DNA of 64,000 bases from a virus (lineage: Duplodnaviria; Caudoviricetes). The position numbers and the translations under genes were made by a program. The stretch spans positions 1 to 64,000 of IMG/VR virus record IMGVR_UViG_3300013936_000023; one strand, written 5' to 3'. The notes beneath the pieces are model-generated. The model was not told the origin of the DNA and searched no databases. It saw only the letters and a program-made list of their open reading frames with translations. Below, piece by piece: positions 1-64,000 of this stretch. Numbering within the stretch: position 1 is the stretch's first letter; each line of letters opens with the position of its first letter.

Positions 1-274
1 CCCGCCGCTTGACCTTGACCGCCGTGATATCAGCCGTGATTTGCTCCCAGTTGCCCGCGTTGACATTGCCATCAAAGTTGCAATCCATGATGGTATCAAA
101 GTCCCAATCCGTGGGCTTGGTGTGGTCGTAATCCATCGTGGTATTGCTGGTTACGTTGAAATGGTCAAAGATGCCATTGGCCAACTTGGTCGTCGTGATA
201 TTCCGAATCATCGTCGCCATAGGGTCAAGCGAGTTGATGTCCGAGCAGAAATTATAGCCTACAAAAGAAAGCAT
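1..274 (-). CDS. Phage tail/baseplate protein, partial (continues beyond window start)
   Basis: Not in ORF track. ATG at 274 overlaps the TGA of the upstream gene (ATGA) and reads MLSFVGYNFCSDINSLDPMATMIRNITTTKLANGIFDHFNVTS... open to position 1. Lies in the tail module. Confidence 0.7.
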   Translation of the reverse strand, partial: MLSFVGYNFCSDINSLDPMATMIRNITTTKLANGIFDHFNVTSNTTMDYDHTKPTDWDFDTIMDCNFDGNVNAGNWEQITADITAVKVKRR

Positions 275-1365
275 CAGGCGCTCACCCCCAAATTCTCCAT
301 GATGATATCGTAAAGGTCTCCATCCTGTCTCAGCCAAGCAAATACTTGGTCGTCATCGTCAGGCTTGGTAATTGTTGTAGATTTGATGACATATGCCCAC
401 GCAAAGTCAAGATTCTTGACCCGCAGCTCCCACCATGCCTTTGTTGCATCCTCGCGGTAGACAAGGCTTACGGTGTCGCCAGTCGTGTTGCTGAAGCGCA
501 GTACCTCGCCATCGGGAGTAAATGCTCGACCCCAAATGCGCGTGGTATAGCCATTTGTAATCTCATAGCCGTCATCCCACGTCACGCCATGCTCACGAGC
601 ATCAAGCGCTGTGTTATCATCGGTGTACACAGGCTCACCACCGCCATCAATCTTGCCAATGATTGCCACGACATTGCAATCAATCGTGATATACCCCTCT
701 TGACATTGGTTCGTCAAATAGATATAACTATACAAAGACGGCTGAGTATAAGTAGTCGTAAATCCAACCTTGCCAGTGGTAATCTGACGGCCACCAGTGG
801 TCACGCCAACAACCTCGACCATATACGCCGTCTTATCAACCAAGCCGCTGAACAAATAGCTCAGGTCAAGCGGCAAGGTCTTGCTTGAATTGTATTGAGC
901 GCCAGAGGTCGACAGCAATGTACCAGCCGCGTTATACAGGTTGAACACGAACTCGTTCAAATATTCATTGGCATTTGGCGTTACATTGTTGTATCGGACA
1001 GCAAAGGCATAGCTACTGTTGCCAACCTCGCCCTCATCAGCAATATTGGTAAAGGCAAAGCTGGGCTGAGCATAGCAATAGAACTGGACAGCATTGGACT
1101 CAGCCGATGTTTCACCAGCCGCGTTCTTGGTCTGGATGGTCGCCTGATAGTATGTGCCATTGGTCAGCGTACCAGCAGGGACAATATGCTCTAGCTTAAA
1201 CGTCGTGATGCTTGCTGTGTATACAACCTCAAGCGTCGCGTTGTTTTTAATGGTGATGGTGTTGCCCGTTACTTGGTCGCCACCACGAACCGCGAAGGTA
1301 AATGTTTGCGCATTGCTCGCATCAAAATATGGAACAGGAGCAAGCACAGGAGTTGTCAGAGCCAT
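274..1365 (-). CDS. Tail/baseplate-associated protein (beta-rich, FN3/Ig-like N-terminus)
   Basis: 363 aa, Thr/Asn-rich, with an FN3-like segment (GTLTNGTYYQATIQTKNAAGETSAESNAV). Position downstream of the tail fibre. Confidence 0.6.
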   Translation of the reverse strand: MALTTPVLAPVPYFDASNAQTFTFAVRGGDQVTGNTITIKNNATLEVVYTASITTFKLEHIVPAGTLTNGTYYQATIQTKNAAGETSAESNAVQFYCYAQPSFAFTNIADEGEVGNSSYAFAVRYNNVTPNANEYLNEFVFNLYNAAGTLLSTSGAQYNSSKTLPLDLSYLFSGLVDKTAYMVEVVGVTTGGRQITTGKVGFTTTYTQPSLYSYIYLTNQCQEGYITIDCNVVAIIGKIDGGGEPVYTDDNTALDAREHGVTWDDGYEITNGYTTRIWGRAFTPDGEVLRFSNTTGDTVSLVYREDATKAWWELRVKNLDFAWAYVIKSTTITKPDDDDQVFAWLRQDGDLYDIIMENLGVSA

Positions 1366-1381
1366 ATATTGATTGCTCCTT

Positions 1382-3361
1382 TCATGTTATGATTTGATAC
1401 CAGTAGTCACCAGCTTTGAGACCTGATGGCTGCGTGGGCGATAGGATTATTTGGACGCCGCCACCGCCAACATCAATCTCAACCGCGCCGGTCTGCCCAT
1501 TTACAGACGTAACAGGGTATGGAGGCGGATTGCTGGCAGAATATTGTTTTACATTGTCAACGTTACCAAGTCCTACATCGCCTTTAGCAAGCTCCACATC
1601 TCCGGTCTTGCCAGCCACACTTGTCACTGGATAAGGCGGTGGATTGCTCGCGCTATACTGCTTAACGTTGTCAACATTCGATAAACCAACGTCTCCCTTA
1701 GCCATCGTAATATTGATGGCTTTGTTGGCAGATGCATTTGCCGTGAATGTGCCCACAGCTGTGCCGTTCTTCTGGATGGTCAGCGTGGCATCATTGACCG
1801 TTGGCAACTGGCCAGCAACATAATCGGGAATTCCGCCAGCATCCTCAACAGCACCAGTCGGGTCATATGTCGCCTTGAGCATGTCGCCCGCGCCAGCGCC
1901 AGACAAGGCATCAGCCACAGCTTTCTCACTCGGCACCTTGGTCGTGCTTGTGCCAAGGGTTTGTGTCACGTCGCTGGTAGCCACAGCCCCAACATCAGAT
2001 GCACCAAGCACCACTGTTCCTGTCTTGCTGTTCACGCTAGTAACAGGTGCGCTCTCCAGCTTCTTATTAAGTTGCGTCTGGACATTGCTTGTCACGCCAT
2101 CCAGATAGCCAAGCTCTGTACTGGTTACATTGCTCACGGCTACCTTGCCATTACCATCAGATACAAGCGCACGATTTGCCGTGAGATTGTCATCGGTGAT
2201 AGTACTCGCGCCGCCAGTAATTGTATCCTGTTTAGATTGTAGCGCATTGGTCAACGTGGTCACATTGCCCTTGAGCGTCGTAATATCGCCTTGAGCTGCC
2301 TCCATATCAGAATCCAGCATAGCGATGTTGTCCTCGTTGGTATTGATTTGTTGCTTAGCCGCATCTGTGAAATCGTTGTGAGTGCGCACATAGGTCGTGC
2401 CATCTCCAACATCATCTTGCGTAAGTACAACTGCGCCAGTTTTGGTGTTGACAGATTGAACAGGGGCGACCGCAGATGCTCCAGCGGCATCAACAAATCC
2501 AGAATCGTTGTTAAGCTGGCTCGTCTTTGTTGGAACATCAGCCGTCTTAGCATACGGCTCAAGCGCGGCATCCGTAATAAAGCCCTCGTCATTATCAAGT
2601 TCACTGGTCTTAGAGGGGATGGTCGGCTTACCAGTCAAGTCATCATATGCGCCGCTGAACGAGCTTGTACCAGCCCCGATATTCGTGCGGGCTTGAGCTT
2701 TCTGCGCATCGGTTAAGCTCTGAGCCGTAGTCTTGACGGCATTGGTTGTCACAGCGCCAGTTTGACCATCCACGCTTTGAACAGGTGCGCCATCCGCCGT
2801 GATATAACCACTATCGTTAGTCAAGTCGCTGGTCGCCGTTGGAATCTTAGTCGTGCTCGGCAATGCCCCAACGTCCGATGCCGTAAGCGTGACATCTCCG
2901 GTCTTGCCATTGACACTGGTAACATCTCCTCCAACATCAATCGTCACATCGCCAGTTTGGCCATTGACGCTTGTGACAGGATATGGCGGCTCATTGCCTG
3001 TGCCATATACGCCAAGGTCAGAACTGGTTCTGTTGCCCGTCAGCGTTACATTATTGATGCTGGGCTTATTGGTCGGGTTGTTATAGTCAGCAGTTGTTGG
3101 CTTAGAGCCGCCAGAACCGCCACCAGTAATCATGAAGGCGTTCGACATATTGCCTTCAGGTACAAACACACGATATTGTTTGTTGGCCGTAGGTGCATCG
3201 CCATAGAATACAACCTTGGCCTCAACGCCATTCACAACCATCAGGGCGACATTGCTCGCAACTACACCTTTGCACGTGCTGTTGTAAATTTTCGTTGTAC
3301 TCTCTAACGCTCGGCCAATCAAAATTTGAATCGCGTCAAGAATTTCATTCCTTGCGTCCAC
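1382..3361 (-). CDS. Tail fibre-like protein with internal repeats
   Basis: 659 aa with repeated V(T/Q)SVNG(K/Q)TG(D/A)V and KTS(D/E/Q)LxNDSGF/Y motifs, a coiled coil and a duplicated 34-aa C-terminal module. Directly downstream of the tape measure gene. Confidence 0.7.
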   Translation of the reverse strand: MDARNEILDAIQILIGRALESTTKIYNSTCKGVVASNVALMVVNGVEAKVVFYGDAPTANKQYRVFVPEGNMSNAFMITGGGSGGSKPTTADYNNPTNKPSINNVTLTGNRTSSDLGVYGTGNEPPYPVTSVNGQTGDVTIDVGGDVTSVNGKTGDVTLTASDVGALPSTTKIPTATSDLTNDSGYITADGAPVQSVDGQTGAVTTNAVKTTAQSLTDAQKAQARTNIGAGTSSFSGAYDDLTGKPTIPSKTSELDNDEGFITDAALEPYAKTADVPTKTSQLNNDSGFVDAAGASAVAPVQSVNTKTGAVVLTQDDVGDGTTYVRTHNDFTDAAKQQINTNEDNIAMLDSDMEAAQGDITTLKGNVTTLTNALQSKQDTITGGASTITDDNLTANRALVSDGNGKVAVSNVTSTELGYLDGVTSNVQTQLNKKLESAPVTSVNSKTGTVVLGASDVGAVATSDVTQTLGTSTTKVPSEKAVADALSGAGAGDMLKATYDPTGAVEDAGGIPDYVAGQLPTVNDATLTIQKNGTAVGTFTANASANKAINITMAKGDVGLSNVDNVKQYSASNPPPYPVTSVAGKTGDVELAKGDVGLGNVDNVKQYSASNPPPYPVTSVNGQTGAVEIDVGGGGVQIILSPTQPSGLKAGDYWYQIIT

Positions 3362-3385
3362 GCCTTCACCTCGCTTTCTGTTTAG

Positions 3386-3419
3386 AAAAATGGCGGCTCA
3401 GTAAATACCAAGCCGCCAT
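3386..3419 (-). terminator. Rho-independent terminator after tape measure gene
   Basis: ATGGCGGCT/AGCCGCCAT 9-bp stem followed by TTTTT on the minus strand. Confidence 0.7.
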
Positions 3420-3423
3420 AATA

Positions 3424-6400
3424 TTAAGTTGTCGCATAACTTCTTTGCATCGCCATCTGCTTGAGGCCGTCAACAAACTGCTGGGCATTGCGCACGCTCG
3501 GCAGAGAAACATTGGCCACATTGAGGATGGTATTGCCAGCGCCAGATTTGCTTGCAAACCAACGCGGGTCAGAGCCAATCTTCATCAGGTTGCGCGTAAT
3601 GTCAGCAGGGATGATCCCGTCGCCTTGATTCAATACGCGCAACTCGGGGCCTTGTTCGCCAACCATGGCCAAGCCGCCACGAGCAGATAGCGTACCGCTG
3701 GCATAACCCATATCCGACAATTTCTTCCGCAGTTCCTCATTGCGCTCATGGAGACGCTTACGCTCTTCCTCATCGGCGTCGAACCATGCTTGAGAATTTC
3801 GCGCAATCTCATCCTCCATTCCCATGATTTTGGACTGGTCAGAATGACTAACGCTGCCGCTACTACTCGACGTGTTGTTGCGTCGAGACGAACTGGAAGA
3901 ACTGGAACTTGTCGAACCGGAATATCCAGATGTGTAGCCGTACTTGTTCTTCAGGCGATTCCACATATCTGCTGTGGATTCTCCCTGAATGCCAAGTGCT
4001 TGCATCTTAGCATTGCGCTGACCAATGACGCCCTTAATCCAGTCGTAGCCATAGCCTTTCTTGATTCCCTCTTCAAGAAGTTCACCATAGTCCGTATCTT
4101 TGTCCCAAAGCGGATTGTAAGCGTTGACAATGTCAGCCCAAGCCTCAGCGTCACTTGCATAGCCTTCGCCACTACCAGCCCATTCACCGGGTTGAACGCC
4201 AGAACCAGAACCATAGCCACCAGAACCACCGCCAAGACCAGCCAAGATGCTATTGTACTGGCTCGCAAAACTTTGGAGATTCGCCAAACGCGTCTGCCAG
4301 TTTGCGTTCTCTTGTTCAATGCCAAACATTTGGTCGGCGAGGAGCTTGTTCTGCTGATACTCATACTCGCTGGTCAGATTGCTCCAACCCTCTTTGTATT
4401 CCTCCCAGCGTGCCTTCTCCTCTTCAAGCGCCGCCGTTTCGTTCTTGCGCAGAGTCTCGATATATTCCTTCTCGGCCTTGAGCGAATCCTCAATGTACTT
4501 CTTGCGGTTCTCGTAATCCTTTTGGCGATAGTACGCATTCAGCTCATTTTGGGATTTACTTACAGCATCAGCATCGGCTTGATATACAAACTGGCCATCT
4601 TTGAATACCATCTGCATGGTATTCTTAGCCTTGTCCAGCGCATTGAGCTTTTCCTGTAAGGTAATCTGGTCTTCAACGGCGTCATTCTGAGCTTCCAGAG
4701 CATCAAGTTGCGCCTGAGCGCGGTCTTCCGCATCCTGAAGCATTTGGTCATACTTGTCGTTGATGGCGTCAATTTGGTCTTGCAGTTCCTCGATTTTACG
4801 AGAGGCATATTCGACGTAATAGTCAATGACGCCTTGCATCATCTGCTTCTGCTCGTTTAGAGCATCAGAGACGGAATCAGATACATTGTCAACCGAATCT
4901 TTGGCGGTTTTCTCAACCTCTTTGACAGCGTCCTTGGCTTCTTCCTTATTTTTCTGAGTTTGCTTAGAAGAGCTTGGCGATGTATATGTCGGGACACTTG
5001 TCCCGCCAGTTGGTGTGGTGGTAGAAGCAGACGGCTGATAGAACGACGTCAAGCTACCCCACAAGTTCTTCATATATGCCTGACTTGCTTGACGCATAGC
5101 CTCTTGACTGGTTAATTTCTTGCCAGCGTAATGTGCCTGTTGCATCAAGCCAGTAGCAGATGCTCGAATTTGATTCTGGGCGCTGGTGTCACTCATACCC
5201 ATGACAGCGGCGATAGCAGACGCGCTATATCCTGCCTGAGTCGCCAACTGCTGTAATGCGGCAATCTGCTGGCTGAAATTGAGTTGCTGATTATTGGTTG
5301 CAATCATTTGGGCCGCGAGATTATACATCTCGTTCTTGGCCGTGGTGGTTGTACTTGCTTGTTCAAGAAGTTTGTTGACGTAATTGCTGATATACGTCTG
5401 CGCCTCATTGTACGCAACTTGTGTGCTCTGGAACGTGTTGTACAGCAATTGTTGTTCATTGGTGCAACTTGCGACGCCGCCCTCGACATTCTCCATAGCA
5501 GACGTTAACCGCCCAGCCTCAGCCGTCAACTTATTGTACTCAACAACTTGCTCGCTGGTCAAGGATTTGTTTTGGCTTAGAATAGTCTGATATTTCTGGA
5601 GCTTTAACGTCAGTTGCTCATAATACTTTGCGCCCTCGATAAGCTCAGTAACAGGAACGGTCGTTTCCTTCCCGCCAATACGCTTAGTCGTATAGGTCGT
5701 TTCAGTAGTATAAGCGTTGTCAAGAATAGCTTGAGCCTTTTCGGTCTTGAGCTGCTGGTACTTGTCAATCTGATTCTGAAGCTCGGCGTTTTCCTTTTCA
5801 AGAGCGTCCTTCTCGGCAAGAATCTCCGGCGTCTTGTCATTCCAAGCTATACCGTTGATTTCTTCGAGACGAGCCCTATTCGTTTCAAGTTGCTGAGTAT
5901 CAGATTCAATAGACTCATTGAGTTCGTCAATGTTCTTACGACTGTCTTCGGTTGCCTTCCAGAAATAGCCACCAACAGCAAGAGCCGCAGCTACAGCAAG
6001 AATAACTGGAAGGATACCAGTAAGGACACCACCACCGGCGCTCAACGCCGCAAATAATCCAGACGCACCTTCTTTAGCAAGACTTGCCGCTGCTGCAAAA
6101 TTCTTGAATTGGCTAATAACGGAAGGGATAATCTTGGACGCCTGAAGCAATCCGGTTGCGCCCCAGCCAACACCAGTCAGTAACGTAATCTGCGTGACAA
6201 TGCGACCAAGGTCGGTATTGGCAAGCTGTAAGAATCCATTGGCTAAGTCCAACACAGCTCCAACCAATTTGTCGTCAATGACGTTATTGGCAAGGTCTTG
6301 GAATGTTGCCTTAAGGTTATTCGTCTTAGCCTCAAGCGATTCCATGTATGCCGCATTTTCGTTGATAGCTGAGCCATTGGCATCAAGCGCAAGAGTCAAG

Positions 6401-6673
6401 GCTTTCTCAACGCCCTCAAAGTTCGTGAGAGCTGCGGCGAGATTTGCAGATTGGTTAGCACCTGCTTGCTGATTCAGGTAGTAATCCTTCTCATTGGTCG
6501 TAAGCTCAGGCCAAATTTCTGCAACATCATGCAAGATATCGTAGAGCTTTCTGAGCTGACCCTCTTGGTCATAGATAGCAATATTGTGCTCTTCATACCA
6601 TGCCGTCAGAGCTTTGCCAGTAGAGGAGGATTCGTCGACGATTTGATTCAGACGAGATTGGATGGAAACAAGT
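3424..6673 (-). CDS. Tape measure protein, exon 3
   Basis: The frame of ORF 3424..6534 stays open upstream to 6673 (LVSIQSRLNQIVDESSSTGKALTAWYEEHNIAIYDQEGQLRKLYDILHDVAEIW), a typical TMP core. Long Ala/Leu/Gln-rich helical protein; predicted spliced product 1333 aa. Confidence 0.85.
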
Positions 6674-8229
6674 CATAGTTGTTTACTCAAGGTCGCTACC
6701 CTTGAGTGGAAAGGATGAACCCATCAATCTCATCTTTGTAATCTTCAGAATTTTCAATCTTCCAGAACGGTATTCTCAATAATGGAATGCCATGTGCTTT
6801 ACAATATCCCGTCTTCGCATCGTCATAAGCCACACGTTTTGCCAGATGTTCTTTGGCTTCAATCTTAGTCATGCCGCCCCATGGAATAGCTTTATAATGA
6901 CCGACGCCATCAACTTCTATACAAGCATTCAACTCAGGCAAATAAAAATCAAATGGTAAACAGCGACCAGTATAGCCAACGCAATCCGCAAACACTTTCT
7001 CTTTGATATATTCAACGCCAGACGCCACAAGATACAGCTCAACCAGTTTGGCGATATTCGATTGCTTCATACGGCATTCATTACACTTGAACTTTTTGTT
7101 GTGAATGAAATGCACTAAACTCGTCGTATATTCATTTCCGCAAGAACACCTGAATTTCATCATGGCTTTATCGCCAAGAAATCTTTGGTCTTCAACGACG
7201 CAGTCGCCGCCATTCAACTCAGCAAATCTTCGCATATTGTAGATAGTATATGGATTGTGGACATAGAATCGCTTAAAGCTACTACCGCGAGTCACAGCCG
7301 CCATAGACACGATGCCTCGATAACCTTCAGCGTCTTCGACCCCAACAGATGAATGGTATCGAATGCCGCTGTCACTCAAAATGTGTAACCCAACCTTAGC
7401 CATCATCTCTTCGTATATAACTCTATCATTCGGCTTTCGATGGGGATTATCCTGAGTTGAAGCCTTATAACAAGACGGACAAACCTTATTCTCGTCATGC
7501 TTAAAATCGAGAAATCTCTTCCAATAAGCCTTACCACAACACCCACACACAAACAACAGTTTGCTGTCTGAGTTAATATAATCTCCTTGACTTGACGCCA
7601 GCTTTGTTCCATTAGCCACAAATTTATCAACATAGTGTTGAATATTATACCAAGCCATAGGATTTTTAGAACTAAAGATATGTGGTGCAATCGCATCGTA
7701 TTTCGCTTTGTTCATCACGACTCGCAAAGACCTCATATGTCTATAACCGTCAGCGTCTTCGCATAGCATTTTTTCATCGACACTTCGATAGTCTTCGTCA
7801 AGCAAATTTAACCCAGCTTGCTCGAACATCTCTTTTACTTGTTCATAACTATATCTTTTCATAATTTCCTTTCCCTCACGCTTTCACGTGATGTTCAGAT
7901 TATTTCTTTATCTTCGATTAAGAAGATTCCACCATTTCAATTTAAGGGAATTTCACCCACCACCAAGCATTGTGGCCTTACTCCTGTTGCGGTTACGCCG
8001 CCAATGGGATAATCGTTTGACGCACCTCTATTCGAGGCTTTGCACCCAAGCATCCATTACTTTCAACACTTAGGCTTTTGGCCATATGCCATCTCTATCG
8101 TTTTTAATAGTTTCCCACATTCACGCTCGCCAGTCTTTCAAGGCCACGTTGTAGTGATAGAGCTTTAGGAGTTGCTGGGTTTAGATGGATACAAACAGAG
8201 CATATCACTATACTCTTAGGGACTTGTTT
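6674..8229 (-). mobile_element. Group I intron 2 in tape measure gene (1556 nt, endonuclease ORF in P9 region)
   Basis: P7 pairing GATTA/TAATC and terminal omega-G (AACTATG). The first 11 nt, AAACAAGTCCC, are the exact reverse complement of the ligated junction GGG|ACTTGTTT. Removal restores the frame (ARG-LVSIQ). P9 GNRA hairpin TCACG-TGAAAG-CGTGA. Confidence 0.85.
6696..7862 (-). CDS. Intron-encoded endonuclease, Vsr-like/EDxHD PD-(D/E)XK type with Zn-ribbon repeats
   Basis: C-terminal LPFDFYLPELNACIEVDGVGHY...YDDAK...IPLLRIPFW and repeated CxCG/CxxC modules. Confidence 0.75.
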   Translation of the reverse strand: MKRYSYEQVKEMFEQAGLNLLDEDYRSVDEKMLCEDADGYRHMRSLRVVMNKAKYDAIAPHIFSSKNPMAWYNIQHYVDKFVANGTKLASSQGDYINSDSKLLFVCGCCGKAYWKRFLDFKHDENKVCPSCYKASTQDNPHRKPNDRVIYEEMMAKVGLHILSDSGIRYHSSVGVEDAEGYRGIVSMAAVTRGSSFKRFYVHNPYTIYNMRRFAELNGGDCVVEDQRFLGDKAMMKFRCSCGNEYTTSLVHFIHNKKFKCNECRMKQSNIAKLVELYLVASGVEYIKEKVFADCVGYTGRCLPFDFYLPELNACIEVDGVGHYKAIPWGGMTKIEAKEHLAKRVAYDDAKTGYCKAHGIPLLRIPFWKIENSEDYKDEIDGFILSTQG

Positions 8230-8597
8230 CCCCGTGCCGCCTTAGTGCCAGAACGGGTAATTTCAACGATGCCCGTCATTAACGCCAAGGACTCTTCATA
8301 CGTGTTGTTACCAGTAGCCAACGCCGCAGACGCTTTACCAATATTTGTTGCGAGGTCAGCAGACGATACGGCCATGTTGTTCGAGACGTTGTTGACCGCA
8401 TCAATGATATGCTCGCTATCATCTGCGGTCAAATTGAACGCCTTCATCTGGCTGATGATAAAGTTGGATGCTTCACCAGCCGAAATTTGCTCATCAGCGA
8501 TATTCTGATAGAGCGAGGCCACCTTAGCAAGTTGAGCCGAATCAGCTTCACTGTAACCCGACTTCTTAAACTCGGTGGCCGCTTCAACCATTTCTGA
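8230..8597 (-). CDS. Tape measure protein, exon 2
   Basis: SEMVEAATEFKKSGYSEADSAQLAKVASLYQNIAD...IIDAVNNVSNNMAVSSADLATNIGKA, the conserved TMP domain. Confidence 0.85.
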
Positions 8598-8616
8598 CGT
8601 GGTTGTTTAGTCTTGA

Positions 8617-8949
8617 TTATTTTTTCTCTGGGTCATAGACACCATAGTCATTGTCGTATTTGTCTTGCGCTTTGACTTCGTTAATCATCTTTTGCCGCTC
8701 GTCGGGGTCATCCATGCGTTGCTGAGAGCCAATCATCAAGGCGTTGAGAATAGTCCCGACGAACGTCCAGATGCCAATGGCAACACAAAGATGGTCAGTA
8801 GTCGCGCCAAGATACATGCACAGCGTGAACCAGATGATGTTAAAGATAAAAACACCACCGGCTTTGCCATGTCCGCGCATACAAGCCCCAGCAATACCCT
8901 TGCAGATGCAATAGATGATGCCGACCCACATTCCAATTACTAATACCAT
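8617..8949 (-). CDS. Small membrane protein (about 3 TM helices plus charged tail) inside intron 1
   Basis: 110 aa with three hydrophobic segments and an acidic/charged C-terminus. GGAGG RBS and its own promoter. Confidence 0.8.
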   Translation of the reverse strand: MVLVIGMWVGIIYCICKGIAGACMRGHGKAGGVFIFNIIWFTLCMYLGATTDHLCVAIGIWTFVGTILNALMIGSQQRMDDPDERQKMINEVKAQDKYDNDYGVYDPEKK

Positions 8950-8980
8950 AATTTAACCTCCAATATTTTTTGATGGTTAA

Positions 8981-9009
8981 AATATAACATAGAAGAAAAT
9001 ATTTGTCAA
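8981..9009 (-). promoter_or_regulatory. SigmaA-type promoter inside intron 1
   Basis: TTGACA-17 bp-TATATT with extended -10 TG. Confidence 0.75.
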
Positions 9010-9344
9010 GACTAAATTTCCGAGGGTTTTCAATCCTCGCCTGAGTACTTCTTCGGCCTATAAATTTGGAGGCTCGCCCTGTATACTCGATTGACACACC
9101 GCTCATCACGGCTTCGCGCCCAAGCTGCCCTTTTGTCACGGATAGTATATAATATTCGTGACATAGCGATTGGGTCTTTCAACCATACGCCATCCTTGCC
9201 GTTTTATCGGTTTCCCACATTCACGCTCAAGCTTATCTCATCCTCACGTTGTAGTGGCAAGGCTCTTCAGGCTTTCAAGGGTTTAGGGGCTGTTCTCAGT
9301 GCTGGTTTACCATCCCATCACTCCGGCTCAGACCGATTTGGTTT

Positions 9345-9728
9345 GCCGGTACGCGCTACGGTTTTGCCCATCTCAGATAGGTTCTGGACATAGCTCTCCA
9401 GTCCGCTTCCGCGCAAATCCGAAACTTTCTTAAATTCCGTCATCGCGCCATTCAACGTGTATACTTGCTCAACCATGCTGGAAATTGCGTCAACAGAACG
9501 ACGGAATACCTCGTTCATCGCATTGAATGTCGCCTCAACATCGCCAGCATCTTTATTGACTTGCTGTGTTGCACCAGACATATCATTTAACTCAGCCGTG
9601 ACCGAGCGAATGCCCTTGCCGTCAACCTTGAACGTGACCCTCTTGGCGGCATTGTTGAGTTGCGACTGAATATTGTTTAAGTCAAGTACAACTTTCGCAA
9701 GAATACTATAATCATTGTTAGAAGCCAT
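9345..9728 (-). CDS. Tape measure protein, exon 1
   Basis: 128 codons (MASNNDYSILAKVVLD...MTEFKKVSDLRGSGLESYVQNLSEMGKTVARTG), a TMP N-terminus. Confidence 0.85.
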
Positions 9729-9744
9729 ATCTCACACCCTTTCA

Positions 9745-10251
9745 TTATTTGTGATTTTGGCTTTGGATGACCGCCCAGCCTATGAGTATAGCCTCGGCAG
9801 TATCATCCTCATTTTTGGTGCTCTTTGGCTTAACCCATGTCAGGTCAAGCCCGAATATTTCATTGGCCATCCGCACAGCTTTCTCTTTAAGAACGTCGCG
9901 CTGTAAGCCAGCTCTTGTGCCATCAAACATTCCAAGCTCACGACGCCATACGCTCGGCAACAGAAACGTCGGCTTGAGTCTAAATCCTGCGCAAAGACTT
10001 AGAATCATACCTTGCACTGCGCCAAGCTTAGCAATGGTGAGCTTGCCATCCTTCATGGGCACGTCCTCGGCGTATACCGCGTCTGGCTGATACTTTCGAA
10101 TAATCGCCGCAAGCTCCATGGTTTCAGCCGTGACATTCTCTCGCCAATCATCATGCTTTTCTTTAATGACACCATGAGCCACGAGTTTGCCATTGTCGAA
10201 GATGGCGTACCCCGTGGATTTTGTGGAGGCGTCGAGGGAGAGAAGTTTCAC
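9745..10251 (-). CDS. RuvC-like Holliday junction resolvase
   Basis: LLSLDASTKSTGYAIF, VYAED, LGAVQG, W-RR, DDTAEAILIG motifs. Probable GTG start at 10251. Confidence 0.8.
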   Translation of the reverse strand: MKLLSLDASTKSTGYAIFDNGKLVAHGVIKEKHDDWRENVTAETMELAAIIRKYQPDAVYAEDVPMKDGKLTIAKLGAVQGMILSLCAGFRLKPTFLLPSVWRRELGMFDGTRAGLQRDVLKEKAVRMANEIFGLDLTWVKPKSTKNEDDTAEAILIGWAVIQSQNHK

Positions 10252-10256
10252 GCCAT

Positions 10257-10757
10257 CTACCCCCTCTTCTTTGTAACGGTCAGGCCGGCCTCGGCAAAAC
10301 CTTGCCGCGTCCACTTGATGATATCCTCGCCATCAATATCCTCAATAAGCGCATCCCAAGCATCACGGCGTTGCGTCCAATAGCCATCGCCGTACTTTGG
10401 GCCAGATGCGCCATTGTAGATAAGCTCGGCCAGATATTCGCGAGCATCTCCCCAATCAGGGTCAATAGAACCATGCTGTGGGATGGTCGTCGTTAAGTTC
10501 AAGTCCATCTCAGACGGCTCATAGTGGAACTTTGCCTGAACGTGCATGCCAGAAATTTGAGCCTTATCGGTTTTCCACGCCTTCTGGAATTGACCAGTCC
10601 GCTCATAGATGCTTGGCTTGCCACGGCGATAAACATTAGCTTCAATCTCAAGCTGGTTTCGCTCGGCAATCTTCGCCATGATATAGTCCACGACGATTTG
10701 TAAACGCGGCATAAGCTCTCGCCTCAGTTGAGCGTCATTTCGTGGTAATCCCGCCAT
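10257..10757 (-). CDS. Probable tail-completion/neck protein
   Basis: 166 aa in the tail module; YERTGQF motif reminiscent of HK97 gp10-like proteins (weak). Confidence 0.5.
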   Translation of the reverse strand: MAGLPRNDAQLRRELMPRLQIVVDYIMAKIAERNQLEIEANVYRRGKPSIYERTGQFQKAWKTDKAQISGMHVQAKFHYEPSEMDLNLTTTIPQHGSIDPDWGDAREYLAELIYNGASGPKYGDGYWTQRRDAWDALIEDIDGEDIIKWTRQGFAEAGLTVTKKRG

Positions 10758-11139
10758 ACTTCTTCACCACAGCATCAAGTTGTTCCTGATATTTTGGAAG
10801 AGCCTTGACAATCTGAGCCAGAGCACGTTTAGTAGACTCCGTATATTCAATAGCTTCATAGACGCTAAACAGGTTCTTGATTTCGCCCATAACCTCGTTG
10901 ATTAAACCGCTCTGCAACAGCGCATCATGGCCAATCTCCTCCAGCTTTTCGGTCGGAATGTCCGTAGCAAACGCCAGCACGCACATATCAATATTCTGCT
11001 CTCGTTCAGCCCAGCCATCCAGTTCCTTGACGCCGTTGACAATCGCCTGAATCTGCGCATACGTCAGATATGGATTGACGCGCACATCATACGCCTCAAG
11101 GTACTTAGGCTCAATAGCCTTGATTTCTTTCATATCCAT
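10735..11139 (-). CDS. Hypothetical virion-module protein (possible tail chaperone)
   Basis: 134 aa, acidic and helical, good RBS, codirectional with the module. Confidence 0.55.
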   Translation of the reverse strand: MDMKEIKAIEPKYLEAYDVRVNPYLTYAQIQAIVNGVKELDGWAEREQNIDMCVLAFATDIPTEKLEEIGHDALLQSGLINEVMGEIKNLFSVYEAIEYTESTKRALAQIVKALPKYQEQLDAVVKKYGGITTK

Positions 11140-11155
11140 TTGTTCCTTTCATTCA

Positions 11156-11557
11156 TTAAAATTTCACATATTGTGACGCCCACATCATACCCAAACCAGC
11201 CATCACGCAGAGCCACGGCCAATTCTTCTTGACCCATTCACGGATGTCAAATTTGCCTGCATCCTCAATCTTTGAAACTTTAGTCTCAACTGCCGTCAGC
11301 TTTGTATTCACAGCGGCATTGGCCGTCTCTGATGCTTGTTTCATCTCTTTGATCTCTTCGGCTTGGGTATCCATTTTATCGTTGAGCTTGACCATAGACA
11401 TCTGTACGTCCTTCATGGTCTCGGCAAGCACCTCATTGCTCTTTACGCTTCGAGCGATAAGGTCTTGCAGGAATGGGCGAGTAGATTCGAGCGCGGTGAT
11501 GCGGTGGTCATGGTCATCCAGACGACCATAAATCTTGCCGATATCGCCATCTGCCAT
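11156..11557 (-). CDS. Coiled-coil protein with C-terminal TM helix (XhlA/holin-like)
   Basis: RLDDHDHRITALE coiled coil and C-terminal WPWLCVMAGLGMMWAS. Confidence 0.6.
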   Translation of the reverse strand: MADGDIGKIYGRLDDHDHRITALESTRPFLQDLIARSVKSNEVLAETMKDVQMSMVKLNDKMDTQAEEIKEMKQASETANAAVNTKLTAVETKVSKIEDAGKFDIREWVKKNWPWLCVMAGLGMMWASQYVKF

Positions 11558-11567
11558 TTTCTTTCCC

Positions 11568-11864
11568 TCACTCTCTGAGTTTATATTCGCCGGATTTTAA
11601 TTTCCTCACGCGGACACAAAGAGGTGTATGGTCAAATGGGTTCTTGACGCGGATTGTTTGCTCGCCAAGGTCTACATACAACCAACCCTTGCGCTCTTCA
11701 CGAACGCGGCAATATCCTGCTGGGATGTCCACGTCGCGCTTAACCTTGCAATCGGTCGGCATATAGTTGTTAGCTCGCCATGTTCCCGTTTGAGGACATA
11801 AGTACATCCACGGGCAAGCCTCCTTGGTGATGCGGCAAACATTCTGGTCTACATATTCGCACAT
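11568..11864 (-). CDS. Cys-rich hypothetical protein
   Basis: Likely start MCEYVDQNVCRITKEACPWMYLC; 98 aa. Confidence 0.6.
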   Translation of the reverse strand: MCEYVDQNVCRITKEACPWMYLCPQTGTWRANNYMPTDCKVKRDVDIPAGYCRVREERKGWLYVDLGEQTIRVKNPFDHTPLCVRVRKLKSGEYKLRE

Positions 11865-11888
11865 CCTATTCACCTCAAATTTTTTCTT

Positions 11889-11928
11889 AAAAAAATAGGG
11901 TAAGCAATGCAAAGATTACTTACCCTAT
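11889..11928 (-). terminator. Terminator after major tail protein
   Basis: ATAGGGTAAG/CTTACCCTAT stem followed by a T-run. Confidence 0.7.
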
Positions 11929-11934
11929 AATTTA

Positions 11935-12999
11935 TCAGGTCACGCTCACGTAAGCAAACGCCTGAGGAACATTGGCATAACCAGTAAGGGTGATACCAAT
12001 GACAGTTTTGCCAGCAGAGCCAGCGGCGGTCACAACACCAGAAGTGCTGACGGTAGAATCACCCTCGAGCACCGTAAAGGTGAAGTTGAAGTTGTCTTTA
12101 CGCTGGGACGCAACAGAGCCACCATAGACAACGCGCATGACGAGCGTTTCAGTCTCACCAGTGCCGAGTTCAATGTCGCCATTTTCGGGCGCAATGAACT
12201 GCACCGAGTCCTGCCACTTAGCACCATAAACCTGCTCGGTCATCGTGCCGTAAGAAGCGTCAGCAGTGCAACCCTCGGACGCAACATAGCGCAGAGCCGT
12301 ACCAGTGAGCTGAGTGGGCGCAGAGCTGGTTGCATTGAGCGTGAGGTCTTGAGACGGGTCAAGGCCAAGACGCGGAATATCGGTGATGAGACGGCCAACC
12401 TTGGACGCAGAAGCATCGGCGTTGATATCGGCGTTGTACAGATCGTTCAGCAGAACGATATGCAGCTCCTCGGGCGCAAAGTCCGCAGGAATCGCCATCA
12501 TGCGAGCATTCTCATCCATGTATGGGTACTTGATGCAGTACACATCGCCAGCGTTTGCGCCAGCAACAGCAAGGTAATACCTGCCACCAGTCTCGGTGAT
12601 AGCACCAATAGACCAACCAGCATCAGCGGGCTTCTTATACCAGCCAATCATCGTACCGTTGAACGCGGCGGGCTTATTCTTGAGTTCAATCTGACCAGTG
12701 GCGACAACAGTCTCGCCAGCGCCAGTGGATTCATAGAAGCTCGTGCCGCCCTGCTCAATGGTCGCGCCAAGCGACCACGCCAGATACTCCAACTTGAAGG
12801 TCGCGTTGGTGATAGTCACGTTCAGAGTGCTATCAGAGAACCAACGGCCAAGCAGGGGGTTGGACGTACCGCCACGAACCTCGTTGGGAGAGGCACTGAA
12901 AGAGAACGTGTTCTCGGTCAGGGTGTTACCCACACCGACAAACTCGTTGCCTCTGAAAATCAGGGCAGTGCCAACATTAGCAAGAAATTTTTCTGCCAT
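11935..12999 (-). CDS. Major tail protein with C-terminal Ig-like domain
   Basis: 354 aa, Gly/Ala/Thr-rich, highly biased codons, strong RBS. C-terminal TVSTSGVVTAAGSAGKTVI Ig-like motif. Confidence 0.75.
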   Translation of the reverse strand: MAEKFLANVGTALIFRGNEFVGVGNTLTENTFSFSASPNEVRGGTSNPLLGRWFSDSTLNVTITNATFKLEYLAWSLGATIEQGGTSFYESTGAGETVVATGQIELKNKPAAFNGTMIGWYKKPADAGWSIGAITETGGRYYLAVAGANAGDVYCIKYPYMDENARMMAIPADFAPEELHIVLLNDLYNADINADASASKVGRLITDIPRLGLDPSQDLTLNATSSAPTQLTGTALRYVASEGCTADASYGTMTEQVYGAKWQDSVQFIAPENGDIELGTGETETLVMRVVYGGSVASQRKDNFNFTFTVLEGDSTVSTSGVVTAAGSAGKTVIGITLTGYANVPQAFAYVSVT

Positions 13000-13017
13000 G
13001 AAATATTTTCCTCCTTG

Positions 13018-13863
13018 TTACAAATTATTTTGTTGCAAGAGCTGTTCGGCGTGGCTTGAACCATCGCCAATCGCAACATCGGCAACGCTACCATCGCCGC
13101 CAAACGACGCTTTGTATTTGCCCATGCTCGTCATATATCCATCATACTTACCCCTCTTGCGCGGATAAATCCAATGGTCAACCTCCTTGCCAGCATACAT
13201 AGTGATGGCGCGAGTTGTTTCAAAATCAACCTCGCCAGAACATTCCTCAAACACCCCTTGATGTTCTCTAAACGTCATCTTCATCTGTTCTTGCTTTGAC
13301 AGCCCAGTATGCGCCGTGATAATATACATCTTGCGCTCAAGCGTCGGGAACTCTCGATTGAAATTTTTGACAGAATCCGTAAGCTCCATAGTCTTCTTGA
13401 ACTCTGGATTGACATAAGAATCATCATAGTGTAAAATGTTCTGGTATAAAATAATCTTGGTAAGCTCGTCAAATTGCTTGGCCGATAATGTCAGGTCATG
13501 CGTCCTGTCAACAAGCACCAGCTTGCCGCGCTCATTCGCCGTTACAGCCCAATCGTTAATACCGCAGTAGGACAAGATGTTTGTCAACTTGTCCTCAAGG
13601 TATTCATCATCCGGCTTTATGACTTTGACGAGATATTCCAGATATGACATCTGAATAATCTCGACAGATGGTGACGAATTCTTGTCATGTTGCAAAATGT
13701 CTATGCTCGCCAAGAAAGTTTCGGCCTCCTCAAGCATGATTGGGCGAATCGTGATGACCTTATCCTGAACCACATATGGAACAGGCTTGTCAAACGCGAA
13801 GTACGCCCTGCGCAGGAAGTCAATATTAACCGCCATTGCAATCAGCTCGCTTGCCAGTATCAC
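13018..13863 (-). CDS. Hypothetical virion-module protein
   Basis: 281 aa, codirectional, between head-tail genes and major tail gene. Confidence 0.6.
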   Translation of the reverse strand: MILASELIAMAVNIDFLRRAYFAFDKPVPYVVQDKVITIRPIMLEEAETFLASIDILQHDKNSSPSVEIIQMSYLEYLVKVIKPDDEYLEDKLTNILSYCGINDWAVTANERGKLVLVDRTHDLTLSAKQFDELTKIILYQNILHYDDSYVNPEFKKTMELTDSVKNFNREFPTLERKMYIITAHTGLSKQEQMKMTFREHQGVFEECSGEVDFETTRAITMYAGKEVDHWIYPRKRGKYDGYMTSMGKYKASFGGDGSVADVAIGDGSSHAEQLLQQNNL

Positions 13864-14401
13864 CCGCCATCACGCCCATAAGCAGTTGAACGCCCGTAAA
13901 GGTGCGCTCATTGCCAATGACGGATTTTGCGGCGCAATATCTCGACATATCATCCAGCCACGTCAGCTTGCCAACACCGCCAACATAAGCGCCATTAAGG
14001 ACGGTCAGCATGATGTTGATAAACAAATCGCCGCGACTGACAGGGATTCCATTGTATTCCACAAGGCTCATCTGACCCCCATAAAGAAAATCAAAGGCGT
14101 ACACAATGTTCGCCTGATACATCTCCTTTGGCGCGTCATAATAGTTGTAAACCTTGAGGATACACTTGCTCATAGGGATGGCGTCTTCAATGAGGTTGGT
14201 AAAGAACACGCCATATTTCTCCTGCTGGCCAGTTTTCCATAACAGCCCAAGTTTTTCTTTGAGCGTCAGGTTTGGCTTGGACAGCGCATCATAGCCGTTG
14301 TACTTGAGGAGCTTCCACAAGTTCTCGGCGTCGGAAGATGTCGCCAGATATGTCAGGATATTGTAAGGAATAGAGGGTAACGCCGATAAACTATTGTACA
14401 T
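13826..14401 (-). CDS. Probable tail terminator/head-tail protein
   Basis: 191 aa; call is from synteny upstream of the major tail gene. Confidence 0.5.
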   Translation of the reverse strand: MYNSLSALPSIPYNILTYLATSSDAENLWKLLKYNGYDALSKPNLTLKEKLGLLWKTGQQEKYGVFFTNLIEDAIPMSKCILKVYNYYDAPKEMYQANIVYAFDFLYGGQMSLVEYNGIPVSRGDLFINIMLTVLNGAYVGGVGKLTWLDDMSRYCAAKSVIGNERTFTGVQLLMGVMAGDTGKRADCNGG

Positions 14402-15201
14402 CAGTCGCCACCTCCCAATTTGCCAACATTGTCCAGAATCTTGTCGACGTCATCATCGCCAGAGTAATCTGCCGACGAATTATCCGCAAGCTGGCTGGCA
14501 ATATCATCCCCATCGTGAATCTCGTCGAGATACAAGTCGAGATACAGCAGGGTATCGTAGTCTGTACTCAAGTCTGGATTCAAAGCATTCTGATATGCCC
14601 ACAGCTTGAATGGGCGACCGCCAAGGATATACCGAGTGTTAAGCTTGAACAGCCTCAGCGTATCAGCATTGCCTTGCACCATCACCGTAGCGTGGTTGTT
14701 GGGTGTCAGCAGATACGTGGTCACACGGGCATTCGGCGCTTGCATATCGTAATCAACAACGCATGGCGCACTAAACACCTCACCCGTAGTGGGGTCGATG
14801 ATGCGCAGAGCGTTATTGCAACGGCGAATCGCCACGTCCTGCGACAGACCCGTGAACTGGTTGTAAGCATGGACAATCCACCAGCTATTGTCAAACTTGT
14901 AATACAAGCCGCGAACGCTGGTCTTGTCAATGCTCCTGAAGACGAGCTTCATGAAATCCTTGGTATCTTTAAGGCCAGTGCTCGTATCAGCCACGGTTGG
15001 CTTGACCCAAGCCTCAATAGCCTGATATTCAGCAGAGCCGATTCCCTGCTGTTCAAGGATTTCGCCGCCATTCTCAGGCGTCTTAGCCGAGGTATTTGTC
15101 CATTCCTCATCAATGAACGACTGTTGGTTTGCGCGATACAGGTCGTTCGGCGTGGCGTTCATAATGGTGTCGGATGCAAATTCAAAAAAATCAAACGGCA
15201 T
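14401..15201 (-). CDS. Probable head-closure/connector protein
   Basis: Start MPFDFFEF at 15201; beta-rich with GLYYKFDNSWWIV and RRCNNALR motifs; synteny. Confidence 0.55.
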   Translation of the reverse strand: MPFDFFEFASDTIMNATPNDLYRANQQSFIDEEWTNTSAKTPENGGEILEQQGIGSAEYQAIEAWVKPTVADTSTGLKDTKDFMKLVFRSIDKTSVRGLYYKFDNSWWIVHAYNQFTGLSQDVAIRRCNNALRIIDPTTGEVFSAPCVVDYDMQAPNARVTTYLLTPNNHATVMVQGNADTLRLFKLNTRYILGGRPFKLWAYQNALNPDLSTDYDTLLYLDLYLDEIHDGDDIASQLADNSSADYSGDDDVDKILDNVGKLGGGD

Positions 15202-15460
15202 CGCTTTCACCATCCTTATCCAGCACATGAATCATGTGGAACACCGCGCGACGAACTTGGTCGTGGTCAGCATCCTGCCCGAGCGCTTCTAAGCCGCGAA
15301 CCATTGAAGTCATGCCATCATCAATGCCCGCAACCATGACGCTCAGGCGGCTCAGGTACGCAAGATACGCCCTATAAACCATCTCGGATTGCGTCTCCAC
15401 GACCTCTTCATACATCGGCAAGATTTTGTAGACGGCGGCAATAGCCTTATCCTTGTTCAT
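15191..15460 (-). CDS. Hypothetical protein
   Basis: 89 aa with RBS GGTGGTG; overlaps the next gene. Confidence 0.6.
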   Translation of the reverse strand: MNKDKAIAAVYKILPMYEEVVETQSEMVYRAYLAYLSRLSVMVAGIDDGMTSMVRGLEALGQDADHDQVRRAVFHMIHVLDKDGESDAV

Positions 15461-15472
15461 CTCACCACCACC

Positions 15473-15904
15473 TTAAAATTCATAGGCGGCAATGTCGAGC
15501 AAGAGATAATCCTGCGTCGCTCTATCCACTTCCTCGCGCAACTTGTCGATGATATTTTGCTTTTCCTTAAAGTTCTGCGCCTCAGAGTTGAACGTAAACG
15601 CCGAACTAACCTTGAGCTTTAAGGCAATCTGAGCGGCGTTGTTCGTCTCACGTTCCCACCATGCAATAACCCAGTAGCGCGAGAGGATGTAAACCTCAAG
15701 CACCGTCAGGTCGGCATTGAAAGAACGCGCAACATCGTCATAGGCAAGGTCTTGACGGCATTCCGTGAACTGAGCCACGGCGTTCATCAAAAGACCGTCG
15801 CAGAACTTTTTGAATTTTTCCTCGCTCTGGTCAAACAGCTTGCCGAGCTTATAGTCCGATACAACCGTAAGAGCGAGGTCTTCGATTTTGTCAAAGGGAG
15901 TTAT
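15473..15904 (-). CDS. Probable head-tail adaptor, ATA start codon
   Basis: Frame extends upstream of the track ORF to ATA-ACT-CCC-TTT-GAC (xTPFDKIEDLAL), bounded by in-frame TGA TGA. SD GAAGGAG lies 9 nt before the ATA. Confidence 0.65.
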   Translation of the reverse strand: MTPFDKIEDLALTVVSDYKLGKLFDQSEEKFKKFCDGLLMNAVAQFTECRQDLAYDDVARSFNADLTVLEVYILSRYWVIAWWERETNNAAQIALKLKVSSAFTFNSEAQNFKEKQNIIDKLREEVDRATQDYLLLDIAAYEF

Positions 15905-15910
15905 ATCTCA

Positions 15911-16540
15911 TCACTCCTTCGCGGTTTCGTCTTCGTCAGGCTCGATAAGCATCAAGTCTTTGCCGCAAAGTTTACCAATCTCGATGGCCGCATTCGCATC
16001 AACAAACTGGCCGCGTTCCTTGCGAGAACAAATCATGTCAACGATGATTTGCTTCTGTGCCGCGTTGACCATCTTATACGTCTCAATGATAGTCTTGCCA
16101 TCCTTGTCCAGCAGTTCTCTTAGCGCCTTTTCGTCAAGCAGATTGGCGTAAACATCCGTGAGATTATGCTCCTCAGCAAAGTCCTTGTCGGCGATATACA
16201 CCGCGCCAGAATTGATAAGGTTCGTCATATTCTCAACGATGATGCTCGCCTCTTTCTCGGCGAAGTCACGATGATTGAACTGGCCGTCAATACGCCACAT
16301 CACAGTGCCGCGCAGAACAATCGAGCCATTGGTCAGGTTGACAAAGCGAATGCGCTTGTCTTTCTTTGCGCTACGATTTTCTGTTTCAGGCTTTGCAGAC
16401 ATCATCTGGGCCATAAGCGCCATCTGAGCCTTCAGCTCTTCAAGTTGGGCTTTCAGGTCATCATTTTCTTTCTTGATGTCCTCAGCGGGCGTCTCAACTA
16501 CTTCGGCAACCTTTGCGGTTTCACTCTTGGTTCTTGCCAT
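15911..16540 (-). CDS. Hypothetical head-associated protein
   Basis: 209 aa with N-terminal coiled coil, directly after the capsid gene. Confidence 0.6.
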   Translation of the reverse strand: MARTKSETAKVAEVVETPAEDIKKENDDLKAQLEELKAQMALMAQMMSAKPETENRSAKKDKRIRFVNLTNGSIVLRGTVMWRIDGQFNHRDFAEKEASIIVENMTNLINSGAVYIADKDFAEEHNLTDVYANLLDEKALRELLDKDGKTIIETYKMVNAAQKQIIVDMICSRKERGQFVDANAAIEIGKLCGKDLMLIEPDEDETAKE

Positions 16541-16578
16541 TTTTATAATCTCCTTTTATTCCATTCATTCAGATTTTG

Positions 16579-16604
16579 AAATAAGAGGGGCGCGAAGCCC
16601 CTCT
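16579..16604 (-). terminator. Terminator after major capsid gene
   Basis: AGAGGGGC/GCCCCTCT stem with a TTCG-containing loop, followed by TATTT. Confidence 0.65.
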
Positions 16605-16614
16605 ATATTTCAAA

Positions 16615-17655
16615 TTAGTCGCTGATAGTATACACGCCAGCTTTCGCAGCGGAGGCGAAAACGAAATCCCAACCCTTACGATAGGTGAAGTTGGAAGTCA
16701 GGTCAGCATTGTCAAAGTGCTGGTTGGTGTTGGTCATGGCGGTGGTCATGACGCCCTTAACGAGCTTATCAACAGACGGGCTGATGACGTAAACCTTGTT
16801 GGCGGGCAGAACGAGCTTGCCGTCCGCACCAACAGCATTGGTCAGGCGCATGACGGGGAAGTCGAGCACGTTGTTAAGGATTTCGATAGAGCCACCCTCG
16901 CCGTTGATGTTCATACGGTAGCCAGTAGCGCTGTCAGGGAGAACCTTGAGCAGAGCAGCGGCAGAACCGATGATGTAGGGGCGAACGCCGCCATTGAGGG
17001 CCTGAACGGTCTCAGCCATCTCGACCAGAGAGGTGATATCCATAGCACCAGTCTTGTTGAGGTCGCCAGCAGGAATCGCGGCGATACCAGTGTTAAGGGC
17101 ACTGACGGCATCCTTATACATGGCAGACTCAACAGAGGTCAGGAGCAGGCCCATGAAATCAGCGATGCTCTCCTTGCCAGCGAGGACACGGTAAAGGTCG
17201 CTGTAGATGGTGACGATATGCTCGACAGGAGCCACGACGATATCGGACTCAGACTTCTTCTGACGGAAAGTGGTACGCTGGCCATTAGCGGTCAGGGACA
17301 CAGTGTAGAAGCTGCGAGGCATAATCTTGAACTTCACAACATCGCCGATACCAGCGGTGCGGAAATCAGCAAAGACGCTGAACTGGGGCAGGATGACCTG
17401 CGGCAGAATAGCGTTGATGGTCGCGTCGATGATGGCGAACGCAGCCCACTGGGTGGACGGATGGGCAATCCAAGCGTCAACAGCATTGTCCTTGCGGGAC
17501 ACGCCAGACTTGCGCTCAACCTCGGCGAACCAAGCATCCTGCATCAGAGCCTTGTTCTCAGCAGTCTGCTTCTTGTCGCAGAAATAGGACATAGCCGCTT
17601 CATAGAAGTCGGTGTTCTCGCCAGCAAAGGCGATAAGGTCTTTATTCATAAGCAT
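16615..17655 (-). CDS. Major capsid protein
   Basis: Start MLMNKDLIAF with RBS GAAAGGAG; 346 aa, strongly optimised codons, follows scaffold and decoration genes. Confidence 0.8.
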   Translation of the reverse strand: MLMNKDLIAFAGENTDFYEAAMSYFCDKKQTAENKALMQDAWFAEVERKSGVSRKDNAVDAWIAHPSTQWAAFAIIDATINAILPQVILPQFSVFADFRTAGIGDVVKFKIMPRSFYTVSLTANGQRTTFRQKKSESDIVVAPVEHIVTIYSDLYRVLAGKESIADFMGLLLTSVESAMYKDAVSALNTGIAAIPAGDLNKTGAMDITSLVEMAETVQALNGGVRPYIIGSAAALLKVLPDSATGYRMNINGEGGSIEILNNVLDFPVMRLTNAVGADGKLVLPANKVYVISPSVDKLVKGVMTTAMTNTNQHFDNADLTSNFTYRKGWDFVFASAAKAGVYTISD

Positions 17656-17684
17656 AGTATATTTTCTCCTTTCTACAAATTTCT

Positions 17685-18224
17685 TTACGCGTTCTTCATG
17701 CAACGCAGGACAGCGGTCTTGACAACGTCAGCGCCGCACTCAATCTCGTGCAGACCCTCAACGCGGAAGGTAGCACCAGAGGCAACAGACGCAGCAGGGG
17801 TAGCGAACTTGCCGTTGGCAGCAACGCCACAGAGCTGGCCAACCTGAGCCTGAGTGGGAAGGACGCCAGTCTGGAACGCCATAGCGTCAACCTCGATGCA
17901 GTCAAAGCCAGCAACGATGCCCTTGATGTCCATGGGCTTACCGGCGACGTTATAGAACTCGCGGATGTCGTCGTGAATCTGCATCTCAAGGGTCTTGCCA
18001 ACCTCAGGGGTGGCGACGAGCCAAACATTCACGGAGTTGGCCGCAGCGGGGGCAACCTCATACTGATAGCCAGTGATATCACCGGCGTCGGTCTTTGCGA
18101 TCTTGGTAAGGGTAACAAGAGTGCCGTTGTCGATGTCAGCAGTAGCATAAACGCCAGTCATGTTCAGGGCGTCAATATTTTCGCAAGCCATGAACGTAGT
18201 ATTGCAAATGCCGTGTTTTGCCAT
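17685..18224 (-). CDS. Capsid decoration/stabilising protein
   Basis: 179 aa, Ala/Gly/Thr-rich, between scaffold and capsid genes. Confidence 0.6.
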   Translation of the reverse strand: MAKHGICNTTFMACENIDALNMTGVYATADIDNGTLVTLTKIAKTDAGDITGYQYEVAPAAANSVNVWLVATPEVGKTLEMQIHDDIREFYNVAGKPMDIKGIVAGFDCIEVDAMAFQTGVLPTQAQVGQLCGVAANGKFATPAASVASGATFRVEGLHEIECGADVVKTAVLRCMKNA

Positions 18225-18254
18225 AATTTTTCAATCTCCTTCTTAAAATATTTT

Positions 18255-19433
18255 TTAGTGTTGATTTCTCAGGCGAGTCCAAATATCCTCGGACTGCTTG
18301 TTCATCTTAGGTTCTTTCGGCATGGCGAACGTAAGCACGCCAGCCTCATCCTTCTTGACGACCTTCTTGACCTCGCTAAAGCAAGCGGCTTTCACCTTAT
18401 TGCTCCATGCGTCAAGATTGCCATCGGTGCAAGCCAGACCTTCATCACGGAAGGCGGCAAACTGATCGTCCGAAACAAACGGACGAACCTCAGCCATCAC
18501 AGCCTCAACAGCACAAGCCATCTCCTTGGCCATGGCGACCTGCTTGAACTTGCGAAGTTCCTCAAGCTCGGCGTCTTTCTCCATGATGATATGGTCGCGG
18601 TCTTCAACATCCTTAGAGAGTTGGTTAATCTTGGCCATCATCTCATCCTCAGACATCTTCTCCTCGCCCTTGTCATCAGGCTCTTCGGATTCCTCGCCAT
18701 CGGGCTTTTCCTCTTCGAGCTTTTCGTCGCAAGCCATTTCCCCGTCCTGCTTCTCGGGCTCGGCCATTTCGACGGTAGGCTCTTCGACGACCTCGGTCTG
18801 CTCAACCTCGGCCATCTCGATGTTCTTCTCTTCCATCTTTTCCTCCTTTCCGTCAAACTTGGAATCAAGCTGACCATGAATTTTCTTGTAGTATCCCTCA
18901 GCGTCGCTTTCACTGAATCTCACCAGCTCAATATCGCTATCAGGGCAACTTGGGCGAACATTCTTGCCAAGAACCGTAATACCCTTAATATCAAACGCCG
19001 ACGCATCTTCATCATTTTCATCAGCGAACTCAAAGCGAGCCTCAATACTTACAGCACGCTCATTGTCCTGCTCAGAGAAGATGTCGTAAAATTCAGCGGC
19101 GTAACGCTTGCTGATAATACCGTCCACATATGCCCGCAGATAACCATCGACGTCCTCTTCAAAGACAACCTCTTGGTCTTGCGGCACAATGCCAACAATA
19201 TATTCGCCATCCGTATGCGTTGTGGCATCACCAAACTGCACATCGGCAACAATCCATTTGCCAAGCGCAGACGGCGAAGACGCCCTCAGAACATCCTCAC
19301 CAATACCAATGCCATGGCTGTTGGGCTTCGTAGAAATGAACCCAAGCCGCGCAATCGCGTACTCTTGCTCATCATAATCAGAAAATTCAATCTGCTTGAT
19401 TTCTTCGACTGCAAACTTAATTTCTTTCTGCAA
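18255..19433 (-). CDS. Prohead protease/scaffold protein
   Basis: N-terminal domain with H and ERAVSIE-type motif; very acidic coiled-coil C-terminal half. Confidence 0.7.
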   Translation of the reverse strand: MQKEIKFAVEEIKQIEFSDYDEQEYAIARLGFISTKPNSHGIGIGEDVLRASSPSALGKWIVADVQFGDATTHTDGEYIVGIVPQDQEVVFEEDVDGYLRAYVDGIISKRYAAEFYDIFSEQDNERAVSIEARFEFADENDEDASAFDIKGITVLGKNVRPSCPDSDIELVRFSESDAEGYYKKIHGQLDSKFDGKEEKMEEKNIEMAEVEQTEVVEEPTVEMAEPEKQDGEMACDEKLEEEKPDGEESEEPDDKGEEKMSEDEMMAKINQLSKDVEDRDHIIMEKDAELEELRKFKQVAMAKEMACAVEAVMAEVRPFVSDDQFAAFRDEGLACTDGNLDAWSNKVKAACFSEVKKVVKKDEAGVLTFAMPKEPKMNKQSEDIWTRLRNQH

Positions 19434-19468
19434 TCTTTCTCCTCCTTTCCTTAGAAATTTGGATTATA

Positions 19469-19636
19469 TTAAAGTTCACCAAGGAACTTCAATAACTTTT
19501 GTGTGCGTCTGAAATACAGACAGCCATCATCATCTTTATACAGAGGGATAAATCCATGCCGCGTAAGATTGGTGGCTTCATCGCCATCGGCGCAATAGTA
19601 CGCCGACACATCATCAGGATAGCCTAAAATAATCAT
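19469..19636 (-). CDS. Small hypothetical protein (55 aa)
   Basis: Not in track. MIILGYPDDVSAYYCADGDEATNLTRHGFIPLYKDDDGCLYFRRTQKLLKFLGEL with RBS GAGGT; fills the gap. Confidence 0.65.
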   Translation of the reverse strand: MIILGYPDDVSAYYCADGDEATNLTRHGFIPLYKDDDGCLYFRRTQKLLKFLGEL

Positions 19637-19645
19637 CTCGCTACC

Positions 19646-21208
19646 TCACTGGTCGTCATTCTGCTGGGCAGATTCCGACTTGTCAACAGAGTCAAGCACT
19701 GGACGACCACCGGTACTGCCGCCATCCTTGCTCGTGTTGGCGTTCATCAGCAATTGCAGATTCTTTGTCCAGCCCGTGTTCTTGCTCGCCATAAGGCTGC
19801 GCTCAAACAGCACAGGGTTCATTCCCATAGCAGACGCCCACGCCGAGCTATCAAGGACGATACCCTTGTCGGCATACTTGAACATCGTGTCAATGCGTTG
19901 CTGACGCTCATAGCGATACGTCGCGCCATCAAACACAAACTGCCACTTAAACTTCTTGGTCAACTGATTGCCAAAGAACGTCATAAACTTACCGAACTGG
20001 TCATAGAGCGGACGCATCGTCTGATACGTTTCATTCTGACCAGCCTCGATCTCGGCATTGCTCATACGGTCAGAGCTATAAATGACGCGACTGACATTGC
20101 TACCAATCGCCGCCGTAGAGCTGGATTGGTTGCTATACATATCGGGATTCTTGTCCTCATACTGGAAGAACTTGTTATCAGCAGTAGGCATAGCCACAGC
20201 CTTGATAGTCGAAGTTAAACCAGCCTTAACCTTGCCCATGAACGTGCCAAGCGTCTTCGGGTCTATAGAAAATTGGTTTTTCGTCGTGCCGCTCTTGGCA
20301 TTATCAAAGAGCTGGATAGCACCAGCCAAGATGCCATATGCCGACACCATATCCTTGTTCAGTTGAAGTTGCTGAACCTCATCATCCGTGATTGCATTTT
20401 TGAGAAGTGGCGCGAGATACGGCGTAGTGTTGAAGTTACTCAGGTCAAATTTGAACGCCCAAGCACCATCATCCGGACTCGTCTGCGTCCACATTGCATA
20501 AGTACCAATACGGTCGTTGAATGGGTTAGTTGGCCGATAGCTCTCAATGGATTTTGCCTCAGCCCCAAACACGCGCTGATAGTAGCGCTTAAACGCAGGG
20601 TCATAAGCGTCAATGTCAACAGATGGTTGGAGAAAATATGACATATCGAAATCAAACAACGGGCCAACATCGCTCATGCCCGTAAGCAAGCATCTGTCCT
20701 GCGGCAACATCTGAAGCGCGAACTTCATATTGCCACGATTTCCCCACTTGGTCTTTCTAAACCACGTATAGTAAACCTCATGGGTCAACAGTTGTTCAAC
20801 AACTTTGCGGAACTCACCGCGATAGTCAAACTTGAGCAGGAAGTCATCAATGCGGCGTTTATCCGCAAGATAAGCCTCCGAGCCATAGTCAGAATCCTTG
20901 GCATTTACGCAAACAAGCTGGAGGTCAAATGCCAGCGCATTCGCATAGCTCTTGAGAGTCTTTGCGAAAAGTTGGTCAAATACCTTCATATACTCCATGT
21001 AGCCCTGAATCGTATCAGCGCTCTCACGGTAAGTCGCCAGAGCCTTTCGCACGCTTTCAGAAGTTGCCACTCGTGCATCATTGTTCAAATTCTGCAATAA
21101 GCTATTGCTCATAAACGGCGACCATACGCCATATTGTTCACCATAAGCAAGACCCGCCGCAAAATCCACAATATCTTGCACCTGAGATTTAGTTAAACTC
21201 TCTTCCAT
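19646..21208 (-). CDS. Portal protein
   Basis: 520 aa directly after terL; C-terminal GGRP motif. Confidence 0.75.
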   Translation of the reverse strand: MEESLTKSQVQDIVDFAAGLAYGEQYGVWSPFMSNSLLQNLNNDARVATSESVRKALATYRESADTIQGYMEYMKVFDQLFAKTLKSYANALAFDLQLVCVNAKDSDYGSEAYLADKRRIDDFLLKFDYRGEFRKVVEQLLTHEVYYTWFRKTKWGNRGNMKFALQMLPQDRCLLTGMSDVGPLFDFDMSYFLQPSVDIDAYDPAFKRYYQRVFGAEAKSIESYRPTNPFNDRIGTYAMWTQTSPDDGAWAFKFDLSNFNTTPYLAPLLKNAITDDEVQQLQLNKDMVSAYGILAGAIQLFDNAKSGTTKNQFSIDPKTLGTFMGKVKAGLTSTIKAVAMPTADNKFFQYEDKNPDMYSNQSSSTAAIGSNVSRVIYSSDRMSNAEIEAGQNETYQTMRPLYDQFGKFMTFFGNQLTKKFKWQFVFDGATYRYERQQRIDTMFKYADKGIVLDSSAWASAMGMNPVLFERSLMASKNTGWTKNLQLLMNANTSKDGGSTGGRPVLDSVDKSESAQQNDDQ

Positions 21209-21231
21209 CCTTCTCCTCCTTTCATAAAAGT

Positions 21232-23077
21232 TTACCAGACAAGCTCGATATCATCGAGGTCGTCGTCGTCAGTTTGTTGTTGTCTGAGCCATTCCTGCTC
21301 AATCAACGACGCAATATAATTGCCATAAGACAAGATAACGGCTCTATCCTTAGTCCCGCTTCTTGGCTCGACCAGCTTGATTTTATCGTTGCGATATTCC
21401 GGTTTTAGCTCGATACACTCTTGAATGAGCATATCAACCTCACCATACGGCGCAACATCATTCGCAATCTCCTCAGCGCTCATCGTGAAATACGAGCCAT
21501 CGTCTTCAATTTTATTCTGCCGGTCTTGCATTGACACGAGGAATTTGATATTATTAAGGTCGAGTTGCTTACGCAATGTAATCCACATCTGGCTGTTGAG
21601 GTCTTGCGTGCCAATCATCGGGATGATAATACGTTGCGGGTCATTGTCAACCACGCGGCTTCTCAAGTCGTCAAGCTTTGTTGTCGGCACAACTTGATAT
21701 ATCAGCATCTCGGAAATGCCGAGACCATGCGGATTCCAATTTGCCCCACGCTCAGGATTTTCCTTGGGCTGGGACATATAGTTGTACAAGGTCTCGCCGC
21801 CGTTGCGAAGGTCAAGTATATAGTAATCCGCGCCATAGTCATAGACCAGCGCTCTAATGCGGTCGGCAGCTCCAAGACTATCGCTCGCCTCGAATTGCTC
21901 CATATAATCAACATGACGCTCAAACCGCGTCTTTCGCCAATGCAACGACATACACATGATTTGCGTATTATCGTTCTTTTGGCTCGTCGTAGTGTTGGCA
22001 AATGCAAAGTCCGAGATAATCAATCGAACCTCATTGTCCTCACGTGGGACATTGTGCATTTCAGCCCCAAGATATAGTTGCTCAACCGTCGGCGGTCTAA
22101 AGCATTGCTCAAGGATTTGGTTTTCCTTAAACGTCTTGAGCTTAAAGAACGCGTCTTCGGCTTCGCCCACCATCTCATTCAGGTCTTCCATGCGAAAGTC
22201 CATCTCTGAATCTTGCTTGCCTTTACGATAGTCAGCCCAAGTCTTCAGACGGTTCTCAATCGCCATGAAAATATCGCCCGCGAATACATTGCTCACGGTG
22301 CGCTTATCGACAAAATGGTTGGTCACAGTCTGCTTGAACGCGCCCCAAAACCATTCAAACTTATATCGCGCAGACGTGATATAGATGCGCTGGCACTGCT
22401 CAACCCAGCGCGGATTTTCCGCATAGAGCGGATTATCAAGATATTTGGCTTGACGCGGATGCGGCATCTTCTCGAAGACGGCATCCAATATGCCCTTTTT
22501 AAGTAAGCGTACCTCTTCGTAAATCAAAAGCGTCGCACGTTCACCACGACTTGATTCCACACACGGCAAGACAACAATCGTCGAGCCATTTAGCTTGTTC
22601 TCAATCCTTGTGCCATCATCTGGCTTAGTGATGACAATGTATTCATGCTCATACATATAGAGCAGATACGGCGAGAGCTTCTTGATAATTTCATCACGTA
22701 TCTTTTTGTCGGCGAGCTTATTCGCCTGAGACACAGTTGACGAGGTGATAACAATTTCGCTATATGGATATAGGTTCATCTTGCAAATCGCACCAAGACC
22801 AGCCATGAACGACTTAGATAGACCACGAGAGCATATCGCAAAGAATACATTGGATATGCCCATGAGGTAAATCATAATCATCTGGAACGGGCGCAACTTG
22901 ATACCAAGTACCATGTCAACGTAGATGTGCCAGTTGCGGCGATACCTAATAAAGGGTCAGCCACTCAATGGCATTTTCTTCACGCTCTATGTCTTTTCTG
23001 CGTGCAGACCCTTGCTCGGTGGTAATAAGATGGTTTGCCATAAATTTTCTACGCAAGCCACCCATCTGACTCTTCAT
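21232..23077 (-). CDS. terL: Terminase large subunit, reading frame interrupted at 22942-22951
   Basis: Main ORF has LRPFQ, CSRGLSKS (Walker A), SRGERATLLIYEE (Walker B), ITSA and nuclease ISDFA/KDRAV motifs. The N-terminal 43 codons (23077-22949, ...AIEWLTLY) are separated from YRRNWHIYVDMV by TAG-G. Confidence 0.85.
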
Positions 23078-23091
23078 TCAACATCACCACC

Positions 23092-23955
23092 TTATTGTTC
23101 CTCACGCGGAATATCAGGATAATTTCTCGAACCGCCAACAAGATTCTGCAAGCACCTCATCAAACCATCCCAAGTTTTACCAAATCCGCTAAAATCCTTA
23201 TATTTCTCAAGGTCTTCACATTCAGCGGGCTTAGTATTCTCAATAGTAAACGCCATCCGCTCAATGAATTTCTCTGTCTCGCTTTGCTTATTATCTTTGA
23301 AGTCATCAAGTTTCAGCATAGACATAAGCGTTTTGATTTGGTTGAACGTGTCCTTATCACCCTCGCCTTTGAACTGCTTCAGCTCTGCGCGACAAAGGTC
23401 ACGATAACGCAACGTCATAGCCGTATCCATCTCAAGAATGTCCTTAGTGTAATCCTCAAAATATTCATCAAGCCTCTGACAATCCTCATCGTCATAATCT
23501 TTGCCCCAAACCTTATCCCATTGCTTACGTTGAGCATCCATATCTTTCTGCATCGGCTCTTCGGGCGATTGCTCAATGCCAAGGTCGACAAACTCTGAAA
23601 GCTGCATATCGCTATCAAAGATGCCACGATATTGAACGCCGCCATCCTTAAGCAACGCAAGGTAAAGCCCAAACGGCTCAGGTCTGCGCCCCTTGCCATC
23701 AAGCCCATCATATTGGGCCTTGAGCAAATTGAACTTCTCCCGCAAGAACGGCACGCCCATCTCCATACAGAGACACCACAACGCGCCCCATCTTGAATCA
23801 AGAGCCTTAGACGCGGCATAATATTTCTTGCTTACGCATTCGCGGCAATATGGCAAAAATTCGCCAGAAGCAATGGGGCTTGGATAAAATTTCACCTTAT
23901 CCTTTACCGTAGAACAGCAAGGACAATAGCGCTGTTTTGCTCTATTTAATTCCAT
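23092..23955 (-). CDS. Zn-finger protein, possible terminase small subunit
   Basis: CPCC...CREC N-terminus; immediately upstream of terL. Confidence 0.55.
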   Translation of the reverse strand: MELNRAKQRYCPCCSTVKDKVKFYPSPIASGEFLPYCRECVSKKYYAASKALDSRWGALWCLCMEMGVPFLREKFNLLKAQYDGLDGKGRRPEPFGLYLALLKDGGVQYRGIFDSDMQLSEFVDLGIEQSPEEPMQKDMDAQRKQWDKVWGKDYDDEDCQRLDEYFEDYTKDILEMDTAMTLRYRDLCRAELKQFKGEGDKDTFNQIKTLMSMLKLDDFKDNKQSETEKFIERMAFTIENTKPAECEDLEKYKDFSGFGKTWDGLMRCLQNLVGGSRNYPDIPREEQ

Positions 23956-23974
23956 ATCCCCTCAATCCTTTTAT

Positions 23975-24530
23975 TCAATATGCAAAGATAGCGAGCCAGT
24001 GCGCAACCAGCCCGCTATTTCGCCACAATATTCAGTTGTAGACCGCAGTATCACCGTTGCTACGGGACTTACGGTAGATTTAGAATCACCTCCTTCAAAC
24101 TTTGGCCTGAATCTTCCAGACAGTTGGTTGCAAGTGAGATGACCTCCTCTCTTTCGAGAAATTTCTTCCAGCCGCCATTGATTAGTAGCGGCGAGCGTTT
24201 ATCCTTTGCTCAAAGCATCTTTTTCAGTTCTCGTATCTAAGAGCTGTCGAGTCGCTAATTTGTATGCCGCCACACGACAGGTCGGCAATCATTGTTGGGT
24301 TTTGCATGAACCGCTTACACGATTCAAGGAACTCTTTGTGCTCATGGCACATGAGATAGTTAAGTGTCTCGCCCTGCGCAAGGCCGACAATTTCAGCTTG
24401 CTCCTACGGTCTTAGCTTTTCGGCTCAAGTAGGAGACACATCCATTAGGACAATCTATCCAAACTTCCTTGGGCGGGCCTGATGCCTCACAAGCGTTTCA
24501 GACACAATCACTATATGGTCGCCCAAGAAA
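23975..24530 (-). ncRNA. Large structured ncRNA candidate (ROOL-like size and context)
   Basis: About 570-nt ORF-poor gap dense in hairpins (CTCCTAC/GTAGGAG, TGAATCG/CGGTTCA, GCCGCTA/TGGCGGC, TCTC-GAAA-GAGA, ACCGT/ACGGT, ATAGCGGGC/GCTCGCTAT). Strand assumed from flanking genes. Confidence 0.55.
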
Positions 24531-24537
24531 GATTGAA

Positions 24538-25746
24538 TCAAAGGTAATAATTGCGACTCCAAGTCTTGCCTTGGTCGTCTGTGTACATTGCCATATAGGC
24601 GCTGGGTCTTGCCGAGACGCGAATTTTTTTCGCGAATGCGTCCACGCCAACAATCGAGCCAACCCGTGTCAGCAGTCTATCGCCAACGTCGGCGTAGCCA
24701 ATCGCTTTGGATTCGGGGCGATGCAGATGGCCAGCCAAAATTTCATCACAATCGACATTGTAGAGATTGCCGAAATAATCTAACGTGGTCTTGAGGTCTT
24801 TATCTTCGCCATGCTGGAACATGATGTTCGTACCACGAATTGTTTTGATGGCAACATCTTGATAATCATCAACCTTGATATCGTCAAATCCTGCGAGCCT
24901 GAGCTTTAAGAACTCAACCACAATCTTAGTCAGGTTCTCACCCTCAAACTGCGGGCGAGAGGTCAGGGCGCGAATCACGTCGTGATTTCCGCCAATTGTG
25001 ACAACATTGATTGGGCAATCCAGATGTTCAGACACAGCCACCAGCCATTCAGCCATAAACTCACCGAAACGAATCACGGTATCAACAACTGGCTCACGCA
25101 GCTTGGTCAAACTCGAATCCCTGAGAATATTCTCGAAGCAGTCGCCAAGAATCGCCACGGTCAAGTCGTCAAACGCAAGGTCATCATCTGCAATCTTGTC
25201 GAGCAAGCTCCACATTCTCGCGCACATGATATCCCAACTGTAAGCGTTGACAATCTCGCCATACATCCCCTTAATTTCAAAGGTCGAGCCAGCGTGAAAA
25301 TCTGAGATGGCCAACAACGCCGTGGTCTTTGTGGCGTAGTCAATCGGGTGATATTTAATGCTCTGCCGCTTGATTGGCTCAAGGCGATTCACAGCGGCAA
25401 TCAGTTGCTCGTGGAACATATCATTTCGAGCTTCTGCACGTTGAGCAGCATTATATTCAAGATTCGCCGTCTGGACTTTCAGCTTCTCAGCTTTGATATC
25501 GTCGAGCAACTTTCTCAACCCAGCTTCATCATCGCCAGATTCAATTTGTTCATCATCGAGATTTTTGACAAAGATGGCGAACACCTTTGCAGCACGACGA
25601 ATATACTCGTCGCTAAAGACGTCGCGATAATCCTCTCCAAGTACCTCGACCACCCATTGCTGATAGTCAATCAACTTGGCATCAAGATTCTCCGTCGCCA
25701 ATTTCGTTTTCTGTAGGTACGTCATCCTGTTCTCCATTCTTTCCAT
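24538..25746 (-). CDS. Calcineurin-like metallophosphoesterase
   Basis: SDFH, GD, GNHD, HG and GHLH motifs after an N-terminal coiled coil. Confidence 0.85.
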   Translation of the reverse strand: MERMENRMTYLQKTKLATENLDAKLIDYQQWVVEVLGEDYRDVFSDEYIRRAAKVFAIFVKNLDDEQIESGDDEAGLRKLLDDIKAEKLKVQTANLEYNAAQRAEARNDMFHEQLIAAVNRLEPIKRQSIKYHPIDYATKTTALLAISDFHAGSTFEIKGMYGEIVNAYSWDIMCARMWSLLDKIADDDLAFDDLTVAILGDCFENILRDSSLTKLREPVVDTVIRFGEFMAEWLVAVSEHLDCPINVVTIGGNHDVIRALTSRPQFEGENLTKIVVEFLKLRLAGFDDIKVDDYQDVAIKTIRGTNIMFQHGEDKDLKTTLDYFGNLYNVDCDEILAGHLHRPESKAIGYADVGDRLLTRVGSIVGVDAFAKKIRVSARPSAYMAMYTDDQGKTWSRNYYL

Positions 25747-26245
25747 TTAACTTCTTGGCAAGCAACGCTGAGAAGCCGCCTCTTGCTCGTTGAGCTTTGT
25801 GTTCATTCTCAACGGCTATAATTTCCTTTAACACGTTATTCTCTTCTTCAAGCTTCTGCATGCGCATCATACGCTCATAGTCACGCTGACTCATCACGTG
25901 ATTCTTTGCGCGTTTACGAGCCGCTTGTGTCACAGCTCGACCATTGATGTCGTTGATAAAGTCATCGGCGTTGTGCCACACAGGCACATAGCGCTCTGGT
26001 TGAAGATAGTGAACCTTGCCGCCAGTCTTAGGGTCTGTCTGCTCCTGAATGTATTCGTCAACATGGCGGCAATCAAACCAACCCAGCTCAGGCAGATAGC
26101 AATACTGCCCGTAGTACAGATTTCGCTTGATGACCTCTGTGAACACCTTCCACCATTTCTTGGCCACGCCGACATCTTTACTGTCATTCAGACGCAAAGC
26201 CTCATAGTAAAAATCTCGCTCAGTTGGTCTTGCCATTTTCATCAC
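25682..26245 (-). CDS. HU/IHF-like DNA-binding protein with C-terminal extension
   Basis: Helical N-terminus, CYLPELGWF beta-arm motif, DPKTG...PERYVPVW. Confidence 0.55.
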   Translation of the reverse strand: MMKMARPTERDFYYEALRLNDSKDVGVAKKWWKVFTEVIKRNLYYGQYCYLPELGWFDCRHVDEYIQEQTDPKTGGKVHYLQPERYVPVWHNADDFINDINGRAVTQAARKRAKNHVMSQRDYERMMRMQKLEEENNVLKEIIAVENEHKAQRARGGFSALLAKKLNGKNGEQDDVPTENEIGDGES

Positions 26246-26567
26246 CCGACTTTACAGTTGTCGCCTCACGAATCTTTTGCGCGAGACCCTGAGAGAACCG
26301 TATCTTGACAAGACGATAAGCATCAAGATGAGGAATTACACTTTTCTCTTGTTTGACAATGTTGAAATGCTCAACATTATCTCTGGCTGGCATATCTTTG
26401 TATGTGATGGTTGCCAAATACGGGACAGGAAGTCCAACACCAGCCATGATGGATTCCTCGGCGACATCTCTCAGTGCCTTAAACGCCGCATCAAGGTCTT
26501 CATATCTCAGATGTGCGCGAAATGCAACCTCTGAGATGACCTCCTTGTTTGTTAGTCTTGGATTCAT
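26220..26567 (-). CDS. HU/IHF-like DNA-binding protein
   Basis: LTNKEVISEVA...LDAAFKALRDVAEESIMAG..VPYLATIT...VKIRFSQGLAQKIR follows the HU-fold pattern. Confidence 0.7.
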   Translation of the reverse strand: MNPRLTNKEVISEVAFRAHLRYEDLDAAFKALRDVAEESIMAGVGLPVPYLATITYKDMPARDNVEHFNIVKQEKSVIPHLDAYRLVKIRFSQGLAQKIREATTVKSGDENGKTN

Positions 26568-26627
26568 ATTTTGTTCCTTTCTCCCTATTGGGGCACAATT
26601 TGTAGTATTGCCATTTTGCACAAACCA

Positions 26628-29237
26628 TTATATTGCAATGGCTTCAACGATTTCGCCGTGCGAAGTTTTTGGCTTTGGAGATTCCCACCTATCCTTTGCT
26701 CTTTGTCTCTCAGCAACATCATAACACGCTGCGCCGCAATACTTTTGCAGTTCATCTCGCGGCTTAAATCGCTTGCCGCAGATTGGGCAAATCTTCCCAG
26801 CGCCCACAAGATTCCTCTCGAGGTTGCGCACGATATCCCAACCAAAGCAAGCCCACAACATTTTCTTATTGCTGGACTTCTTGACCGTGTAAGCATAAGC
26901 CACAAGGCTATTCACAACATACGCCAAATCTTCGCCGCTCGCCGCCAAGATTTCTTCACGGACTCGCCGCGAGATATAATCATCGCCATCCTTGATGTTG
27001 TCCAGCTCTTCGTTGAATTTTGCTCGATTCCGCAACCAGTAGTTATAAGCCTTTATGACTTCAGAATCTTCGCGGATTGTATAGTCGACATCTTTGTTGA
27101 TAAGCATCCGCCAATCAAATTTACCGATGTTTTTGTTGTATTTTACTCTGGCGTCTGGTATGCTGTTAGATATGCGGTCCATCGTCGAGCCATTGGGTTG
27201 CTCAACTTGCCAAGATTCTTTATCTTTAGCATAAATAAAGAACTGCGGGACGCTCGACTTAGTATATCGCTTGATGATCTTGTCAATGCTCTTAGGGCGC
27301 TCAGGTAGCCATAAAGTCTTGGCGTAGTCAATCACGGCGTTGTTCTCAAAACAGAGCCATTTGACCACATCAAGTTGCTCTTGGCCAATCTTACCGCTAT
27401 TCCAAATCTTCGTGATGTTATTGGATATCGGCCCGATATTGCCGCCAGTGTAAGCATGAATCATTCCTTGATACATCGACTCCGGCGTAAGCACAGCGGG
27501 CTGGGCCTTCTTGAGGTCGTAGGCCAGCGGTCGAATGTCTGTCATGTTGCGTTTGGCAATCTTGGTGAGCGTGCGGTCTTTGACTACGAGGCTCTTGTCT
27601 CCATCACAATCAAACATGAGGTAACGGCTGATAAGGTCGTGAGTAGACGTGTAGATGCACTTGGTCTCGCCAAACCACTTGTCAAGCTCAGTTGTGCGCG
27701 TGTTGGTCTTGACCGCCCATTCCCTATACAAGTGCGGCGAGCGGAGACACGCCAACTCATCACCGTCGCGGTATTGGTTGGTATACACCTCCCCATCCGC
27801 AAGCAGACCCCGTGGATTTTGTTCACCCTTGAATAGCCACTCGCAAAAGGCATAAAGGTCAGGAGACAGAAACAAGTACTTGCCATTCACGCGCAACCGA
27901 CCGCCACGCGCTTGTTTGACAAGGCTCTGCTTAGCTTGCTTCAGAATCTCGCGGCTGTAAACATCCTTAAACAGCTCAGGGTAAATCTCAAGTGCCGCTT
28001 GCACAGCCGACTTATAGCGGTTGTACGGCGTAGCTCCAAGTAGCCGCATAGTAGTTTGGTAATCCGCGCCGATAGTCTCAATCTCGTCAACCGTGCGCTT
28101 GGTCAACCGCTCAATCTCGCCATCCGTCATATCGCTGAGAGTCTGAAGCATCTGGTAGTTGATACGGCTCTTAGGGATATACGCCTCCTCGATATTGCAG
28201 AAGCTCGCCTCGCAACCATATGCCTTGAATCGCGCTTTATAGCATTCCCAACTCGCGTAGTATTTCCAGAGCTTGAATTGGCTCTTGGTGAAGATATAGC
28301 GAATATCCTCAAGCACAACATTGTGCCGCTGACCGTAGATATCTGTGACCCACCATTGGTCAGGCGTACATTTTTCGCGCAGGAATTTGTCGAACGGAAA
28401 GTAGACCATCAAACCCTTGACCCACGGCAAACGAACCATGCGCGTCGGCTTGTCAAGCATGATACCGCAGCCATCCATGTGGGGGATAGGCGTATCTGTC
28501 AACTCGCGCTTGATTTCATACGTCATGCCGTCAATGTGGTCAACCTCACCAGCCACCAGTGTCTCAAAATCGTCAACCACAATGCTCTTGTCGATATCGA
28601 AATCTTCCCAAACGTCCGTAGCAGAGTTCATCAGCGCCAGATATGCCAAGAACTTGTTGCAATTCATGCCGCCTTGCCGATTGATATCCTCGATGGTCAA
28701 TCCACACATCAGGCGTTGCTCTACGCGGAGAAATGCGGACTCGCGGATGAACACGGCCCTCTTGGTGCGGATTTGGCCAGCAGAAGCAGTGAGGAAAATG
28801 TAGTGCTCGCCATCCCAATCAAATCCTTGCTTAACAAGATTCTCAAAGACCTGAAAGAAAAATACGTTGACGATAATCAAATCCTTGGTAAGCTGGAACG
28901 TCTTGAGGTTCAAAGCTCGCGTCAAGCTCGACTCAAACAGGTTGATGACGTTGCGGTCTTTGAGCGCCTCGGCATTGAGCTGTCGCGTGACACCTTCAGC
29001 CGCCCGCTTGTCAAGAATCGCGCTCAGGCGTTCTTTATGCTTAGCAAGACAGCGGTTGTACGCCGATACGCGCCATTGACCATCCCAAGCATTGGTTTTA
29101 CCATCCTTGAGCCGCGTCTTTAATTTTGCTCGCGCCGAGTACATCTTGGCCATACGCCGATGAATCGCTTGCTCATCTGGCTGGTAGAATGTACTGGTAT
29201 CGCACGAATAGAGATATACTTGATTCGTCAAACTCAT
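26628..29237 (-). CDS. YonO-like single-subunit (RdRP-related) DNA-dependent RNA polymerase
   Basis: 869 aa with DGCG, LRSPH and FDCDGD (DxDGD catalytic) motifs; SPbeta-like context. Confidence 0.85.
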   Translation of the reverse strand: MSLTNQVYLYSCDTSTFYQPDEQAIHRRMAKMYSARAKLKTRLKDGKTNAWDGQWRVSAYNRCLAKHKERLSAILDKRAAEGVTRQLNAEALKDRNVINLFESSLTRALNLKTFQLTKDLIIVNVFFFQVFENLVKQGFDWDGEHYIFLTASAGQIRTKRAVFIRESAFLRVEQRLMCGLTIEDINRQGGMNCNKFLAYLALMNSATDVWEDFDIDKSIVVDDFETLVAGEVDHIDGMTYEIKRELTDTPIPHMDGCGIMLDKPTRMVRLPWVKGLMVYFPFDKFLREKCTPDQWWVTDIYGQRHNVVLEDIRYIFTKSQFKLWKYYASWECYKARFKAYGCEASFCNIEEAYIPKSRINYQMLQTLSDMTDGEIERLTKRTVDEIETIGADYQTTMRLLGATPYNRYKSAVQAALEIYPELFKDVYSREILKQAKQSLVKQARGGRLRVNGKYLFLSPDLYAFCEWLFKGEQNPRGLLADGEVYTNQYRDGDELACLRSPHLYREWAVKTNTRTTELDKWFGETKCIYTSTHDLISRYLMFDCDGDKSLVVKDRTLTKIAKRNMTDIRPLAYDLKKAQPAVLTPESMYQGMIHAYTGGNIGPISNNITKIWNSGKIGQEQLDVVKWLCFENNAVIDYAKTLWLPERPKSIDKIIKRYTKSSVPQFFIYAKDKESWQVEQPNGSTMDRISNSIPDARVKYNKNIGKFDWRMLINKDVDYTIREDSEVIKAYNYWLRNRAKFNEELDNIKDGDDYISRRVREEILAASGEDLAYVVNSLVAYAYTVKKSSNKKMLWACFGWDIVRNLERNLVGAGKICPICGKRFKPRDELQKYCGAACYDVAERQRAKDRWESPKPKTSHGEIVEAIAI

Positions 29238-29358
29238 CTGCTACTACATCCTTCTCGAATTGCCAATCGGGATAATCGTCAAGCTCTTCCTGCTCGACCT
29301 CTAATCGCTGTCGCATGGTCAACTTTGGCTGGTTGTACGACATCTCTCGCCATTTCAA
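29173..29358 (-). CDS. Small acidic hypothetical protein
   Basis: Strong RBS GAGGAGGTG before TTG; overlaps the RNAP start. Confidence 0.45.
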   Translation of the reverse strand: MKWREMSYNQPKLTMRQRLEVEQEELDDYPDWQFEKDVVADEFDESSISLFVRYQYILPAR

Positions 29359-29398
29359 GTTTTCACCTCCTCGCCTTTCTCTCTAACTCTTTTATTGT

Positions 29399-29427
29399 AT
29401 TATAACACATGATATGTTAGCTATCAA
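29399..29427 (-). promoter_or_regulatory. SigmaA promoter for the RNAP operon
   Basis: TTGATA-17-TATAAT. Confidence 0.65.
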
Positions 29428-29471
29428 TAGATATATTAGAAATTATCATAAAATATTTTATCAAGTTATAC

Positions 29472-29500
29472 TTGACAAATCTATTATTATATGCTATAAT
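29472..29500 (+). promoter_or_regulatory. SigmaA promoter
   Basis: TTGACA-17-TATAAT. Confidence 0.7.
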
Positions 29501-29596
29501 ATTTTATATAGCTTATATAATAATAAATATATTAGTTAGTAAAAGGATAGAAAAGGGGTTGTAGGGGAAAGGAAAGGGAATGGTAAAAATTTCCTC

Positions 29597-29625
29597 TTGA
29601 CAATCTCGACTCGTCATGATATACT
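29597..29625 (+). promoter_or_regulatory. SigmaA promoter
   Basis: TTGACA-17-TATACT. Confidence 0.65.
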
Positions 29626-29733
29626 CGCAAGCGAGGTAAACGAAAATGTTGCAAATGCAACAATGTAAATGTTAATAGTTTATTTACAGAATATTCATGA
29701 TGCTGTCATAGAATCTTGATATAATTACCATAA

Positions 29734-29810
29734 TGGCAGGACAGGGAGTCATGACCTTGTTGATACCCTCAATATCAACTAACTGCCAAAATTTTTAATA
29801 CTTGAGGGGT
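29734..29810 (+). promoter_or_regulatory. Three-way-junction/anti-SD leader of GIY-YIG gene
   Basis: P1 TGGCAG/CTGCCA, P2 ACAGGG/CCTTGT, P3 TGATA/TATCA. Loop CCCTCAA is complementary to TTGAGGG (29802-29808, SD). Confidence 0.6.
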
Positions 29811-29817
29811 ATGCAAA

Positions 29818-30588
29818 ATGAATGAAAATGAACGCATTTGGAAACTGTATCGGTACACATGCAAGCATAATGGCCTTATCTATATCGGCATAACCAGCAA
29901 AACACTTGATGAGCGCTGGATGAATGGACATGGATATAAGAGCAATCCGAGGCTTAACAATGCTATTCAGAAATATGGAGTAGATGGATTTATTCGGGAG
30001 ATATTACTTGACAACTTGACTCAGCAAGAAGCGTTCGAAAAAGAAATTGAATATATTGCAGAATTTAATGCCACAGACAAAAATGTGGGATACAACATAT
30101 CGATGGGCGGAACAGCGCCAATGGCAGGGAGACATCATTCAGAAGAAACCAAAAGGATGTTCTCTCAAACAAGACTTGGAGAAAACAATAGTTTTTTCGG
30201 AAAACATCATTCCGACAGAACCAAAGAAATTTTAAGCGAAGCCAACAAAGGCAAGAAGCATACGGAGGAATGGAAGAAAGAGCAATCTAAGCATTCTAAA
30301 ATTTGGCACCAGACACATGACAACCCAATGCTTGGAAACCATAGATTTGCCGGTGAGAACAATCCTATGTATGGCAAGCGTGGCGGGGATTCTCCTTTTG
30401 CCGTTAAAGTTGCAAAGTTCTCTCTGGACGGTAAGTTGCTTGAAGTGTTTAATTCGACAACAGAGGCGGCGCAGTCTATTGGAGTTTACAATGGAGCTCA
30501 TATTACAGAGTGCTGTAAGGGAAGACGTAAAAAGTGTGGTGGTTATATATGGAGATATTTTGTGAACGAACAGGAGGAAGAAGAATGA
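29818..30588 (+). CDS. GIY-YIG homing endonuclease with NUMOD3/NUMOD1 domains
   Basis: KLYRYT...IYIGIT...ERW; GRHHSEETK and GKHHSDRTK repeats; FNSTTEAA. Confidence 0.85.
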   Translation: MNENERIWKLYRYTCKHNGLIYIGITSKTLDERWMNGHGYKSNPRLNNAIQKYGVDGFIREILLDNLTQQEAFEKEIEYIAEFNATDKNVGYNISMGGTAPMAGRHHSEETKRMFSQTRLGENNSFFGKHHSDRTKEILSEANKGKKHTEEWKKEQSKHSKIWHQTHDNPMLGNHRFAGENNPMYGKRGGDSPFAVKVAKFSLDGKLLEVFNSTTEAAQSIGVYNGAHITECCKGRRKKCGGYIWRYFVNEQEEEE

Positions 30589-30884
30589 GTGTATGGGTAT
30601 ATGAGGGGCATCTCAGCGGATTGTACACATCGGATTATCCGGAAGACCCAGAAGATTTGTATTGCGAGCAATGCGGCGGTAGCGATTGGGAAATTGGGTG
30701 CTTTGAGACGTTTGCAGATTTTCTTAAATACTATGCTGACAATATTCACGTCGATGATGGTGACGGCGGGTTTGACCTCGACTTTGTTATCTCGTCCGTC
30801 ATGTATTCGTTTGATGACGAGCTAACACGAGAAGAAGCGGCGAATATTGTCAGAGCGGCAAGAAAAGAAATGGAGGAAAAATAA
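30585..30884 (+). CDS. Hypothetical acidic protein with CxxC
   Basis: ATG at 30585 (ATGA overlap), RBS GGAGG; 99 aa. Confidence 0.65.
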   Translation: MSVWVYEGHLSGLYTSDYPEDPEDLYCEQCGGSDWEIGCFETFADFLKYYADNIHVDDGDGGFDLDFVISSVMYSFDDELTREEAANIVRAARKEMEEK

Positions 30885-31333
30885 TGGCAACAAGAGAAGA
30901 AATGGTGAGAACGCTTGATGAGTTTTGCGACGGGCAAGAAAAATGCAGTGTCTGTTTGCTTAATAAATTTTCTTGCTCAAACGGCGATTCCTGGGACTTT
31001 GACGAATGGTCTGATGACAAGTTGGCAATCGCGTATGACCACGTACGCAAGAACGGCGAAACTCGTCTGGATAGTAGTCATCTGAAAGAACAGAGCGACA
31101 AGCCTGATGAGGCATACGATGTGGTCTCTCGTCCGAAGCATTACAATCAAGGCGGCATCGAGTGCATCGAGTGCATCAAAGCGGCTGTTACCAATAAGGT
31201 TGGAATTGAAGCCGTTTGTGTTGCCAATGTAATTAAATACCTTTTTCGCTATGAAGAAAAGAACGGCGTAGAGGATGTGCACAAAGCTAAGTGGTATATT
31301 GACAGATTGTTGAAGGAGATGGAGGAAAAATGA
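30884..31333 (+). CDS. DUF3310 (T7 gp1.7-like) domain protein
   Basis: VSRPKHYNQGGIECIE...NVIKYLFRY..KNGVEDVHKAKWY. Confidence 0.8.
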   Translation: MATREEMVRTLDEFCDGQEKCSVCLLNKFSCSNGDSWDFDEWSDDKLAIAYDHVRKNGETRLDSSHLKEQSDKPDEAYDVVSRPKHYNQGGIECIECIKAAVTNKVGIEAVCVANVIKYLFRYEEKNGVEDVHKAKWYIDRLLKEMEEK

Positions 31334-31803
31334 TGTGGCCGTGGATTCTGGTTGGTGCTCTGGCTTGGCAGCTCGTCACGACGATTGTTGCCATTGTGGA
31401 TGAGGATGAGGTTTGCCCGAGCTTGGTTGTTGGCGGCGGTATTCCTGCTTGCATCGTCATGGGGTTCTGTTGGTGTTGCCGTAAGGTTATCAAAGCCATC
31501 AATGGACGAAGATACGTCTCCATGTTGGTCAAGGACGACGAGGCTTGGTATTGCACATCAAATGATGATATGTGCGGCAAGTTAATGTATATGTTTGGTT
31601 ATCAATGGAACGACACGTTTCGGAGCAAGTATAAACCAGAGGATGGTTGGCGTAAGCAAGATTGCAATTTTGGCGTAATAAACGTCCGCTATACGCCAAT
31701 CAAGATTGCTAAGGCTGAAGGCGCAAAACCTGTACCGAAGGAAATTATCGCAGAGGTACAGAGAAGACACGACGAGGAAGAGTTTTTCGTCAACCCCGTC
31801 TAA
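31330..31803 (+). CDS. Membrane-anchored hypothetical protein
   Basis: Two N-terminal hydrophobic segments. Confidence 0.65.
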   Translation: MMWPWILVGALAWQLVTTIVAIVDEDEVCPSLVVGGGIPACIVMGFCWCCRKVIKAINGRRYVSMLVKDDEAWYCTSNDDMCGKLMYMFGYQWNDTFRSKYKPEDGWRKQDCNFGVINVRYTPIKIAKAEGAKPVPKEIIAEVQRRHDEEEFFVNPV

Positions 31804-32761
31804 ACCATCTCGGCGGATTTTTGATCATATTGTATTGAATAAATTCTTGGCGCTGGTTATTGGTGCAAACCGCATCAAGCTGGGTAGTGCCAAGAATTTT
31901 TCTTTTTGCCTCGGCGTTGATAAGCTCGATTTGCCCAATGCGCTCCTTGACGATTCTTAGCATAGCGTCGACATCCTCGGCTTTCATCGGATAAAGGATT
32001 AACACAGAGCGAATATGATGATAGCCCTCTGTCGCAAATTCTTGCTGGGTCAACTCGGCGAGTTTATCTTCAAATTGATTCCACTTGGCTTCTGGCATCC
32101 ATTTGATATCAGCGTCCATAGCATAGTCAACGTGGTGAACTTCCTTAAGCGCGTTAACCCAAACCCTCTGGCAACGTTGTTCCATCTTGCTTCCAGTTTC
32201 CACGTTGCGATACATGGTATATTCTACGCCGTCAATCTCTTGGAGATAGTAAAGACGAAATCCGCGCTTCTTGAGAATGAGGCGTCTGACATCCATAGAG
32301 TCAATTTTGCGTGCCGTCCACTTATGCAGGATGCGATAGACGACTTTTCCCATGTCTGCCATGTAAACAAAGTTCCGGTTGATGGCGGCAAGTTGGCGCG
32401 GATTGAATGTATAAGAGAAGTTGTCGTTGACCTCTTGGAACAGCTTCAGCATCTCGGTGTTGGAAAGATAGAGCGGCTTATACTCGTTGTCTTTGAACGC
32501 CTCATACAGCGCGGCATCAAAGAGCAACTGTTGCTCTGGCGAGTCTAAGCTCTTCATCAGCTCGACAAGCTCGTCGGCATAAACTTCTTTGACAAGATAG
32601 CGATGCGTGCCTTGGACGCGCTCAAGGTCGCAATATTTTTCAAACTCTTTCATCTGGGCCACCTTTGATTTGCCGTTCTTAATTGGTTCGCCAAGAGTTT
32701 GACAAAGCTCTTTGTAGCTGACTTCGCGGCCTTCCAGCTGCTTTAATTTATTATTCGGCAT
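31790..32761 (-). CDS. Hypothetical DNA-binding protein
   Basis: Start MPNNKL with RBS AAGGAGG; N-terminal SYKELCQTLGE HTH-like segment; own consensus promoter. Confidence 0.65.
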   Translation of the reverse strand: MPNNKLKQLEGREVSYKELCQTLGEPIKNGKSKVAQMKEFEKYCDLERVQGTHRYLVKEVYADELVELMKSLDSPEQQLLFDAALYEAFKDNEYKPLYLSNTEMLKLFQEVNDNFSYTFNPRQLAAINRNFVYMADMGKVVYRILHKWTARKIDSMDVRRLILKKRGFRLYYLQEIDGVEYTMYRNVETGSKMEQRCQRVWVNALKEVHHVDYAMDADIKWMPEAKWNQFEDKLAELTQQEFATEGYHHIRSVLILYPMKAEDVDAMLRIVKERIGQIELINAEAKRKILGTTQLDAVCTNNQRQEFIQYNMIKNPPRWFRRG

Positions 32762-32776
32762 CTTTCGCCCCTCCTT

Positions 32777-32859
32777 AAAATTTGGCTCTTTTTCAAAATT
32801 TGGCTCTCCAATGGGCATTGATTATAGTACTACTATATCCCACAAAAGAGCCAAATTTT
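32777..32859. repeat. Three copies of 13-bp AAAATTTGGCTCT (two direct, one inverted)
   Basis: Exact copies at 32777-32789 and 32795-32807, inverted copy at 32847-32859. Confidence 0.85.
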
Positions 32860-32869
32860 TTTCACCATG

Positions 32870-32898
32870 ATTATATCAGATTTGAGCTGAGATGTCAA
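32870..32898 (-). promoter_or_regulatory. SigmaA promoter
   Basis: TTGACA-17-TATAAT. Confidence 0.75.
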
Positions 32899-33716
32899 TA
32901 GGGTATGTAATAATATTTTTAGATTTTGACGTGTTTGATATTTTTACTGATTGGCTTGAAATCATTGGTATGATTACAAGTGTGGGCTTTGTTAGTGCTA
33001 CAAGCGATAATGCAACCGATAGGTGCTTTCTGCTCCGATTCCCAGCCCCATGTTAAACACCTCTAATATACAGAATAATACTTATTATAAGGTGAATACT
33101 GTTGCTTTTGCAACATTCTGGATAAATAGTCCAAAGTCGGACTGTCAACCGGCTTGACTATATCGGCAACCGATATACATAGACGCTCTATACATTACGC
33201 GTTGTGCTCATGTTGGTATTACAAATAGCAATCGCCCATCAATACAACCTGTAATCCCTTTACCATTACTATCTGTAATATATCTCTATTACTCTATGTA
33301 ATACAATACTATCCATGCCATACCATCATAGCATCATCACTACTATGCAATAATGTAATACTATTATATATCTTCATGGCTATAACAATAGTAAACATCT
33401 ATTTACTATCAATCAATCTACTAACTAAATAGGTTGTTATGCGGGCGAGCATAGCGAGCACGCCGACGCCGATAGGCGGCGAAGCGTCGCAGACGTAGTA
33501 CTATAGCAGCCGTCCAACATACAAGCGCGGCATAGCATCTCAACGCCTTTATTATATTATATATATGTATACTCTATGCGTTAGTCATCATGCACAACTA
33601 AACTATAAATCTTTTGTGCAATATTCCGTCTTGCAAAATACTATTGATGATGCTATACTCAAATCATCGAAAGGCAAAACAACAAAATCAAATCAAAAAG
33701 AATTTTGAAAAACCTC

Positions 33717-33745
33717 TTGACAAAACCAAAAACCTGTGATATTGT
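33717..33745 (+). promoter_or_regulatory. SigmaA promoter with A-tract UP element (early genes)
   Basis: TTGACA-17-TATTGT with extended -10 TG. Confidence 0.65.
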
Positions 33746-33778
33746 AAATACAACGAAAGACGAAAGGAAAACAAAAAC

Positions 33779-33877
33779 ATGAAAAACTGGAAACGCGACA
33801 ACTTCTGTGCAACGGTCGAACTAATCCTTATTGTATTAAGTTTTTTCGTCGTAGCCTATCTTGAAACGAACTGGTAA
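33779..33877 (+). CDS. 32-aa membrane peptide
   Basis: MKNWKRDNFCATVELILIVLSFFVVAYLETNW with RBS GAAAGGA. Confidence 0.55.
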   Translation: MKNWKRDNFCATVELILIVLSFFVVAYLETNW

Positions 33878-33956
33878 AGCCTAAAGAGTTCTAAAGGGCA
33901 GCTCTATAAAAGCCCTATTCCATTCAATTTTTTTTATTAAAAGGAGAACAAAAAAC

Positions 33957-34211
33957 ATGAAAATCTATTCTGAAAAGTCTCTGAACGATCTTGAGTTTTG
34001 GAACGGTGCGCGTGATACTGTCAAGTATCTGACTTCTGACGAAATTAACCAGATCGAACAGAATCTTGAAGATCTTTATCCGGACGGCATGGACGAAACG
34101 GAAGTTAATGATTTCTTTTGGTTTGAAAACAATACTATCGCGGAATGGCTCGGCTATAATTCTTTTGAAGACATTATGAACCGCGAAGAGGCCGAAAATA
34201 ACGAAGAGTAA
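33957..34211 (+). CDS. Small acidic early protein
   Basis: 84 aa with RBS AAGGAG. Confidence 0.75.
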   Translation: MKIYSEKSLNDLEFWNGARDTVKYLTSDEINQIEQNLEDLYPDGMDETEVNDFFWFENNTIAEWLGYNSFEDIMNREEAENNEE

Positions 34212-34292
34212 ACCGCGCGGGCTCTCTAAGCCGTTCGAGCCTTTAATCGAGCGGCATTCCATTCAAAATTTTTAATAAAGGAGATTAAAAGT

Positions 34293-34481
34293 ATGAAAAT
34301 AGATAAAAAAAATATGTATGTTGCATATCCGACATTTTGCAAAAATCCGCGCGAAACATTGATTATTTTTGCTGATGATTGTTGCGAAGCGCGCATAAAA
34401 GCAAATAAATTTTACGGCCATAGCTTTGTAAATGTCAGACCGCTTGAGAAAACAAAAGACAAGTATGTTTATAAATTTTAA
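34293..34481 (+). CDS. Small early protein
   Basis: 62 aa with RBS AAGGAG. Confidence 0.65.
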   Translation: MKIDKKNMYVAYPTFCKNPRETLIIFADDCCEARIKANKFYGHSFVNVRPLEKTKDKYVYKF

Positions 34482-34497
34482 TAAAGGAGATTAAAAA

Positions 34498-34725
34498 ATG
34501 CTGACAATGGACAAAATCTGCGCTACACTGAAGGCGCACGGAATTATTTTTGAAAAGCGCAACGGTGAACAGGTGAAGGAATTTTGTTGTTATTGCTATG
34601 CTTATTCTGACGCTTGCGACGTTATCCGCTGGACTTCTGACGCGGGCGCGTGGTACCTGATAGACCCCGCCGGGAATAGTGAGAAGCTGACGGTTAACGG
34701 CCTGAAGGCGTGGTTAGGATATTAA
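34498..34725 (+). CDS. Small early protein
   Basis: 75 aa with RBS AAGGAG. Confidence 0.7.
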   Translation: MLTMDKICATLKAHGIIFEKRNGEQVKEFCCYCYAYSDACDVIRWTSDAGAWYLIDPAGNSEKLTVNGLKAWLGY

Positions 34726-34741
34726 AGAGGAGGTAAAACAG

Positions 34742-35050
34742 ATGTTTTATTATTGCGAGTATGCCAACGGTACGCGCTATGTTCGCGCCCATGACGAAAA
34801 GAAGCACGGAGCACCGCGCGTCGTGTCGCCCGACCTTACATTTCTTTTCCATGGTGCTGTCAGTACGTGCCGCGTCTATAGCACGGAAATGGAAGCACTC
34901 GAGGCATGGGGCAAGTATAGCAATAAGCCTGTCATTATGCCCGACGGTAACACGGTCACGCCTGCGCGTTATTTTGGTGTAAAGCGCATCGAAGATATAT
35001 TTATTCCATGGTCCGACGTAAAGGGCGAACGTTGGCCAGGTGAATATTAA
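34742..35050 (+). CDS. Small early protein
   Basis: 102 aa with RBS GAGGAGG. Confidence 0.7.
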   Translation: MFYYCEYANGTRYVRAHDEKKHGAPRVVSPDLTFLFHGAVSTCRVYSTEMEALEAWGKYSNKPVIMPDGNTVTPARYFGVKRIEDIFIPWSDVKGERWPGEY

Positions 35051-35061
35051 ATAACCCTATG

Positions 35062-35098
35062 AAGCCCGTAGAATGACCGCTGCGGGCTTTTTCTTTTT
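35062..35098 (+). terminator. Terminator of early cluster
   Basis: AAGCCCGTAG/CTGCGGGCTT stem followed by TTTCTTTTT. Confidence 0.75.
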
Positions 35099-35994
35099 GC
35101 CCGTGTACTTTATACCCCTTGCGCCTTGCGTGTGCGTGTGCGGCCTCTCAGAGCCATTTACAGCGGTTCACGCTATGCCTTGCCAGTTGCTATGTATGCA
35201 GCGGGCTTTTCATTGTGCTCTGCGCTTTACTATGGTAGCATGACAACATACACAAGCGGAGTGAATATCCAAACCGACATTCACTTTACCACAGTAACAC
35301 AGCGGCATGACAACGTGATAAAACCTACCTGTTAGATGGGTTGATTCTGCCAGCGATATAGTCTTGTGCGCACGTCAATTACGGATTGCGTCATTTTCGC
35401 CAGATATACCTATTGCGTTAGTGTGTTTATGCAGCAGCTCGGTCTGTCCAGCTCTCCTTGCGTTACTCGTGCAAACGGATTTGCCGCAGCGTCTCTCACG
35501 TTACCTCTCATGCGCGTTTCGCCCGCGATATGGATATAGTATATGCTGGCGGCTAACATGGCTCAGAGCGGCCTTTAATTGTCTTGGCGGCATGGTTTAT
35601 GTCCACACAAGGCTTGGCCTCAATAAAATTCATACTTGACAAGTTCGTTTGGTTGTGCTATGCTCGCATTAAGTAAATAGAAGAGACAGGTATCTATTGA
35701 CTCATCGTTTAATAGATTAATAGATGTACACGCAGCTCAATGCCAAATGCGTGTAGAATCTAAATAAACAATCAGCAAATCAAAGCCGATTTGCAACGCC
35801 ATGGCTCAATTGGTATATGGATGCACCCAAAGCAATTCTTTACTAAATTGATTCGATTTTACCATTGTTTATGTTGTGTTTTGCTTTCTAATAATATTGC
35901 GATTGACATTACGATTGCATGGATGCAATGAATCAAAAAATGAAAATTGACGTGTGAGCTGTGAAACGAGATTTGATTTTTCTCTTTTGGAAAA

Positions 35995-36735
35995 TTGAAA
36001 TTAAAACGGCGATTCAAAAATTTGAATTTAAGAAATGGGGAATGGAATTTGAATGTAAAGATTCTAATGCCGGAGGTAAATCCAAAATCGTTTATTGACG
36101 ATTACCTCTACAAAATGGGAATTGAATATCCGCAATCCTATATGAATGTATGGCGAAGTCATCTGGAAGAACCGAATCGATATTTGAATATTGATGAGGC
36201 AACCAGTCGGCTAAACCAAGCAATCAGGAATGCCGAATGCGTGGGCGTTATCCAAGATTGTGATGTTGATGGGCTATGCTCAGCGGTCATTGCCTATCAA
36301 TTTCTAAAATCGAATGGCGTAGAGCCAATTGTATTTTTCCATTCAGGCAAGCAGCATGGTATCAACGACCTGATGCCGCAAATCAAAGATGCAAATTTGG
36401 ATTTGCTTATTGTTCCGGACGCAAGCGGGAAAGCTGAAGAATGTAAGACGCTGAAAGATAATGGTTGTGATGTAATCATAGCGGACCACCACGAATACGA
36501 TTTCGATTCAAATCCATTTGCAATTATTGTGAATTGTAAGCAACAAGAAACGACAAATCAAAAAGCCAGCGGCGCATTAGTGATGCAAAAAATCGTGGAC
36601 AGATTTTACGAAAGATATGACGGCAAGAAAGAAAATGACTGTGGAGATTTGGTTGGGTTGTCAATCCTCAGTGATTCTATGAGTGTTCTTGAAATTGAAA
36701 ATCGAGCATATCTAAACATAATGATGAGAGGCTGA
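35995..36735 (+). CDS. RecJ-like DHH exonuclease, N-terminal piece
   Basis: DCDVDG, LLIVPD, ADHHE and SDSM..ENR motifs; true start may be TTG near 36046. Confidence 0.8.
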   Translation: MKLKRRFKNLNLRNGEWNLNVKILMPEVNPKSFIDDYLYKMGIEYPQSYMNVWRSHLEEPNRYLNIDEATSRLNQAIRNAECVGVIQDCDVDGLCSAVIAYQFLKSNGVEPIVFFHSGKQHGINDLMPQIKDANLDLLIVPDASGKAEECKTLKDNGCDVIIADHHEYDFDSNPFAIIVNCKQQETTNQKASGALVMQKIVDRFYERYDGKKENDCGDLVGLSILSDSMSVLEIENRAYLNIMMRG

Positions 36736-36740
36736 TTCTA

Positions 36741-37256
36741 ATGGCACACTTTAATAAACGATATAATCGCTATGATTTAAGCGGAGATTATGGCGTTGGT
36801 TACACCAGTAAAGGTGAAGAGTTTTATTTTGATTTAGAAGACTACGATAAAATTAAAGATTATTGTTGGGTAATTTCAAAAACCACGGATACCGTTTGTG
36901 CCAGAATGTGCGGAACGAATAAGTTAATCGTAATGCACCGTCTCGTTATGGACGTTGTAAATGCTGGTCGCAATGTTCAGGTTGACCACATTCATCACAA
37001 TCGCCACGACAACAGAAAATCGGAATTGAGAATCTGTAATAATTCTCAAAATTCTATGAATAAAGGTTTACAATCAAACAATACGTCGGGAGTTGCTGGC
37101 GTAAGCTGGGATGAGAAAGATAAACTTTGGCACGCATATATCCAGAAAAATCACGAAAGAACATCGAGATGGTTTAAGAATTATGACGATGCCGTTGCAT
37201 GGAGATTGGAAATGCAAAAGAAAATTTTTGGAGAATATGAATATGTTGAGCATTGA
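36741..37256 (+). CDS. HNH endonuclease with AP2 domain
   Basis: VDHIHHNRHDNRKSELR; NNTSGVAGVSWD...WHAYI. Confidence 0.85.
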   Translation: MAHFNKRYNRYDLSGDYGVGYTSKGEEFYFDLEDYDKIKDYCWVISKTTDTVCARMCGTNKLIVMHRLVMDVVNAGRNVQVDHIHHNRHDNRKSELRICNNSQNSMNKGLQSNNTSGVAGVSWDEKDKLWHAYIQKNHERTSRWFKNYDDAVAWRLEMQKKIFGEYEYVEH

Positions 37257-37301
37257 GAATCGAGCATATTTGAATTTGGGATTTGGAGGAGGTTGGCCAA
37301 A

Positions 37302-38249
37302 ATGACGAATGGGTTTTTGAACCTCTGCGTTGAAAAGAAACTCGGCAAGAAGCCGCTCGTTCCCCACAACCTAAGCTTCAGCCTCATTCCCTATCTCAAC
37401 GCCGTCTGCCGCTCTAATAATCAAGATGCAAAACGGGCGCTGTTTATGGCGTTTGCTAAAGGCGAGAATGAAGCTGAAGCCCTCAAGCAGATGAATGCGG
37501 CATATCGTGTCCAGCGCGAGACGATGACGCGCATGGTTGAGGAGTTGAGCCGACAAGCAGATGGTCAAGTTGAGCGCGGCGACAAGATTTTGTTCGTGCG
37601 CATGGCGAATGATGACAAAGAATATGGTGGGCTTGCGGCAAACAAATTAAAATCCAAATATGGGCTTCCCGTGGTTTGTCTGCGGGAGGCCGACCCAAAC
37701 AACTGGTCTGGCTCTGTGCGTTCGGATTGCGACACACTGGATGCCATGAACGTAACGGGGCTGGCCAAATGCCAAGGTCATAAGAGCGCACATGGCATCA
37801 TGGTACGCAAAGCCGTGTTTGATGAATTTCGCGCATGGGCAAATGAGCAAGATTGGAATCCGCAAGAGCTGACGGCAACTGCCGAGCTGACCGTAGATGA
37901 TATTACACTTGAGCTTTGCGAGCTGCTGGATAGCTCGGCATGGCTTTGGGCTAACGATTTGCCAGCGCCGACATTCTATTGCAAATTTGAAATTCCGCGT
38001 GGCGCAAGCGTGCTATGTGGAGCTGCTGGCAACTGCTTCAGATATACGCCGTTCATCAAATTTGGATGCAATGAGCGCGAGGTTGAGCGGCTGACGGCAG
38101 ACCATGCTCGTACTATCGAGGCGATTGTTGAGCTGACGGTCAACGAGTACATGGGCGTTCGTTATCCTCAAGCGCGTATTGTAGATTGGGAAATTCATGT
38201 TGAACAGCCGCAGGAAGAAAATTTTGATTTTGGTGCAATTTTTTCTTGA
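37302..38249 (+). CDS. RecJ-like exonuclease, C-terminal piece (DHHA1)
   Basis: LSFSLIPYLNAVCR, GGLAANKL...PVV, GSVRS and GHKSAHG motifs. SD GGAGGAGG 9 nt before ATG 37302. Confidence 0.8.
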   Translation: MTNGFLNLCVEKKLGKKPLVPHNLSFSLIPYLNAVCRSNNQDAKRALFMAFAKGENEAEALKQMNAAYRVQRETMTRMVEELSRQADGQVERGDKILFVRMANDDKEYGGLAANKLKSKYGLPVVCLREADPNNWSGSVRSDCDTLDAMNVTGLAKCQGHKSAHGIMVRKAVFDEFRAWANEQDWNPQELTATAELTVDDITLELCELLDSSAWLWANDLPAPTFYCKFEIPRGASVLCGAAGNCFRYTPFIKFGCNEREVERLTADHARTIEAIVELTVNEYMGVRYPQARIVDWEIHVEQPQEENFDFGAIFS

Positions 38250-38274
38250 CAAGCGCGATGGTGTGTGTTATATT
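38246..38274 (+). promoter_or_regulatory. SigmaA promoter
   Basis: TTGACA-17-TATATT. Confidence 0.65.
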
Positions 38275-38306
38275 TTAATCATCAACTAAAGCAAAGGAGA
38301 TTTAAG

Positions 38307-39209
38307 ATGGACATTAAGGAAATTCTTAAAAAGCATAAGATGTGGCTTAACAACGAGATTGGTGGAAAGCGAGCAAACCTGCGTGATGCAGACCTGTGGG
38401 GTGCAGACTTGTGTGGCGTAAACCTGCGTGATGCAGACCTGCGTGGTGCAAACCTGCGTGGTGCAGACCTGAGTGGTGCAAACCTGTGGGATGCAGACCT
38501 GAGTGGTGCAGACCTGTGTTGTGCAGACCTGCGTGGTGCAAACCTGCGTGGTGCAAACCTGCGTGGTGCAAACCTGTGGGATGCAAGCCTGCGTGATGCA
38601 GACCTGCGTGGTGCAAGCCTGCGTGATGCAGACCTGCGTGGTGCAAGCCTGCGTGATGCAGACCTGTGTGGTGCAGACCTGCGTGGCGTAAACCTGCGTG
38701 ATGCAGACCTGTGGGGTGCAGACTTGTGTTGTGCAGACCTGTGGGGTGCAGACCTGTGTTGTGCAGACCTGCGTGGTGCAGACCTGCGTGATGCAGACCT
38801 GCGTGGTGCAAGCCTGCGTGGTGCAAACCTGCGTGGTGCAAAAAACCTCGATAACGTTACATGGTCGATTTATACGGCATTTTATCCGCTTCAGTGTCCA
38901 GAAGAAGGAGAGTATATCGCATGGAAAAAGGCTCATGGCAAGATTGTCAAACTTAAAATTACGGAATCAGCAAAGCGTTCTTCTGCAGTATCTCGAAAAT
39001 GTAGGGCAAGCGAAGCATTGGTTCTTGACATCCAATCTATTGACGGAATGGAACATCTTGAATCGGTTGCAAGTGATAGAGATTCTAATTTCATCTATCG
39101 TGTTGGCGAAATTGTTCGAGTAAATGATTTCGACGAAGATAGATGGAATGAGTGCTCGACTGGAATTCATCATTTTATCACTCGTGAAGAAGCTGTGAAA
39201 TACAACTAA
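38307..39209 (+). CDS. Pentapeptide-repeat protein with conserved C-terminal domain (DUF5758-like)
   Basis: 31 A(D/N/S)L(R/W/C/S)(G/D/C) units; C-terminus CPEEG...KCRASEA...ECSTGIHHF. Confidence 0.85.
   Translation: MDIKEILKKHKMWLNNEIGGKRANLRDADLWGADLCGVNLRDADLRGANLRGADLSGANLWDADLSGADLCCADLRGANLRGANLRGANLWDASLRDADLRGASLRDADLRGASLRDADLCGADLRGVNLRDADLWGADLCCADLWGADLCCADLRGADLRDADLRGASLRGANLRGAKNLDNVTWSIYTAFYPLQCPEEGEYIAWKKAHGKIVKLKITESAKRSSAVSRKCRASEALVLDIQSIDGMEHLESVASDRDSNFIYRVGEIVRVNDFDEDRWNECSTGIHHFITREEAVKYN
38373..38837 (+). repeat. 15-bp tandem coding repeat x31
   Basis: Consensus GCA-RAC-CTG-YGT-GRT. Confidence 0.9.
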
Positions 39210-39221
39210 GGAGAATCCATA

Positions 39222-39416
39222 ATGAACAAGAACCCCTGTTTCAAATGCGCAGACCGTTGTGTGGGTTGCCATGGCTCATGCGAGCGATATAGCGAATGGC
39301 GTAAAGCATATGAATCCAATGCCAACATCGTTCGCGAATCCAAGGCAAGAGCTACAGATTATCTTGCGGCTCGCCGTCAGCTTCAATTTACCAATACGGC
39401 AAAGTGGGGTGTGTGA
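39222..39416 (+). CDS. Small Cys-rich protein
   Basis: CFKCADRCVGCHGSC; RBS AAGGAG. Confidence 0.7.
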   Translation: MNKNPCFKCADRCVGCHGSCERYSEWRKAYESNANIVRESKARATDYLAARRQLQFTNTAKWGV

Positions 39417-40000
39417 TGGTGAGAGGCGAAAGAATCATGGTTGGAGCGATTGGCGTCTTGACTGTTGCAAGTATCGGCATTGGTTGCCGTGCGTATATGC
39501 TCAAGCCTGAGTTGCACGACGTATCGGCTGACCGCGTAACGTCCATGCCGGAGCCGATCTGGAAGCCAGAGTATGACATCCCGACAATTGAGTATGCGTA
39601 CATCACGGATGAGCAACTGGAGGCAATCGAGGCTCAGGAGGCTCAGAGCATCGAGGATGCGCTGTTGGCTCAGGCGACCAAGATTGACAATGTGACCGTG
39701 ACGCATTACTGCACGTGTAAGAAATGTTGTGGTAAGTCGCCTGACCATCCGGCATATGGCATCACGGCGTCGGGTCGCAAAGCCACGCCATACGTCACGG
39801 TTGCTGTTGACCCATCTGTGATTCCGCTTGGCTTCGATGTGCTGGTGGATTATGGCGATGGTGTGATTGAATACTATCGCGCGGACGATACTGGTTCAGG
39901 TGTTGGCGGCAGACATATCGACCTTTGCGTTTCGAGCCATGATGAGGCAATCAATCTTGGTGTAAGAACGGCAACGGTTTATGTTGTGCCGCAGGAATAA
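39416..40000 (+). CDS. 3D-domain (lytic transglycosylase-like) membrane-anchored protein
   Basis: N-terminal TM; VTHY...GITASG...VAVDP...ADDTG...HIDL. Confidence 0.8.
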   Translation: MVRGERIMVGAIGVLTVASIGIGCRAYMLKPELHDVSADRVTSMPEPIWKPEYDIPTIEYAYITDEQLEAIEAQEAQSIEDALLAQATKIDNVTVTHYCTCKKCCGKSPDHPAYGITASGRKATPYVTVAVDPSVIPLGFDVLVDYGDGVIEYYRADDTGSGVGGRHIDLCVSSHDEAINLGVRTATVYVVPQE

Positions 40001-40011
40001 GGAGGAGCAAG

Positions 40012-40278
40012 ATGCAAGAAACTTGTGTCGAATTTATCAAGGGCGAATCAACGCTGTCATGGTATAGCTCTGATAGCAAATGGATTACGCGTATGGTGCA
40101 GCTTGCCAATGAGCGGCCTGATGAGGTCAAGATTATTTGTAAGGATGAAGACGGGCTGATGGTACATTGTCCAGCATCGTGGTTCAAGCCGCCTAAGCCG
40201 CCTATTAAGCGCGAACTTACACCTGAACAGCGAGCAGAAGCAGCGGCACGACTCAAAGCCGCTCGTGAATCCAGATAA
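40012..40278 (+). CDS. Hypothetical protein
   Basis: 88 aa with RBS AAGGAGG; ELTPEQRAEAAARL tail. Confidence 0.7.
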   Translation: MQETCVEFIKGESTLSWYSSDSKWITRMVQLANERPDEVKIICKDEDGLMVHCPASWFKPPKPPIKRELTPEQRAEAAARLKAARESR

Positions 40279-40418
40279 ATAATCAGGATTTCGATTGCAA
40301 TTTGCAACGCTATGTTGTATTGGGTGTAATTTGATGGCTAAAATTTTCTTGCGAATTTGAGCTGAATTTTCTGATAAGTTGTGTGTGAAAAATATCTTAG
40401 AAAATTTTGAAAAAGGTA

Positions 40419-40447
40419 TTGACATAGAATCAAGGCTATGATACAAT
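40419..40447 (+). promoter_or_regulatory. SigmaA promoter of tRNA/ncRNA cluster
   Basis: TTGACA-17-TACAAT with extended -10 TG. Confidence 0.75.
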
Positions 40448-40558
40448 ACACGATGTCAGGAGGCAAGAGTCCTGACGTTGGGTGTGGTAAGGACAAAGCG
40501 AGAGGTAATGTTCTTCAACTCGAATGGCTGGTGAGAGGATAAATAATCCAGCCAAAAT

Positions 40559-40633
40559 CGGGGAGTAAGCCAATGATAGACGGCAGCATTTGGGATGCTG
40601 AGGTTGCAGGTTTGAGTCCTGCCTCTCCGACCA
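40559..40633 (+). tRNA. tRNA-Pro(TGG)
   Basis: Acceptor CGGGGAG/CTCTCCG, anticodon stem CAGCA/TGCTG with loop TTTGGGA, T-arm GCAGG-TTTGAGT-CCTGC, encoded CCA. D-arm is weak. Confidence 0.8.
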
Positions 40634-40634
40634 A

Positions 40635-40713
40635 GCCGTAAAATACGGCAAGTGTTCATGTTGTGGCTCTCCTTTCAAATTTGCATGGTGCTGGGCATCA
40701 CTTGAAACTGCCC
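40635..40713 (+). ncRNA. Small RNA candidate with anti-SD/anti-AUG linker
   Basis: Hairpin GCCGTA/TACGGC, then CAT-N7-CTCTCCTTTC, then hairpin GGGCA/TGCCC. Confidence 0.45.
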
Positions 40714-40723
40714 GTTGGGATAT

Positions 40724-40824
40724 GCAAGATGCGGTTGGCGCAGTTTGGTTCGATTCCGATTAACTGGTAGCGCAAGGCTACACCTGACGAGGAGGCAGCG
40801 GTGGTTCGACTCCACCATCTTGCG
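40724..40824 (+). ncRNA. tRNA-like RNA lacking an anticodon arm, with two T-loops
   Basis: Acceptor GCAAGAT/ATCTTGC stacked on GGTGG-TTCGACT-CCACC; internal long hairpin capped by TTCGATT. Confidence 0.6.
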
Positions 40825-40935
40825 GACAGTAAAGTCTTAAAAATCTTCATAACATGTTATTCCAGCGGAAAGTTAAAGAGGCTGGCGTTTAGACCTGCGT
40901 GCCTATCAATGGTGGTACGAAAAGCCATCAAATAT

Positions 40936-41009
40936 AGCCGATTAGGATAAAAGAAGTCCGGATGGCTTTGAACCATTAAGAGGCGGGGCGGTACCGTCAT
41001 CGGCCGCCA
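40936..41009 (+). tRNA. tRNA-Gln(TTG) with atypical T-loop
   Basis: A1/C72 mismatch plus 6-bp acceptor, D-stem GGAT/GTCC, anticodon loop CTTTGAA, T-stem GGCGG/CCGTC with loop GGCGGTA, CCA end. Confidence 0.7.
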
Positions 41010-41010
41010 G

Positions 41011-41100
41011 ATAAACATAGGGAACAATCAAGTCGCTCTTGGTTGAGATAACAGCGCTCCTTCGTTGGGCTATGTTTATAAAATAAATATATCTAAGGAG
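41011..41100 (+). promoter_or_regulatory. Three-way-junction/anti-SD leader of endonuclease gene
   Basis: P1 ATAAACATAG/CTATGTTTAT, P2 CAATCAAG/CTTGGTTG, P3 CAGCG/CGTTG. Loop CTCCTT is complementary to AAGGAG (41095-41100). Confidence 0.6.
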
Positions 41101-41110
41101 AGGTATTATA

Positions 41111-41791
41111 ATGAGTAAGCGTTGTGATAATGCTATCGGTAAAAGGGTTGGCATATATGATGTTTTATATAAATGCGACCATAGGGACAAAGACGGTCAT
41201 GAGTTATGTCATGTAAAATGCTCTGTGTGCGGGTGGGAGTCTAATATGAGGCTTTCTCAAATATCGAAAGCTAAGACTTGTACACACATATGTCTTGGAG
41301 GTAAGTTTGTACCAAAGTATTCTTGGAAGTCTCAAAGGCTTAGAAGAATATTTTCTAACATTAAAAGTAGATGCTATGACCCAAGCAACAAATCTTACCG
41401 TTGGTATGGCGGCAAAGGAATTGTCGTATGTGATGAATGGCTGTCAAATCCAGCTTCGTTTGAGGACTGGGCGTTACAAAATGGATATAGTGATGATTTA
41501 ACAATAGACAGGATTGATGAATCTCTTGGCTATTGTCCAGATAATTGTAGATGGATAACAGTCAAAGCTAATTCCAAATATAAATCTACGACAAGAGTTA
41601 TCTACGTAAACGGCGTTGGTCATACGGGAAGAGATTGGGCAAAGATTTTATGTCTTGGCACAAACGTCATCAACAAAATGATGAGAGAATACGACGAGGA
41701 TATTGTCGCAAGATTTATAAGAGCGAGAATGTACAATCCATCCTTAAAAACAAGAAATAAATCTTGGTTAAAGGTTTATGGTTTAATCTAA
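41111..41791 (+). CDS. HNH-type homing endonuclease
   Basis: IKSRCY...YGGKGIVVCDEW...LTIDRID...YCPDNCRW. Confidence 0.8.
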   Translation: MSKRCDNAIGKRVGIYDVLYKCDHRDKDGHELCHVKCSVCGWESNMRLSQISKAKTCTHICLGGKFVPKYSWKSQRLRRIFSNIKSRCYDPSNKSYRWYGGKGIVVCDEWLSNPASFEDWALQNGYSDDLTIDRIDESLGYCPDNCRWITVKANSKYKSTTRVIYVNGVGHTGRDWAKILCLGTNVINKMMREYDEDIVARFIRARMYNPSLKTRNKSWLKVYGLI

Positions 41792-41968
41792 ACAACGTTC
41801 TAAAAGCCAGTTTTGTTTTAGTGGATTTCTAAAAAGATTCTCAAATAACAAGAAAGATGCCGCAGCCACTGCGAAGTGTGGCAAGCAATCAAAGCTCGCC
41901 TCTCCATATACCGAGCTTGTATTAACGGTGTAGGTAGTTCACCGTTATAGTTCTGAGGGAGGCAATTT

Positions 41969-42045
41969 GCTATCATAGCTCAACTGGATAGAGCAGCGTT
42001 CTTATAAAGCGCAGGCCGGTTGTTCGAGTCAACCTGATAGCACCA
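41969..42045 (+). tRNA. tRNA with anticodon TAT (Ile-UAU) on an Arg-like body
   Basis: Full cloverleaf: GCTATCA/TGATAGC, GCTC-AACTGGATA-GAGC, GCGTT-CTTATAA-AGCGC, GGTTG-TTCGAGT-CAACC, ACCA. Confidence 0.85.
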
Positions 42046-42046
42046 C

Positions 42047-42145
42047 AGGCCAGTAAGCGGGCCTTCATAGTAAACCTCCTATAAAGTCGATGCGGTTAAG
42101 CAGCTCTGTGGTTCGGGGAAAACCATGGAGCTGTTGCCGCATTTT
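42047..42145 (+). ncRNA. Small RNA candidate with anti-SD/anti-AUG linker and terminator-like hairpin
   Basis: AGGCC/GGCCT hairpin, CAT-N5-ACCTCCT, then a long hairpin ATGCGG...CCGCAT followed by TTT. Confidence 0.5.
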
Positions 42146-42160
42146 CCTTGAAATTTATGC

Positions 42161-42189
42161 TTGACAAATAGCTCGACATATGCTATCAT
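42161..42189 (+). promoter_or_regulatory. SigmaA promoter of recombinase gene
   Basis: TTGACA-17-TATCAT with extended -10 TG. Confidence 0.7.
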
Positions 42190-42219
42190 AGCATCAGAAA
42201 ACAAAAGGAGGAATAAACA

Positions 42220-43050
42220 ATGAATAAGGCTTATGTTGATTATCTGGTTGGCGAGCAGAAGAGTAGCAACACCATCAAGGCGTATGTCAAGGATGTTGAG
42301 CAGATGCTTGACTATATTGGCAAGCTGGAGGAGAACATCAGCTATGCCGACCTCCTAAACTGGAAGGCGAGCATCAGCAGTATGGCGTCTGCAAGCGTCA
42401 ATCGCAAAATCGTGGCGGTCAGCGGGTACTTCAAGTTCCTGCATGATGTAGATGCCATCAGCACCAATCCTGCGGCGAACCTAAAGAGCGTCAAGGTCCA
42501 CAACAAGGAAAAGCTGGCTATGAGCCGCGAGGACATTTGCAAGATGCTCAACGCTTGCAAGAGCAACCGGCAGAAGGCCATGCTGTATACGCTTGGCGCG
42601 ACTGGTATGCGTGTGAGCGAGCTGACGGGGCTTGGCTATAAGCAGTACCGTGATCGTGTTGATAACCAGCTCGTTATCACAGGTAAGGGTGACAAGCAGC
42701 GCGTGGTTTATTTGAATCATCAGGCGGTCGAGGCTATCAACCTCTACATCCGTACTGAACGCAAGGCTGGCAGCGAGTTTCTGTTTGCCAGCTCTCAAGG
42801 CGGCAAAGTCGATGCTAACAATTTCGACAAAACGCTCAAGGCTTTGGCTCGTAAGGCTGGCGTCAAGAACGCGGATGCTGTTAGCGCTCATACGTTCCGC
42901 CATAGCTTTGCCACGATTCTTTTGAATGAGGGTCAGCCGATTGATGTTGTGTCGAAATTGCTTGGGCACAATAACATTCAGACCACGCTCATTTATGCAA
43001 AGCGCAATGCGCAGACGTTAAGAGCTGCGGGTGTGTCTGTATCGTTTTAG
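42220..43050 (+). CDS. Tyrosine recombinase (XerC/D-like integrase)
   Basis: GMRVSEL, GKGDK, HTFRH, LGH and TTLIY catalytic residues. Confidence 0.9.
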   Translation: MNKAYVDYLVGEQKSSNTIKAYVKDVEQMLDYIGKLEENISYADLLNWKASISSMASASVNRKIVAVSGYFKFLHDVDAISTNPAANLKSVKVHNKEKLAMSREDICKMLNACKSNRQKAMLYTLGATGMRVSELTGLGYKQYRDRVDNQLVITGKGDKQRVVYLNHQAVEAINLYIRTERKAGSEFLFASSQGGKVDANNFDKTLKALARKAGVKNADAVSAHTFRHSFATILLNEGQPIDVVSKLLGHNNIQTTLIYAKRNAQTLRAAGVSVSF

Positions 43051-43059
43051 GAGGACATA

Positions 43060-43977
43060 ATGAATTATAATTTTACCGATATGACCGGATGGAAAATGAA
43101 CGAGCACGGCGTTCCTGATAGTAGATGGACAGTTAAACGTTTCGTTGGCCTTAATAAGAGTGGCAAGGCTATGTGGGAATGCGAATGTTCTTGTGATAAG
43201 CACACTATCAAAACAGTTGAAGGAACGCTTTTGAGAGGTGGTCAAAGCAAGAGTTGTGGATGCTACCGTTTGGTTAGACGGCGTAAGAACCATGGATTCG
43301 TCGATATGACGGGTTGGGTTATGAAAGAACATGGTGTGCCAGAGAGTCGCCTTACCGCGTTGAGCTTGGCTGAACCATACATTGGCAATGACGGCCACAA
43401 GAGACAACAGTGGTTATGCCATTGTGAATGCGGCAACGAAATTATTGCGCTTGGATTTCATATTAGAAAGGGCGTTACGAAATCGTGTGGATGCTACCAC
43501 TCTGATGTTAGTGCTGAGCTTGGCCGTAGGACGGGCAAACTTAGAGTGACGCATGGCGAAAGTAATACGCGTTTGTATAAAGAGTGGCGCGGCATGAAGG
43601 TGCGGTGCAACAATCCAACAGACCAACATTGGCCAGATTACGGTGGCAGGGGCATTAGGCTATGCGATGAATGGAATGAATCGTATGAAGCGTTTGCCGA
43701 GTGGGCAAAAGCAAATGGATATGATGATAGTTTGACGATTGACCGCATTGATGTGAACGGTAACTATGAACCGTCGAACTGTCGATGGGTGACGCAGAAA
43801 GAGCAAAGTAATAATAAGAGAACCAACGTGTATTTGACGTATAAAGGTGAGACAAAAACGGCGGCGCAGTGGGCCGAAGAAATTGGCATGAATCCCATAA
43901 CGTTGCGTAGGAGAATCCAAAAAGGCTGGAGCGTTGAGGACGCTATCGAGAAGCCATTGAGAAGAAAATCGTTTTGA
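43060..43977 (+). CDS. HNH-type homing endonuclease with tandem CxC..SCGC domains
   Basis: Two WECEC/SCGC modules; MKVRCNNP...YGGRGI...TIDRIDVNGNYEPSNCRW. Confidence 0.8.
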   Translation: MNYNFTDMTGWKMNEHGVPDSRWTVKRFVGLNKSGKAMWECECSCDKHTIKTVEGTLLRGGQSKSCGCYRLVRRRKNHGFVDMTGWVMKEHGVPESRLTALSLAEPYIGNDGHKRQQWLCHCECGNEIIALGFHIRKGVTKSCGCYHSDVSAELGRRTGKLRVTHGESNTRLYKEWRGMKVRCNNPTDQHWPDYGGRGIRLCDEWNESYEAFAEWAKANGYDDSLTIDRIDVNGNYEPSNCRWVTQKEQSNNKRTNVYLTYKGETKTAAQWAEEIGMNPITLRRRIQKGWSVEDAIEKPLRRKSF

Positions 43978-44026
43978 ATGGCTCAATGCCGTTTGAATAA
44001 AATCAAAAATTGTAAAGGAGGTCTAT

Positions 44027-44293
44027 ATGCAAGATTATCCAGAGAGCATCATCAATGAGGTCGAACGCGAATGTTGTTATCAAGAGGATGATGTCGCTGA
44101 ATCGCTTGAAGCAATCCTTAATGAGACCCGCGAGCTGACGGATGCTTGCAGAGAATGGCTTGTTGCGCACGACCGATGTATTTATTGCGGCTCGAAATTG
44201 TACACTATGCGCGGCAGAGAATATCATTCAGAGGTTGACGCATACGAGCCATATTGTGAGAAATATTGCCCAATTTGTGATTTAGGAGGCTAA
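44027..44293 (+). CDS. Small Zn-ribbon protein
   Basis: CIYCG...CPICD; RBS AAAGGAGG. Confidence 0.7.
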   Translation: MQDYPESIINEVERECCYQEDDVAESLEAILNETRELTDACREWLVAHDRCIYCGSKLYTMRGREYHSEVDAYEPYCEKYCPICDLGG

Positions 44294-44294
44294 A

Positions 44295-44531
44295 ATGGAC
44301 GAAAAAGATAAGAAATTTGAAGAATCCATTCGAGAGAAAATCGGGACGATTTGCAAGCAGCAGTTCATGCTTGGGCTTATGGCAGGTCATCAGGCGGCAT
44401 GGGAGATTGCCGTTGAGCAGACCAAAGACATGACCAGCGCCAAGAAAATCAAGAAATTCCTCAAGGATAAGCTGGACATTGCGACGAGAGTAAAAGAACG
44501 CCGCCCAGAGGAGGTCAAGCATGAAGTATAA
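44295..44531 (+). CDS. Hypothetical protein
   Basis: 78 aa with RBS AGGAGG. Confidence 0.7.
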   Translation: MDEKDKKFEESIREKIGTICKQQFMLGLMAGHQAAWEIAVEQTKDMTSAKKIKKFLKDKLDIATRVKERRPEEVKHEV

Positions 44532-44799
44532 AGATTCGCTTATCCCAGTATATTTATTTGCTGGTGGCGTCCTGTTCTATACCATCGCCATGCCGTGTTT
44601 GGACAGCATTAGTTGTGTATTGCAGTCGGCTTGCAATCGTCTGGTGGCAAAATGGCAGATGGATTTGAATGAAGCTCAAGCCGAAAGCAATGCGGCTGTT
44701 GAGGTTATCCAGCCAGCCAGCCAGCAGAATACTCAAGCCATCGGTTTTGACCTTGGCTATACGGAGGGCAACGACGATGACTGGTGTGACAAGCGGTAA
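44521..44799 (+). CDS. Membrane-anchored hypothetical protein
   Basis: N-terminal TM; RBS GAGGAGG. Confidence 0.65.
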   Translation: MKYKDSLIPVYLFAGGVLFYTIAMPCLDSISCVLQSACNRLVAKWQMDLNEAQAESNAAVEVIQPASQQNTQAIGFDLGYTEGNDDDWCDKR

Positions 44800-44998
44800 G
44801 CAGCTCTGGAATATTGTATGCACACGATGCCAGTACCAGCGGCAATGCGACGAGCGATGCTGTGGGCAAGGCGGCCACCAGCATATCAAGGATGCCGTGA
44901 CGCGATACTATACGAGCCGTAGAGATTGCCCGTTGTGGATTGCATTTGAATCAGATAGGAGAAGCAAGAATGGCAAGCAAGAAGAAGATTGTGAATGA
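44777..44998 (+). CDS. Small Cys-rich protein
   Basis: Probable ATG at 44777 with GGAGG; CTRC...C...CC. Confidence 0.5.
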   Translation: MTGVTSGKQLWNIVCTRCQYQRQCDERCCGQGGHQHIKDAVTRYYTSRRDCPLWIAFESDRRSKNGKQEEDCE

Positions 44999-45662
44999 CG
45001 TAAACGAGTTTGGTGCACCGCCCGAGGATATGTTCTTTGGGCTGACGCTCAATGAGGGCCAGAAGATTTTCCGTGATGCTATCATGTCGGAAGATAAACA
45101 GGTGGTCATTGCCAATGCTGTTGCTGGTAGCGGCAAGACATTGATTGCTACGGCGTGTGCGAGGATGCTTCAGGCGTATCATGGCTATGACGGCGTGGTT
45201 TACGTGTTCAGCGCGAACCAAGAACAGGCATTAGGGTATAGGCCGGGAACAACTGAAGAAAAAATTTTAGATTACAGAGAACCTTTGGACGATGCTCTTA
45301 TCAAGCTCAACGAGGACCCCGTTCGTGCCATCAGCTCTGTGGATACAATCAAGATGGGCACGGCATGGATTGATGCTCGCCCGTCGACGTTTCTTCGTGG
45401 CGTAAACTTTAATCATAAAGTCGTCATCATTGATGAGTGCCAGAACTTCACTGTACCTGAAATCAAAAAGGTCATCAGCCGATGCGATGATGCTTGTAAG
45501 GTTATCCTTATTGGATGTTCGGCGCAGATTGATATCCCTGCTGACCGGTCATGTTTTGAGCGTCTGATTCAGTATCTTGGCGCATATGACTTTGTCAAGG
45601 TTTGTCATTTACCTGAGAGCTACAGAGGAAAATTATGTACAATCATTGACCGCTTCTTATAA
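44970..45662 (+). CDS. phoH: PhoH-like ATPase
   Basis: AVAGSGKT, FLRG, IIDECQN and GCSAQID motifs. Confidence 0.85.
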   Translation: MASKKKIVNDVNEFGAPPEDMFFGLTLNEGQKIFRDAIMSEDKQVVIANAVAGSGKTLIATACARMLQAYHGYDGVVYVFSANQEQALGYRPGTTEEKILDYREPLDDALIKLNEDPVRAISSVDTIKMGTAWIDARPSTFLRGVNFNHKVVIIDECQNFTVPEIKKVISRCDDACKVILIGCSAQIDIPADRSCFERLIQYLGAYDFVKVCHLPESYRGKLCTIIDRFL

Positions 45663-45670
45663 AATAATGC

Positions 45671-45699
45671 TTGACAATCCTCCTGTTTTATGGTACAAT
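45671..45699 (+). promoter_or_regulatory. SigmaA promoter with anti-SD spacer
   Basis: TTGACA-17-TACAAT; AATCCTCCT is complementary to downstream AGGGGGATT. Confidence 0.7.
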
Positions 45700-45731
45700 C
45701 CAAGTATCAACCAGATAGGGGGATTGATTTT

Positions 45732-45956
45732 ATGAACGACCTTGAGAAAGCGCTAAATTGCTATCAATGTGTTCTGGACGATGTTTGCTTTGGGTTGACG
45801 TGTACGGATTGCAATTTATACCAGCAGCAATATCTAAATGCGCAAGATGTTATGGAAGCAGCTATCCGGCGCATCCATCAGCTTGAAAAATCAAATCGCA
45901 ATTGGCGGCGTAAAGTCCAGAGATTGCGTAAAGAATTGAAGGAGGTAAAGTTATGA
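45732..45956 (+). CDS. Hypothetical protein
   Basis: MNDLEKALNCYQC...; coiled-coil C-terminus. Confidence 0.65.
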   Translation: MNDLEKALNCYQCVLDDVCFGLTCTDCNLYQQQYLNAQDVMEAAIRRIHQLEKSNRNWRRKVQRLRKELKEVKL

Positions 45957-46129
45957 AGAGTAAATGGAAATGGGTAATCTGGATGTCGATTCTGGCTGTG
46001 CTCAACGCTGGATGTGGCGTGTATAGCCTTAGCTGGCGACCTGATTGGCGAACGGCTGTGAGCTGGTTCGTTTCCGGATGCTGTGCGATGAGCGCGTTCT
46101 GGAGTTGGTTGCATGACGAGGAGGATTAA
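45953..46129 (+). CDS. Small Trp-rich two-TM membrane protein (58 aa)
   Basis: Not in track. MKSKWKWVIWMSILAVLNAGCGVYSLSW...; RBS AAGGAGG; ATGA overlap. Confidence 0.6.
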   Translation: MKSKWKWVIWMSILAVLNAGCGVYSLSWRPDWRTAVSWFVSGCCAMSAFWSWLHDEED

Positions 46130-46132
46130 GCC

Positions 46133-47158
46133 ATGACATTCTTAGATTGGGCAAGCACAAGCCCTGAGATTCGATTCACAGTAAGCAAGTATGATGGCCT
46201 ACATTGCAATCCCAATGCGGCATATGCTTATAAAGAGCGCGGGTTACTAATGGGTTGCGAAGAGCGCATCAAGGCGGCTATCGGTGTTAATAGTGGCCAC
46301 GTGTTGTATTTTAGATGCGCAACGGAGGCGATTGAATGGTTGGTCAATACGGTAGGCGGCAGCAGATTGGCATGGTCGCATAGCCCATATGAACACGATG
46401 CTTGTCTGATAGGAGCAACGGCCAAACCAAATGAAATTATCGGCGCGGATTTTTACATTCATCAATGGGTCAATCATATTACGGGAGAAATTTTCGACCT
46501 GAAGAAAATTCGGGCAGAGTTAGACGAAGATTGCCGTCTGGTTGTAGATGCTACGGCAGGATTTGGTAAAGCCAAGCTGCCACGAGACATTGACAATATT
46601 GCCGATGCGCTGTTCATGTCGGGACACAAGATTGGATGTCCCGACCTTTCGTTCATGTGGATCAACGACGAGCTTTGTGAATGGCTTGGAGCGGCTAAGG
46701 ATATCCGTAACCAATGGGGTTTACATCATGGCAGCTTAAGCGTGGCGAGCGTGCTGGCATTGGCCGATGCTGTTGAGTGGGCGTGTGAAAATGGCGACCG
46801 AGTAGATGGGCATGGTATTGACCTGTATGTGCAGATGAACAATCTTCTTGACGAGGCTTGTATTGAGCACCACGATGTGATTGGGTGTCAAATGTTTGCG
46901 GGGTCTATCAACGCCATTCGCCTCAATGGCATCAATGCCGATGCTCTACAGCAGTTCCTTGCTTCGCGCAACGTCTACATTGGCGTAGGTGGCTCGGCTT
47001 GCTCTGCGGCGCATGACCATCGCGTGTTGCGGGCATATGGCCTGACAGATGATGAAGCGGCTGAGATTATCAGGGTGTCGTTTGGGCCAGAGACGACAGC
47101 AGATGATATTAAAGCGCTGGTTGACGGCATCAAGGAATATCGTAAGCGGTTTTGCTAA
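46133..47158 (+). CDS. Cysteine desulfurase-like PLP enzyme (class V aminotransferase)
   Basis: VDAT, SGHK (PLP lysine), GGSAC (catalytic Cys) and IRVSFG motifs. Confidence 0.8.
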   Translation: MTFLDWASTSPEIRFTVSKYDGLHCNPNAAYAYKERGLLMGCEERIKAAIGVNSGHVLYFRCATEAIEWLVNTVGGSRLAWSHSPYEHDACLIGATAKPNEIIGADFYIHQWVNHITGEIFDLKKIRAELDEDCRLVVDATAGFGKAKLPRDIDNIADALFMSGHKIGCPDLSFMWINDELCEWLGAAKDIRNQWGLHHGSLSVASVLALADAVEWACENGDRVDGHGIDLYVQMNNLLDEACIEHHDVIGCQMFAGSINAIRLNGINADALQQFLASRNVYIGVGGSACSAAHDHRVLRAYGLTDDEAAEIIRVSFGPETTADDIKALVDGIKEYRKRFC

Positions 47159-47168
47159 AATTTAATAC

Positions 47169-47197
47169 TTGACAAATCTCCTCTTGTGTGGTATCAT
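47169..47197 (+). promoter_or_regulatory. SigmaA promoter with anti-SD spacer
   Basis: TTGACA-17-TATCAT; spacer CTCCTCTT is complementary to AAGAGGAG. Confidence 0.7.
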
Positions 47198-47230
47198 GTA
47201 GATATGATGTAAGAGGAGGTTTGTCTTGTT

Positions 47231-47887
47231 ATGGAAGAAATTTGGAAAGATGTAATCGGGTATGAAGGTTTGTATGAAGTTAGCAATTTCGGATTGGTGC
47301 GCAGCGTTGATAGAGTTGTAACAAGGAAAACTGATGGTGCTTTATGTTATCTAAGGGGTAAAAAGTTGACTCAGCAAATTGATTCCAGTGGTAGATATTG
47401 GATGGTTGCTTTAAGTAAAAATGGTATTGAGAAAAGCTATAAAGTTCATTCATTGGTCGCAAAAGCATTCTTACCAAATGACGGCTCCTCCTTGGTTGTT
47501 GTGCACAAGGATGAAAAGAATCTGAAATATGATGGCGTATGCAACAACAGAGTTGACAATCTTGAATGGGGAACGCTGGCAGAGAATAGTTCCAGTCCTG
47601 TTGCGAGAGAGCGCAATGCGGCATCTAAGAATATGGTTGGCGAAAACAATCCAATGTACGGTAAAACTCAATCTGAAGAGACGAGAAGGAAAATTTCTAT
47701 TAAACTCAAAGGTAAGGGTGGGAGAATATCTCGTTCAAAGAAGGTCATGTGTGACGGAGTTTTATATGACTGTGTAACGGACTGTGCGGCAGCGTATAAC
47801 GTAAAGGCTTGTACTATGATGTCTTGGTTGCGCGGTGATAGACCCATGAGAAAAGATTTTAGAGAGAGAGGGCTTACCTATGTCTAA
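47231..47887 (+). CDS. NUMOD4-HNH homing endonuclease
   Basis: EEIWKDVIGYEGLYEVSNFG; VHSLVA...VVHKD...NNRVDNLEW; NUMOD3-like GKTQSEETR. Confidence 0.85.
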   Translation: MEEIWKDVIGYEGLYEVSNFGLVRSVDRVVTRKTDGALCYLRGKKLTQQIDSSGRYWMVALSKNGIEKSYKVHSLVAKAFLPNDGSSLVVVHKDEKNLKYDGVCNNRVDNLEWGTLAENSSSPVARERNAASKNMVGENNPMYGKTQSEETRRKISIKLKGKGGRISRSKKVMCDGVLYDCVTDCAAAYNVKACTMMSWLRGDRPMRKDFRERGLTYV

Positions 47888-50800
47888 TTATACCATTTTA
47901 CATTGTCACACCATGTTATCAAACGCCGTGACTAACATCGACTCTGTAACGACATATCAGCAATATGTTGACAGGGCTAAAGAGTTGGGCATGACAGCTA
48001 TGGCGATATCCGAGCATGGCTCAGTTATGGGCTGGGTCAAAAAGAAATTGGCAATGGAAGCCGCTGGTATAAGGTTCATTGCAGCCGAAGAATTTTACTT
48101 GACCAACACGCTCGACGAAAAGATTCGAGACAACTACCATTGCTTGCTCATCGCCAAGAATTATGACGGCGTACTTGAGCTGAACAAGTTGTCGAGCAAA
48201 TCTTTCAATCGAGACGACAATTCGTTCTACTATGTGCCGCGCATCACTATTGAGGATGTCAAGAACACCAGTGACAACATCATCGTATCAACGGCGTGTT
48301 TGGGCGGCGTGCTTAACAAAGCACCTGAGCCTATTCGCCAAGATTTTTTTGATTGGCTATGCCAGCATCCCGACCGTTGCTTTCTTGAAGTTCAGCCGCA
48401 TATCAGCGCAGAGCAGAAACGATATAATCAAGCGCTTTGGGCGTTGAGCAAACGTAGTGGATTGCGGCTGCTGATGTGTACAGATACCCATGCGCTCAAC
48501 GCCGAGCATGTGGAAGGTCGCAAGATTTTACAAAAGGCCAAGAGCATCCACTTTGACGGCGAGGATGAATTTCATCTTGAGATGTTGAGCTATGATGAGC
48601 TTGTACGGCTATGTCAGCTCCAGAACGCCTTGCCCATGCAAGTTTATCTCGACGCCATTGAGATGACGAATACGGTGGCGGATATGGTTGAGCCGTTTGA
48701 GCTGGACTATTCCTACAAGTACCCGCACCTTTGGGGTGATGATAGCGAACAGGTGCTTAGAGCCAAGATTGCAGATGGCATTAAATGGCGCGGCGTTGAT
48801 AAGCTGCCCAACTACCAGCAGTATCTTGACCGCATTGAGTATGAAATGAAGGCATATATCCATAATGGCGCTATTGATTTCATGTTGTTGATGGAGGATA
48901 TTGTGGCATGGTGTCGCACACAGGATATTCTAATCGGTTATGGGCGAGGGTCGTGCACGGGCAGTCTGATTGCCTATCTGCTCGGCATCACAGAGATGGA
49001 CAGCATCAAGCACGGCCTTAATTTCGACCGCTTCATGAATGTGGAGCGTGTGTCACTGAGCGACATTGATAGCGACATCGCTCCAAACAGAATTGACGAG
49101 GTTAAGGATTATGTGTTCAATAAGCACGGTCTGTACTGCGCCGATATTGTCACATTTAACACCATTGCCCTGAAGGGTGCCGTGCGAGATGTTGGCCGTG
49201 CATTAGGTATGTCGCTTGATGAAGTCGGCGCAATATGCAACGTGGTCGAACAGGATGAGGCTGGATGCCGCGCTAAATATCCGGAGTTGTTCGAATATGT
49301 CGATATAGTAAACGGCTGCGTGGTGTCTGTGGGCAACCATCCTTCGGGCATGATAGTAGCACCGCACAGCATTGATGACCGCATGGGGCTATTCACCACA
49401 TCTACGGATACGGTGCCTATTAGCCAAATCAATATGAAAGAGGTTGACCTTCAGAACTACGTTAAGCTCGATTTGCTGAAATTGATAACCATACAGATTA
49501 TCAATGAGACTTGCAAAATGATTGGCATAGACAGATTGACGCCGGATAATATAGACGTAAATGATGTGGCTGTGTGGCAGTCTATTAGAGATGATACAAC
49601 GGCCATATTCCAGTGGGAGTCGAGTTCGGCACAGCGGTATATCAAGCAGCTGCTGTCAGATAATACTATTGCCAAGTTGCGCAAGGTGCAGCCCGATATT
49701 GACTATATCACATTGCTGTCTATGGGTAATGGTGCCATTCGCCCCGCTGGCGCATCATATCGTGATGAATTGGCAAACGGCGATATTAGAACCTATGACA
49801 ATGAAGCAATCAACAATTTCATGTCTGATACATTCGGCTTCTTGATTTTCCAGTGTCAGATTATCGGCTTTTTGCACCAATACTGTGGCTATACTATGGG
49901 CGAGGCCGATGTTGTGCGTCGTCATTTTGCCAAAAAAACAGGCACAGATAAGGATATCCCGCAAATCAAGGCTGGCTTTGCCAAGACTATGAGGGAACAG
50001 TATGGAATGAGCCAAGAGGAGTCCGACAAGACCATTGCCGATTTTATCCAGGTCATTGAAGATGCCAGCAACTATCTATTCAGCCTAAATCATAGTCAGC
50101 CGTATAGCTATGAGGGATATGCCGAAGGATGGCTTAGATATTATTATCCGGTACAATTCCTGACCGTATGCCTCAACGTTGAACAGGGCGATGACGGCAA
50201 GACGGCGGCATTGACAGCATACGCCCATAAGCTGGGCATCAAAATTAAATCGCCGCAGTTCCGTCATTCCAAGTCTGATTATTTCTGCGACGTTGACACC
50301 AAGTCCATATACAAAGGTCTTGGCTCAATCAAGTATATGAGCGCCGCAGTAGCCGAAGAATTGTACACCATGCGCGACCAGCAATTTGGCAATTTTATTG
50401 ATTTTCTGTTCGCCATGCAGTCTATGACCAATAAGCCTGATAGCCGCCAGCTTGACATCCTTATCAAGATTGGGTACTTTGAGGAATTTGGCCCAGCCAA
50501 GGCGCTGTTGCTTGGCGTAGAGATTTTTAATAAATTTTTCAAGTGCAAGAATTTAAGGCTTGACAAATGGGCTGAGATGGGTTATGATATAGCCGTCCTA
50601 AAGGCCAACGCTGCCAAGCTCACAGATAAGACGGCGAGCGGCATTGACAATCATGGGCTTATCTTGGGTATTCTGCGGTCGTTGAAAATGCCGCGCACGA
50701 CCATTGTTGACAAGCTCAGATGGCAATTCGAGATGCTTGGATATGTTGATGGTTCTGACTCACGCCGAGACGTCAATGAATATCTCGTGCTTGCCATCGA

Positions 50801-51032
50801 GACAACAAGTTATGGTGCGATATGGCTTAGGCTATATAACCTTGCCTACGGTGCTGAACGACGTTACAAGGTTGACAAGCGATGGGCAGCAAGCCATAGC
50901 TGCAAGACTGGCGATGTGCTCAAGGTTGTGCTGGATGAGAAGCCAAAATTCAAGAAACTTGATGATGGCAAATTCGTCAAGACTGGCGAGGTCGAGACGG
51001 TTGTGAAAATGTTTAAGGTTTTGGAGGTTTGA
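47880..51032 (+). CDS. dnaE: DNA polymerase III alpha subunit (PHP plus polymerase)
   Basis: LHCHT PHP domain; GRGSCTGS, SDIDSD, HPSG, KLDLL and FSLNHS motifs. Confidence 0.92.
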   Translation: MSNYTILHCHTMLSNAVTNIDSVTTYQQYVDRAKELGMTAMAISEHGSVMGWVKKKLAMEAAGIRFIAAEEFYLTNTLDEKIRDNYHCLLIAKNYDGVLELNKLSSKSFNRDDNSFYYVPRITIEDVKNTSDNIIVSTACLGGVLNKAPEPIRQDFFDWLCQHPDRCFLEVQPHISAEQKRYNQALWALSKRSGLRLLMCTDTHALNAEHVEGRKILQKAKSIHFDGEDEFHLEMLSYDELVRLCQLQNALPMQVYLDAIEMTNTVADMVEPFELDYSYKYPHLWGDDSEQVLRAKIADGIKWRGVDKLPNYQQYLDRIEYEMKAYIHNGAIDFMLLMEDIVAWCRTQDILIGYGRGSCTGSLIAYLLGITEMDSIKHGLNFDRFMNVERVSLSDIDSDIAPNRIDEVKDYVFNKHGLYCADIVTFNTIALKGAVRDVGRALGMSLDEVGAICNVVEQDEAGCRAKYPELFEYVDIVNGCVVSVGNHPSGMIVAPHSIDDRMGLFTTSTDTVPISQINMKEVDLQNYVKLDLLKLITIQIINETCKMIGIDRLTPDNIDVNDVAVWQSIRDDTTAIFQWESSSAQRYIKQLLSDNTIAKLRKVQPDIDYITLLSMGNGAIRPAGASYRDELANGDIRTYDNEAINNFMSDTFGFLIFQCQIIGFLHQYCGYTMGEADVVRRHFAKKTGTDKDIPQIKAGFAKTMREQYGMSQEESDKTIADFIQVIEDASNYLFSLNHSQPYSYEGYAEGWLRYYYPVQFLTVCLNVEQGDDGKTAALTAYAHKLGIKIKSPQFRHSKSDYFCDVDTKSIYKGLGSIKYMSAAVAEELYTMRDQQFGNFIDFLFAMQSMTNKPDSRQLDILIKIGYFEEFGPAKALLLGVEIFNKFFKCKNLRLDKWAEMGYDIAVLKANAAKLTDKTASGIDNHGLILGILRSLKMPRTTIVDKLRWQFEMLGYVDGSDSRRDVNEYLVLAIETTSYGAIWLRLYNLAYGAERRYKVDKRWAASHSCKTGDVLKVVLDEKPKFKKLDDGKFVKTGEVETVVKMFKVLEV

Positions 51033-51036
51033 TGCT

Positions 51037-51159
51037 ATGGGAAGAAAAATCGATGTGGATGCTTTAATTGATTGGCTTGAAGACGGCTATGATGAAGACC
51101 ATGCTTTTGCTGAAGGATTGCTTAGGGCTACGAGTGAGGAGGATGGTGGCAATGACTGA
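51037..51159 (+). CDS. Small acidic protein (40 aa)
   Basis: MGRKIDVDALIDWLEDGYDED...; RBS GGAGG. Confidence 0.5.
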   Translation: MGRKIDVDALIDWLEDGYDEDHAFAEGLLRATSEEDGGND

Positions 51160-51451
51160 ATACATTGAGCGTGAAGCGGCGCTCAGAGAAATTGAACGGC
51201 GCGAGAAGTTTATGGTTGGCGACAAGACTATTACGACGGATGCCATGAAATCGTTTATCAAGAATCGCCCTGCCGCTGACGTTGCGCCGGTGGTACATGC
51301 CAAGTGGGGCACGGGCCGGTTCAATCTGGAAACAGGAAACTATGAGGAACAGTGCACCCGATGCCGGAAATTCTCTAAAGAGTATTGCGTGCCGTACTGC
51401 CCCAACTGCGGCGCGAAGATGGACGGAGGTGAGAGAGATGCCAGCGTGTAA
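51152..51451 (+). CDS. Hypothetical protein with Zn ribbon
   Basis: MTEYIEREAAL...PAADVAPV...CTRC...CPNCGAKMD. Confidence 0.7.
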   Translation: MTEYIEREAALREIERREKFMVGDKTITTDAMKSFIKNRPAADVAPVVHAKWGTGRFNLETGNYEEQCTRCRKFSKEYCVPYCPNCGAKMDGGERDASV

Positions 51452-51701
51452 AGCGTGCGGCGAATGGTTCGCCAAATCCAGAGATGACATGGTGCTTTGC
51501 AGCAAGTGTGAAATGGCATTAGGACGATTGGCTGGTTACGCCGTGGTCGTGACGCGGTGCAAAGACTGTCGAGGCTCTCGCAAGCTGAACCGAAACGACA
51601 GGCTGGAAGATGTCTATACAGAAGGGGTTTTGTGGTGCATGAATCAGTCTAATGGCGTATGGCCGGATGATTTTTGCAGCTATGGCGAGCCGAAGTTTTG
51701 A
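51438..51701 (+). CDS. Cys-rich hypothetical protein
   Basis: MPACKACG...RCKDC...DDFCSYGE; RBS GGAGGTG. Confidence 0.65.
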   Translation: MPACKACGEWFAKSRDDMVLCSKCEMALGRLAGYAVVVTRCKDCRGSRKLNRNDRLEDVYTEGVLWCMNQSNGVWPDDFCSYGEPKF

Positions 51702-51726
51702 CAAATGCAAAATTCTATGATATAAT
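51698..51726 (+). promoter_or_regulatory. SigmaA promoter (probable original ATPase promoter)
   Basis: TTGACA-17-TATAAT. Confidence 0.7.
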
Positions 51727-51767
51727 ATCAAATGCTGAATAAAGGCAGAAAGTGAGGATATAAGAAT

Positions 51768-51839
51768 ATGGGGATTGCAGTCAAGAATTTTCAAAAAAAA
51801 GTTCTTGACAACGGCATCTGGATGCGATATAATCTATAA
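51768..51839 (+). pseudogene. Vestigial 5' stub of the AAA ATPase gene (MGIAV...)
   Basis: ATG GGG ATT GCA GTC with RBS GAGGA mirrors the ATPase start ATT GGG GTA GCT GTT at 52503. Confidence 0.6.
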
Positions 51840-51930
51840 TAGAGGTTGAGATAAGGTTGCAAACTTTCTCATTTAGGACAACGTGCTTACTCCGCGTTGT
51901 CCACTCTAATAAAAATTTCTTGAGTAAGGA
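51805..51930 (+). promoter_or_regulatory. Promoter plus three-way-junction/anti-SD leader (copy A)
   Basis: TTGACA-17-TATAAT; P3 GGACAACG/CGTTGTCC; loop CTTACTC pairs with GAGTAAG (51922-51928). Confidence 0.75.
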
Positions 51931-51939
51931 GAATGTAAG

Positions 51940-52503
51940 ATGGAAGAAATCTGGAAAGATGTTGTTGGATATGAGGGTTTATACGAGGTAAGTAATCTTG
52001 GTAATGTGCGTAGCTTGTTTCGGTACAAGAAACAACTCAAGTGGAACGTCTTGAGTTCTGGCTATGCGACTGTTCAACTTTTCAAAGAAAAAGTTGGTAC
52101 AAGATTGCTTGTACATCGACTTGTCGCCAAGGCATTCTTACCCGATCCAGATGGATTACCGGTCGTCAACCACAAAGACGAAAACAAATTAAATAATAGC
52201 GCGGACAATCTTGAGTGGTGTACTCAACAGTATAACTTAGCTTATAACGACGGGCATAGAAAAAGAGCCGACAACACGCGCTGGTTCTATGATGAAATGC
52301 GTGTAAGGTTCAAAGAAAATAATCCCGCTATAAAATTGCCAGTCGTTCAGATGAGTTTGTCTGGCGAATTTATAAAAGAATGGCCAAGCGCCAAAGATGC
52401 AGTTGTTGCGCTTGGCTATAAATCAGACCATATCTGTGAATGTTGCAAAGGGAAACGAGAGACATCTAATGGATTTAGATGGAAATATAGGGAGGTAATT
52501 TAA
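51940..52503 (+). CDS. NUMOD4-HNH-NUMOD1 homing endonuclease
   Basis: EEIWKDVVGYEGLYEVSN; VHRLVA; VNHKDENKLNN..DNLEW; EWPSAKDA. Confidence 0.85.
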   Translation: MEEIWKDVVGYEGLYEVSNLGNVRSLFRYKKQLKWNVLSSGYATVQLFKEKVGTRLLVHRLVAKAFLPDPDGLPVVNHKDENKLNNSADNLEWCTQQYNLAYNDGHRKRADNTRWFYDEMRVRFKENNPAIKLPVVQMSLSGEFIKEWPSAKDAVVALGYKSDHICECCKGKRETSNGFRWKYREVI

Positions 52504-53150
52504 TTGGGGTAGCTGTTTTGATTCTTGGTGAATCCGGCTCTGGTAAGTCGGCGTCCATGCGAAACTTTGCGGAGAATGATGTTCGCATTCTGAATGTGGC
52601 ATCTAAGCCGCTGCCGTTCAGAAATGTTAACAAGCTCAAGAAGGCCGATAAGGCAACCTATGGCATGATTCGTGGCGCTGTTACGAGTGGCCAGACGTTG
52701 AGCTATGTAGTGGATGACGCGCAGTATCTCATGGCGTTCGAGAGCTTTGACAAGGTGAACGAGACAGGATATGGCAAGTTTACCACCATGGCTAAGAACT
52801 ATGAAGAAATGCTGAGATGCATTCAGGAGGACACGTCGCCCGACACCATCGTCTATGTTATGCAGCACGTTGACGTCGATGAAAATGGCAAGGTAAAGGC
52901 AAAGACGCTCGGCAAGATGCTTGACCAGCAGCTCACGGTTGAGGGGTTATTCACGATTGTTCTGCTTGCCAAGGCAGATGAACGCCGCCATTATTTTATC
53001 ACCCAGTCTGATGGCATGAATCCGTGTAAGTCGCCGATGGGGATGTTCGACGAAGTTGAGATTGACAACGACCTCAAGATGGTCGATGACACCATCAGAG
53101 AATATTATGGACTGAAGAAGAATACTGCGCCGAGTAAAAAAAGTCCTTGA
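52503..53150 (+). CDS. Sak4-like/AAA_24 ATPase, probable ATT start
   Basis: ILGESGSGKS, VVDD and KSPMGMF motifs; SD GGAGGT 6 nt before ATT; paired with SSB gene. Confidence 0.8.
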   Translation: MGVAVLILGESGSGKSASMRNFAENDVRILNVASKPLPFRNVNKLKKADKATYGMIRGAVTSGQTLSYVVDDAQYLMAFESFDKVNETGYGKFTTMAKNYEEMLRCIQEDTSPDTIVYVMQHVDVDENGKVKAKTLGKMLDQQLTVEGLFTIVLLAKADERRHYFITQSDGMNPCKSPMGMFDEVEIDNDLKMVDDTIREYYGLKKNTAPSKKSP

Positions 53151-53272
53151 CAAAAGCATCCGGATGTGATATAATCCATAATAGAGGTTGAGATAAGGTT
53201 GCAAACTTTCTCATTTAGGGCAACGTGCTTACTCCGCGTTGCCCACTCTAATAAAATTTCTTGAGTAGGGAG
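53147..53272 (+). promoter_or_regulatory. Promoter plus three-way-junction/anti-SD leader (copy B)
   Basis: Near-identical to copy A, with a compensatory A-T to G-C change in P3 (GGGCAACG/CGTTGCCC) and GAGTAGG target. Confidence 0.75.
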
Positions 53273-53280
53273 AATGTAAA

Positions 53281-53937
53281 ATGAGTGCTCTGAAAGATTT
53301 AACTGAGAAACGCTTTGGAAAGTTGATCGTATTACGTAGGAGTGGCAATGATAAACATAAGAATGCGACGTGGTTGTGTCAGTGCGATTGTGGAAACAGA
53401 TGTAATGTCGTAGGTGCAAATCTTTGGCGAGGCGATACAAAGTCTTGCGGATGTTATAAGAAAACCAATAAATACGAAGAAGATGGGGCCGTAACAAGAA
53501 TCCATCTCACGAATGGCTCTGTTGTGTTAGTTGACACCGAAGATGTTCCTAAGATATCAATGTACCAATGGAGTATCGCACGTGGATATGCCGTAGCAAC
53601 GATTAACAATAAAACAACATCTATGCATCGACCAATAATGGACGCCAAAGACGGATTTGTTGTTGACCATATCAATCATAACGAGCTTGATAACAGGAAG
53701 AGTAACTTGCGCGTGTGCACTCAAAGCAATAACGCCATGAATCGTAAAAAGGCAAGCAATAACACGTCTGGATATATAGGTGTCGTGTTTAAGAAAGATT
53801 GTGGTAAATGGGAGGCATTTATTCGAGTTGACAAGAAGCGAAAATATTTAGGGTTATTTGAAACGCCAGAGCTTGCTCACGAAGCTCGCAAAGAAGCCGA
53901 AGAAAAATATTTTGGTGAGTTCGCCTATCAAGGCTAA
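53281..53937 (+). CDS. HNH-AP2 homing endonuclease
   Basis: DLTEKRFGKL...WLCQCDCG; VDHINHNELDNRKSNLR; NNTSGYIGV; YLGLF. Confidence 0.85.
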   Translation: MSALKDLTEKRFGKLIVLRRSGNDKHKNATWLCQCDCGNRCNVVGANLWRGDTKSCGCYKKTNKYEEDGAVTRIHLTNGSVVLVDTEDVPKISMYQWSIARGYAVATINNKTTSMHRPIMDAKDGFVVDHINHNELDNRKSNLRVCTQSNNAMNRKKASNNTSGYIGVVFKKDCGKWEAFIRVDKKRKYLGLFETPELAHEARKEAEEKYFGEFAYQG

Positions 53938-53977
53938 CGATAGATTTCAATAAATTTCAGAAAGGATTCAAAAAAGT

Positions 53978-54628
53978 ATGAGAAAGGTAGATTTAAGCAA
54001 GGTTCAGGAAGCTGGTAGCGGTAACTACAAGAAGTTGCCCGTAGGAGGTTATGTTATCCGCATCTTAAAGTGCGAAGACGTTCCCGACAAAAATCGTCTC
54101 GATTTTTACTTTGACATTGACGAAGGCGAGTACAAAGGATTCTATGGCGAGAAGTACAAGAACGATACTCGCGAGACGAAGAAGTGGGGTGGCCGTTTCT
54201 CTAAGTCTTACGACTCAAGTAACGAAAAGGCGCTGCCGTTCTTCAAGCAGTTTGTAACGGCTGTTCAGAACAGCAATAAGGGCTTTGTGTGGGATGAAGA
54301 GCACGAGCAGCAGTTTGTTAAGAAGGTTGTTGGAGCGACCTTTAGGGAGGAAGAGTATCAAGGCAATAACGGAAAGATTCAGACGAGTTGCAAGCCTGAT
54401 ATGTTCCATAGCGCCGATAAGATTCGCAAGGGAGATTTTGAGGTTAGAGAGCTGAAGAAGCTCGACGCAACCAAGGTATCCAGTCAGACTAAGCAGGATG
54501 ATTTTACTGACCCGTTTGCAAATCAGGACAACACGAAGGCCGCAAGTGACCCGTTTGCCAGTGCGCCCGCTAATGATGCCCTTGGTGATGCTACCGCACC
54601 TTGGGATACGGAGAACCCTTTCGCCTGA
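53978..54628 (+). CDS. Phage ssDNA-binding protein (DUF669-like)
   Basis: KLPVGGYVIRI...REEEY; acidic tail ending ENPFA; follows the Sak4-like ATPase. Confidence 0.65.
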   Translation: MRKVDLSKVQEAGSGNYKKLPVGGYVIRILKCEDVPDKNRLDFYFDIDEGEYKGFYGEKYKNDTRETKKWGGRFSKSYDSSNEKALPFFKQFVTAVQNSNKGFVWDEEHEQQFVKKVVGATFREEEYQGNNGKIQTSCKPDMFHSADKIRKGDFEVRELKKLDATKVSSQTKQDDFTDPFANQDNTKAASDPFASAPANDALGDATAPWDTENPFA

Positions 54629-54642
54629 GATAAAAAATATTG

Positions 54643-54681
54643 AGAGGCGGGCTTGACAAAGGCTCGCCTCTTTGCTATAAT
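54643..54681 (+). terminator. Terminator hairpin overlapping a sigmaA promoter
   Basis: AGAGGCGGGC/GCTCGCCTCT stem plus TT, with TTGACA in the loop; TATAAT at 54676. Confidence 0.7.
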
Positions 54682-54704
54682 ATCCAACAAGAGGTGATGA
54701 GCTG

Positions 54705-55337
54705 ATGGTCAATAGATTCTTATCGGTAGGCACTTTGAGCGAGTGCGCCATTCAATTCTATCGCACCCATATCAAAGTTCGCCTATCGCTTGAGGTCAAC
54801 CGTCAGGTCATCACCATGCAACAGACCATCAGCCGAAAGTGGAACGCCGAGCAATATCAGGCAATATGCAAGGCTATCCCTTATTTGCATCCGCAGATTG
54901 AGGGAATTGTAACTAAGGGCGAGCATGACCACATATACGCCATACCGCCAGCAGACCAGCCAACACGGTTGATGGTAAGCGGCAACATCAACGAATGGCA
55001 TGGGCGCATCTACTTCAACGCCCGGTACATCCGCATAGAGCCACGAGCGCCTGATAACATGACCATAGAGCTTGATGGTCAATGGGTGGACGGTCATAAG
55101 CTGGTCAACGTGGTTGGCGATTGGCCAAGAGCATTTAGCTTGGATGCCCCAGTGGGCTATGAGCGACGAGTATATCGCTTGCGGCTTGGCTATTCAGCGG
55201 GATATATCGAGCAGGATGGCATGGTGGTTAATGTGCCATATGGATTGCAGATGTTGAGTTGCCAGCCACTTGATGAATATATCGACGATGAGCAGATGAA
55301 GAAAATTTTGCTTGAGCTTGAAATTATGGAGGGTTGA
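54705..55337 (+). CDS. Hypothetical protein
   Basis: 210 aa with RBS AAGAGGTG and own promoter. Confidence 0.65.
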   Translation: MVNRFLSVGTLSECAIQFYRTHIKVRLSLEVNRQVITMQQTISRKWNAEQYQAICKAIPYLHPQIEGIVTKGEHDHIYAIPPADQPTRLMVSGNINEWHGRIYFNARYIRIEPRAPDNMTIELDGQWVDGHKLVNVVGDWPRAFSLDAPVGYERRVYRLRLGYSAGYIEQDGMVVNVPYGLQMLSCQPLDEYIDDEQMKKILLELEIMEG

Positions 55338-55338
55338 C

Positions 55339-56034
55339 ATGGACAGAAAATTTCGATTACTGGTCTGTTGTGAAGAAAGTCAGCGTGTATGTACGGCGTT
55401 TAGAGAGCGCGGCTGGGAGGCGTACAGTTGCGATATCGAGCCATGTTCTGGCAGTCATCCTGAATGGCATATCCAACAGGATGTGCTACCGTTGATTGAT
55501 GGAGACTGTACGTTTACAACCATGAATGGCGTCGAGCATCATATTGATGGTCGGTGGGATTTGCTGATTGCTCACCCGCCTTGCACTTATATGTCCAAAG
55601 CGGGTGCGAGATGGATGTATCCAACTGCTGGAGTTATCGACCAAGACCGGTTTGCATTAGCCATGGAAGCCAAGGATTTTTTCATGCGATTCTATAATGC
55701 AAAATGCGACCATATCGCCATTGAGAATCCACGCCCGCTCAAGGTTGTTGGATTGCCTAAGCCATCTCAAATTGTTCAGCCATATGAATATGGCGACCCA
55801 TACTCCAAGGAAACGCTGCTATGGACGACCGACGTTCCCGATTTAATCCCCACCAACATCTTGACAACCTACACTCCATATGTGCCGTCTAATACTGGCG
55901 TATTCAGTCGAGGTGGAGGCGGCAATAGTGGCGTAGCACAAGGCTCTACAAAGCGGTCTAAAACATTTGAAGGCATTGCCAAGGCTATAGCTGACCAGTG
56001 GGGCGCATACATCGAGGGCAAATCCAATGGCTAA
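55339..56034 (+). CDS. DNA cytosine-C5 methyltransferase-like protein (short, atypical motif I)
   Basis: LVCCEES, SCDI, AHPPCTY (motif IV), IENP (motif VI), K.T.LW and RSKTF.GIA. Confidence 0.75.
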   Translation: MDRKFRLLVCCEESQRVCTAFRERGWEAYSCDIEPCSGSHPEWHIQQDVLPLIDGDCTFTTMNGVEHHIDGRWDLLIAHPPCTYMSKAGARWMYPTAGVIDQDRFALAMEAKDFFMRFYNAKCDHIAIENPRPLKVVGLPKPSQIVQPYEYGDPYSKETLLWTTDVPDLIPTNILTTYTPYVPSNTGVFSRGGGGNSGVAQGSTKRSKTFEGIAKAIADQWGAYIEGKSNG

Positions 56035-56371
56035 AAAATCGACAAGTCCAGATGCGGTTGAACGCAAAGCCTTGCTTGATTACATCAAATCCATTGACCC
56101 CAACGCCAACTTCATTGTGATTGGCTCGCAGCTCAAGCGGATGACGGCTGAAGGTATGACCTATGTCGGTATACGATATGCGCTATGGTATAGCATCAAC
56201 GTCAAACAGATGCAGTATCGTGGCATTGGTATCGTGCCATATATCTATGATGAAGCAAAGGCATATTGGCAATGGCAGCAGCGTATGAAGCAACAGGTAG
56301 CCAGTTGGCAACCACAAGATAATGACGCCGTAGTTGTTAAGCGGCAGAGAGAGGCCGAGGTGTTTGTATGA
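56027..56371 (+). CDS. Hypothetical protein upstream of helicase
   Basis: 114 aa with GIGIVPYIYDEA; ATG overlap. Confidence 0.65.
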   Translation: MAKKSTSPDAVERKALLDYIKSIDPNANFIVIGSQLKRMTAEGMTYVGIRYALWYSINVKQMQYRGIGIVPYIYDEAKAYWQWQQRMKQQVASWQPQDNDAVVVKRQREAEVFV

Positions 56372-57852
56372 GCGTATATGATTCACAGGTGGCTCGCCTT
56401 TGCTTAGGCGCTATGCTCATCAAGCCAAGTCTTGCTCTGAGCGATAAATTCCCATTAGCCAAGCAGGATTTTGAGCCGCAGATTTTTCATCTTAGGCTAT
56501 ATCAGGCTATCACGGCGTTAGCCAAGCGTGGCGCTCAGAGCATTAGCGCGATGGATTGTTATACACTATGCGCGAATAACGCTGAAGTCAAGCGGGTGTT
56601 TGATGATAACAGCCTGACAGATTTCATCGACACCATCAAGCAGTTGGCCAGCGCGGACAACTTTGAGCTATATTGGTCGAGCGTTCGTAAGGCAACATTG
56701 CTTAGAGAATATGCTAAGGCTGGCTTTGACATTGGCCGCTTTGAAGGAGATATGGCTAAGTGGAGTATCCAAGATATTCTCGACTACTATGACGGTTTAG
56801 CTATCAGCATCCGCAAGCAATTCTATCAGGATAAGAGCACAAAAGAAATGAAGGCGGGAGATGGCTTTGAAGTGGTCAAGGAACGATTCAAGGATGAGCC
56901 AGCATTTGGCGCAACTACCTTCAGCCGATACCTTAACACGGCGGCAAGAGGTTGGCAACGTGGCCAGTTGACAATGCACGGCGCGGTTAGTGGTTCTGGC
57001 AAGACAGGCGTGGCGCTATACAATGCGGCGTTGGTTGCTTGCCCTGAGCTATGGGGTGATGAGGCTGGATGCTATCAGCCTAACCCATGCTACCAGCATA
57101 AAGGTTGTCTCGTAATCCAGTACGAGCTAAACGACCAAGAGGAGCTTACACCTAAGCTCATCGGCTCTATTAGCGGGGTTCAGACCTATCATATCCTCAA
57201 TGGTCGATACGAGGATGGCGAGGAAGAGCGCGTAGACAAGGCTATTGAAATCTTGCACGATTCTAACATCTACCTTGTAACCATGCCAAGCTTTACGAAC
57301 GACAAGCTCAAGGCGTGCATCAAGGAATATGCCACGTTGCATGATGTTGGCTATGTGGTCTTTGACTATGTGAGCCAGCAGTCCGCGGTATCGAGCGATA
57401 TCGCTAAGAAGAACGGCGTGGCAACTCGCTCAGACCAAGTGCTGTCAGACATTGTTTCCAACCTCAAGGATATTGCGGTTGAAAATAACGTGGCCATTCT
57501 GACGTTCTGTCAGACCAACGCCAACGTCAACAACCAAGAGGTTCTTGATGCCGGATGCTTGGCTGGTAGTCGCGCTATGCAAGATAAGCTGGACGTGGGC
57601 GGCATCATCATGCCGTTACGTCGCCAAGAGAAAGAAATCGTGGCTATGATGGTTGAGGCCGGTAAAGCGCCCATTGAGCCAAACCGCATCATTCATTTGT
57701 TCAAGGTTCGCTTTGGCAATCAGATTCGGCACCTCAAAGTTTGGGGTAGGTTGGATTTGAACACAGGCAGATGGACGGATTGCTGGTGCACTGATAGCGA
57801 TAACAAGCCATACGAGATGACAAGGACAAAGCTGGTATATGCCAATGATTGA
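56368..57852 (+). CDS. DnaB-like replicative helicase
   Basis: GAVSGSGKT, YEL, VFDYV, QTN and GSRAMQDK motifs. Confidence 0.85.
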   Translation: MSVYDSQVARLCLGAMLIKPSLALSDKFPLAKQDFEPQIFHLRLYQAITALAKRGAQSISAMDCYTLCANNAEVKRVFDDNSLTDFIDTIKQLASADNFELYWSSVRKATLLREYAKAGFDIGRFEGDMAKWSIQDILDYYDGLAISIRKQFYQDKSTKEMKAGDGFEVVKERFKDEPAFGATTFSRYLNTAARGWQRGQLTMHGAVSGSGKTGVALYNAALVACPELWGDEAGCYQPNPCYQHKGCLVIQYELNDQEELTPKLIGSISGVQTYHILNGRYEDGEEERVDKAIEILHDSNIYLVTMPSFTNDKLKACIKEYATLHDVGYVVFDYVSQQSAVSSDIAKKNGVATRSDQVLSDIVSNLKDIAVENNVAILTFCQTNANVNNQEVLDAGCLAGSRAMQDKLDVGGIIMPLRRQEKEIVAMMVEAGKAPIEPNRIIHLFKVRFGNQIRHLKVWGRLDLNTGRWTDCWCTDSDNKPYEMTRTKLVYAND

Positions 57853-58900
57853 TATCCAATCCATCAAACAACAAATCAACGCCGACAACATCATTGACCT
57901 CATGGATTCGCTTGGAGCGGATTACAATTTTGCCTCAGCTCATCAAATCCACTTCAAGTCCATATGCCATGGCTCTGATAGCTATAAGCTATGGTGGTAT
58001 GATGACGATGCTGGAGGCCATTTGCGTTGTCATAGAGATGGTGAGAGCTGGGACGTGATTGGTTTTGTTCAATTTATCAAACATCTGGACTTCCTACCAG
58101 CAGTTGAATATATTTGCCAGACGCTTGATATCCACGCCGCTGAGGTAGACACAAGAGATGATGTTGACCCGTGGCAAAAAGAATTGCGCCGTTGGTTGCC
58201 AAATGCCGAAGCCGAACCTGAGCCACTGACAACCTATGACCCAAGCGTGCTACGGCTGTTCAAGCCCATCCCCCATAAATCATGGCTTGATGACGGAATT
58301 AGCAAGGCGGCCATGCGCAAGTTCAGCATAGGCTGGTATGGGCGTAATGCCCAAATCGCCATCCCTGTGCATGACCCTGATGGCAATCTTGTGGGCATCC
58401 ATGCTCGTAATACACGCCGAGCCATTGTTGATGCTGGACGCAAATACGAGCCGCTGAGAACCTTGACGCAAGATTATCGTTTCCCAACTGGCCGCGTATG
58501 TTATGGGCTATATGAGAACCAAGCCGCCATCAAGGCAACCCATGAGGTCACGATATTTGAAGCCCCTAAGTCAACGCTACAGATGGTGTCCATGCTTGGC
58601 GATGGCGCGGCTTGCGTTTCTTTATTTGGTTGGAATTGCAACAAGCTGCGTCGCGATATGCTCCTCGACCTTGGCATCCAGCGGATCAACATAGCGCTTG
58701 ACCGGCAGTACCATGAGACAAGAGGTGGTGAGTTCGGCGTATATGTTCGACAAGTCAAGAAGATTGCCAATCTCTTCAAGCCATATTGTCAAGTGGCGAT
58801 AATCTGGGATAAGCAAGACCGCCTTGGATACAAGGACTCGCCCAGCGACAAAGGGTTTGAGGTTTGGAATAAATTATATCAAGAGAGGACGATTCTATGA
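57839..58900 (+). CDS. DNA primase (Zn finger plus TOPRIM)
   Basis: ICH...CH zinc finger; IPVHD...GIHAR; YGL; IFEAPKS; IALD; KDSPSD. Confidence 0.85.
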   Translation: MPMIDIQSIKQQINADNIIDLMDSLGADYNFASAHQIHFKSICHGSDSYKLWWYDDDAGGHLRCHRDGESWDVIGFVQFIKHLDFLPAVEYICQTLDIHAAEVDTRDDVDPWQKELRRWLPNAEAEPEPLTTYDPSVLRLFKPIPHKSWLDDGISKAAMRKFSIGWYGRNAQIAIPVHDPDGNLVGIHARNTRRAIVDAGRKYEPLRTLTQDYRFPTGRVCYGLYENQAAIKATHEVTIFEAPKSTLQMVSMLGDGAACVSLFGWNCNKLRRDMLLDLGIQRINIALDRQYHETRGGEFGVYVRQVKKIANLFKPYCQVAIIWDKQDRLGYKDSPSDKGFEVWNKLYQERTIL

Positions 58901-59073
58901 GTTGCGAATATGAGCATCGGTTTGAGCGAATCACTGGTTGGCGTGACGCCAATACGCCCATCACGTCCAAGGCGTGTTTATGTTGGGCTGAGAAAGAACC
59001 GCCTGATTGCCCCTACTTTTTGGATGATAACCAGAAAGATTGCCCAAGATACAAAGAAAAAATTTCAGAATAG
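58897..59073 (+). CDS. Small Cys-containing protein (58 aa)
   Basis: Not in track. MSCEYEHRFERITGW...; RBS AGAGGA; ATGA overlap. Confidence 0.55.
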   Translation: MSCEYEHRFERITGWRDANTPITSKACLCWAEKEPPDCPYFLDDNQKDCPRYKEKISE

Positions 59074-59077
59074 CCCC

Positions 59078-59106
59078 TTGACATCCTCCTTATGGTTTGG
59101 TATGAT
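59078..59106 (+). promoter_or_regulatory. SigmaA promoter with anti-SD spacer
   Basis: TTGACA-17-TATGAT; CCTCCTTATG is the exact complement of CATAAGGAGG (59120-59129). Confidence 0.75.
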
Positions 59107-59137
59107 TGTGATATCAAATCATAAGGAGGTTTTGTTT

Positions 59138-59401
59138 ATGAGCTACAACGAGTGGCTGACTGAGGTTTGTAAGCACACCGAAGACTTGATGGATTGCACT
59201 ACGCAAATTTATGGATATGGCGTTCGTCTTAAATTCAAGCCGTTTGGCACAATACTTTGGTCGATGATGTTCGAGGAAGGCTGGCTTGGCGAGGAATATA
59301 ATCTCTACACCAATCCCAAAGCTACGGCATACAACATGGCCATCCTCGTTCGCCGTGAATGGTGGAAGGTCATCTCCAGAAAGGACGAACACAATGATTG
59401 A
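59138..59401 (+). CDS. Hypothetical protein
   Basis: MSYNEW...; RBS AAGGAGG; 87 aa. Confidence 0.7.
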   Translation: MSYNEWLTEVCKHTEDLMDCTTQIYGYGVRLKFKPFGTILWSMMFEEGWLGEEYNLYTNPKATAYNMAILVRREWWKVISRKDEHND

Positions 59402-61016
59402 CCACCGTTCTTTTGGCATCACCTATAAAGCAAATCAGACCAAGCTTCACAAGCTCTACAAAGAGGATGTTAAGTGGTTCAAAGAAGCCATTCACGCCAA
59501 CCCGTATCGTGTTCTCATTGATCAAGCTGGCATGAGTTGGGCTAAGGCTGATGAGCTTGCTACAAGCCGCTATTGCAAGCTGGACGATTATAACCGATGC
59601 ACATACGCCGTCTATGAGGCGCTGAAAGCCAATGAACAGCATGGCAATACGCGCATGGTCGATTCAGAACTTGCCCGTGATGTTCATAAACTTGCGCCAG
59701 AGGTTATCCCCAGCATTGTCAAAGTTGTTAGCGATGACCTGCGCATCTGGTACGACCCGTCTCGTCATCTGGTGGCTCTGAGTGGTACGCATAGAGCCGA
59801 GCAAAACATCGCAGAGCATATCAAGCGGCGGCTCAAAGCAAAGCGTGACGATGTTGTTAATCGAGCCAACCATGAGGGGCTTACAGACGAGCAGTTCAGC
59901 GCTGTAGAGCTTGCCATCAACCGTGACGTGTCGATGCTCAATGGCTATGCTGGCTCAGGTAAGAGCTTCACGACCAAGGCCATTATCGCCGAGCTTGAAG
60001 ACCGCGGGCTTAACTACCAGCTCCTCGCCCCTACTGGTATCGCCGCCAAGGTGCTGCGTGGCTATACTGGCCGTCAAGCCATGACTATCCATATGTTCTT
60101 GACTGACCCATGGAAGCCCGACTATATTATCATCGACGAGGCAAGCATGGTATCGGTTCATCTGCTGTCGGCATTGCTTGATGCTGTTGGCAATAAGCCG
60201 CGCCTTGTATTCGTTGCCGATAATGCCCAACTTGCATCTATCCAATGTGGCTCGGTGGTTCAGGATATCATCGACGGCGGCGTTGTTCCGCGTACACAAC
60301 TTACCAAGATTTTCCGTTATAATTCGAGCGGCATTGTCACCATAGCAACTGATATGCGGCAAGGCAGTTGCGAGCATTTGACGGATGATTTTCCTGATTA
60401 TTTATTTGAGCAGGAGAACAATTCTGAACCTATCCAACAGGTAGTTCGGCATTATGAGGCGTTGCTTGCTCAAGGCTATACGCCTGACGACATCATGGTG
60501 TTATGCCCGTTCAATCGGCACGTTGGAGCAGACGCTATCAATGTAGCCATCAGCGATATGGTTAATCCCAACGAGCCAGTACGCAAGAACAGCACTATCA
60601 AGATTGGCGACAAGGTTATCAACATCAAGAACGATTACTCGGCTGGCGTCGACAACTTCATTGCCAATGGCGATATTGGCTATCTGCGCAAATATCAACC
60701 CGTGCGCGGAGACGAGGATATCGTGCTGGTGGATTTTGACAATGGTGAACACAATGTTGGTAGCCTCATGCGGCTCAAGCAAGCATATGCTCTCAGCGTG
60801 CATAAGAGTCAAGGCAGTTCGGCCAAGGTGGTCATCGCACTGATTGACCCAAGCCACGGGTTCTTCCTTAGCCGTAATCTTATGTACGTGGCGGTTACTC
60901 GTGCGCGTGAGAAGCTAATCGTGATTGGCGATGAGGGGACCATCGCCGATGGCATCAAGACGGTTGAGCAGTTGAAACGAAATACGGGATTAAAAGAAAT
61001 GTTGGCGGCCACTTGA
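59394..61016 (+). CDS. RecD2-like SF1B helicase
   Basis: GYAGSGKS, LAPTG, IIDEASM, DNAQL, YALSVHKSQGS and YVAVTRA motifs. Confidence 0.88.
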   Translation: MIDHRSFGITYKANQTKLHKLYKEDVKWFKEAIHANPYRVLIDQAGMSWAKADELATSRYCKLDDYNRCTYAVYEALKANEQHGNTRMVDSELARDVHKLAPEVIPSIVKVVSDDLRIWYDPSRHLVALSGTHRAEQNIAEHIKRRLKAKRDDVVNRANHEGLTDEQFSAVELAINRDVSMLNGYAGSGKSFTTKAIIAELEDRGLNYQLLAPTGIAAKVLRGYTGRQAMTIHMFLTDPWKPDYIIIDEASMVSVHLLSALLDAVGNKPRLVFVADNAQLASIQCGSVVQDIIDGGVVPRTQLTKIFRYNSSGIVTIATDMRQGSCEHLTDDFPDYLFEQENNSEPIQQVVRHYEALLAQGYTPDDIMVLCPFNRHVGADAINVAISDMVNPNEPVRKNSTIKIGDKVINIKNDYSAGVDNFIANGDIGYLRKYQPVRGDEDIVLVDFDNGEHNVGSLMRLKQAYALSVHKSQGSSAKVVIALIDPSHGFFLSRNLMYVAVTRAREKLIVIGDEGTIADGIKTVEQLKRNTGLKEMLAAT

Positions 61017-61041
61017 CAACGACACATCTATTTGATATAAT
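61013..61041 (+). promoter_or_regulatory. SigmaA promoter
   Basis: TTGACA-17-TATAAT. Confidence 0.7.
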
Positions 61042-61075
61042 CTAATGTGTCAAAGGGCAGAAAGGAGGAAACACC

Positions 61076-61282
61076 ATGACAGTAGCCGAGCTTATCTGGA
61101 AGCTCTTGTACTATCCATATGATATGGAAGTTAAGGTCTGCGTAAGGCCAAGAGTTGAACCAGCGGCAAGTGTAGGCCCAAGCGTCGATATTGACACCAA
61201 CAAAACATCAATAGTTATCTACGGCGATAAGCCATATGATATGTTCAAGGAGGTATCAGCAGTTGCAAGTTACAAAGCGTGA
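61076..61282 (+). CDS. Small hypothetical protein
   Basis: MTVAELIWKL...; RBS AAAGGAGG. Confidence 0.6.
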   Translation: MTVAELIWKLLYYPYDMEVKVCVRPRVEPAASVGPSVDIDTNKTSIVIYGDKPYDMFKEVSAVASYKA

Positions 61283-64000
61283 TGGCCGAAAGGTCGAATT
61301 TGATTCAGACAAGATTGTCAAGGCAATCACCAAGGCGTTCGTCGAGGTTTATCCTGACGGCGTGACTGGTGAGATGCAGGAATGCGCGCATCGCATTGCC
61401 AATGAAATTGCCGCTAAGGACGGCATGACGGTTGAGGAGATTCAGGACGCCGTTGTTCGCAAGCTCATGGCAAGCAAATGGAAAGACGTAGCCAAGACCT
61501 ACGTTGAGTACCGCTATCTACATCAGATGGCGCGTAGCCAGTATGCCCAGCTCATGGACGCCATTGCCGAAAAGCTGGAGGCGCGAGATGTCAAGAACCA
61601 AAATGCAAATGTTGATGAGCACAGCTTTTGCGGGCGCGTGGGTGAGGCCAGCAGTGTTGTTAACAAAAAGTATGCGCTGGAATATCTGGTCTCGCCGATG
61701 GCTAAAGCGAACCATATCAACAATGAAATTTACATCCATGACCTTGACAGCTATGCAGTTGGTATGCACAATTGCTTCCAGCGTGATACAAAGTTCCTCA
61801 CAACTGAAGGCATTAAGAAATTTTCAGATTTCAGGGATGGCGATAAAGTTAAAGTTCTCACGAAGGATGGCAACTGGAATGAAGCAACCGTCCATTGTTA
61901 TGGTCGACAGTCTATGTATCGTGTAACTCTGCGTAGAGGCAATCTCGTTAAGAGTTTTAATTGTACAAGAAATCATCGCTGGGTTTTGTGCGATGGTTCG
62001 GTTACGGATAATCTTCAGGTTGGAGATAGGCTGGTACCACTTGATATTGGCTCGGCGCTCAACTATGTTGAAGAACGTGAGGCAGACGAGTTTCTTGGCA
62101 TGACAAAAAGAGAAGCTGATATGTTCTGCTTTGGCTTTGTTATCGGCGATGGTTGCGATCATGGCAACAACATTCAGGCAAGAATCTGTGGAGACAAGGC
62201 AAAGTACCTTAAGCCGTTTGAGATTGCTCAGTATCGTAAGTCCTACATCAAAGATTCCAGCGATATTCTGTGCTTTAAGCAAGCGGAGTTTCATAAGCAA
62301 GAATTCCTTGACCATGAGATGTGGCGTCTTTTGTCTTTCGCCGACAAGGTGGAAGTATTTGCTGGTTACATGGCGGCAGACGGTAGCAAGACCACCTCAA
62401 CCAAACTTGTGTGGACTTCTGATGTTCGTGTGCTCAACATGATTAAAGACCTGTCGGCTTTGTGTGGATATCACATTCACCACATTCGCGAAATCAAGAA
62501 CAGCACAAACTATGCCGCAGACAGAATCTTGTATGAGGTTACGTTTACAACGTCTTATAGCGCAAACAGCACTTGGACGGTTACGAATATCGTTAAACAG
62601 TCAAACTCCGACTATGAGGCATGGTGTGTGGAAGAACCCAGTACCCATACGTTCACGCTTGATGGAGGAATTGTGACCGGCAACTGTTTGAGTATTCCGT
62701 TTGATGACCTGTTAGCCAACGGCTTCAATACTCGTCAGACGGATGTGCGCCCTGCTCAGAGCATCAACACGGCATTCCAGCTTGTGGCGGTCATTTTCCA
62801 GCTCCAGAGCCTCCAGCAATTTGGTGGTGTTAGCGCAACACATCTTGACTGGACGATGGTTCCTTATGTGCGCAAGTCGTTCGCCAAACATTGGAACGAT
62901 GGATGTAAGTATGTCGAGAATAGTATGGTAAAAGGCATCCCGCCTATCAACGGGAGCATCGACGACAAGTTCTTCACAAGTATGCCGAGAGCATATCAAT
63001 ACGCCATGGATATGACGGAGCGTGAATGTTATCGGGCCGTCGAAGGTATGTATCATAACCTCAATACTCTCCAGAGCCGTTCTGGCAATCAGCTGCCGTT
63101 CAGTTCCATCAACTATGGTACGTGCACATTGCCCGAAGGCCGCATGGTCATTAAAGCTTTACTGGACGTTTCTATTAAGGGCATGGGGAAACTCCACAAG
63201 ACCAGCATCTTCCCCTGCGGTATTTTCCAGTGTATGGATGGCGTGAATCGCCATGAAGGCGAACCTAACTACGACCTGTTCAGGCTGGCACTCAAGTCTA
63301 CAAGTCTGCGGCTGTACCCAAACTACGCCAACGTAGATTGGTCTGGTAATGCTGGCTACGACCGCAATGACCCTCGGACGTATTTTAGCACGATGGGTTG
63401 CCGTACTGCTAATGGCTGGGACATCAACGGCTTTGGGCAGCTTAAGGATGGGCGCGGCAACATCTGCCCTGTGACCATCATCATGCCGACTCTGGCCATG
63501 GAGGCCGAGGAGAGGGTTGACACCTTTACTGAGGACAACCAGCCAGATGTGGTTGAGATATTCATGCAACTGCTCGACCAGAAAATCCATGAAGCTAAAG
63601 ATATGCTCATTGAGCGCTTCAATTGGATTTGCTCACAGAGTCCAGACAGCGCCAAGTTCATGTATGAAAACCACACCATGGCTGGCTATATTCCTGAAGA
63701 GGGCATCCGCTCGGCGCTCAAGCATGGTACGCTTGCCATTGGTCAGCTTGGCCTTGCTGAGACATTGCAAATCTTGATTGGCTGCGACCATACCACGTCT
63801 AAAGGCATGGAGCTAGCCAAGCGTATCGAGCAGTTGTTCAAAGACCGCTGTGCTGAGTTCAAGGATCAGGAGCATCTAAATTTTGGCGTATACTATACGC
63901 CCGCAGAAAACCTTTGTTACACGGCCATGCAGAAGTTCAAGGCGCGTTACGGCGAAATTTCTAATGTCTCTGACAAGGATTTCTTCACCAATAGCATCCA
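61263..64000 (+). CDS. nrdD: Anaerobic ribonucleoside-triphosphate reductase, partial, intein-containing
   Basis: TTG start with AAGGAGG. ATP-cone MQVTKRDGRKVEFD; NQNANVDE, IYIHDLD, QFGG, TLQSRSGNQLPFSSINYG, MGCRT, GRGNI and TPAENL motifs. Open to the window end. Confidence 0.92.
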   Translation, partial: MQVTKRDGRKVEFDSDKIVKAITKAFVEVYPDGVTGEMQECAHRIANEIAAKDGMTVEEIQDAVVRKLMASKWKDVAKTYVEYRYLHQMARSQYAQLMDAIAEKLEARDVKNQNANVDEHSFCGRVGEASSVVNKKYALEYLVSPMAKANHINNEIYIHDLDSYAVGMHNCFQRDTKFLTTEGIKKFSDFRDGDKVKVLTKDGNWNEATVHCYGRQSMYRVTLRRGNLVKSFNCTRNHRWVLCDGSVTDNLQVGDRLVPLDIGSALNYVEEREADEFLGMTKREADMFCFGFVIGDGCDHGNNIQARICGDKAKYLKPFEIAQYRKSYIKDSSDILCFKQAEFHKQEFLDHEMWRLLSFADKVEVFAGYMAADGSKTTSTKLVWTSDVRVLNMIKDLSALCGYHIHHIREIKNSTNYAADRILYEVTFTTSYSANSTWTVTNIVKQSNSDYEAWCVEEPSTHTFTLDGGIVTGNCLSIPFDDLLANGFNTRQTDVRPAQSINTAFQLVAVIFQLQSLQQFGGVSATHLDWTMVPYVRKSFAKHWNDGCKYVENSMVKGIPPINGSIDDKFFTSMPRAYQYAMDMTERECYRAVEGMYHNLNTLQSRSGNQLPFSSINYGTCTLPEGRMVIKALLDVSIKGMGKLHKTSIFPCGIFQCMDGVNRHEGEPNYDLFRLALKSTSLRLYPNYANVDWSGNAGYDRNDPRTYFSTMGCRTANGWDINGFGQLKDGRGNICPVTIIMPTLAMEAEERVDTFTEDNQPDVVEIFMQLLDQKIHEAKDMLIERFNWICSQSPDSAKFMYENHTMAGYIPEEGIRSALKHGTLAIGQLGLAETLQILIGCDHTTSKGMELAKRIEQLFKDRCAEFKDQEHLNFGVYYTPAENLCYTAMQKFKARYGEISNVSDKDFFTNSI
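61773..62684 (+). mobile_element. Intein (304 aa) with LAGLIDADG endonuclease in nrdD
   Basis: Begins CFQRDTKFLTTEG; block B CTRNHRW; FGFVIGDG and AGYMAADG motifs; ends HTFTLDGGIVTGN before Cys+1. Exteins join as MHN-CLSIPFDDLL. Confidence 0.9.

Follow-up and report, generated by a model that had tools for sequence, protein, structure and literature searches.

An I-HmuI-like endonuclease cassette with a predicted sak4 start module in a gut phage genome

The sak4 locus and its endonuclease cassette

The window analysed here is the whole 64,000-nucleotide stretch of the Caudoviricetes record IMGVR_UViG_3300013936_000023, and the features of its sak4 locus described below all lie on the plus strand. 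The resident sak4 promoter, at 51698–51726, is of the sigma-70 type, with TTGACA at 51698, a 17-nt spacer and a TG-extended TATAAT ending at 51726 (consensus match 12/12). A ribosome-binding site read from the sequence, GTGAGGA (51752–51758), lies 9 nt 5' of an ATG that begins the resident sak4 codons 1–5, ATG GGG ATT GCA GTC (MGIAV; 51768–51782). These codons open a stub ORF of 23 codons (51768–51839). They are followed by a junction filler, delimited by sequence comparison, that consists of AAGAATTTTC and the first A of an A-run (51783–51793).

The cassette proper begins with a second promoter and a structured leader, which together span 51794–51939. The promoter comprises an A-tract, a -35 box at 51805–51810 and a -10 box at 51828–51833, and its consensus match is also 12/12. 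Three helices were delineated in the leader: P1 (51847–51871), P2 (51876–51902) and P3 (51916–51921), the last of which is predicted to pair with the Shine-Dalgarno (SD) sequence AGGAGA at 51927–51932. The leader is 93% identical to the segment at 53136–53283, and a covariance model (R1) found it in nine endonuclease cassettes that flank sak4. Compensatory changes affect seven of the nine pairs of P2, with 98% of cells paired; the leader structure is thus supported by covariation among its copies. The pairing of UUUCUU (51916–51921) with AGGAGA is present in the single-sequence fold and in all nine leader copies, where its pairs never covary. Model R1 detected no further copies at E ≤ 0.1 in the window or the remaining genome, 41011–41113 included. 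On either side of sak4, the leader is common to endonuclease genes that are not related to each other. We also considered P2 as a terminator and discarded the idea, as a consensus scan made no terminator call there.

The gene that follows, at 51940–52503, codes for a free-standing protein of 187 residues, HNH1, with Pfam matches to NUMOD4, HNH_3 and an I-HmuI_NUMOD-like domain. The HNH_3 score is 38.7 bits against a cut-off of 24.8, and the protein was assigned to phrog_59 of the PHROGs collection. It aligns over its full length with I-HmuI (PDB 1U3E; E = 1.7e-22), such that its NHKD…NKLNN…NLEW motifs face DHKD…NKDNN…NLRW of the latter and the catalytic His and Asn residues coincide. HNH1 is thus predicted to be an I-HmuI-like free-standing homing endonuclease. 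Its gene is equipped with a promoter and an SD of its own, and its frame differs from that of sak4. Fusion of HNH1 to Sak4 by a -1 frameshift was envisaged and dropped, since the HNH frame has no slippery site.

The 3' end of the HNH1 gene is closely interlocked with the next coding sequence. A putative SD read from the sequence, GGGAGG (52490–52495), is located within the last HNH1 codons, 7 nt 5' of an ATT codon (52503–52505), and the last A of the HNH1 stop codon TAA (52501–52503) is the first base of that ATT. From there, a frame of 215 codons (52503–53150) codes for a P-loop ATPase that matches phrog_2872 with E = 9e-67, its residues 2–207 covering profile positions 2–216, and that has the Walker A motif GESGSGKS at residues 9–16. 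We therefore predict that this ATPase is a Sak4-like member of the ssDNA-annealing protein family. In frame after the ATT come GGG GTA GCT GTT TTG ATT CTT GGT GAA, leading into GESGSGKS. The first part of the gene, 52503–52534, is a cassette-linked 5' tract that appears to stem from a donor allele, and its first 15 nt are ATT GGG GTA GCT GTT. The promoter and RBS of the stub, the MGIAV codons, the HNH gene and the ATT junction described in the initial annotation are thus all present where it had placed them, as are the sak4 SD inside the HNH 3' end and the overlap of the HNH stop codon with the ATT.

Cassette-free alleles and left junctions

The relatives used for comparison are metagenomic contigs throughout. 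Two of them, L044 (MGIAVLVLGESG) and L136 (MGVAVLVLGESG), are cassette-free: the -10 box, leader and RBS found in the window are joined in them directly to sak4 (MGIAV…/MGVAV…LVLGESG). The GTGAGGA motif also precedes the sak4 ATG in both, and BLAST gives 91% identity over the window segment containing these elements (51717–51781). Homology to L044, whose start matches the resident codons 1–5 at 13 of 15 positions, ends at position +15 of the stub and picks up again in sak4. Compared with the cassette-free alleles, the window thus has ~720 additional nt after codon 5, made up of a promoter, the structured leader, the HNH gene and a second set of codons 1–5. Taken alone, the upstream and downstream 15-nt copies are identical at 10 of 15 positions; their duplication is beyond chance because the cassette-free relatives join the same 5' UTR straight to the ATPase. 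An MGIAV start is present in 9 of the 120 best homologues, six of which have exactly MGIAVLILGESG. The initial annotation had taken MGIAV to be the original start at this position, and the cassette-free relatives do begin with MGIAV or MGVAV here.

The HNH1 gene occupies the sak4 locus in the window, L006, L015, L046 and L047 and is degenerate in L013, and the cassette is absent from this locus in L007–L012, L014, L044, L045 and L136. Degenerate endonuclease copies were found in L013 and L014, versus an intact catalytic motif in the window copy; judging from these sequences, the usual life cycle of such endonucleases is visible among the relatives. Both junctions of the cassette are bridged by independent contigs, namely L006 and L137 as well as Logan contigs from pig-gut and manure runs, and an assembly artefact is therefore excluded. 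The Logan contigs are relatives at 85–95% identity and served only to show the junctions in other samples.

Other searches, for cassette-free alleles, relatives or the host, gave little, and a look for RNA sequencing runs containing the stretch came up empty. A degenerate DNA pattern for the exact MGIAVLILGES start had no match in IMG/VR, and the allele was later found via a protein database. Among 28 loci with relatives of orf139, sak4 lies downstream only in the window's own lineage, with no cassette-free allele. The nucleotide search of GenBank phages yielded nothing beyond one 33-nt match. The junction pattern had no match in GTDB genomes, and of 70 peptide-pattern stretches from a sak4 scan of GTDB, none was confirmed as a relative by tblastn.

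The left junction of the cassette differs among lineages. In the window and L006 it lies after codon 5; elsewhere it is placed directly 5' of the old ATG (L046 and L047), after the ATG (L130) or at the end of dnaE (L015 and L013), and none of the last five has a stub. In the case of L046, the sequence is isogenic with that of the cassette-free L010 as far as the old RBS. This variation indicates that the stub is a feature of one lineage and not a built-in design. Insertion at codon 5, as initially proposed, thus holds for the window in comparison with cassette-free alleles that share its 5' region, but it is not a property of the element. As for the filler at this junction, it is missing from both cassette-free alleles and from the second leader copy, and no donor genome with the exact left-junction filler was found. 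In the stub frame it reads KNF, followed by QKKVLD, which loosely resembles the DnaE C-termini of relatives. We did not retain an origin of KNFQKKVLD from the 3' end of a donor dnaE gene as more than a weak hint, the likeness being loose and mostly due to the common -35 box.

Between 51768 and 52534, the window differs from L006 by 7 mismatches in 767 nt (99% identity), whereas the flanks are 71–92% identical. This near-identity stops at 52534, after the first 32 nt of sak4. By this comparison, the whole block from the stub through the HNH gene to the 5' end of sak4 has moved recently between diverged genomes. The stub, which had been described as dead, is thus not plain dead DNA: it lies inside the shared block and now forms the end of its left homology arm.

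The constant right junction and the predicted ATT start of sak4

In contrast to the left junction, the right junction is constant. The seven ATT alleles (window, L006, L013, L015, L046, L047 and L130) all share GGAGG(T/A)AATTTA followed directly by ATT GGG GTA GCW GTT, and the sak4 SD is kept as (A/G)GGAGG in each of them. Past this segment, the cassette-bearing sak4 alleles each look like their own lineage. The HNH proteins of the window and L006 are 75–78% identical to those of the group formed by L015, L046 and L047, and L130 retains the SD, the TAA and the ATT although a different ORF stands in place of the HNH gene. The degenerate or replaced copies in L013 and L130 keep exactly the same 3' module, an observation consistent with a takeover of the sak4 start. 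This constancy bears out the initial proposal that the cassette carries replacement codons 1–5 with an ATT start.

The ATT of the cassette alleles stands at the position of the ATG in the cassette-free alleles, and this substitution is the sole change found in all cassette-bearing sak4 copies and in no cassette-free copy; the GGG of codon 2, for instance, is present in the stub too. The idea that the cassette had recoded the start of the gene is therefore correct for ATG→ATT, but most of the remaining differences are ordinary allelic ones imported with the donor sak4 5' end.

Is the ATT used for initiation? In L015, L046 and L047, no canonical start codon occurs in frame before codon 32 or 48, past the P-loop. 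The sak4 frame of 215 codons is intact in seven alleles, and dN/dS values of 0.01–0.03 (0.01 for the pair of alleles with a stub) show that the gene experiences strong purifying selection. Since three relatives have no other usable start and the gene is under such selection, we infer that sak4 translation begins at the ATT, a rare start codon. The window and L006 also have an in-frame TTG at codon 6 (52518), a canonical codon that ORF callers report as the start, and from which the window protein would begin MILGESG…. We find its use improbable, as it lies 22 nt away from the SD, would cost the protein most of its first beta-strand, a part N-terminal to the P-loop that every homologue keeps, and is missing in L015, L046, L047 and L130, all of which have the ATT.

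The short direct repeats that flank the insert, 15 nt here and 24 nt at the RecJ locus described below, might call to mind a target-site duplication, generated in a transposition-like manner by a staggered cut and fill-in, whose copies diverged afterwards. However, the downstream copy agrees with the stub-less cassette haplotype at 14–15 of 15 positions and the upstream one with the local cassette-free type (L044) at 13 of 15, and the two copies are therefore of different origin. Moreover, the cassette is 99% identical to that of L006, which leaves too little time for 5 differences in 15 nt to accumulate. We thus regard such a duplication as highly improbable.

We give almost no credence to restoration of sak4 by splicing of a group I or group II intron with its endonuclease, or to sak4 being a decaying pseudogene, even if I-HmuI itself is intron-encoded and an ATT start could suggest a dead gene. 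No Rfam family matched 51000–54200 on either strand at E ≤ 1, the element carries its own promoter, a spliced product would omit or repeat codons 1–5, and there are relatives without an upstream exon. Decay of the gene is at odds with its low dN/dS and its intact frame in seven alleles. The initial annotation had considered the element silent without splicing, and we agree that splicing is neither required nor possible, given the empty Rfam search and the presence of the same cassette elsewhere without an upstream 'exon'.

Spread of the cassette and relation to other homing systems

A second endonuclease cassette is located at the other end of sak4 (53135–53937), with a leader at 53136–53280 followed by the HNH2 gene (53281–53937; HNH_3 and AP2 domains). 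Its left end provides the last sak4 codons and the TGA stop codon, which lies inside a -35 box. In L006, which is devoid of this cassette, the sak4 product ends with VKASK, and loose contig ends at 53134 carry the same cassette-free sak4 tail.

Yet another duplication is found at the RecJ locus, where ATTGARAATCGAGCATATYTRAAY occurs at 36694–36717 and 37252–37275. Of the 24 positions, 20 are identical in the two copies, and the other four carry synonymous changes only. The downstream copy represents what was originally the 3' end of the N-terminal RecJ fragment and is now orphaned; the geometry is thus opposite to that of sak4, and the endonuclease belongs to a different HNH family. The duplication noted there in the initial annotation is real, but it does not bear the same signature, and for the same reasons a general intron-free homing strategy is not borne out. 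That first interpretation is thus partly supported: its core is right and its reach too wide.

These observations also bear on the possibility that the stub is there by design, i.e. that the element homes precisely between codons 5 and 6, always with a recoded duplicate, as an instance of a general strategy. The block shared by the window and L006 does start at or just 5' of the stub and end at position +32 of sak4, and it spreads in this form; the RecJ duplication also differs only synonymously, and cassette 2 likewise substitutes the last sak4 codons. We nevertheless hold design to be unlikely, because the identical right junction occurs without a stub in L015, L013, L046, L047 and L130, the RecJ locus differs in geometry and in endonuclease family, and the cassette-specific change amounts to one nucleotide.

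We consider it probable instead that the locus harbours a mobile cassette with a fixed sak4 start module, which in the window was joined after codon 5, the stub being a by-product of one transfer. The cassette stands free directly 5' of sak4 and comprises its own sigma-70 promoter, a structured leader of ~100 nt and an I-HmuI-like HNH gene of full length. At its 3' end, the mobile unit has the start module, composed of the SD in the last HNH codons and the one-base TAA/ATT overlap, and it also brings the donor sak4 codons 1–5 (up to about 10). As the cassette ends with this module, Sak4 would be complete without splicing, its initiation at the ATT being coupled to HNH translation. In the lineage of the window, the incoming DNA was joined by its left end to the resident codon 5, leaving the resident promoter, RBS and five codons as a stub that reads into the cassette. 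Other lineages have other left junctions, and the stub thus reflects how one transfer was resolved.

By analogy with I-HmuI (PMC3017599), HNH1 might nick cassette-free sak4 within a few bases of its start codon, and repair would then copy the cassette from another genome present in the same infection, the conversion tracts being very short. The ATG→ATT change may shield the carrier from the enzyme it encodes; through the same change, sak4 would come to rely for its expression on the 3' end of the endonuclease gene. A tentative extension, possible though far from likely as a whole, is that the endonuclease holds on via the sak4 start: the ATT would confer immunity, the AUU would need the HNH 3' end and the leader would time the flanking endonucleases. 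If the AUU start works only through the SD and the stop/start overlap, deletion of the endonuclease would silence sak4.

The sak4 cassette represents intronless homing in a new form. Like the T4-like free-standing homing endonucleases (seg, mob), it resides between or in genes without an intron or intein, its presence varies among related phages, and it appears to spread by gene conversion with co-conversion of its flanks. However, the enzymes of T4 cleave at distances of hundreds to thousands of bp from their own gene (PMC2988022), whereas the conversion tracts here are tens of bases, and the cut is therefore probably at the junction. Unlike seg and mob, the window cassette also carries the translation start of the neighbour gene, with its ATT codon. 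Expression of the T4-like enzymes is controlled by their own promoter and an RNA hairpin over the RBS (PMC2988022). The T4 layout, with a late promoter inside the hairpin, is not seen in the window cassette, because its promoter transcribes the entire predicted SD-pairing hairpin.

The intron-encoded HNH endonucleases I-HmuI (SPO1) and I-BasI (Bastille) of Bacillus phages place their nick 3 nt 3' of the insertion site and recognize a degenerate site of ~24 bp (PMC3017599), a mode of action compatible with a target at the start of sak4 and with very short conversion tracts. In contrast with HNH1, which is free-standing, has its own promoter and has a sak4-like ATPase gene as its predicted target, I-HmuI lies in a group I intron of a DNA polymerase gene. 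The window cassette further differs from group I intron endonucleases in having no Rfam ribozyme core and in the duplication of codons 1–5.

In 'genes in pieces', the insert gives a stop to the upstream part and a start to the downstream part (PMC2988022). The situation in the window resembles that of mobE in nrdA of Aeromonas phage Aeh1 and mobA in the T4 topoisomerase gene, in that an HNH gene is found inside a coding sequence whose homologues are uninterrupted. In those cases, however, both pieces are large and reassemble into one enzyme, whereas here the upstream piece is only MGIAV, the downstream ORF is full-length relative to the phrog_2872 profile, and sak4 is thus not split. The upstream piece is dispensable since the insert brings duplicate codons. 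Within the same phage, the RecJ locus comes nearer to 'genes in pieces'. Similarly, the hidden HNH in a methylase gene of phage ShiLan combines active homing, with neither intron nor intein, and a functional host protein (PMC11855218). There, translation continues in frame through the insert, which adds a loop to the host protein, and the HNH is encoded in a different frame (PMC11855218), whereas in the window the frame is restarted after the endonuclease.

These findings have practical consequences. Gene callers would cut the ATPase back to the codon-6 TTG, or to codon 32 or 48 in some relatives, and annotations of such loci thus call for caution. From the exact junctions, the cassette-free alleles and the shortness of the conversion tracts, one can derive a small candidate target for what may be a new I-HmuI-like nicking enzyme. 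In addition, the ATT start, kept across lineages whose endonucleases have diverged by ~24%, provides a natural and testable case of putative AUU initiation by translational coupling, and sak4 may exemplify a host gene that has come to rely on its parasite. More generally, this locus of a gut phage points to a third way, in addition to introns and inteins, in which a selfish endonuclease can occupy a gene harmlessly, in this case that of a DNA-repair ATPase: the gene would stay intact without splicing because the endonuclease element carries spare first codons together with a new RBS and start.

The cassette at the start of sak4

The region encoding a Sak4-like P-loop ATPase (sak4) is placed in the replication and recombination module of a 74.8-kb IMG/VR phage record, in the order DnaE (47880-51032), two small genes, the sak4/cassette region and a phrog_18107 gene, with a DnaB-like helicase, a RecD-like helicase and NrdD further on. 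A perfect promoter (51698-51726) and the RBS GTGAGGA precede ATG GGG ATT GCA GTC at 51768, which opens an ORF of just 23 codons, the stub. The 149-nt leader segment that runs from 51794 to the ATG of the endonuclease gene HNH1 contains a second perfect promoter, and it is repeated at 53136-53283 with 93% identity, ahead of a different HNH gene. HNH1 (51940-52503, 187 aa) matches NUMOD4, HNH_3 and the I-HmuI NUMOD-like domain, and its alignment with I-HmuI (PDB 1U3E; E = 1.7e-22) runs along the entire length, catalytic residues being in place. Its TAA (52501-03) overlaps by 1 base an ATT (52503-05) that is located 7 nt downstream of GGGAGG and opens a frame of 215 codons. The phrog_2872 profile matches this Sak4-like ATPase with E = 9e-67, the alignment starting at residue 2 of both.

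We compared 10 related IMG/VR loci coding for the ATPase (79-98% identity). Where no HNH gene precedes it, sak4 starts with ATG GGW GTA GCW GTT or ATG GGT ATC AGT GTG, and once with TTG; where HNH1 lies upstream, the start is ATT GGG GTA GCW GTT in every case. The initial annotation had proposed that cassette-free relatives begin with MGIAV at this position. This start is present in 9 of the 120 best homologues in the protein database, six of the nine being exactly MGIAVLILGESG, and it is found in contig L044, the best match (94% identical), in which the window-type -10 box, leader and RBS are directly joined to ATG GGA ATT GCA GTG CTC GTC CTT GGG GAA. The 71-kb contig L136 has the same direct join of the promoter/RBS region to sak4, but with MGVAV. 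These alleles bear out the prediction. Left homology between the window and L044 stops at stub +15 (13/15 identical, random beyond), and the right copy is identical to L044 at 9/15 positions from +1 to +15 and at 35/45 from +16 to +60.

The right junction reads GGAGG(T/A)AATTTA followed by ATT GGG GTA GCW GTT in the window and in the metagenomic contigs L006, L013, L015, L046, L047 and L130; between the window/L006 and L015/L046/L047 groups, HNH protein identity is just 75-78%. At the left junction, the cassette of L046 and L047 comes directly after the old sak4 RBS and spacer, at the ATG position of their cassette-free sister L010. That of L015 and L013 directly adjoins dnaE, without the small intervening genes, and its -35 box is within the last dnaE codons. 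In L130, the old sak4 ATG opens an unrelated 67-aa ORF (reverse strand, ~2803-3003 of the reverse complement) in place of the HNH gene. This ORF has nothing in common with the cassette but its final 14 nt (SD and stop TAA), and the ATT of sak4 follows. Codon 5 is the last one before the junction in the window and L006, and the stub is the residue of this particular left junction. A simple target-site duplication was ruled out, since the two copies of codons 1-5 differ in origin. From approximately codon 6-10 onward, any cassette-bearing sak4 is similar to cassette-free alleles from the same lineage; hence, the travelling unit consists of the promoter, the leader and HNH1 together with the opening 15-32 nt of sak4.

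Recent movement and probable initiation at ATT

Over the 767 nt that start at the stub ATG and end at sak4 +32, the window and L006 differ by 7 mismatches. Just past that point there is one mismatch per 6-10 nt; identity in the flanks is 71-92%, and dS across sak4 is 0.66. This near-identity amid diverged flanks argues that the stub-bearing element spread recently between diverged genomes, probably with conversion tracts of mere tens of bases. The stub had been described as dead; in the window/L006 lineage, it is not inert debris but the final stretch of the left homology arm. Two contigs show the usual decay phase of such cassettes. Both keep the leader, the endonuclease ORF being N-terminally truncated with loss of the catalytic His in L013 (3521-4001) and fragmented in L014 (4701-5100).

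AUU initiation, assisted by the upstream stop codon that overlaps it, is most likely the mechanism by which sak4 is translated. Several features lead us to infer this: ATT occupies the ATG position of all cassette-free alleles, its SD is strong and ideally spaced, and seven alleles retain it. No canonical in-frame start precedes codon 32 or 48, past the Walker A motif, in L015, L046 and L047. The dN/dS of sak4 (0.01-0.03) indicates strong purifying selection, also between the two stub-bearing alleles, and L130 retains the SD, TAA and ATT despite the loss of the HNH gene. The initial annotation took the element to destroy its own target by recoding, which is a conjecture: apart from the ATG to ATT change, cassette-free alleles also display all differences between the two copies of codons 1-5, and the stub itself has GGG at codon 2. 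I-HmuI and I-BasI recognise a degenerate site of ~24 bp and place their nick 3 nt downstream of the insertion site (PMC3017599). As a lead drawn from this analogy, a nick beside the start codon would be compatible with the shortness of the conversion tracts and with protection by ATT.

A structured leader and a second cassette

The consensus fold of the leader has three helices. In P2, 98% of cells are paired, with compensatory changes at 7 of 9 pairs and a covariation score higher than in any of 500 shuffles or any slid control. In P3, UUUCUU pairs with the endonuclease SD in every leader copy; these pairs are invariant, and the pairing is putative. A covariance model search located the leader nowhere but in endonuclease cassettes that flank sak4, where its copies precede three different ORF types; the L014 match was not among the sequences used to build the model. 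T4 endonuclease genes are known to be controlled by hairpins that cover the RBS (PMC2988022), whereas here the cassette's own promoter transcribes the entire structure.

Both ends of sak4 are remodelled by cassettes. At the 3' end, a second cassette (53135-53937) with the same leader and an HNH_3 + AP2 gene (HNH2) swaps the native tail (VKASK* in L006) for SKKSP*, and the sak4 TGA that it supplies lies within its own -35 box. Contig ends from pig-gut runs have the cassette-free tail at the same point. L044 and L136 carry the same leader at the sak4 3' end, but preceding a different ORF. A family of near-consensus promoters (TTGACAAAT, ~17 nt, TG-n-TATAAT) occurs before many plus-strand genes between 29468 and 54681 of the window, and four of these, within 51000-54700, match the consensus at 12/12 positions.

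Other selfish elements and the mode of homing

Selfish elements are numerous in this phage genome. The HNH_3 family has four matches, the fourth gene being just beyond the window (~64617), and one more HNH2-like gene lies inside recJ. This homologue (36741-37256, 171 aa; 37% identity, E = 8e-28) separates a DHH fragment (35995-36735) from a DHHA1 + OB fragment (37293-38249). A 24-nt segment coding for IENRAYLN is present at 36694-36717 and 37252-37275, with four differences, all synonymous. In contig L126, the N-terminal recJ fragment ends IENRAYLNLGFGG… with no HNH gene after it; therefore, the downstream copy in the window is the orphaned original end. The initial annotation saw the same signature at recJ as at sak4; the duplication is indeed there, though in a different geometry and with a different enzyme family. 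Beyond recJ, ~40 tandem 15-nt units (38313-38915) within the ORF 38265-39209 encode a pentapeptide-repeat-like product (ADLRGANLRG…), and a tyrosine integrase is encoded at 42220-43050.

A third endonuclease gene (47231-47887) codes for NUMOD4, NUMOD3 and an I-TevI DNA-binding domain, with a weak HNH_3 match; it has its own promoter (47165-47197), and its stop overlaps the dnaE start (ATGTCTAA). The gene at 46133-47158 encodes a class-V aminotransferase (cysteine-desulfurase-like) protein. In the NrdD ORF (61236-63998), the ATP-cone and the reductase core are separated by residues 180-252, where a weak Hint (intein-type) match suggests an intein, at E = 0.00038 and 20.9 bits, below the Pfam cut-off of 32.1.

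The published cases that come closest are two gene splits, mobE/nrdA and mobA (PMC2988022), and the ShiLan insertion, which is read through (PMC11855218). From its sequence, we regard the sak4 case as intronless homing by a free-standing I-HmuI-like endonuclease of predicted activity. To our knowledge, there is no described case of an element carrying its neighbour's start module with a conserved ATT. Because this module is carried along, the cassette can sit within an ORF without splitting the protein.

Follow-up and report, generated by a model that had tools for sequence, protein, structure and literature searches.

A conserved structured leader of phage homing-endonuclease genes: an apparently undescribed cis-regulatory RNA family carried in a mobile cassette

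The window, by which is meant the whole 64,000-nt stretch of DNA analysed here, comes from an IMG/VR virus record of 74.8 kb (Duplodnaviria; Caudoviricetes) and encodes a DnaE that is closest to the DnaE of Clostridioides and Bacillus phages (42 - 49% identity). Towards its right-hand end there are two genes for free-standing homing endonucleases of different architecture, with a gene for a Sak4-like ATPase between them, and each of the two nuclease genes is preceded by a copy of the same promoter and structured leader. The features at the locus, including the helices (P1 to P4) and loops of the predicted leader RNA, are as follows.

51940..52503, plus strand: homing-endonuclease gene of cassette A, NUMOD4 + HNH_3 (Pfam)
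52518-53150: Sak4-like ATPase gene, PHROG 2872
53281..53937, plus strand: homing-endonuclease gene of cassette B, HNH_3 + AP2 (Pfam, PHROGs)
51794-51942 and 53136-53283, plus strand: repeat unit, two copies (alignment)
51805..51833, plus strand: copy A promoter, TTGACA, 17 nt, TATAAT, with 12/12 matches, the -10 ending 7 nt before P1
51841..51907, plus strand: copy A three-way junction (MFE fold, covariance-model hit of 99.4 bits, covariation in P1/P2/P3)
51841-51844 with 51904-51907, plus strand: copy A P1
51848-51855 with 51864-51870, plus strand: copy A P2, its loop at 51856-51863 being G-UUGCAA-A
51876-51883 with 51895-51902, plus strand: copy A P3, with loop L3 at 51884-51894
51917..51933, plus strand: copy A 3' hairpin P4, UUCU at 51917-51920 with AGAA at 51930-51933 (covariation)
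51922-51928 with 51886-51892, plus strand: copy A loop-loop pairing, P4-loop GAGUAAG with L3 CUUACUC
51926-51931, plus strand: copy A SD, AAGGAG, with AUG at 51940
53147..53175, plus strand: copy B promoter, TTGACA, 17 nt, TATAAT, with an upstream TG and with the ATPase stop codon inside the -35
53183..53274, plus strand: copy B leader (MFE fold, covariance-model hit of 104.4 bits)
53183-53186 with 53246-53249, plus strand: copy B P1
53190-53197 with 53206-53212, plus strand: copy B P2, with its loop at 53198-53205
53218-53225 with 53237-53244, plus strand: copy B P3, with L3 CUUACUC at 53228-53234
53258-53261 with 53271-53274, plus strand: copy B P4, with the L4 strand GAGUAGG at 53263-53269
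53267-53272, plus strand: copy B SD, AGGGAG

The two copies form the repeat family D3 (124 nt), in which 51794-51917 and 53136-53259 are 93% identical, and in both of them a promoter agreeing with TTGACA-17-TATAAT at 12 of 12 consensus positions is followed by a leader, so that about 100 nt separate promoter and ATG. The leaders themselves (51841-51939 in copy A and 53183-53280 in copy B) share 96% identity over 103 nt, and the nuclease proteins that follow them have no N-terminal similarity. A sequence-only reading of this DNA had held that near-identical leaders stand before a NUMOD4-HNH and an HNH-AP2 gene and that the differences between them preserve structure, and both statements are borne out. 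The change of A51878 to G, together with that of U51900 to C, turns an A-U pair of P3 into G-C, and the change of GAGUAAG to GAGUAGG opposite CUUACUC turns an A-U pair of the loop/SD pairing into G-U; the other differences are the loss of one A from the linker and single changes immediately ahead of the AUG and immediately behind the -10. The three-way junction is the minimum free energy fold of both copies (z = -2.6 and -2.5). Two copies alone are weak evidence, and the decisive support for a conserved structure comes from homologues elsewhere and from their covariation.

Among 50,697 isolated-phage records BLASTN found nothing that matched the leader, and an exact-word scan returned a near-identical fragment only; looser patterns led to divergent copies, 16 of which were used to build a covariance model, R1, and a second model, R2, was made later. 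The R1 search yielded 25 copies in 14 phage records of 17 - 98 kb, with between one and three copies per genome. Further copies were found in additional viral and metagenome contigs, and R2 added members from other relatives, bringing the family to about 40 distinct sequences; at least 20 phage records contribute to it, as do about 12 metagenome contigs. When Rfam 15 was run over the window at gathering thresholds tRNAs were the sole matches, on the stretch 51650-53350 nothing relevant appeared at E values up to 10, and the motif of five diverse members had no match at E values up to 1. A published description of the leader family was not found either, the unnamed candidates in a catalogue of more than 10,000 candidate phage RNAs obtained by comparative genomics (PMC10690425) lying outside the comparison. 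The suggestion of the sequence-only reading that the leader may be an undescribed class of cis-regulatory RNA, for which it had proposed an Rfam scan as a check, has therefore held so far: the scan matched no family. The family of structured leaders is real and well supported, and as a cis-regulatory RNA it appears not to have been described before.

All of the open reading frames examined behind the motif resemble homing-endonuclease genes (NUMOD4-HNH, HNH_3 with or without AP2, and PHROG 3377/374 'HNH endonuclease'), which supports the view that the element is specific to free-standing nuclease genes. At 80 loci of NUMOD4-HNH relatives in other phages (about 40% identity) the motif was not found except in the close relatives L005 and L006, and it was likewise absent where distant relatives of the GIY-YIG type were inspected in other phages (46 loci), so the element is not a general attribute of the NUMOD4-HNH and GIY-YIG families. 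When bacterial and archaeal genomes were searched with a loose pattern, none of the loci listed, at least 80 in number, fitted the covariance model, a result that carries little weight for prophages.

Covariation was counted on alignment A4, which contains 36 distinct sequences and five helices with 32 pairs (P1 of 4 bp, P2 of 8 bp, P3 of 8 bp, the L3-L4 pairing of 7 bp and P4 of 5 bp). P1, P2 and P3 make up a three-way junction, P1 beginning at the predicted 5' end, and P4, in which 5'-AWUCU pairs with AGAWU-3', encloses the partner strand of L3 and the first G residues of the SD. Over the 36 sequences 93.9% of the paired cells are able to pair and changes on both sides are seen in 27 of the 32 pairs. 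The covariation score of 0.615 compares with 0.226 for shuffled alignments (0 of 500 reaching the observed value) and with 0.08 - 0.16 when the partners are slid, the family being drawn from one fairly narrow group of phages in which shared descent accounts for part of this signal. An earlier count on 24 sequences gave the same picture. P1 occurs as AGAG/CUCU, GAGG/CCUC, AUAG/CUAU, AAGG/CCUU and AAAG/CUUU, and the conserved three-way junction with covariation that had been read from the two copies is upheld by many independent sequence versions of P1, P2 and P3. G-U pairs are common in P2 and P3, which places the constraint on the sense-strand RNA rather than on duplex DNA.

The pairing of L3 with L4 varies in length from 6 to 8 nt and exists in at least ten sequence versions, including CUUACUC/GAGUAAG, CUUAUCU/AGAUAAG, CCUAUAU/AUAUAGG, CUUACAU/AUGUAAG, CUCGUCU/AGACGAG, CUUGUCU/AGACAAG, CUUGCAU/AUGCAAG and CCUCCA/UGGAGG, in the last of which L3 is a plain anti-SD. 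P4 occurs as AUUCU/AGAAU, AAUCU/AGAUU and UUUCU/AGAAA; it is short and the least secure of the helices, with covariation in two of its five pairs. The SD (AAGGAG or AGGGAG) is divided between the loop-loop helix and the P4 stem, and covariation supports both. The SD-covering pseudoknot of the sequence-only reading consequently stands in so far as the P3 loop does pair with the SD region and the pairing covaries, but the arrangement is better described as a kiss between L3 and the loop of the P4 hairpin. Since the L3-L4 duplexes are short and A/U-rich, with energies of -5.3 to -9.0 kcal/mol, repression by them may be partial.

In 35 of the 36 aligned members a TTGACA-17-TATAAT promoter, often with the TG of an extended -10, ends 5 - 7 nt before P1. 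The remaining member (L118) and a diverged variant outside the 36 (L415) have no promoter, and their leaders start 0 - 5 nt past the 3' end of a tRNA-Ile(UAU) gene. Between P1 and the SD no promoter-like site was seen, the sole consensus promoter in the 35 members being the one upstream of P1. From the spacing of the -10 we infer that transcription starts at P1 or a few nucleotides from it, and a defined 5' end beside P1 appears to belong to the layout of the element.

Promoter, leader and nuclease gene make up one mobile cassette, to judge from the comparison of genomes in which the same site is occupied or empty. Cassette B lies between the Sak4-like ATPase gene (52518-53150) and the gene at 53978-54628. 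This site is occupied by promoter, leader and nuclease gene in G000, G001, G002, G004, G005, G007, G009, G010 and G012, the last of which has two tandem cassettes, and across the occupied genomes there are at least three types of nuclease at the one position. In G003, G008, G011 and G013 the site is empty, the gap between the flanking genes being 75 - 107 nt and without the motif. When the occupied site of G004 is aligned with the empty sites of G011 and G003, the inserted segment is seen to begin immediately ahead of the -35 region and to end immediately behind the stop codon of the nuclease gene. The motif was absent from six of ten further relatives, two of them represented by complete genomes. 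Cassette A (about 51784-52503) interrupts the ATPase gene behind its fifth codon and supplies a replacement for the displaced ATPase N-terminus: the empty allele, in G004, starts MGVAVLILGESG, while the window has MGIAV, then the cassette and then IGVAVLILGESG. Polymorphism for presence and absence at a site, combined with an open reading frame of a homing-endonuclease family, is what marks a free-standing homing-endonuclease cassette, and both were found.

The nuclease genes are not followed by a terminator and the next phage gene begins within 15 - 40 nt, and in two members of the family promoter and leader are intact where the nuclease reading frame contains an in-frame stop. Base-paired 5' stabilisers of mRNA are known in Bacillus. 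These observations, and the position of P1 at the predicted 5' end in 35 of 36 members or directly after a tRNA 3' end, would fit a leader that benefits the phage as a 5' stabiliser or insulator, in which the paired 5' end slows decay, the promoter restores expression of the interrupted genes and burial of the SD is secondary. As the principal role this is rather unlikely, since a single 5' hairpin would suffice for it and it leaves unexplained both the covarying L3-L4 pairing centred on the SD and the palindromic loop of P2 (described below); moreover, two decayed reading frames are too few to argue for co-option.

The loop of P2 is the most unusual part of the leader. In all members of the family it is a hexaloop consisting of U, a 4-nt palindrome and A, no non-palindromic loop having been seen, and six classes can be distinguished: UUGCAA, which is found in most members, UAGCUA, UGUACA, UGCGCA, UCAUGA and UGGCCA, the last of which came from a scan without any constraint on P2. 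A G and an A border the hexamer in most classes, and a G-C or A-U pair closes the loop around them. The chance that five independent departures from the commonest class would all have a palindromic core is about (1/16)^5. A tRNA anticodon loop was considered as the partner of the P2 loop and dropped, UUGCAA alone fitting an anticodon loop. Distinct loop classes are present together in single genomes, so no single sequence-specific protein explains the palindromes. A self-complementary apical hexamer has thus been kept through sequence change, as in the dimer initiation site (DIS) of retroviruses, and its central two bases are unable to pair within one hairpin. The simplest reading that these features suggest is pairing between two RNA molecules, as a kiss or as an extended duplex.

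Such a homodimer could serve as a regulatory input, either by locking the repressed fold in a concentration-dependent manner or by presenting a quasi-continuous helix of about 22 bp to RNase III for cleavage; this reading and both of its variants are compatible with a repressive leader, and they are serious possibilities that fall a little short of an even chance. When two P2 hairpins were cofolded the energy was -17.5 kcal/mol against -8.0 for two monomers, and dimer initiation through palindromic loops has a precedent in retroviruses (PMC4588261; reviewed in PMC7357161). On the other hand, the loop duplexes are weak, at -4.5 to -8.3 kcal/mol, most of them having only two G-C pairs and energies of -4.5 to -5.1 kcal/mol compared with -7.9 to -10.9 kcal/mol for HIV-type loops, no functional reason for a nuclease mRNA to dimerise is known, and the P2 loop of a candidate leader at 41012 in the window is not palindromic. 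The fuller proposal, namely that the leader is a naturally dimerising mRNA with six interchangeable P2 'codes', a phage counterpart of the retroviral DIS in which dimerisation controls the translation or RNase III processing of homing-endonuclease mRNA, is put forward tentatively and is on balance doubtful. Were it true, the leader would be a mobile expression module that senses RNA concentration; according to a review, natural examples of functional RNA oligomers are seldom met with (PMC7357161), and with its strictly palindromic loop the leader would be one of the few mRNA elements of bacteria or phages that naturally pair with themselves.

As DNA, P2 and its loop form a nearly perfect palindrome at about +8 to +30 of a strong promoter, as would be expected of an operator, a cruciform or a recombination site to which the RNA fold was incidental. 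Such a role is very improbable. The stem sequences vary freely while pairing is kept, many of the pairs are G-U (A-C on the opposite strand), the four other helices covary in the same way, including the long-range loop-loop pairing with the SD, and several classes of palindrome occur in one genome. With 9 occurrences in the window where 4.5 are expected, the 8-mer GTTGCAAA shows no significant enrichment.

A multi-helix junction on an SD-sequestering expression platform also invites the idea of a riboswitch-like sensor, which would respond to temperature, to a small molecule or to a protein of phage or host, toggle the loop-loop pairing and so time the synthesis of a nuclease that needs some on-switch. 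Some unpaired nucleotides are indeed invariant (GG-U after P1, UU in J2/3, A in J3/1 and GC at the start of L3), but conserved unpaired positions are few, the Rfam searches up to E = 10 on the window stretch and up to E = 1 on the five diverse members matched no aptamer, and no conserved alternative, anti-sequestor pairing was seen by inspection. The genes served are selfish nucleases without a metabolic link, and since nearly the same leader stands before unrelated nucleases, it is improbable that the nuclease regulates its own synthesis. A sensor of this kind is accordingly considered quite unlikely.

The sequence-only reading had also placed the same topology before two more nuclease genes of the window, at 29818 and 41111.

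29734..29817, plus strand: candidate diverged leader before the GIY-YIG gene 29818-30588 (MFE fold, z only -0.7)
41011..41110, plus strand: candidate diverged leader before the HNH-family gene 41111-41791 (MFE fold, marginal covariance-model hit, PHROGs)

Ahead of 41111 the minimum free energy fold of 41008-41110 is a three-way junction with a P1 of 10 bp and a P2 of 8 bp, the P3 loop CUCCUU is complementary to the SD AAGGAG, and by hand the SD can be placed in the loop of a P4 (AUAUCU/AGGUAU). The leader ahead of 29818 has a P1 of GGCAG/CUGCC, a P2 loop, AGUCAUGA, that contains the palindrome UCAUGA and is identical in the diverged family member L415, and a 7-bp L3-L4 pairing between the P3 loop CCCUCAA and UUGAGGG within a P4 of AUAC/GUAU. 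Both stretches therefore do fold in the manner described and both genes encode products of nuclease families, that of 41111 belonging to the PHROGs of the other leader-linked nucleases, but their membership is less clear: the R2 score of 41012-41110 is marginal (E 0.12), the covariance model had no match at 29722-29823, and homologues of the two leaders were found in none of 13 related genomes. It is plausible that they are diverged relatives of the family. A fifth stretch, 34197-34293 (R2 E value 0.002), has a kiss between a hairpin loop and the SD before a small open reading frame and differs in its 5' part, and nothing but a short, plain leader precedes the window's third HNH gene (47231).

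Taken together, the pattern of conservation argues that the leader is a cis-acting mRNA element which travels as one mobile unit with a strong sigma-A promoter and a homing-endonuclease gene in Bacillota-type phages of 48 - 98 kb, and which probably acts to repress translation of the nuclease. Transcription from the strong, host-type promoter would begin at or near P1 (or the leader would follow a tRNA 3' end), and the RNA would fold into the P1/P2/P3 junction and then the small hairpin P4. The P3 loop would pair with the P4 loop, and this pairing and the P4 stem would cover the SD, a burial that is backed by covariation; binding of the 30S subunit would then be blocked or strongly reduced, and little nuclease, a protein that could be toxic, would be made from an abundant early mRNA. 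For the phage, the insertion may be made bearable by the paired 5' end and by transcription that reads on into the genes downstream, and the self-complementary P2 hexaloop probably lets two leaders pair. Simple sequestration leaves the conservation of P1, the junction and the P2 loop unexplained, and it does not account for the opening that would be needed, the nuclease having to be produced at some stage. The mobile cassette of promoter and leader, helix P4 and the palindromic P2 loop are additions to what the sequence-only reading had recognised.

The restraint of homing-endonuclease genes in the phages that carry them is understood only for a few T-even genes, where it takes the form of ad hoc hairpins. 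Here the leader appears to be a reusable, conserved RNA module that is common to different nuclease families and moves with them, and its defined and well-supported fold is amenable to testing. By coupling a strong promoter to what would be a tight translational brake, about 100 nt long, the module might also find use as a genetic part for Bacillota.

Several known systems resemble the leader in one respect or another. The HEARO or omega RNA of IsrB-IscB is likewise a structured RNA directly 5' of an HNH-nuclease gene on a mobile element; the present leader has no Rfam hit, is about 100 nt long and overlaps the SD, and its genes are small, classical homing-endonuclease genes with NUMOD or AP2 domains that are not RNA-guided. 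SAM-II and preQ1-II/III are riboswitches that sequester the SD in a pseudoknot, and in them, as here, the SD region is paired to a loop carried by a compact 5'-leader scaffold. They differ from the present leader in that it has no Rfam match, precedes non-metabolic genes and uses a loop-loop kiss between two hairpins. With the HIV-1 DIS and kissing-loop dimers (PMC4588261, PMC7357161) it shares a 6-nt self-complementary hairpin loop, mostly flanked by purines, that is kept through sequence change, but its loops are A/U-rich and lie in a phage mRNA leader and not in a packaged genome, their dimerisation being a prediction. The closest likeness in purpose is to the RNA structures that sequester the ribosome-binding site and limit translation of I-TevI, I-TevII, I-TevIII, segB and the mobE of Aeh1 (PMC2988022). 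In both cases RNA structure on a phage homing-endonuclease mRNA covers the SD, presumably to limit translation, and in the present family the SD does lie inside a stable RNA helix, formed by the L3-L4 pairing and the P4 stem. The T-even hairpins are, however, single, local and without a shared fold, whereas one five-helix fold is common here to several nuclease families, moves with the gene and has a palindromic loop. They are also bypassed by a late promoter inside the hairpin that gives shorter transcripts; no such internal promoter was found here, the promoter being upstream of P1 in 35 of 36 members, so that all transcripts carry the structure. In kind, then, the leader family is a variant of the known strategy by which homing-endonuclease genes of phages hide their ribosome-binding sites, and it is set apart from the known cases by a conserved, modular and mobile fold with an unexplained self-complementary loop.

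The Sak4-like ATPase gene is interrupted after codon 5 by cassette A, a mobile unit of promoter, leader and NUMOD4-HNH gene, with the original start and its replacement lying at 51769-51783 and 52504-52518, and the sequence of the empty allele in a related phage genome is MGVAVLILGESG. The displaced ATPase start, an MGIAV stub, retains its own SD and reads into the cassette to give a 23-codon ORF ending at 51840, and a further perfect promoter lies upstream of it:

51698-51726, window: perfect sigma-A-type promoter

The 3' end of the cassette provides IGVAV, preceded by a GGGAGG SD, and the start codon for this replacement end is apparently ATT, or a TTG further downstream.

The HNH-family gene at 41111-41791 of the window is flanked by two tRNA genes (40559-40630 and 41969-42042), and a third NUMOD4/NUMOD3 HNH gene (47231-47887), whose last 8 nt coincide with the beginning of the DnaE-type polymerase gene (47880-51032), has its own promoter at 47169-47197 but a leader of only about 33 nt, from which the leader motif is absent. 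Two loci of different phages carry a tRNA-Ile(UAU) gene directly 5' of leader-plus-HNH cassettes:

L118, 1501-1698: leader-plus-HNH cassette
L415, 1501-1695 (minus strand): leader-plus-HNH cassette, leader a diverged variant

That two such markedly dissimilar cassettes, both without a promoter of their own, occur there suggests that the site 3' of tRNA-Ile(UAU) is a second homing site and that the 5' ends of these leaders are formed through tRNA processing. At two further loci the nuclease ORF carries a single in-frame stop:

L110, about 1604-2275: stop at codon 6
L111, about 925-1503 (minus strand): stop at codon 49

Both leaders are intact, and the remainder of each ORF keeps its frame when aligned to intact relatives.

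Promoter regions of a second family, repeat family D5, share CTTGACAAAT and an extended -10:

29461, 42150, 47158 and 50549, window: D5 promoter regions

This family and the numerous perfect sigma-A-type promoters of the + strand jointly point to an early/replication module driven by host RNAP.

Tandem repeats of 15 nt form a long array at 38313-38915, within ORF 38265-39209. There are at least 26 copies, which share 64-85% identity with the reference copy, and the array implies that the ORF product is a 5-residue repeat protein.

One match to R2, the second covariance model of the leader family, precedes a small ORF:

34197-34293, window: leader of small ORF starting at 34294 (R2 E 0.002)

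A hairpin loop in it, CCUUUA, is complementary to its SD, UAAAGG, which a 7-bp hairpin carries in its loop, and the 8-nt palindrome CCGCGCGG lies upstream. Given this complementarity and the R2 match, the SD-kiss principle may be in use beyond nuclease genes too.
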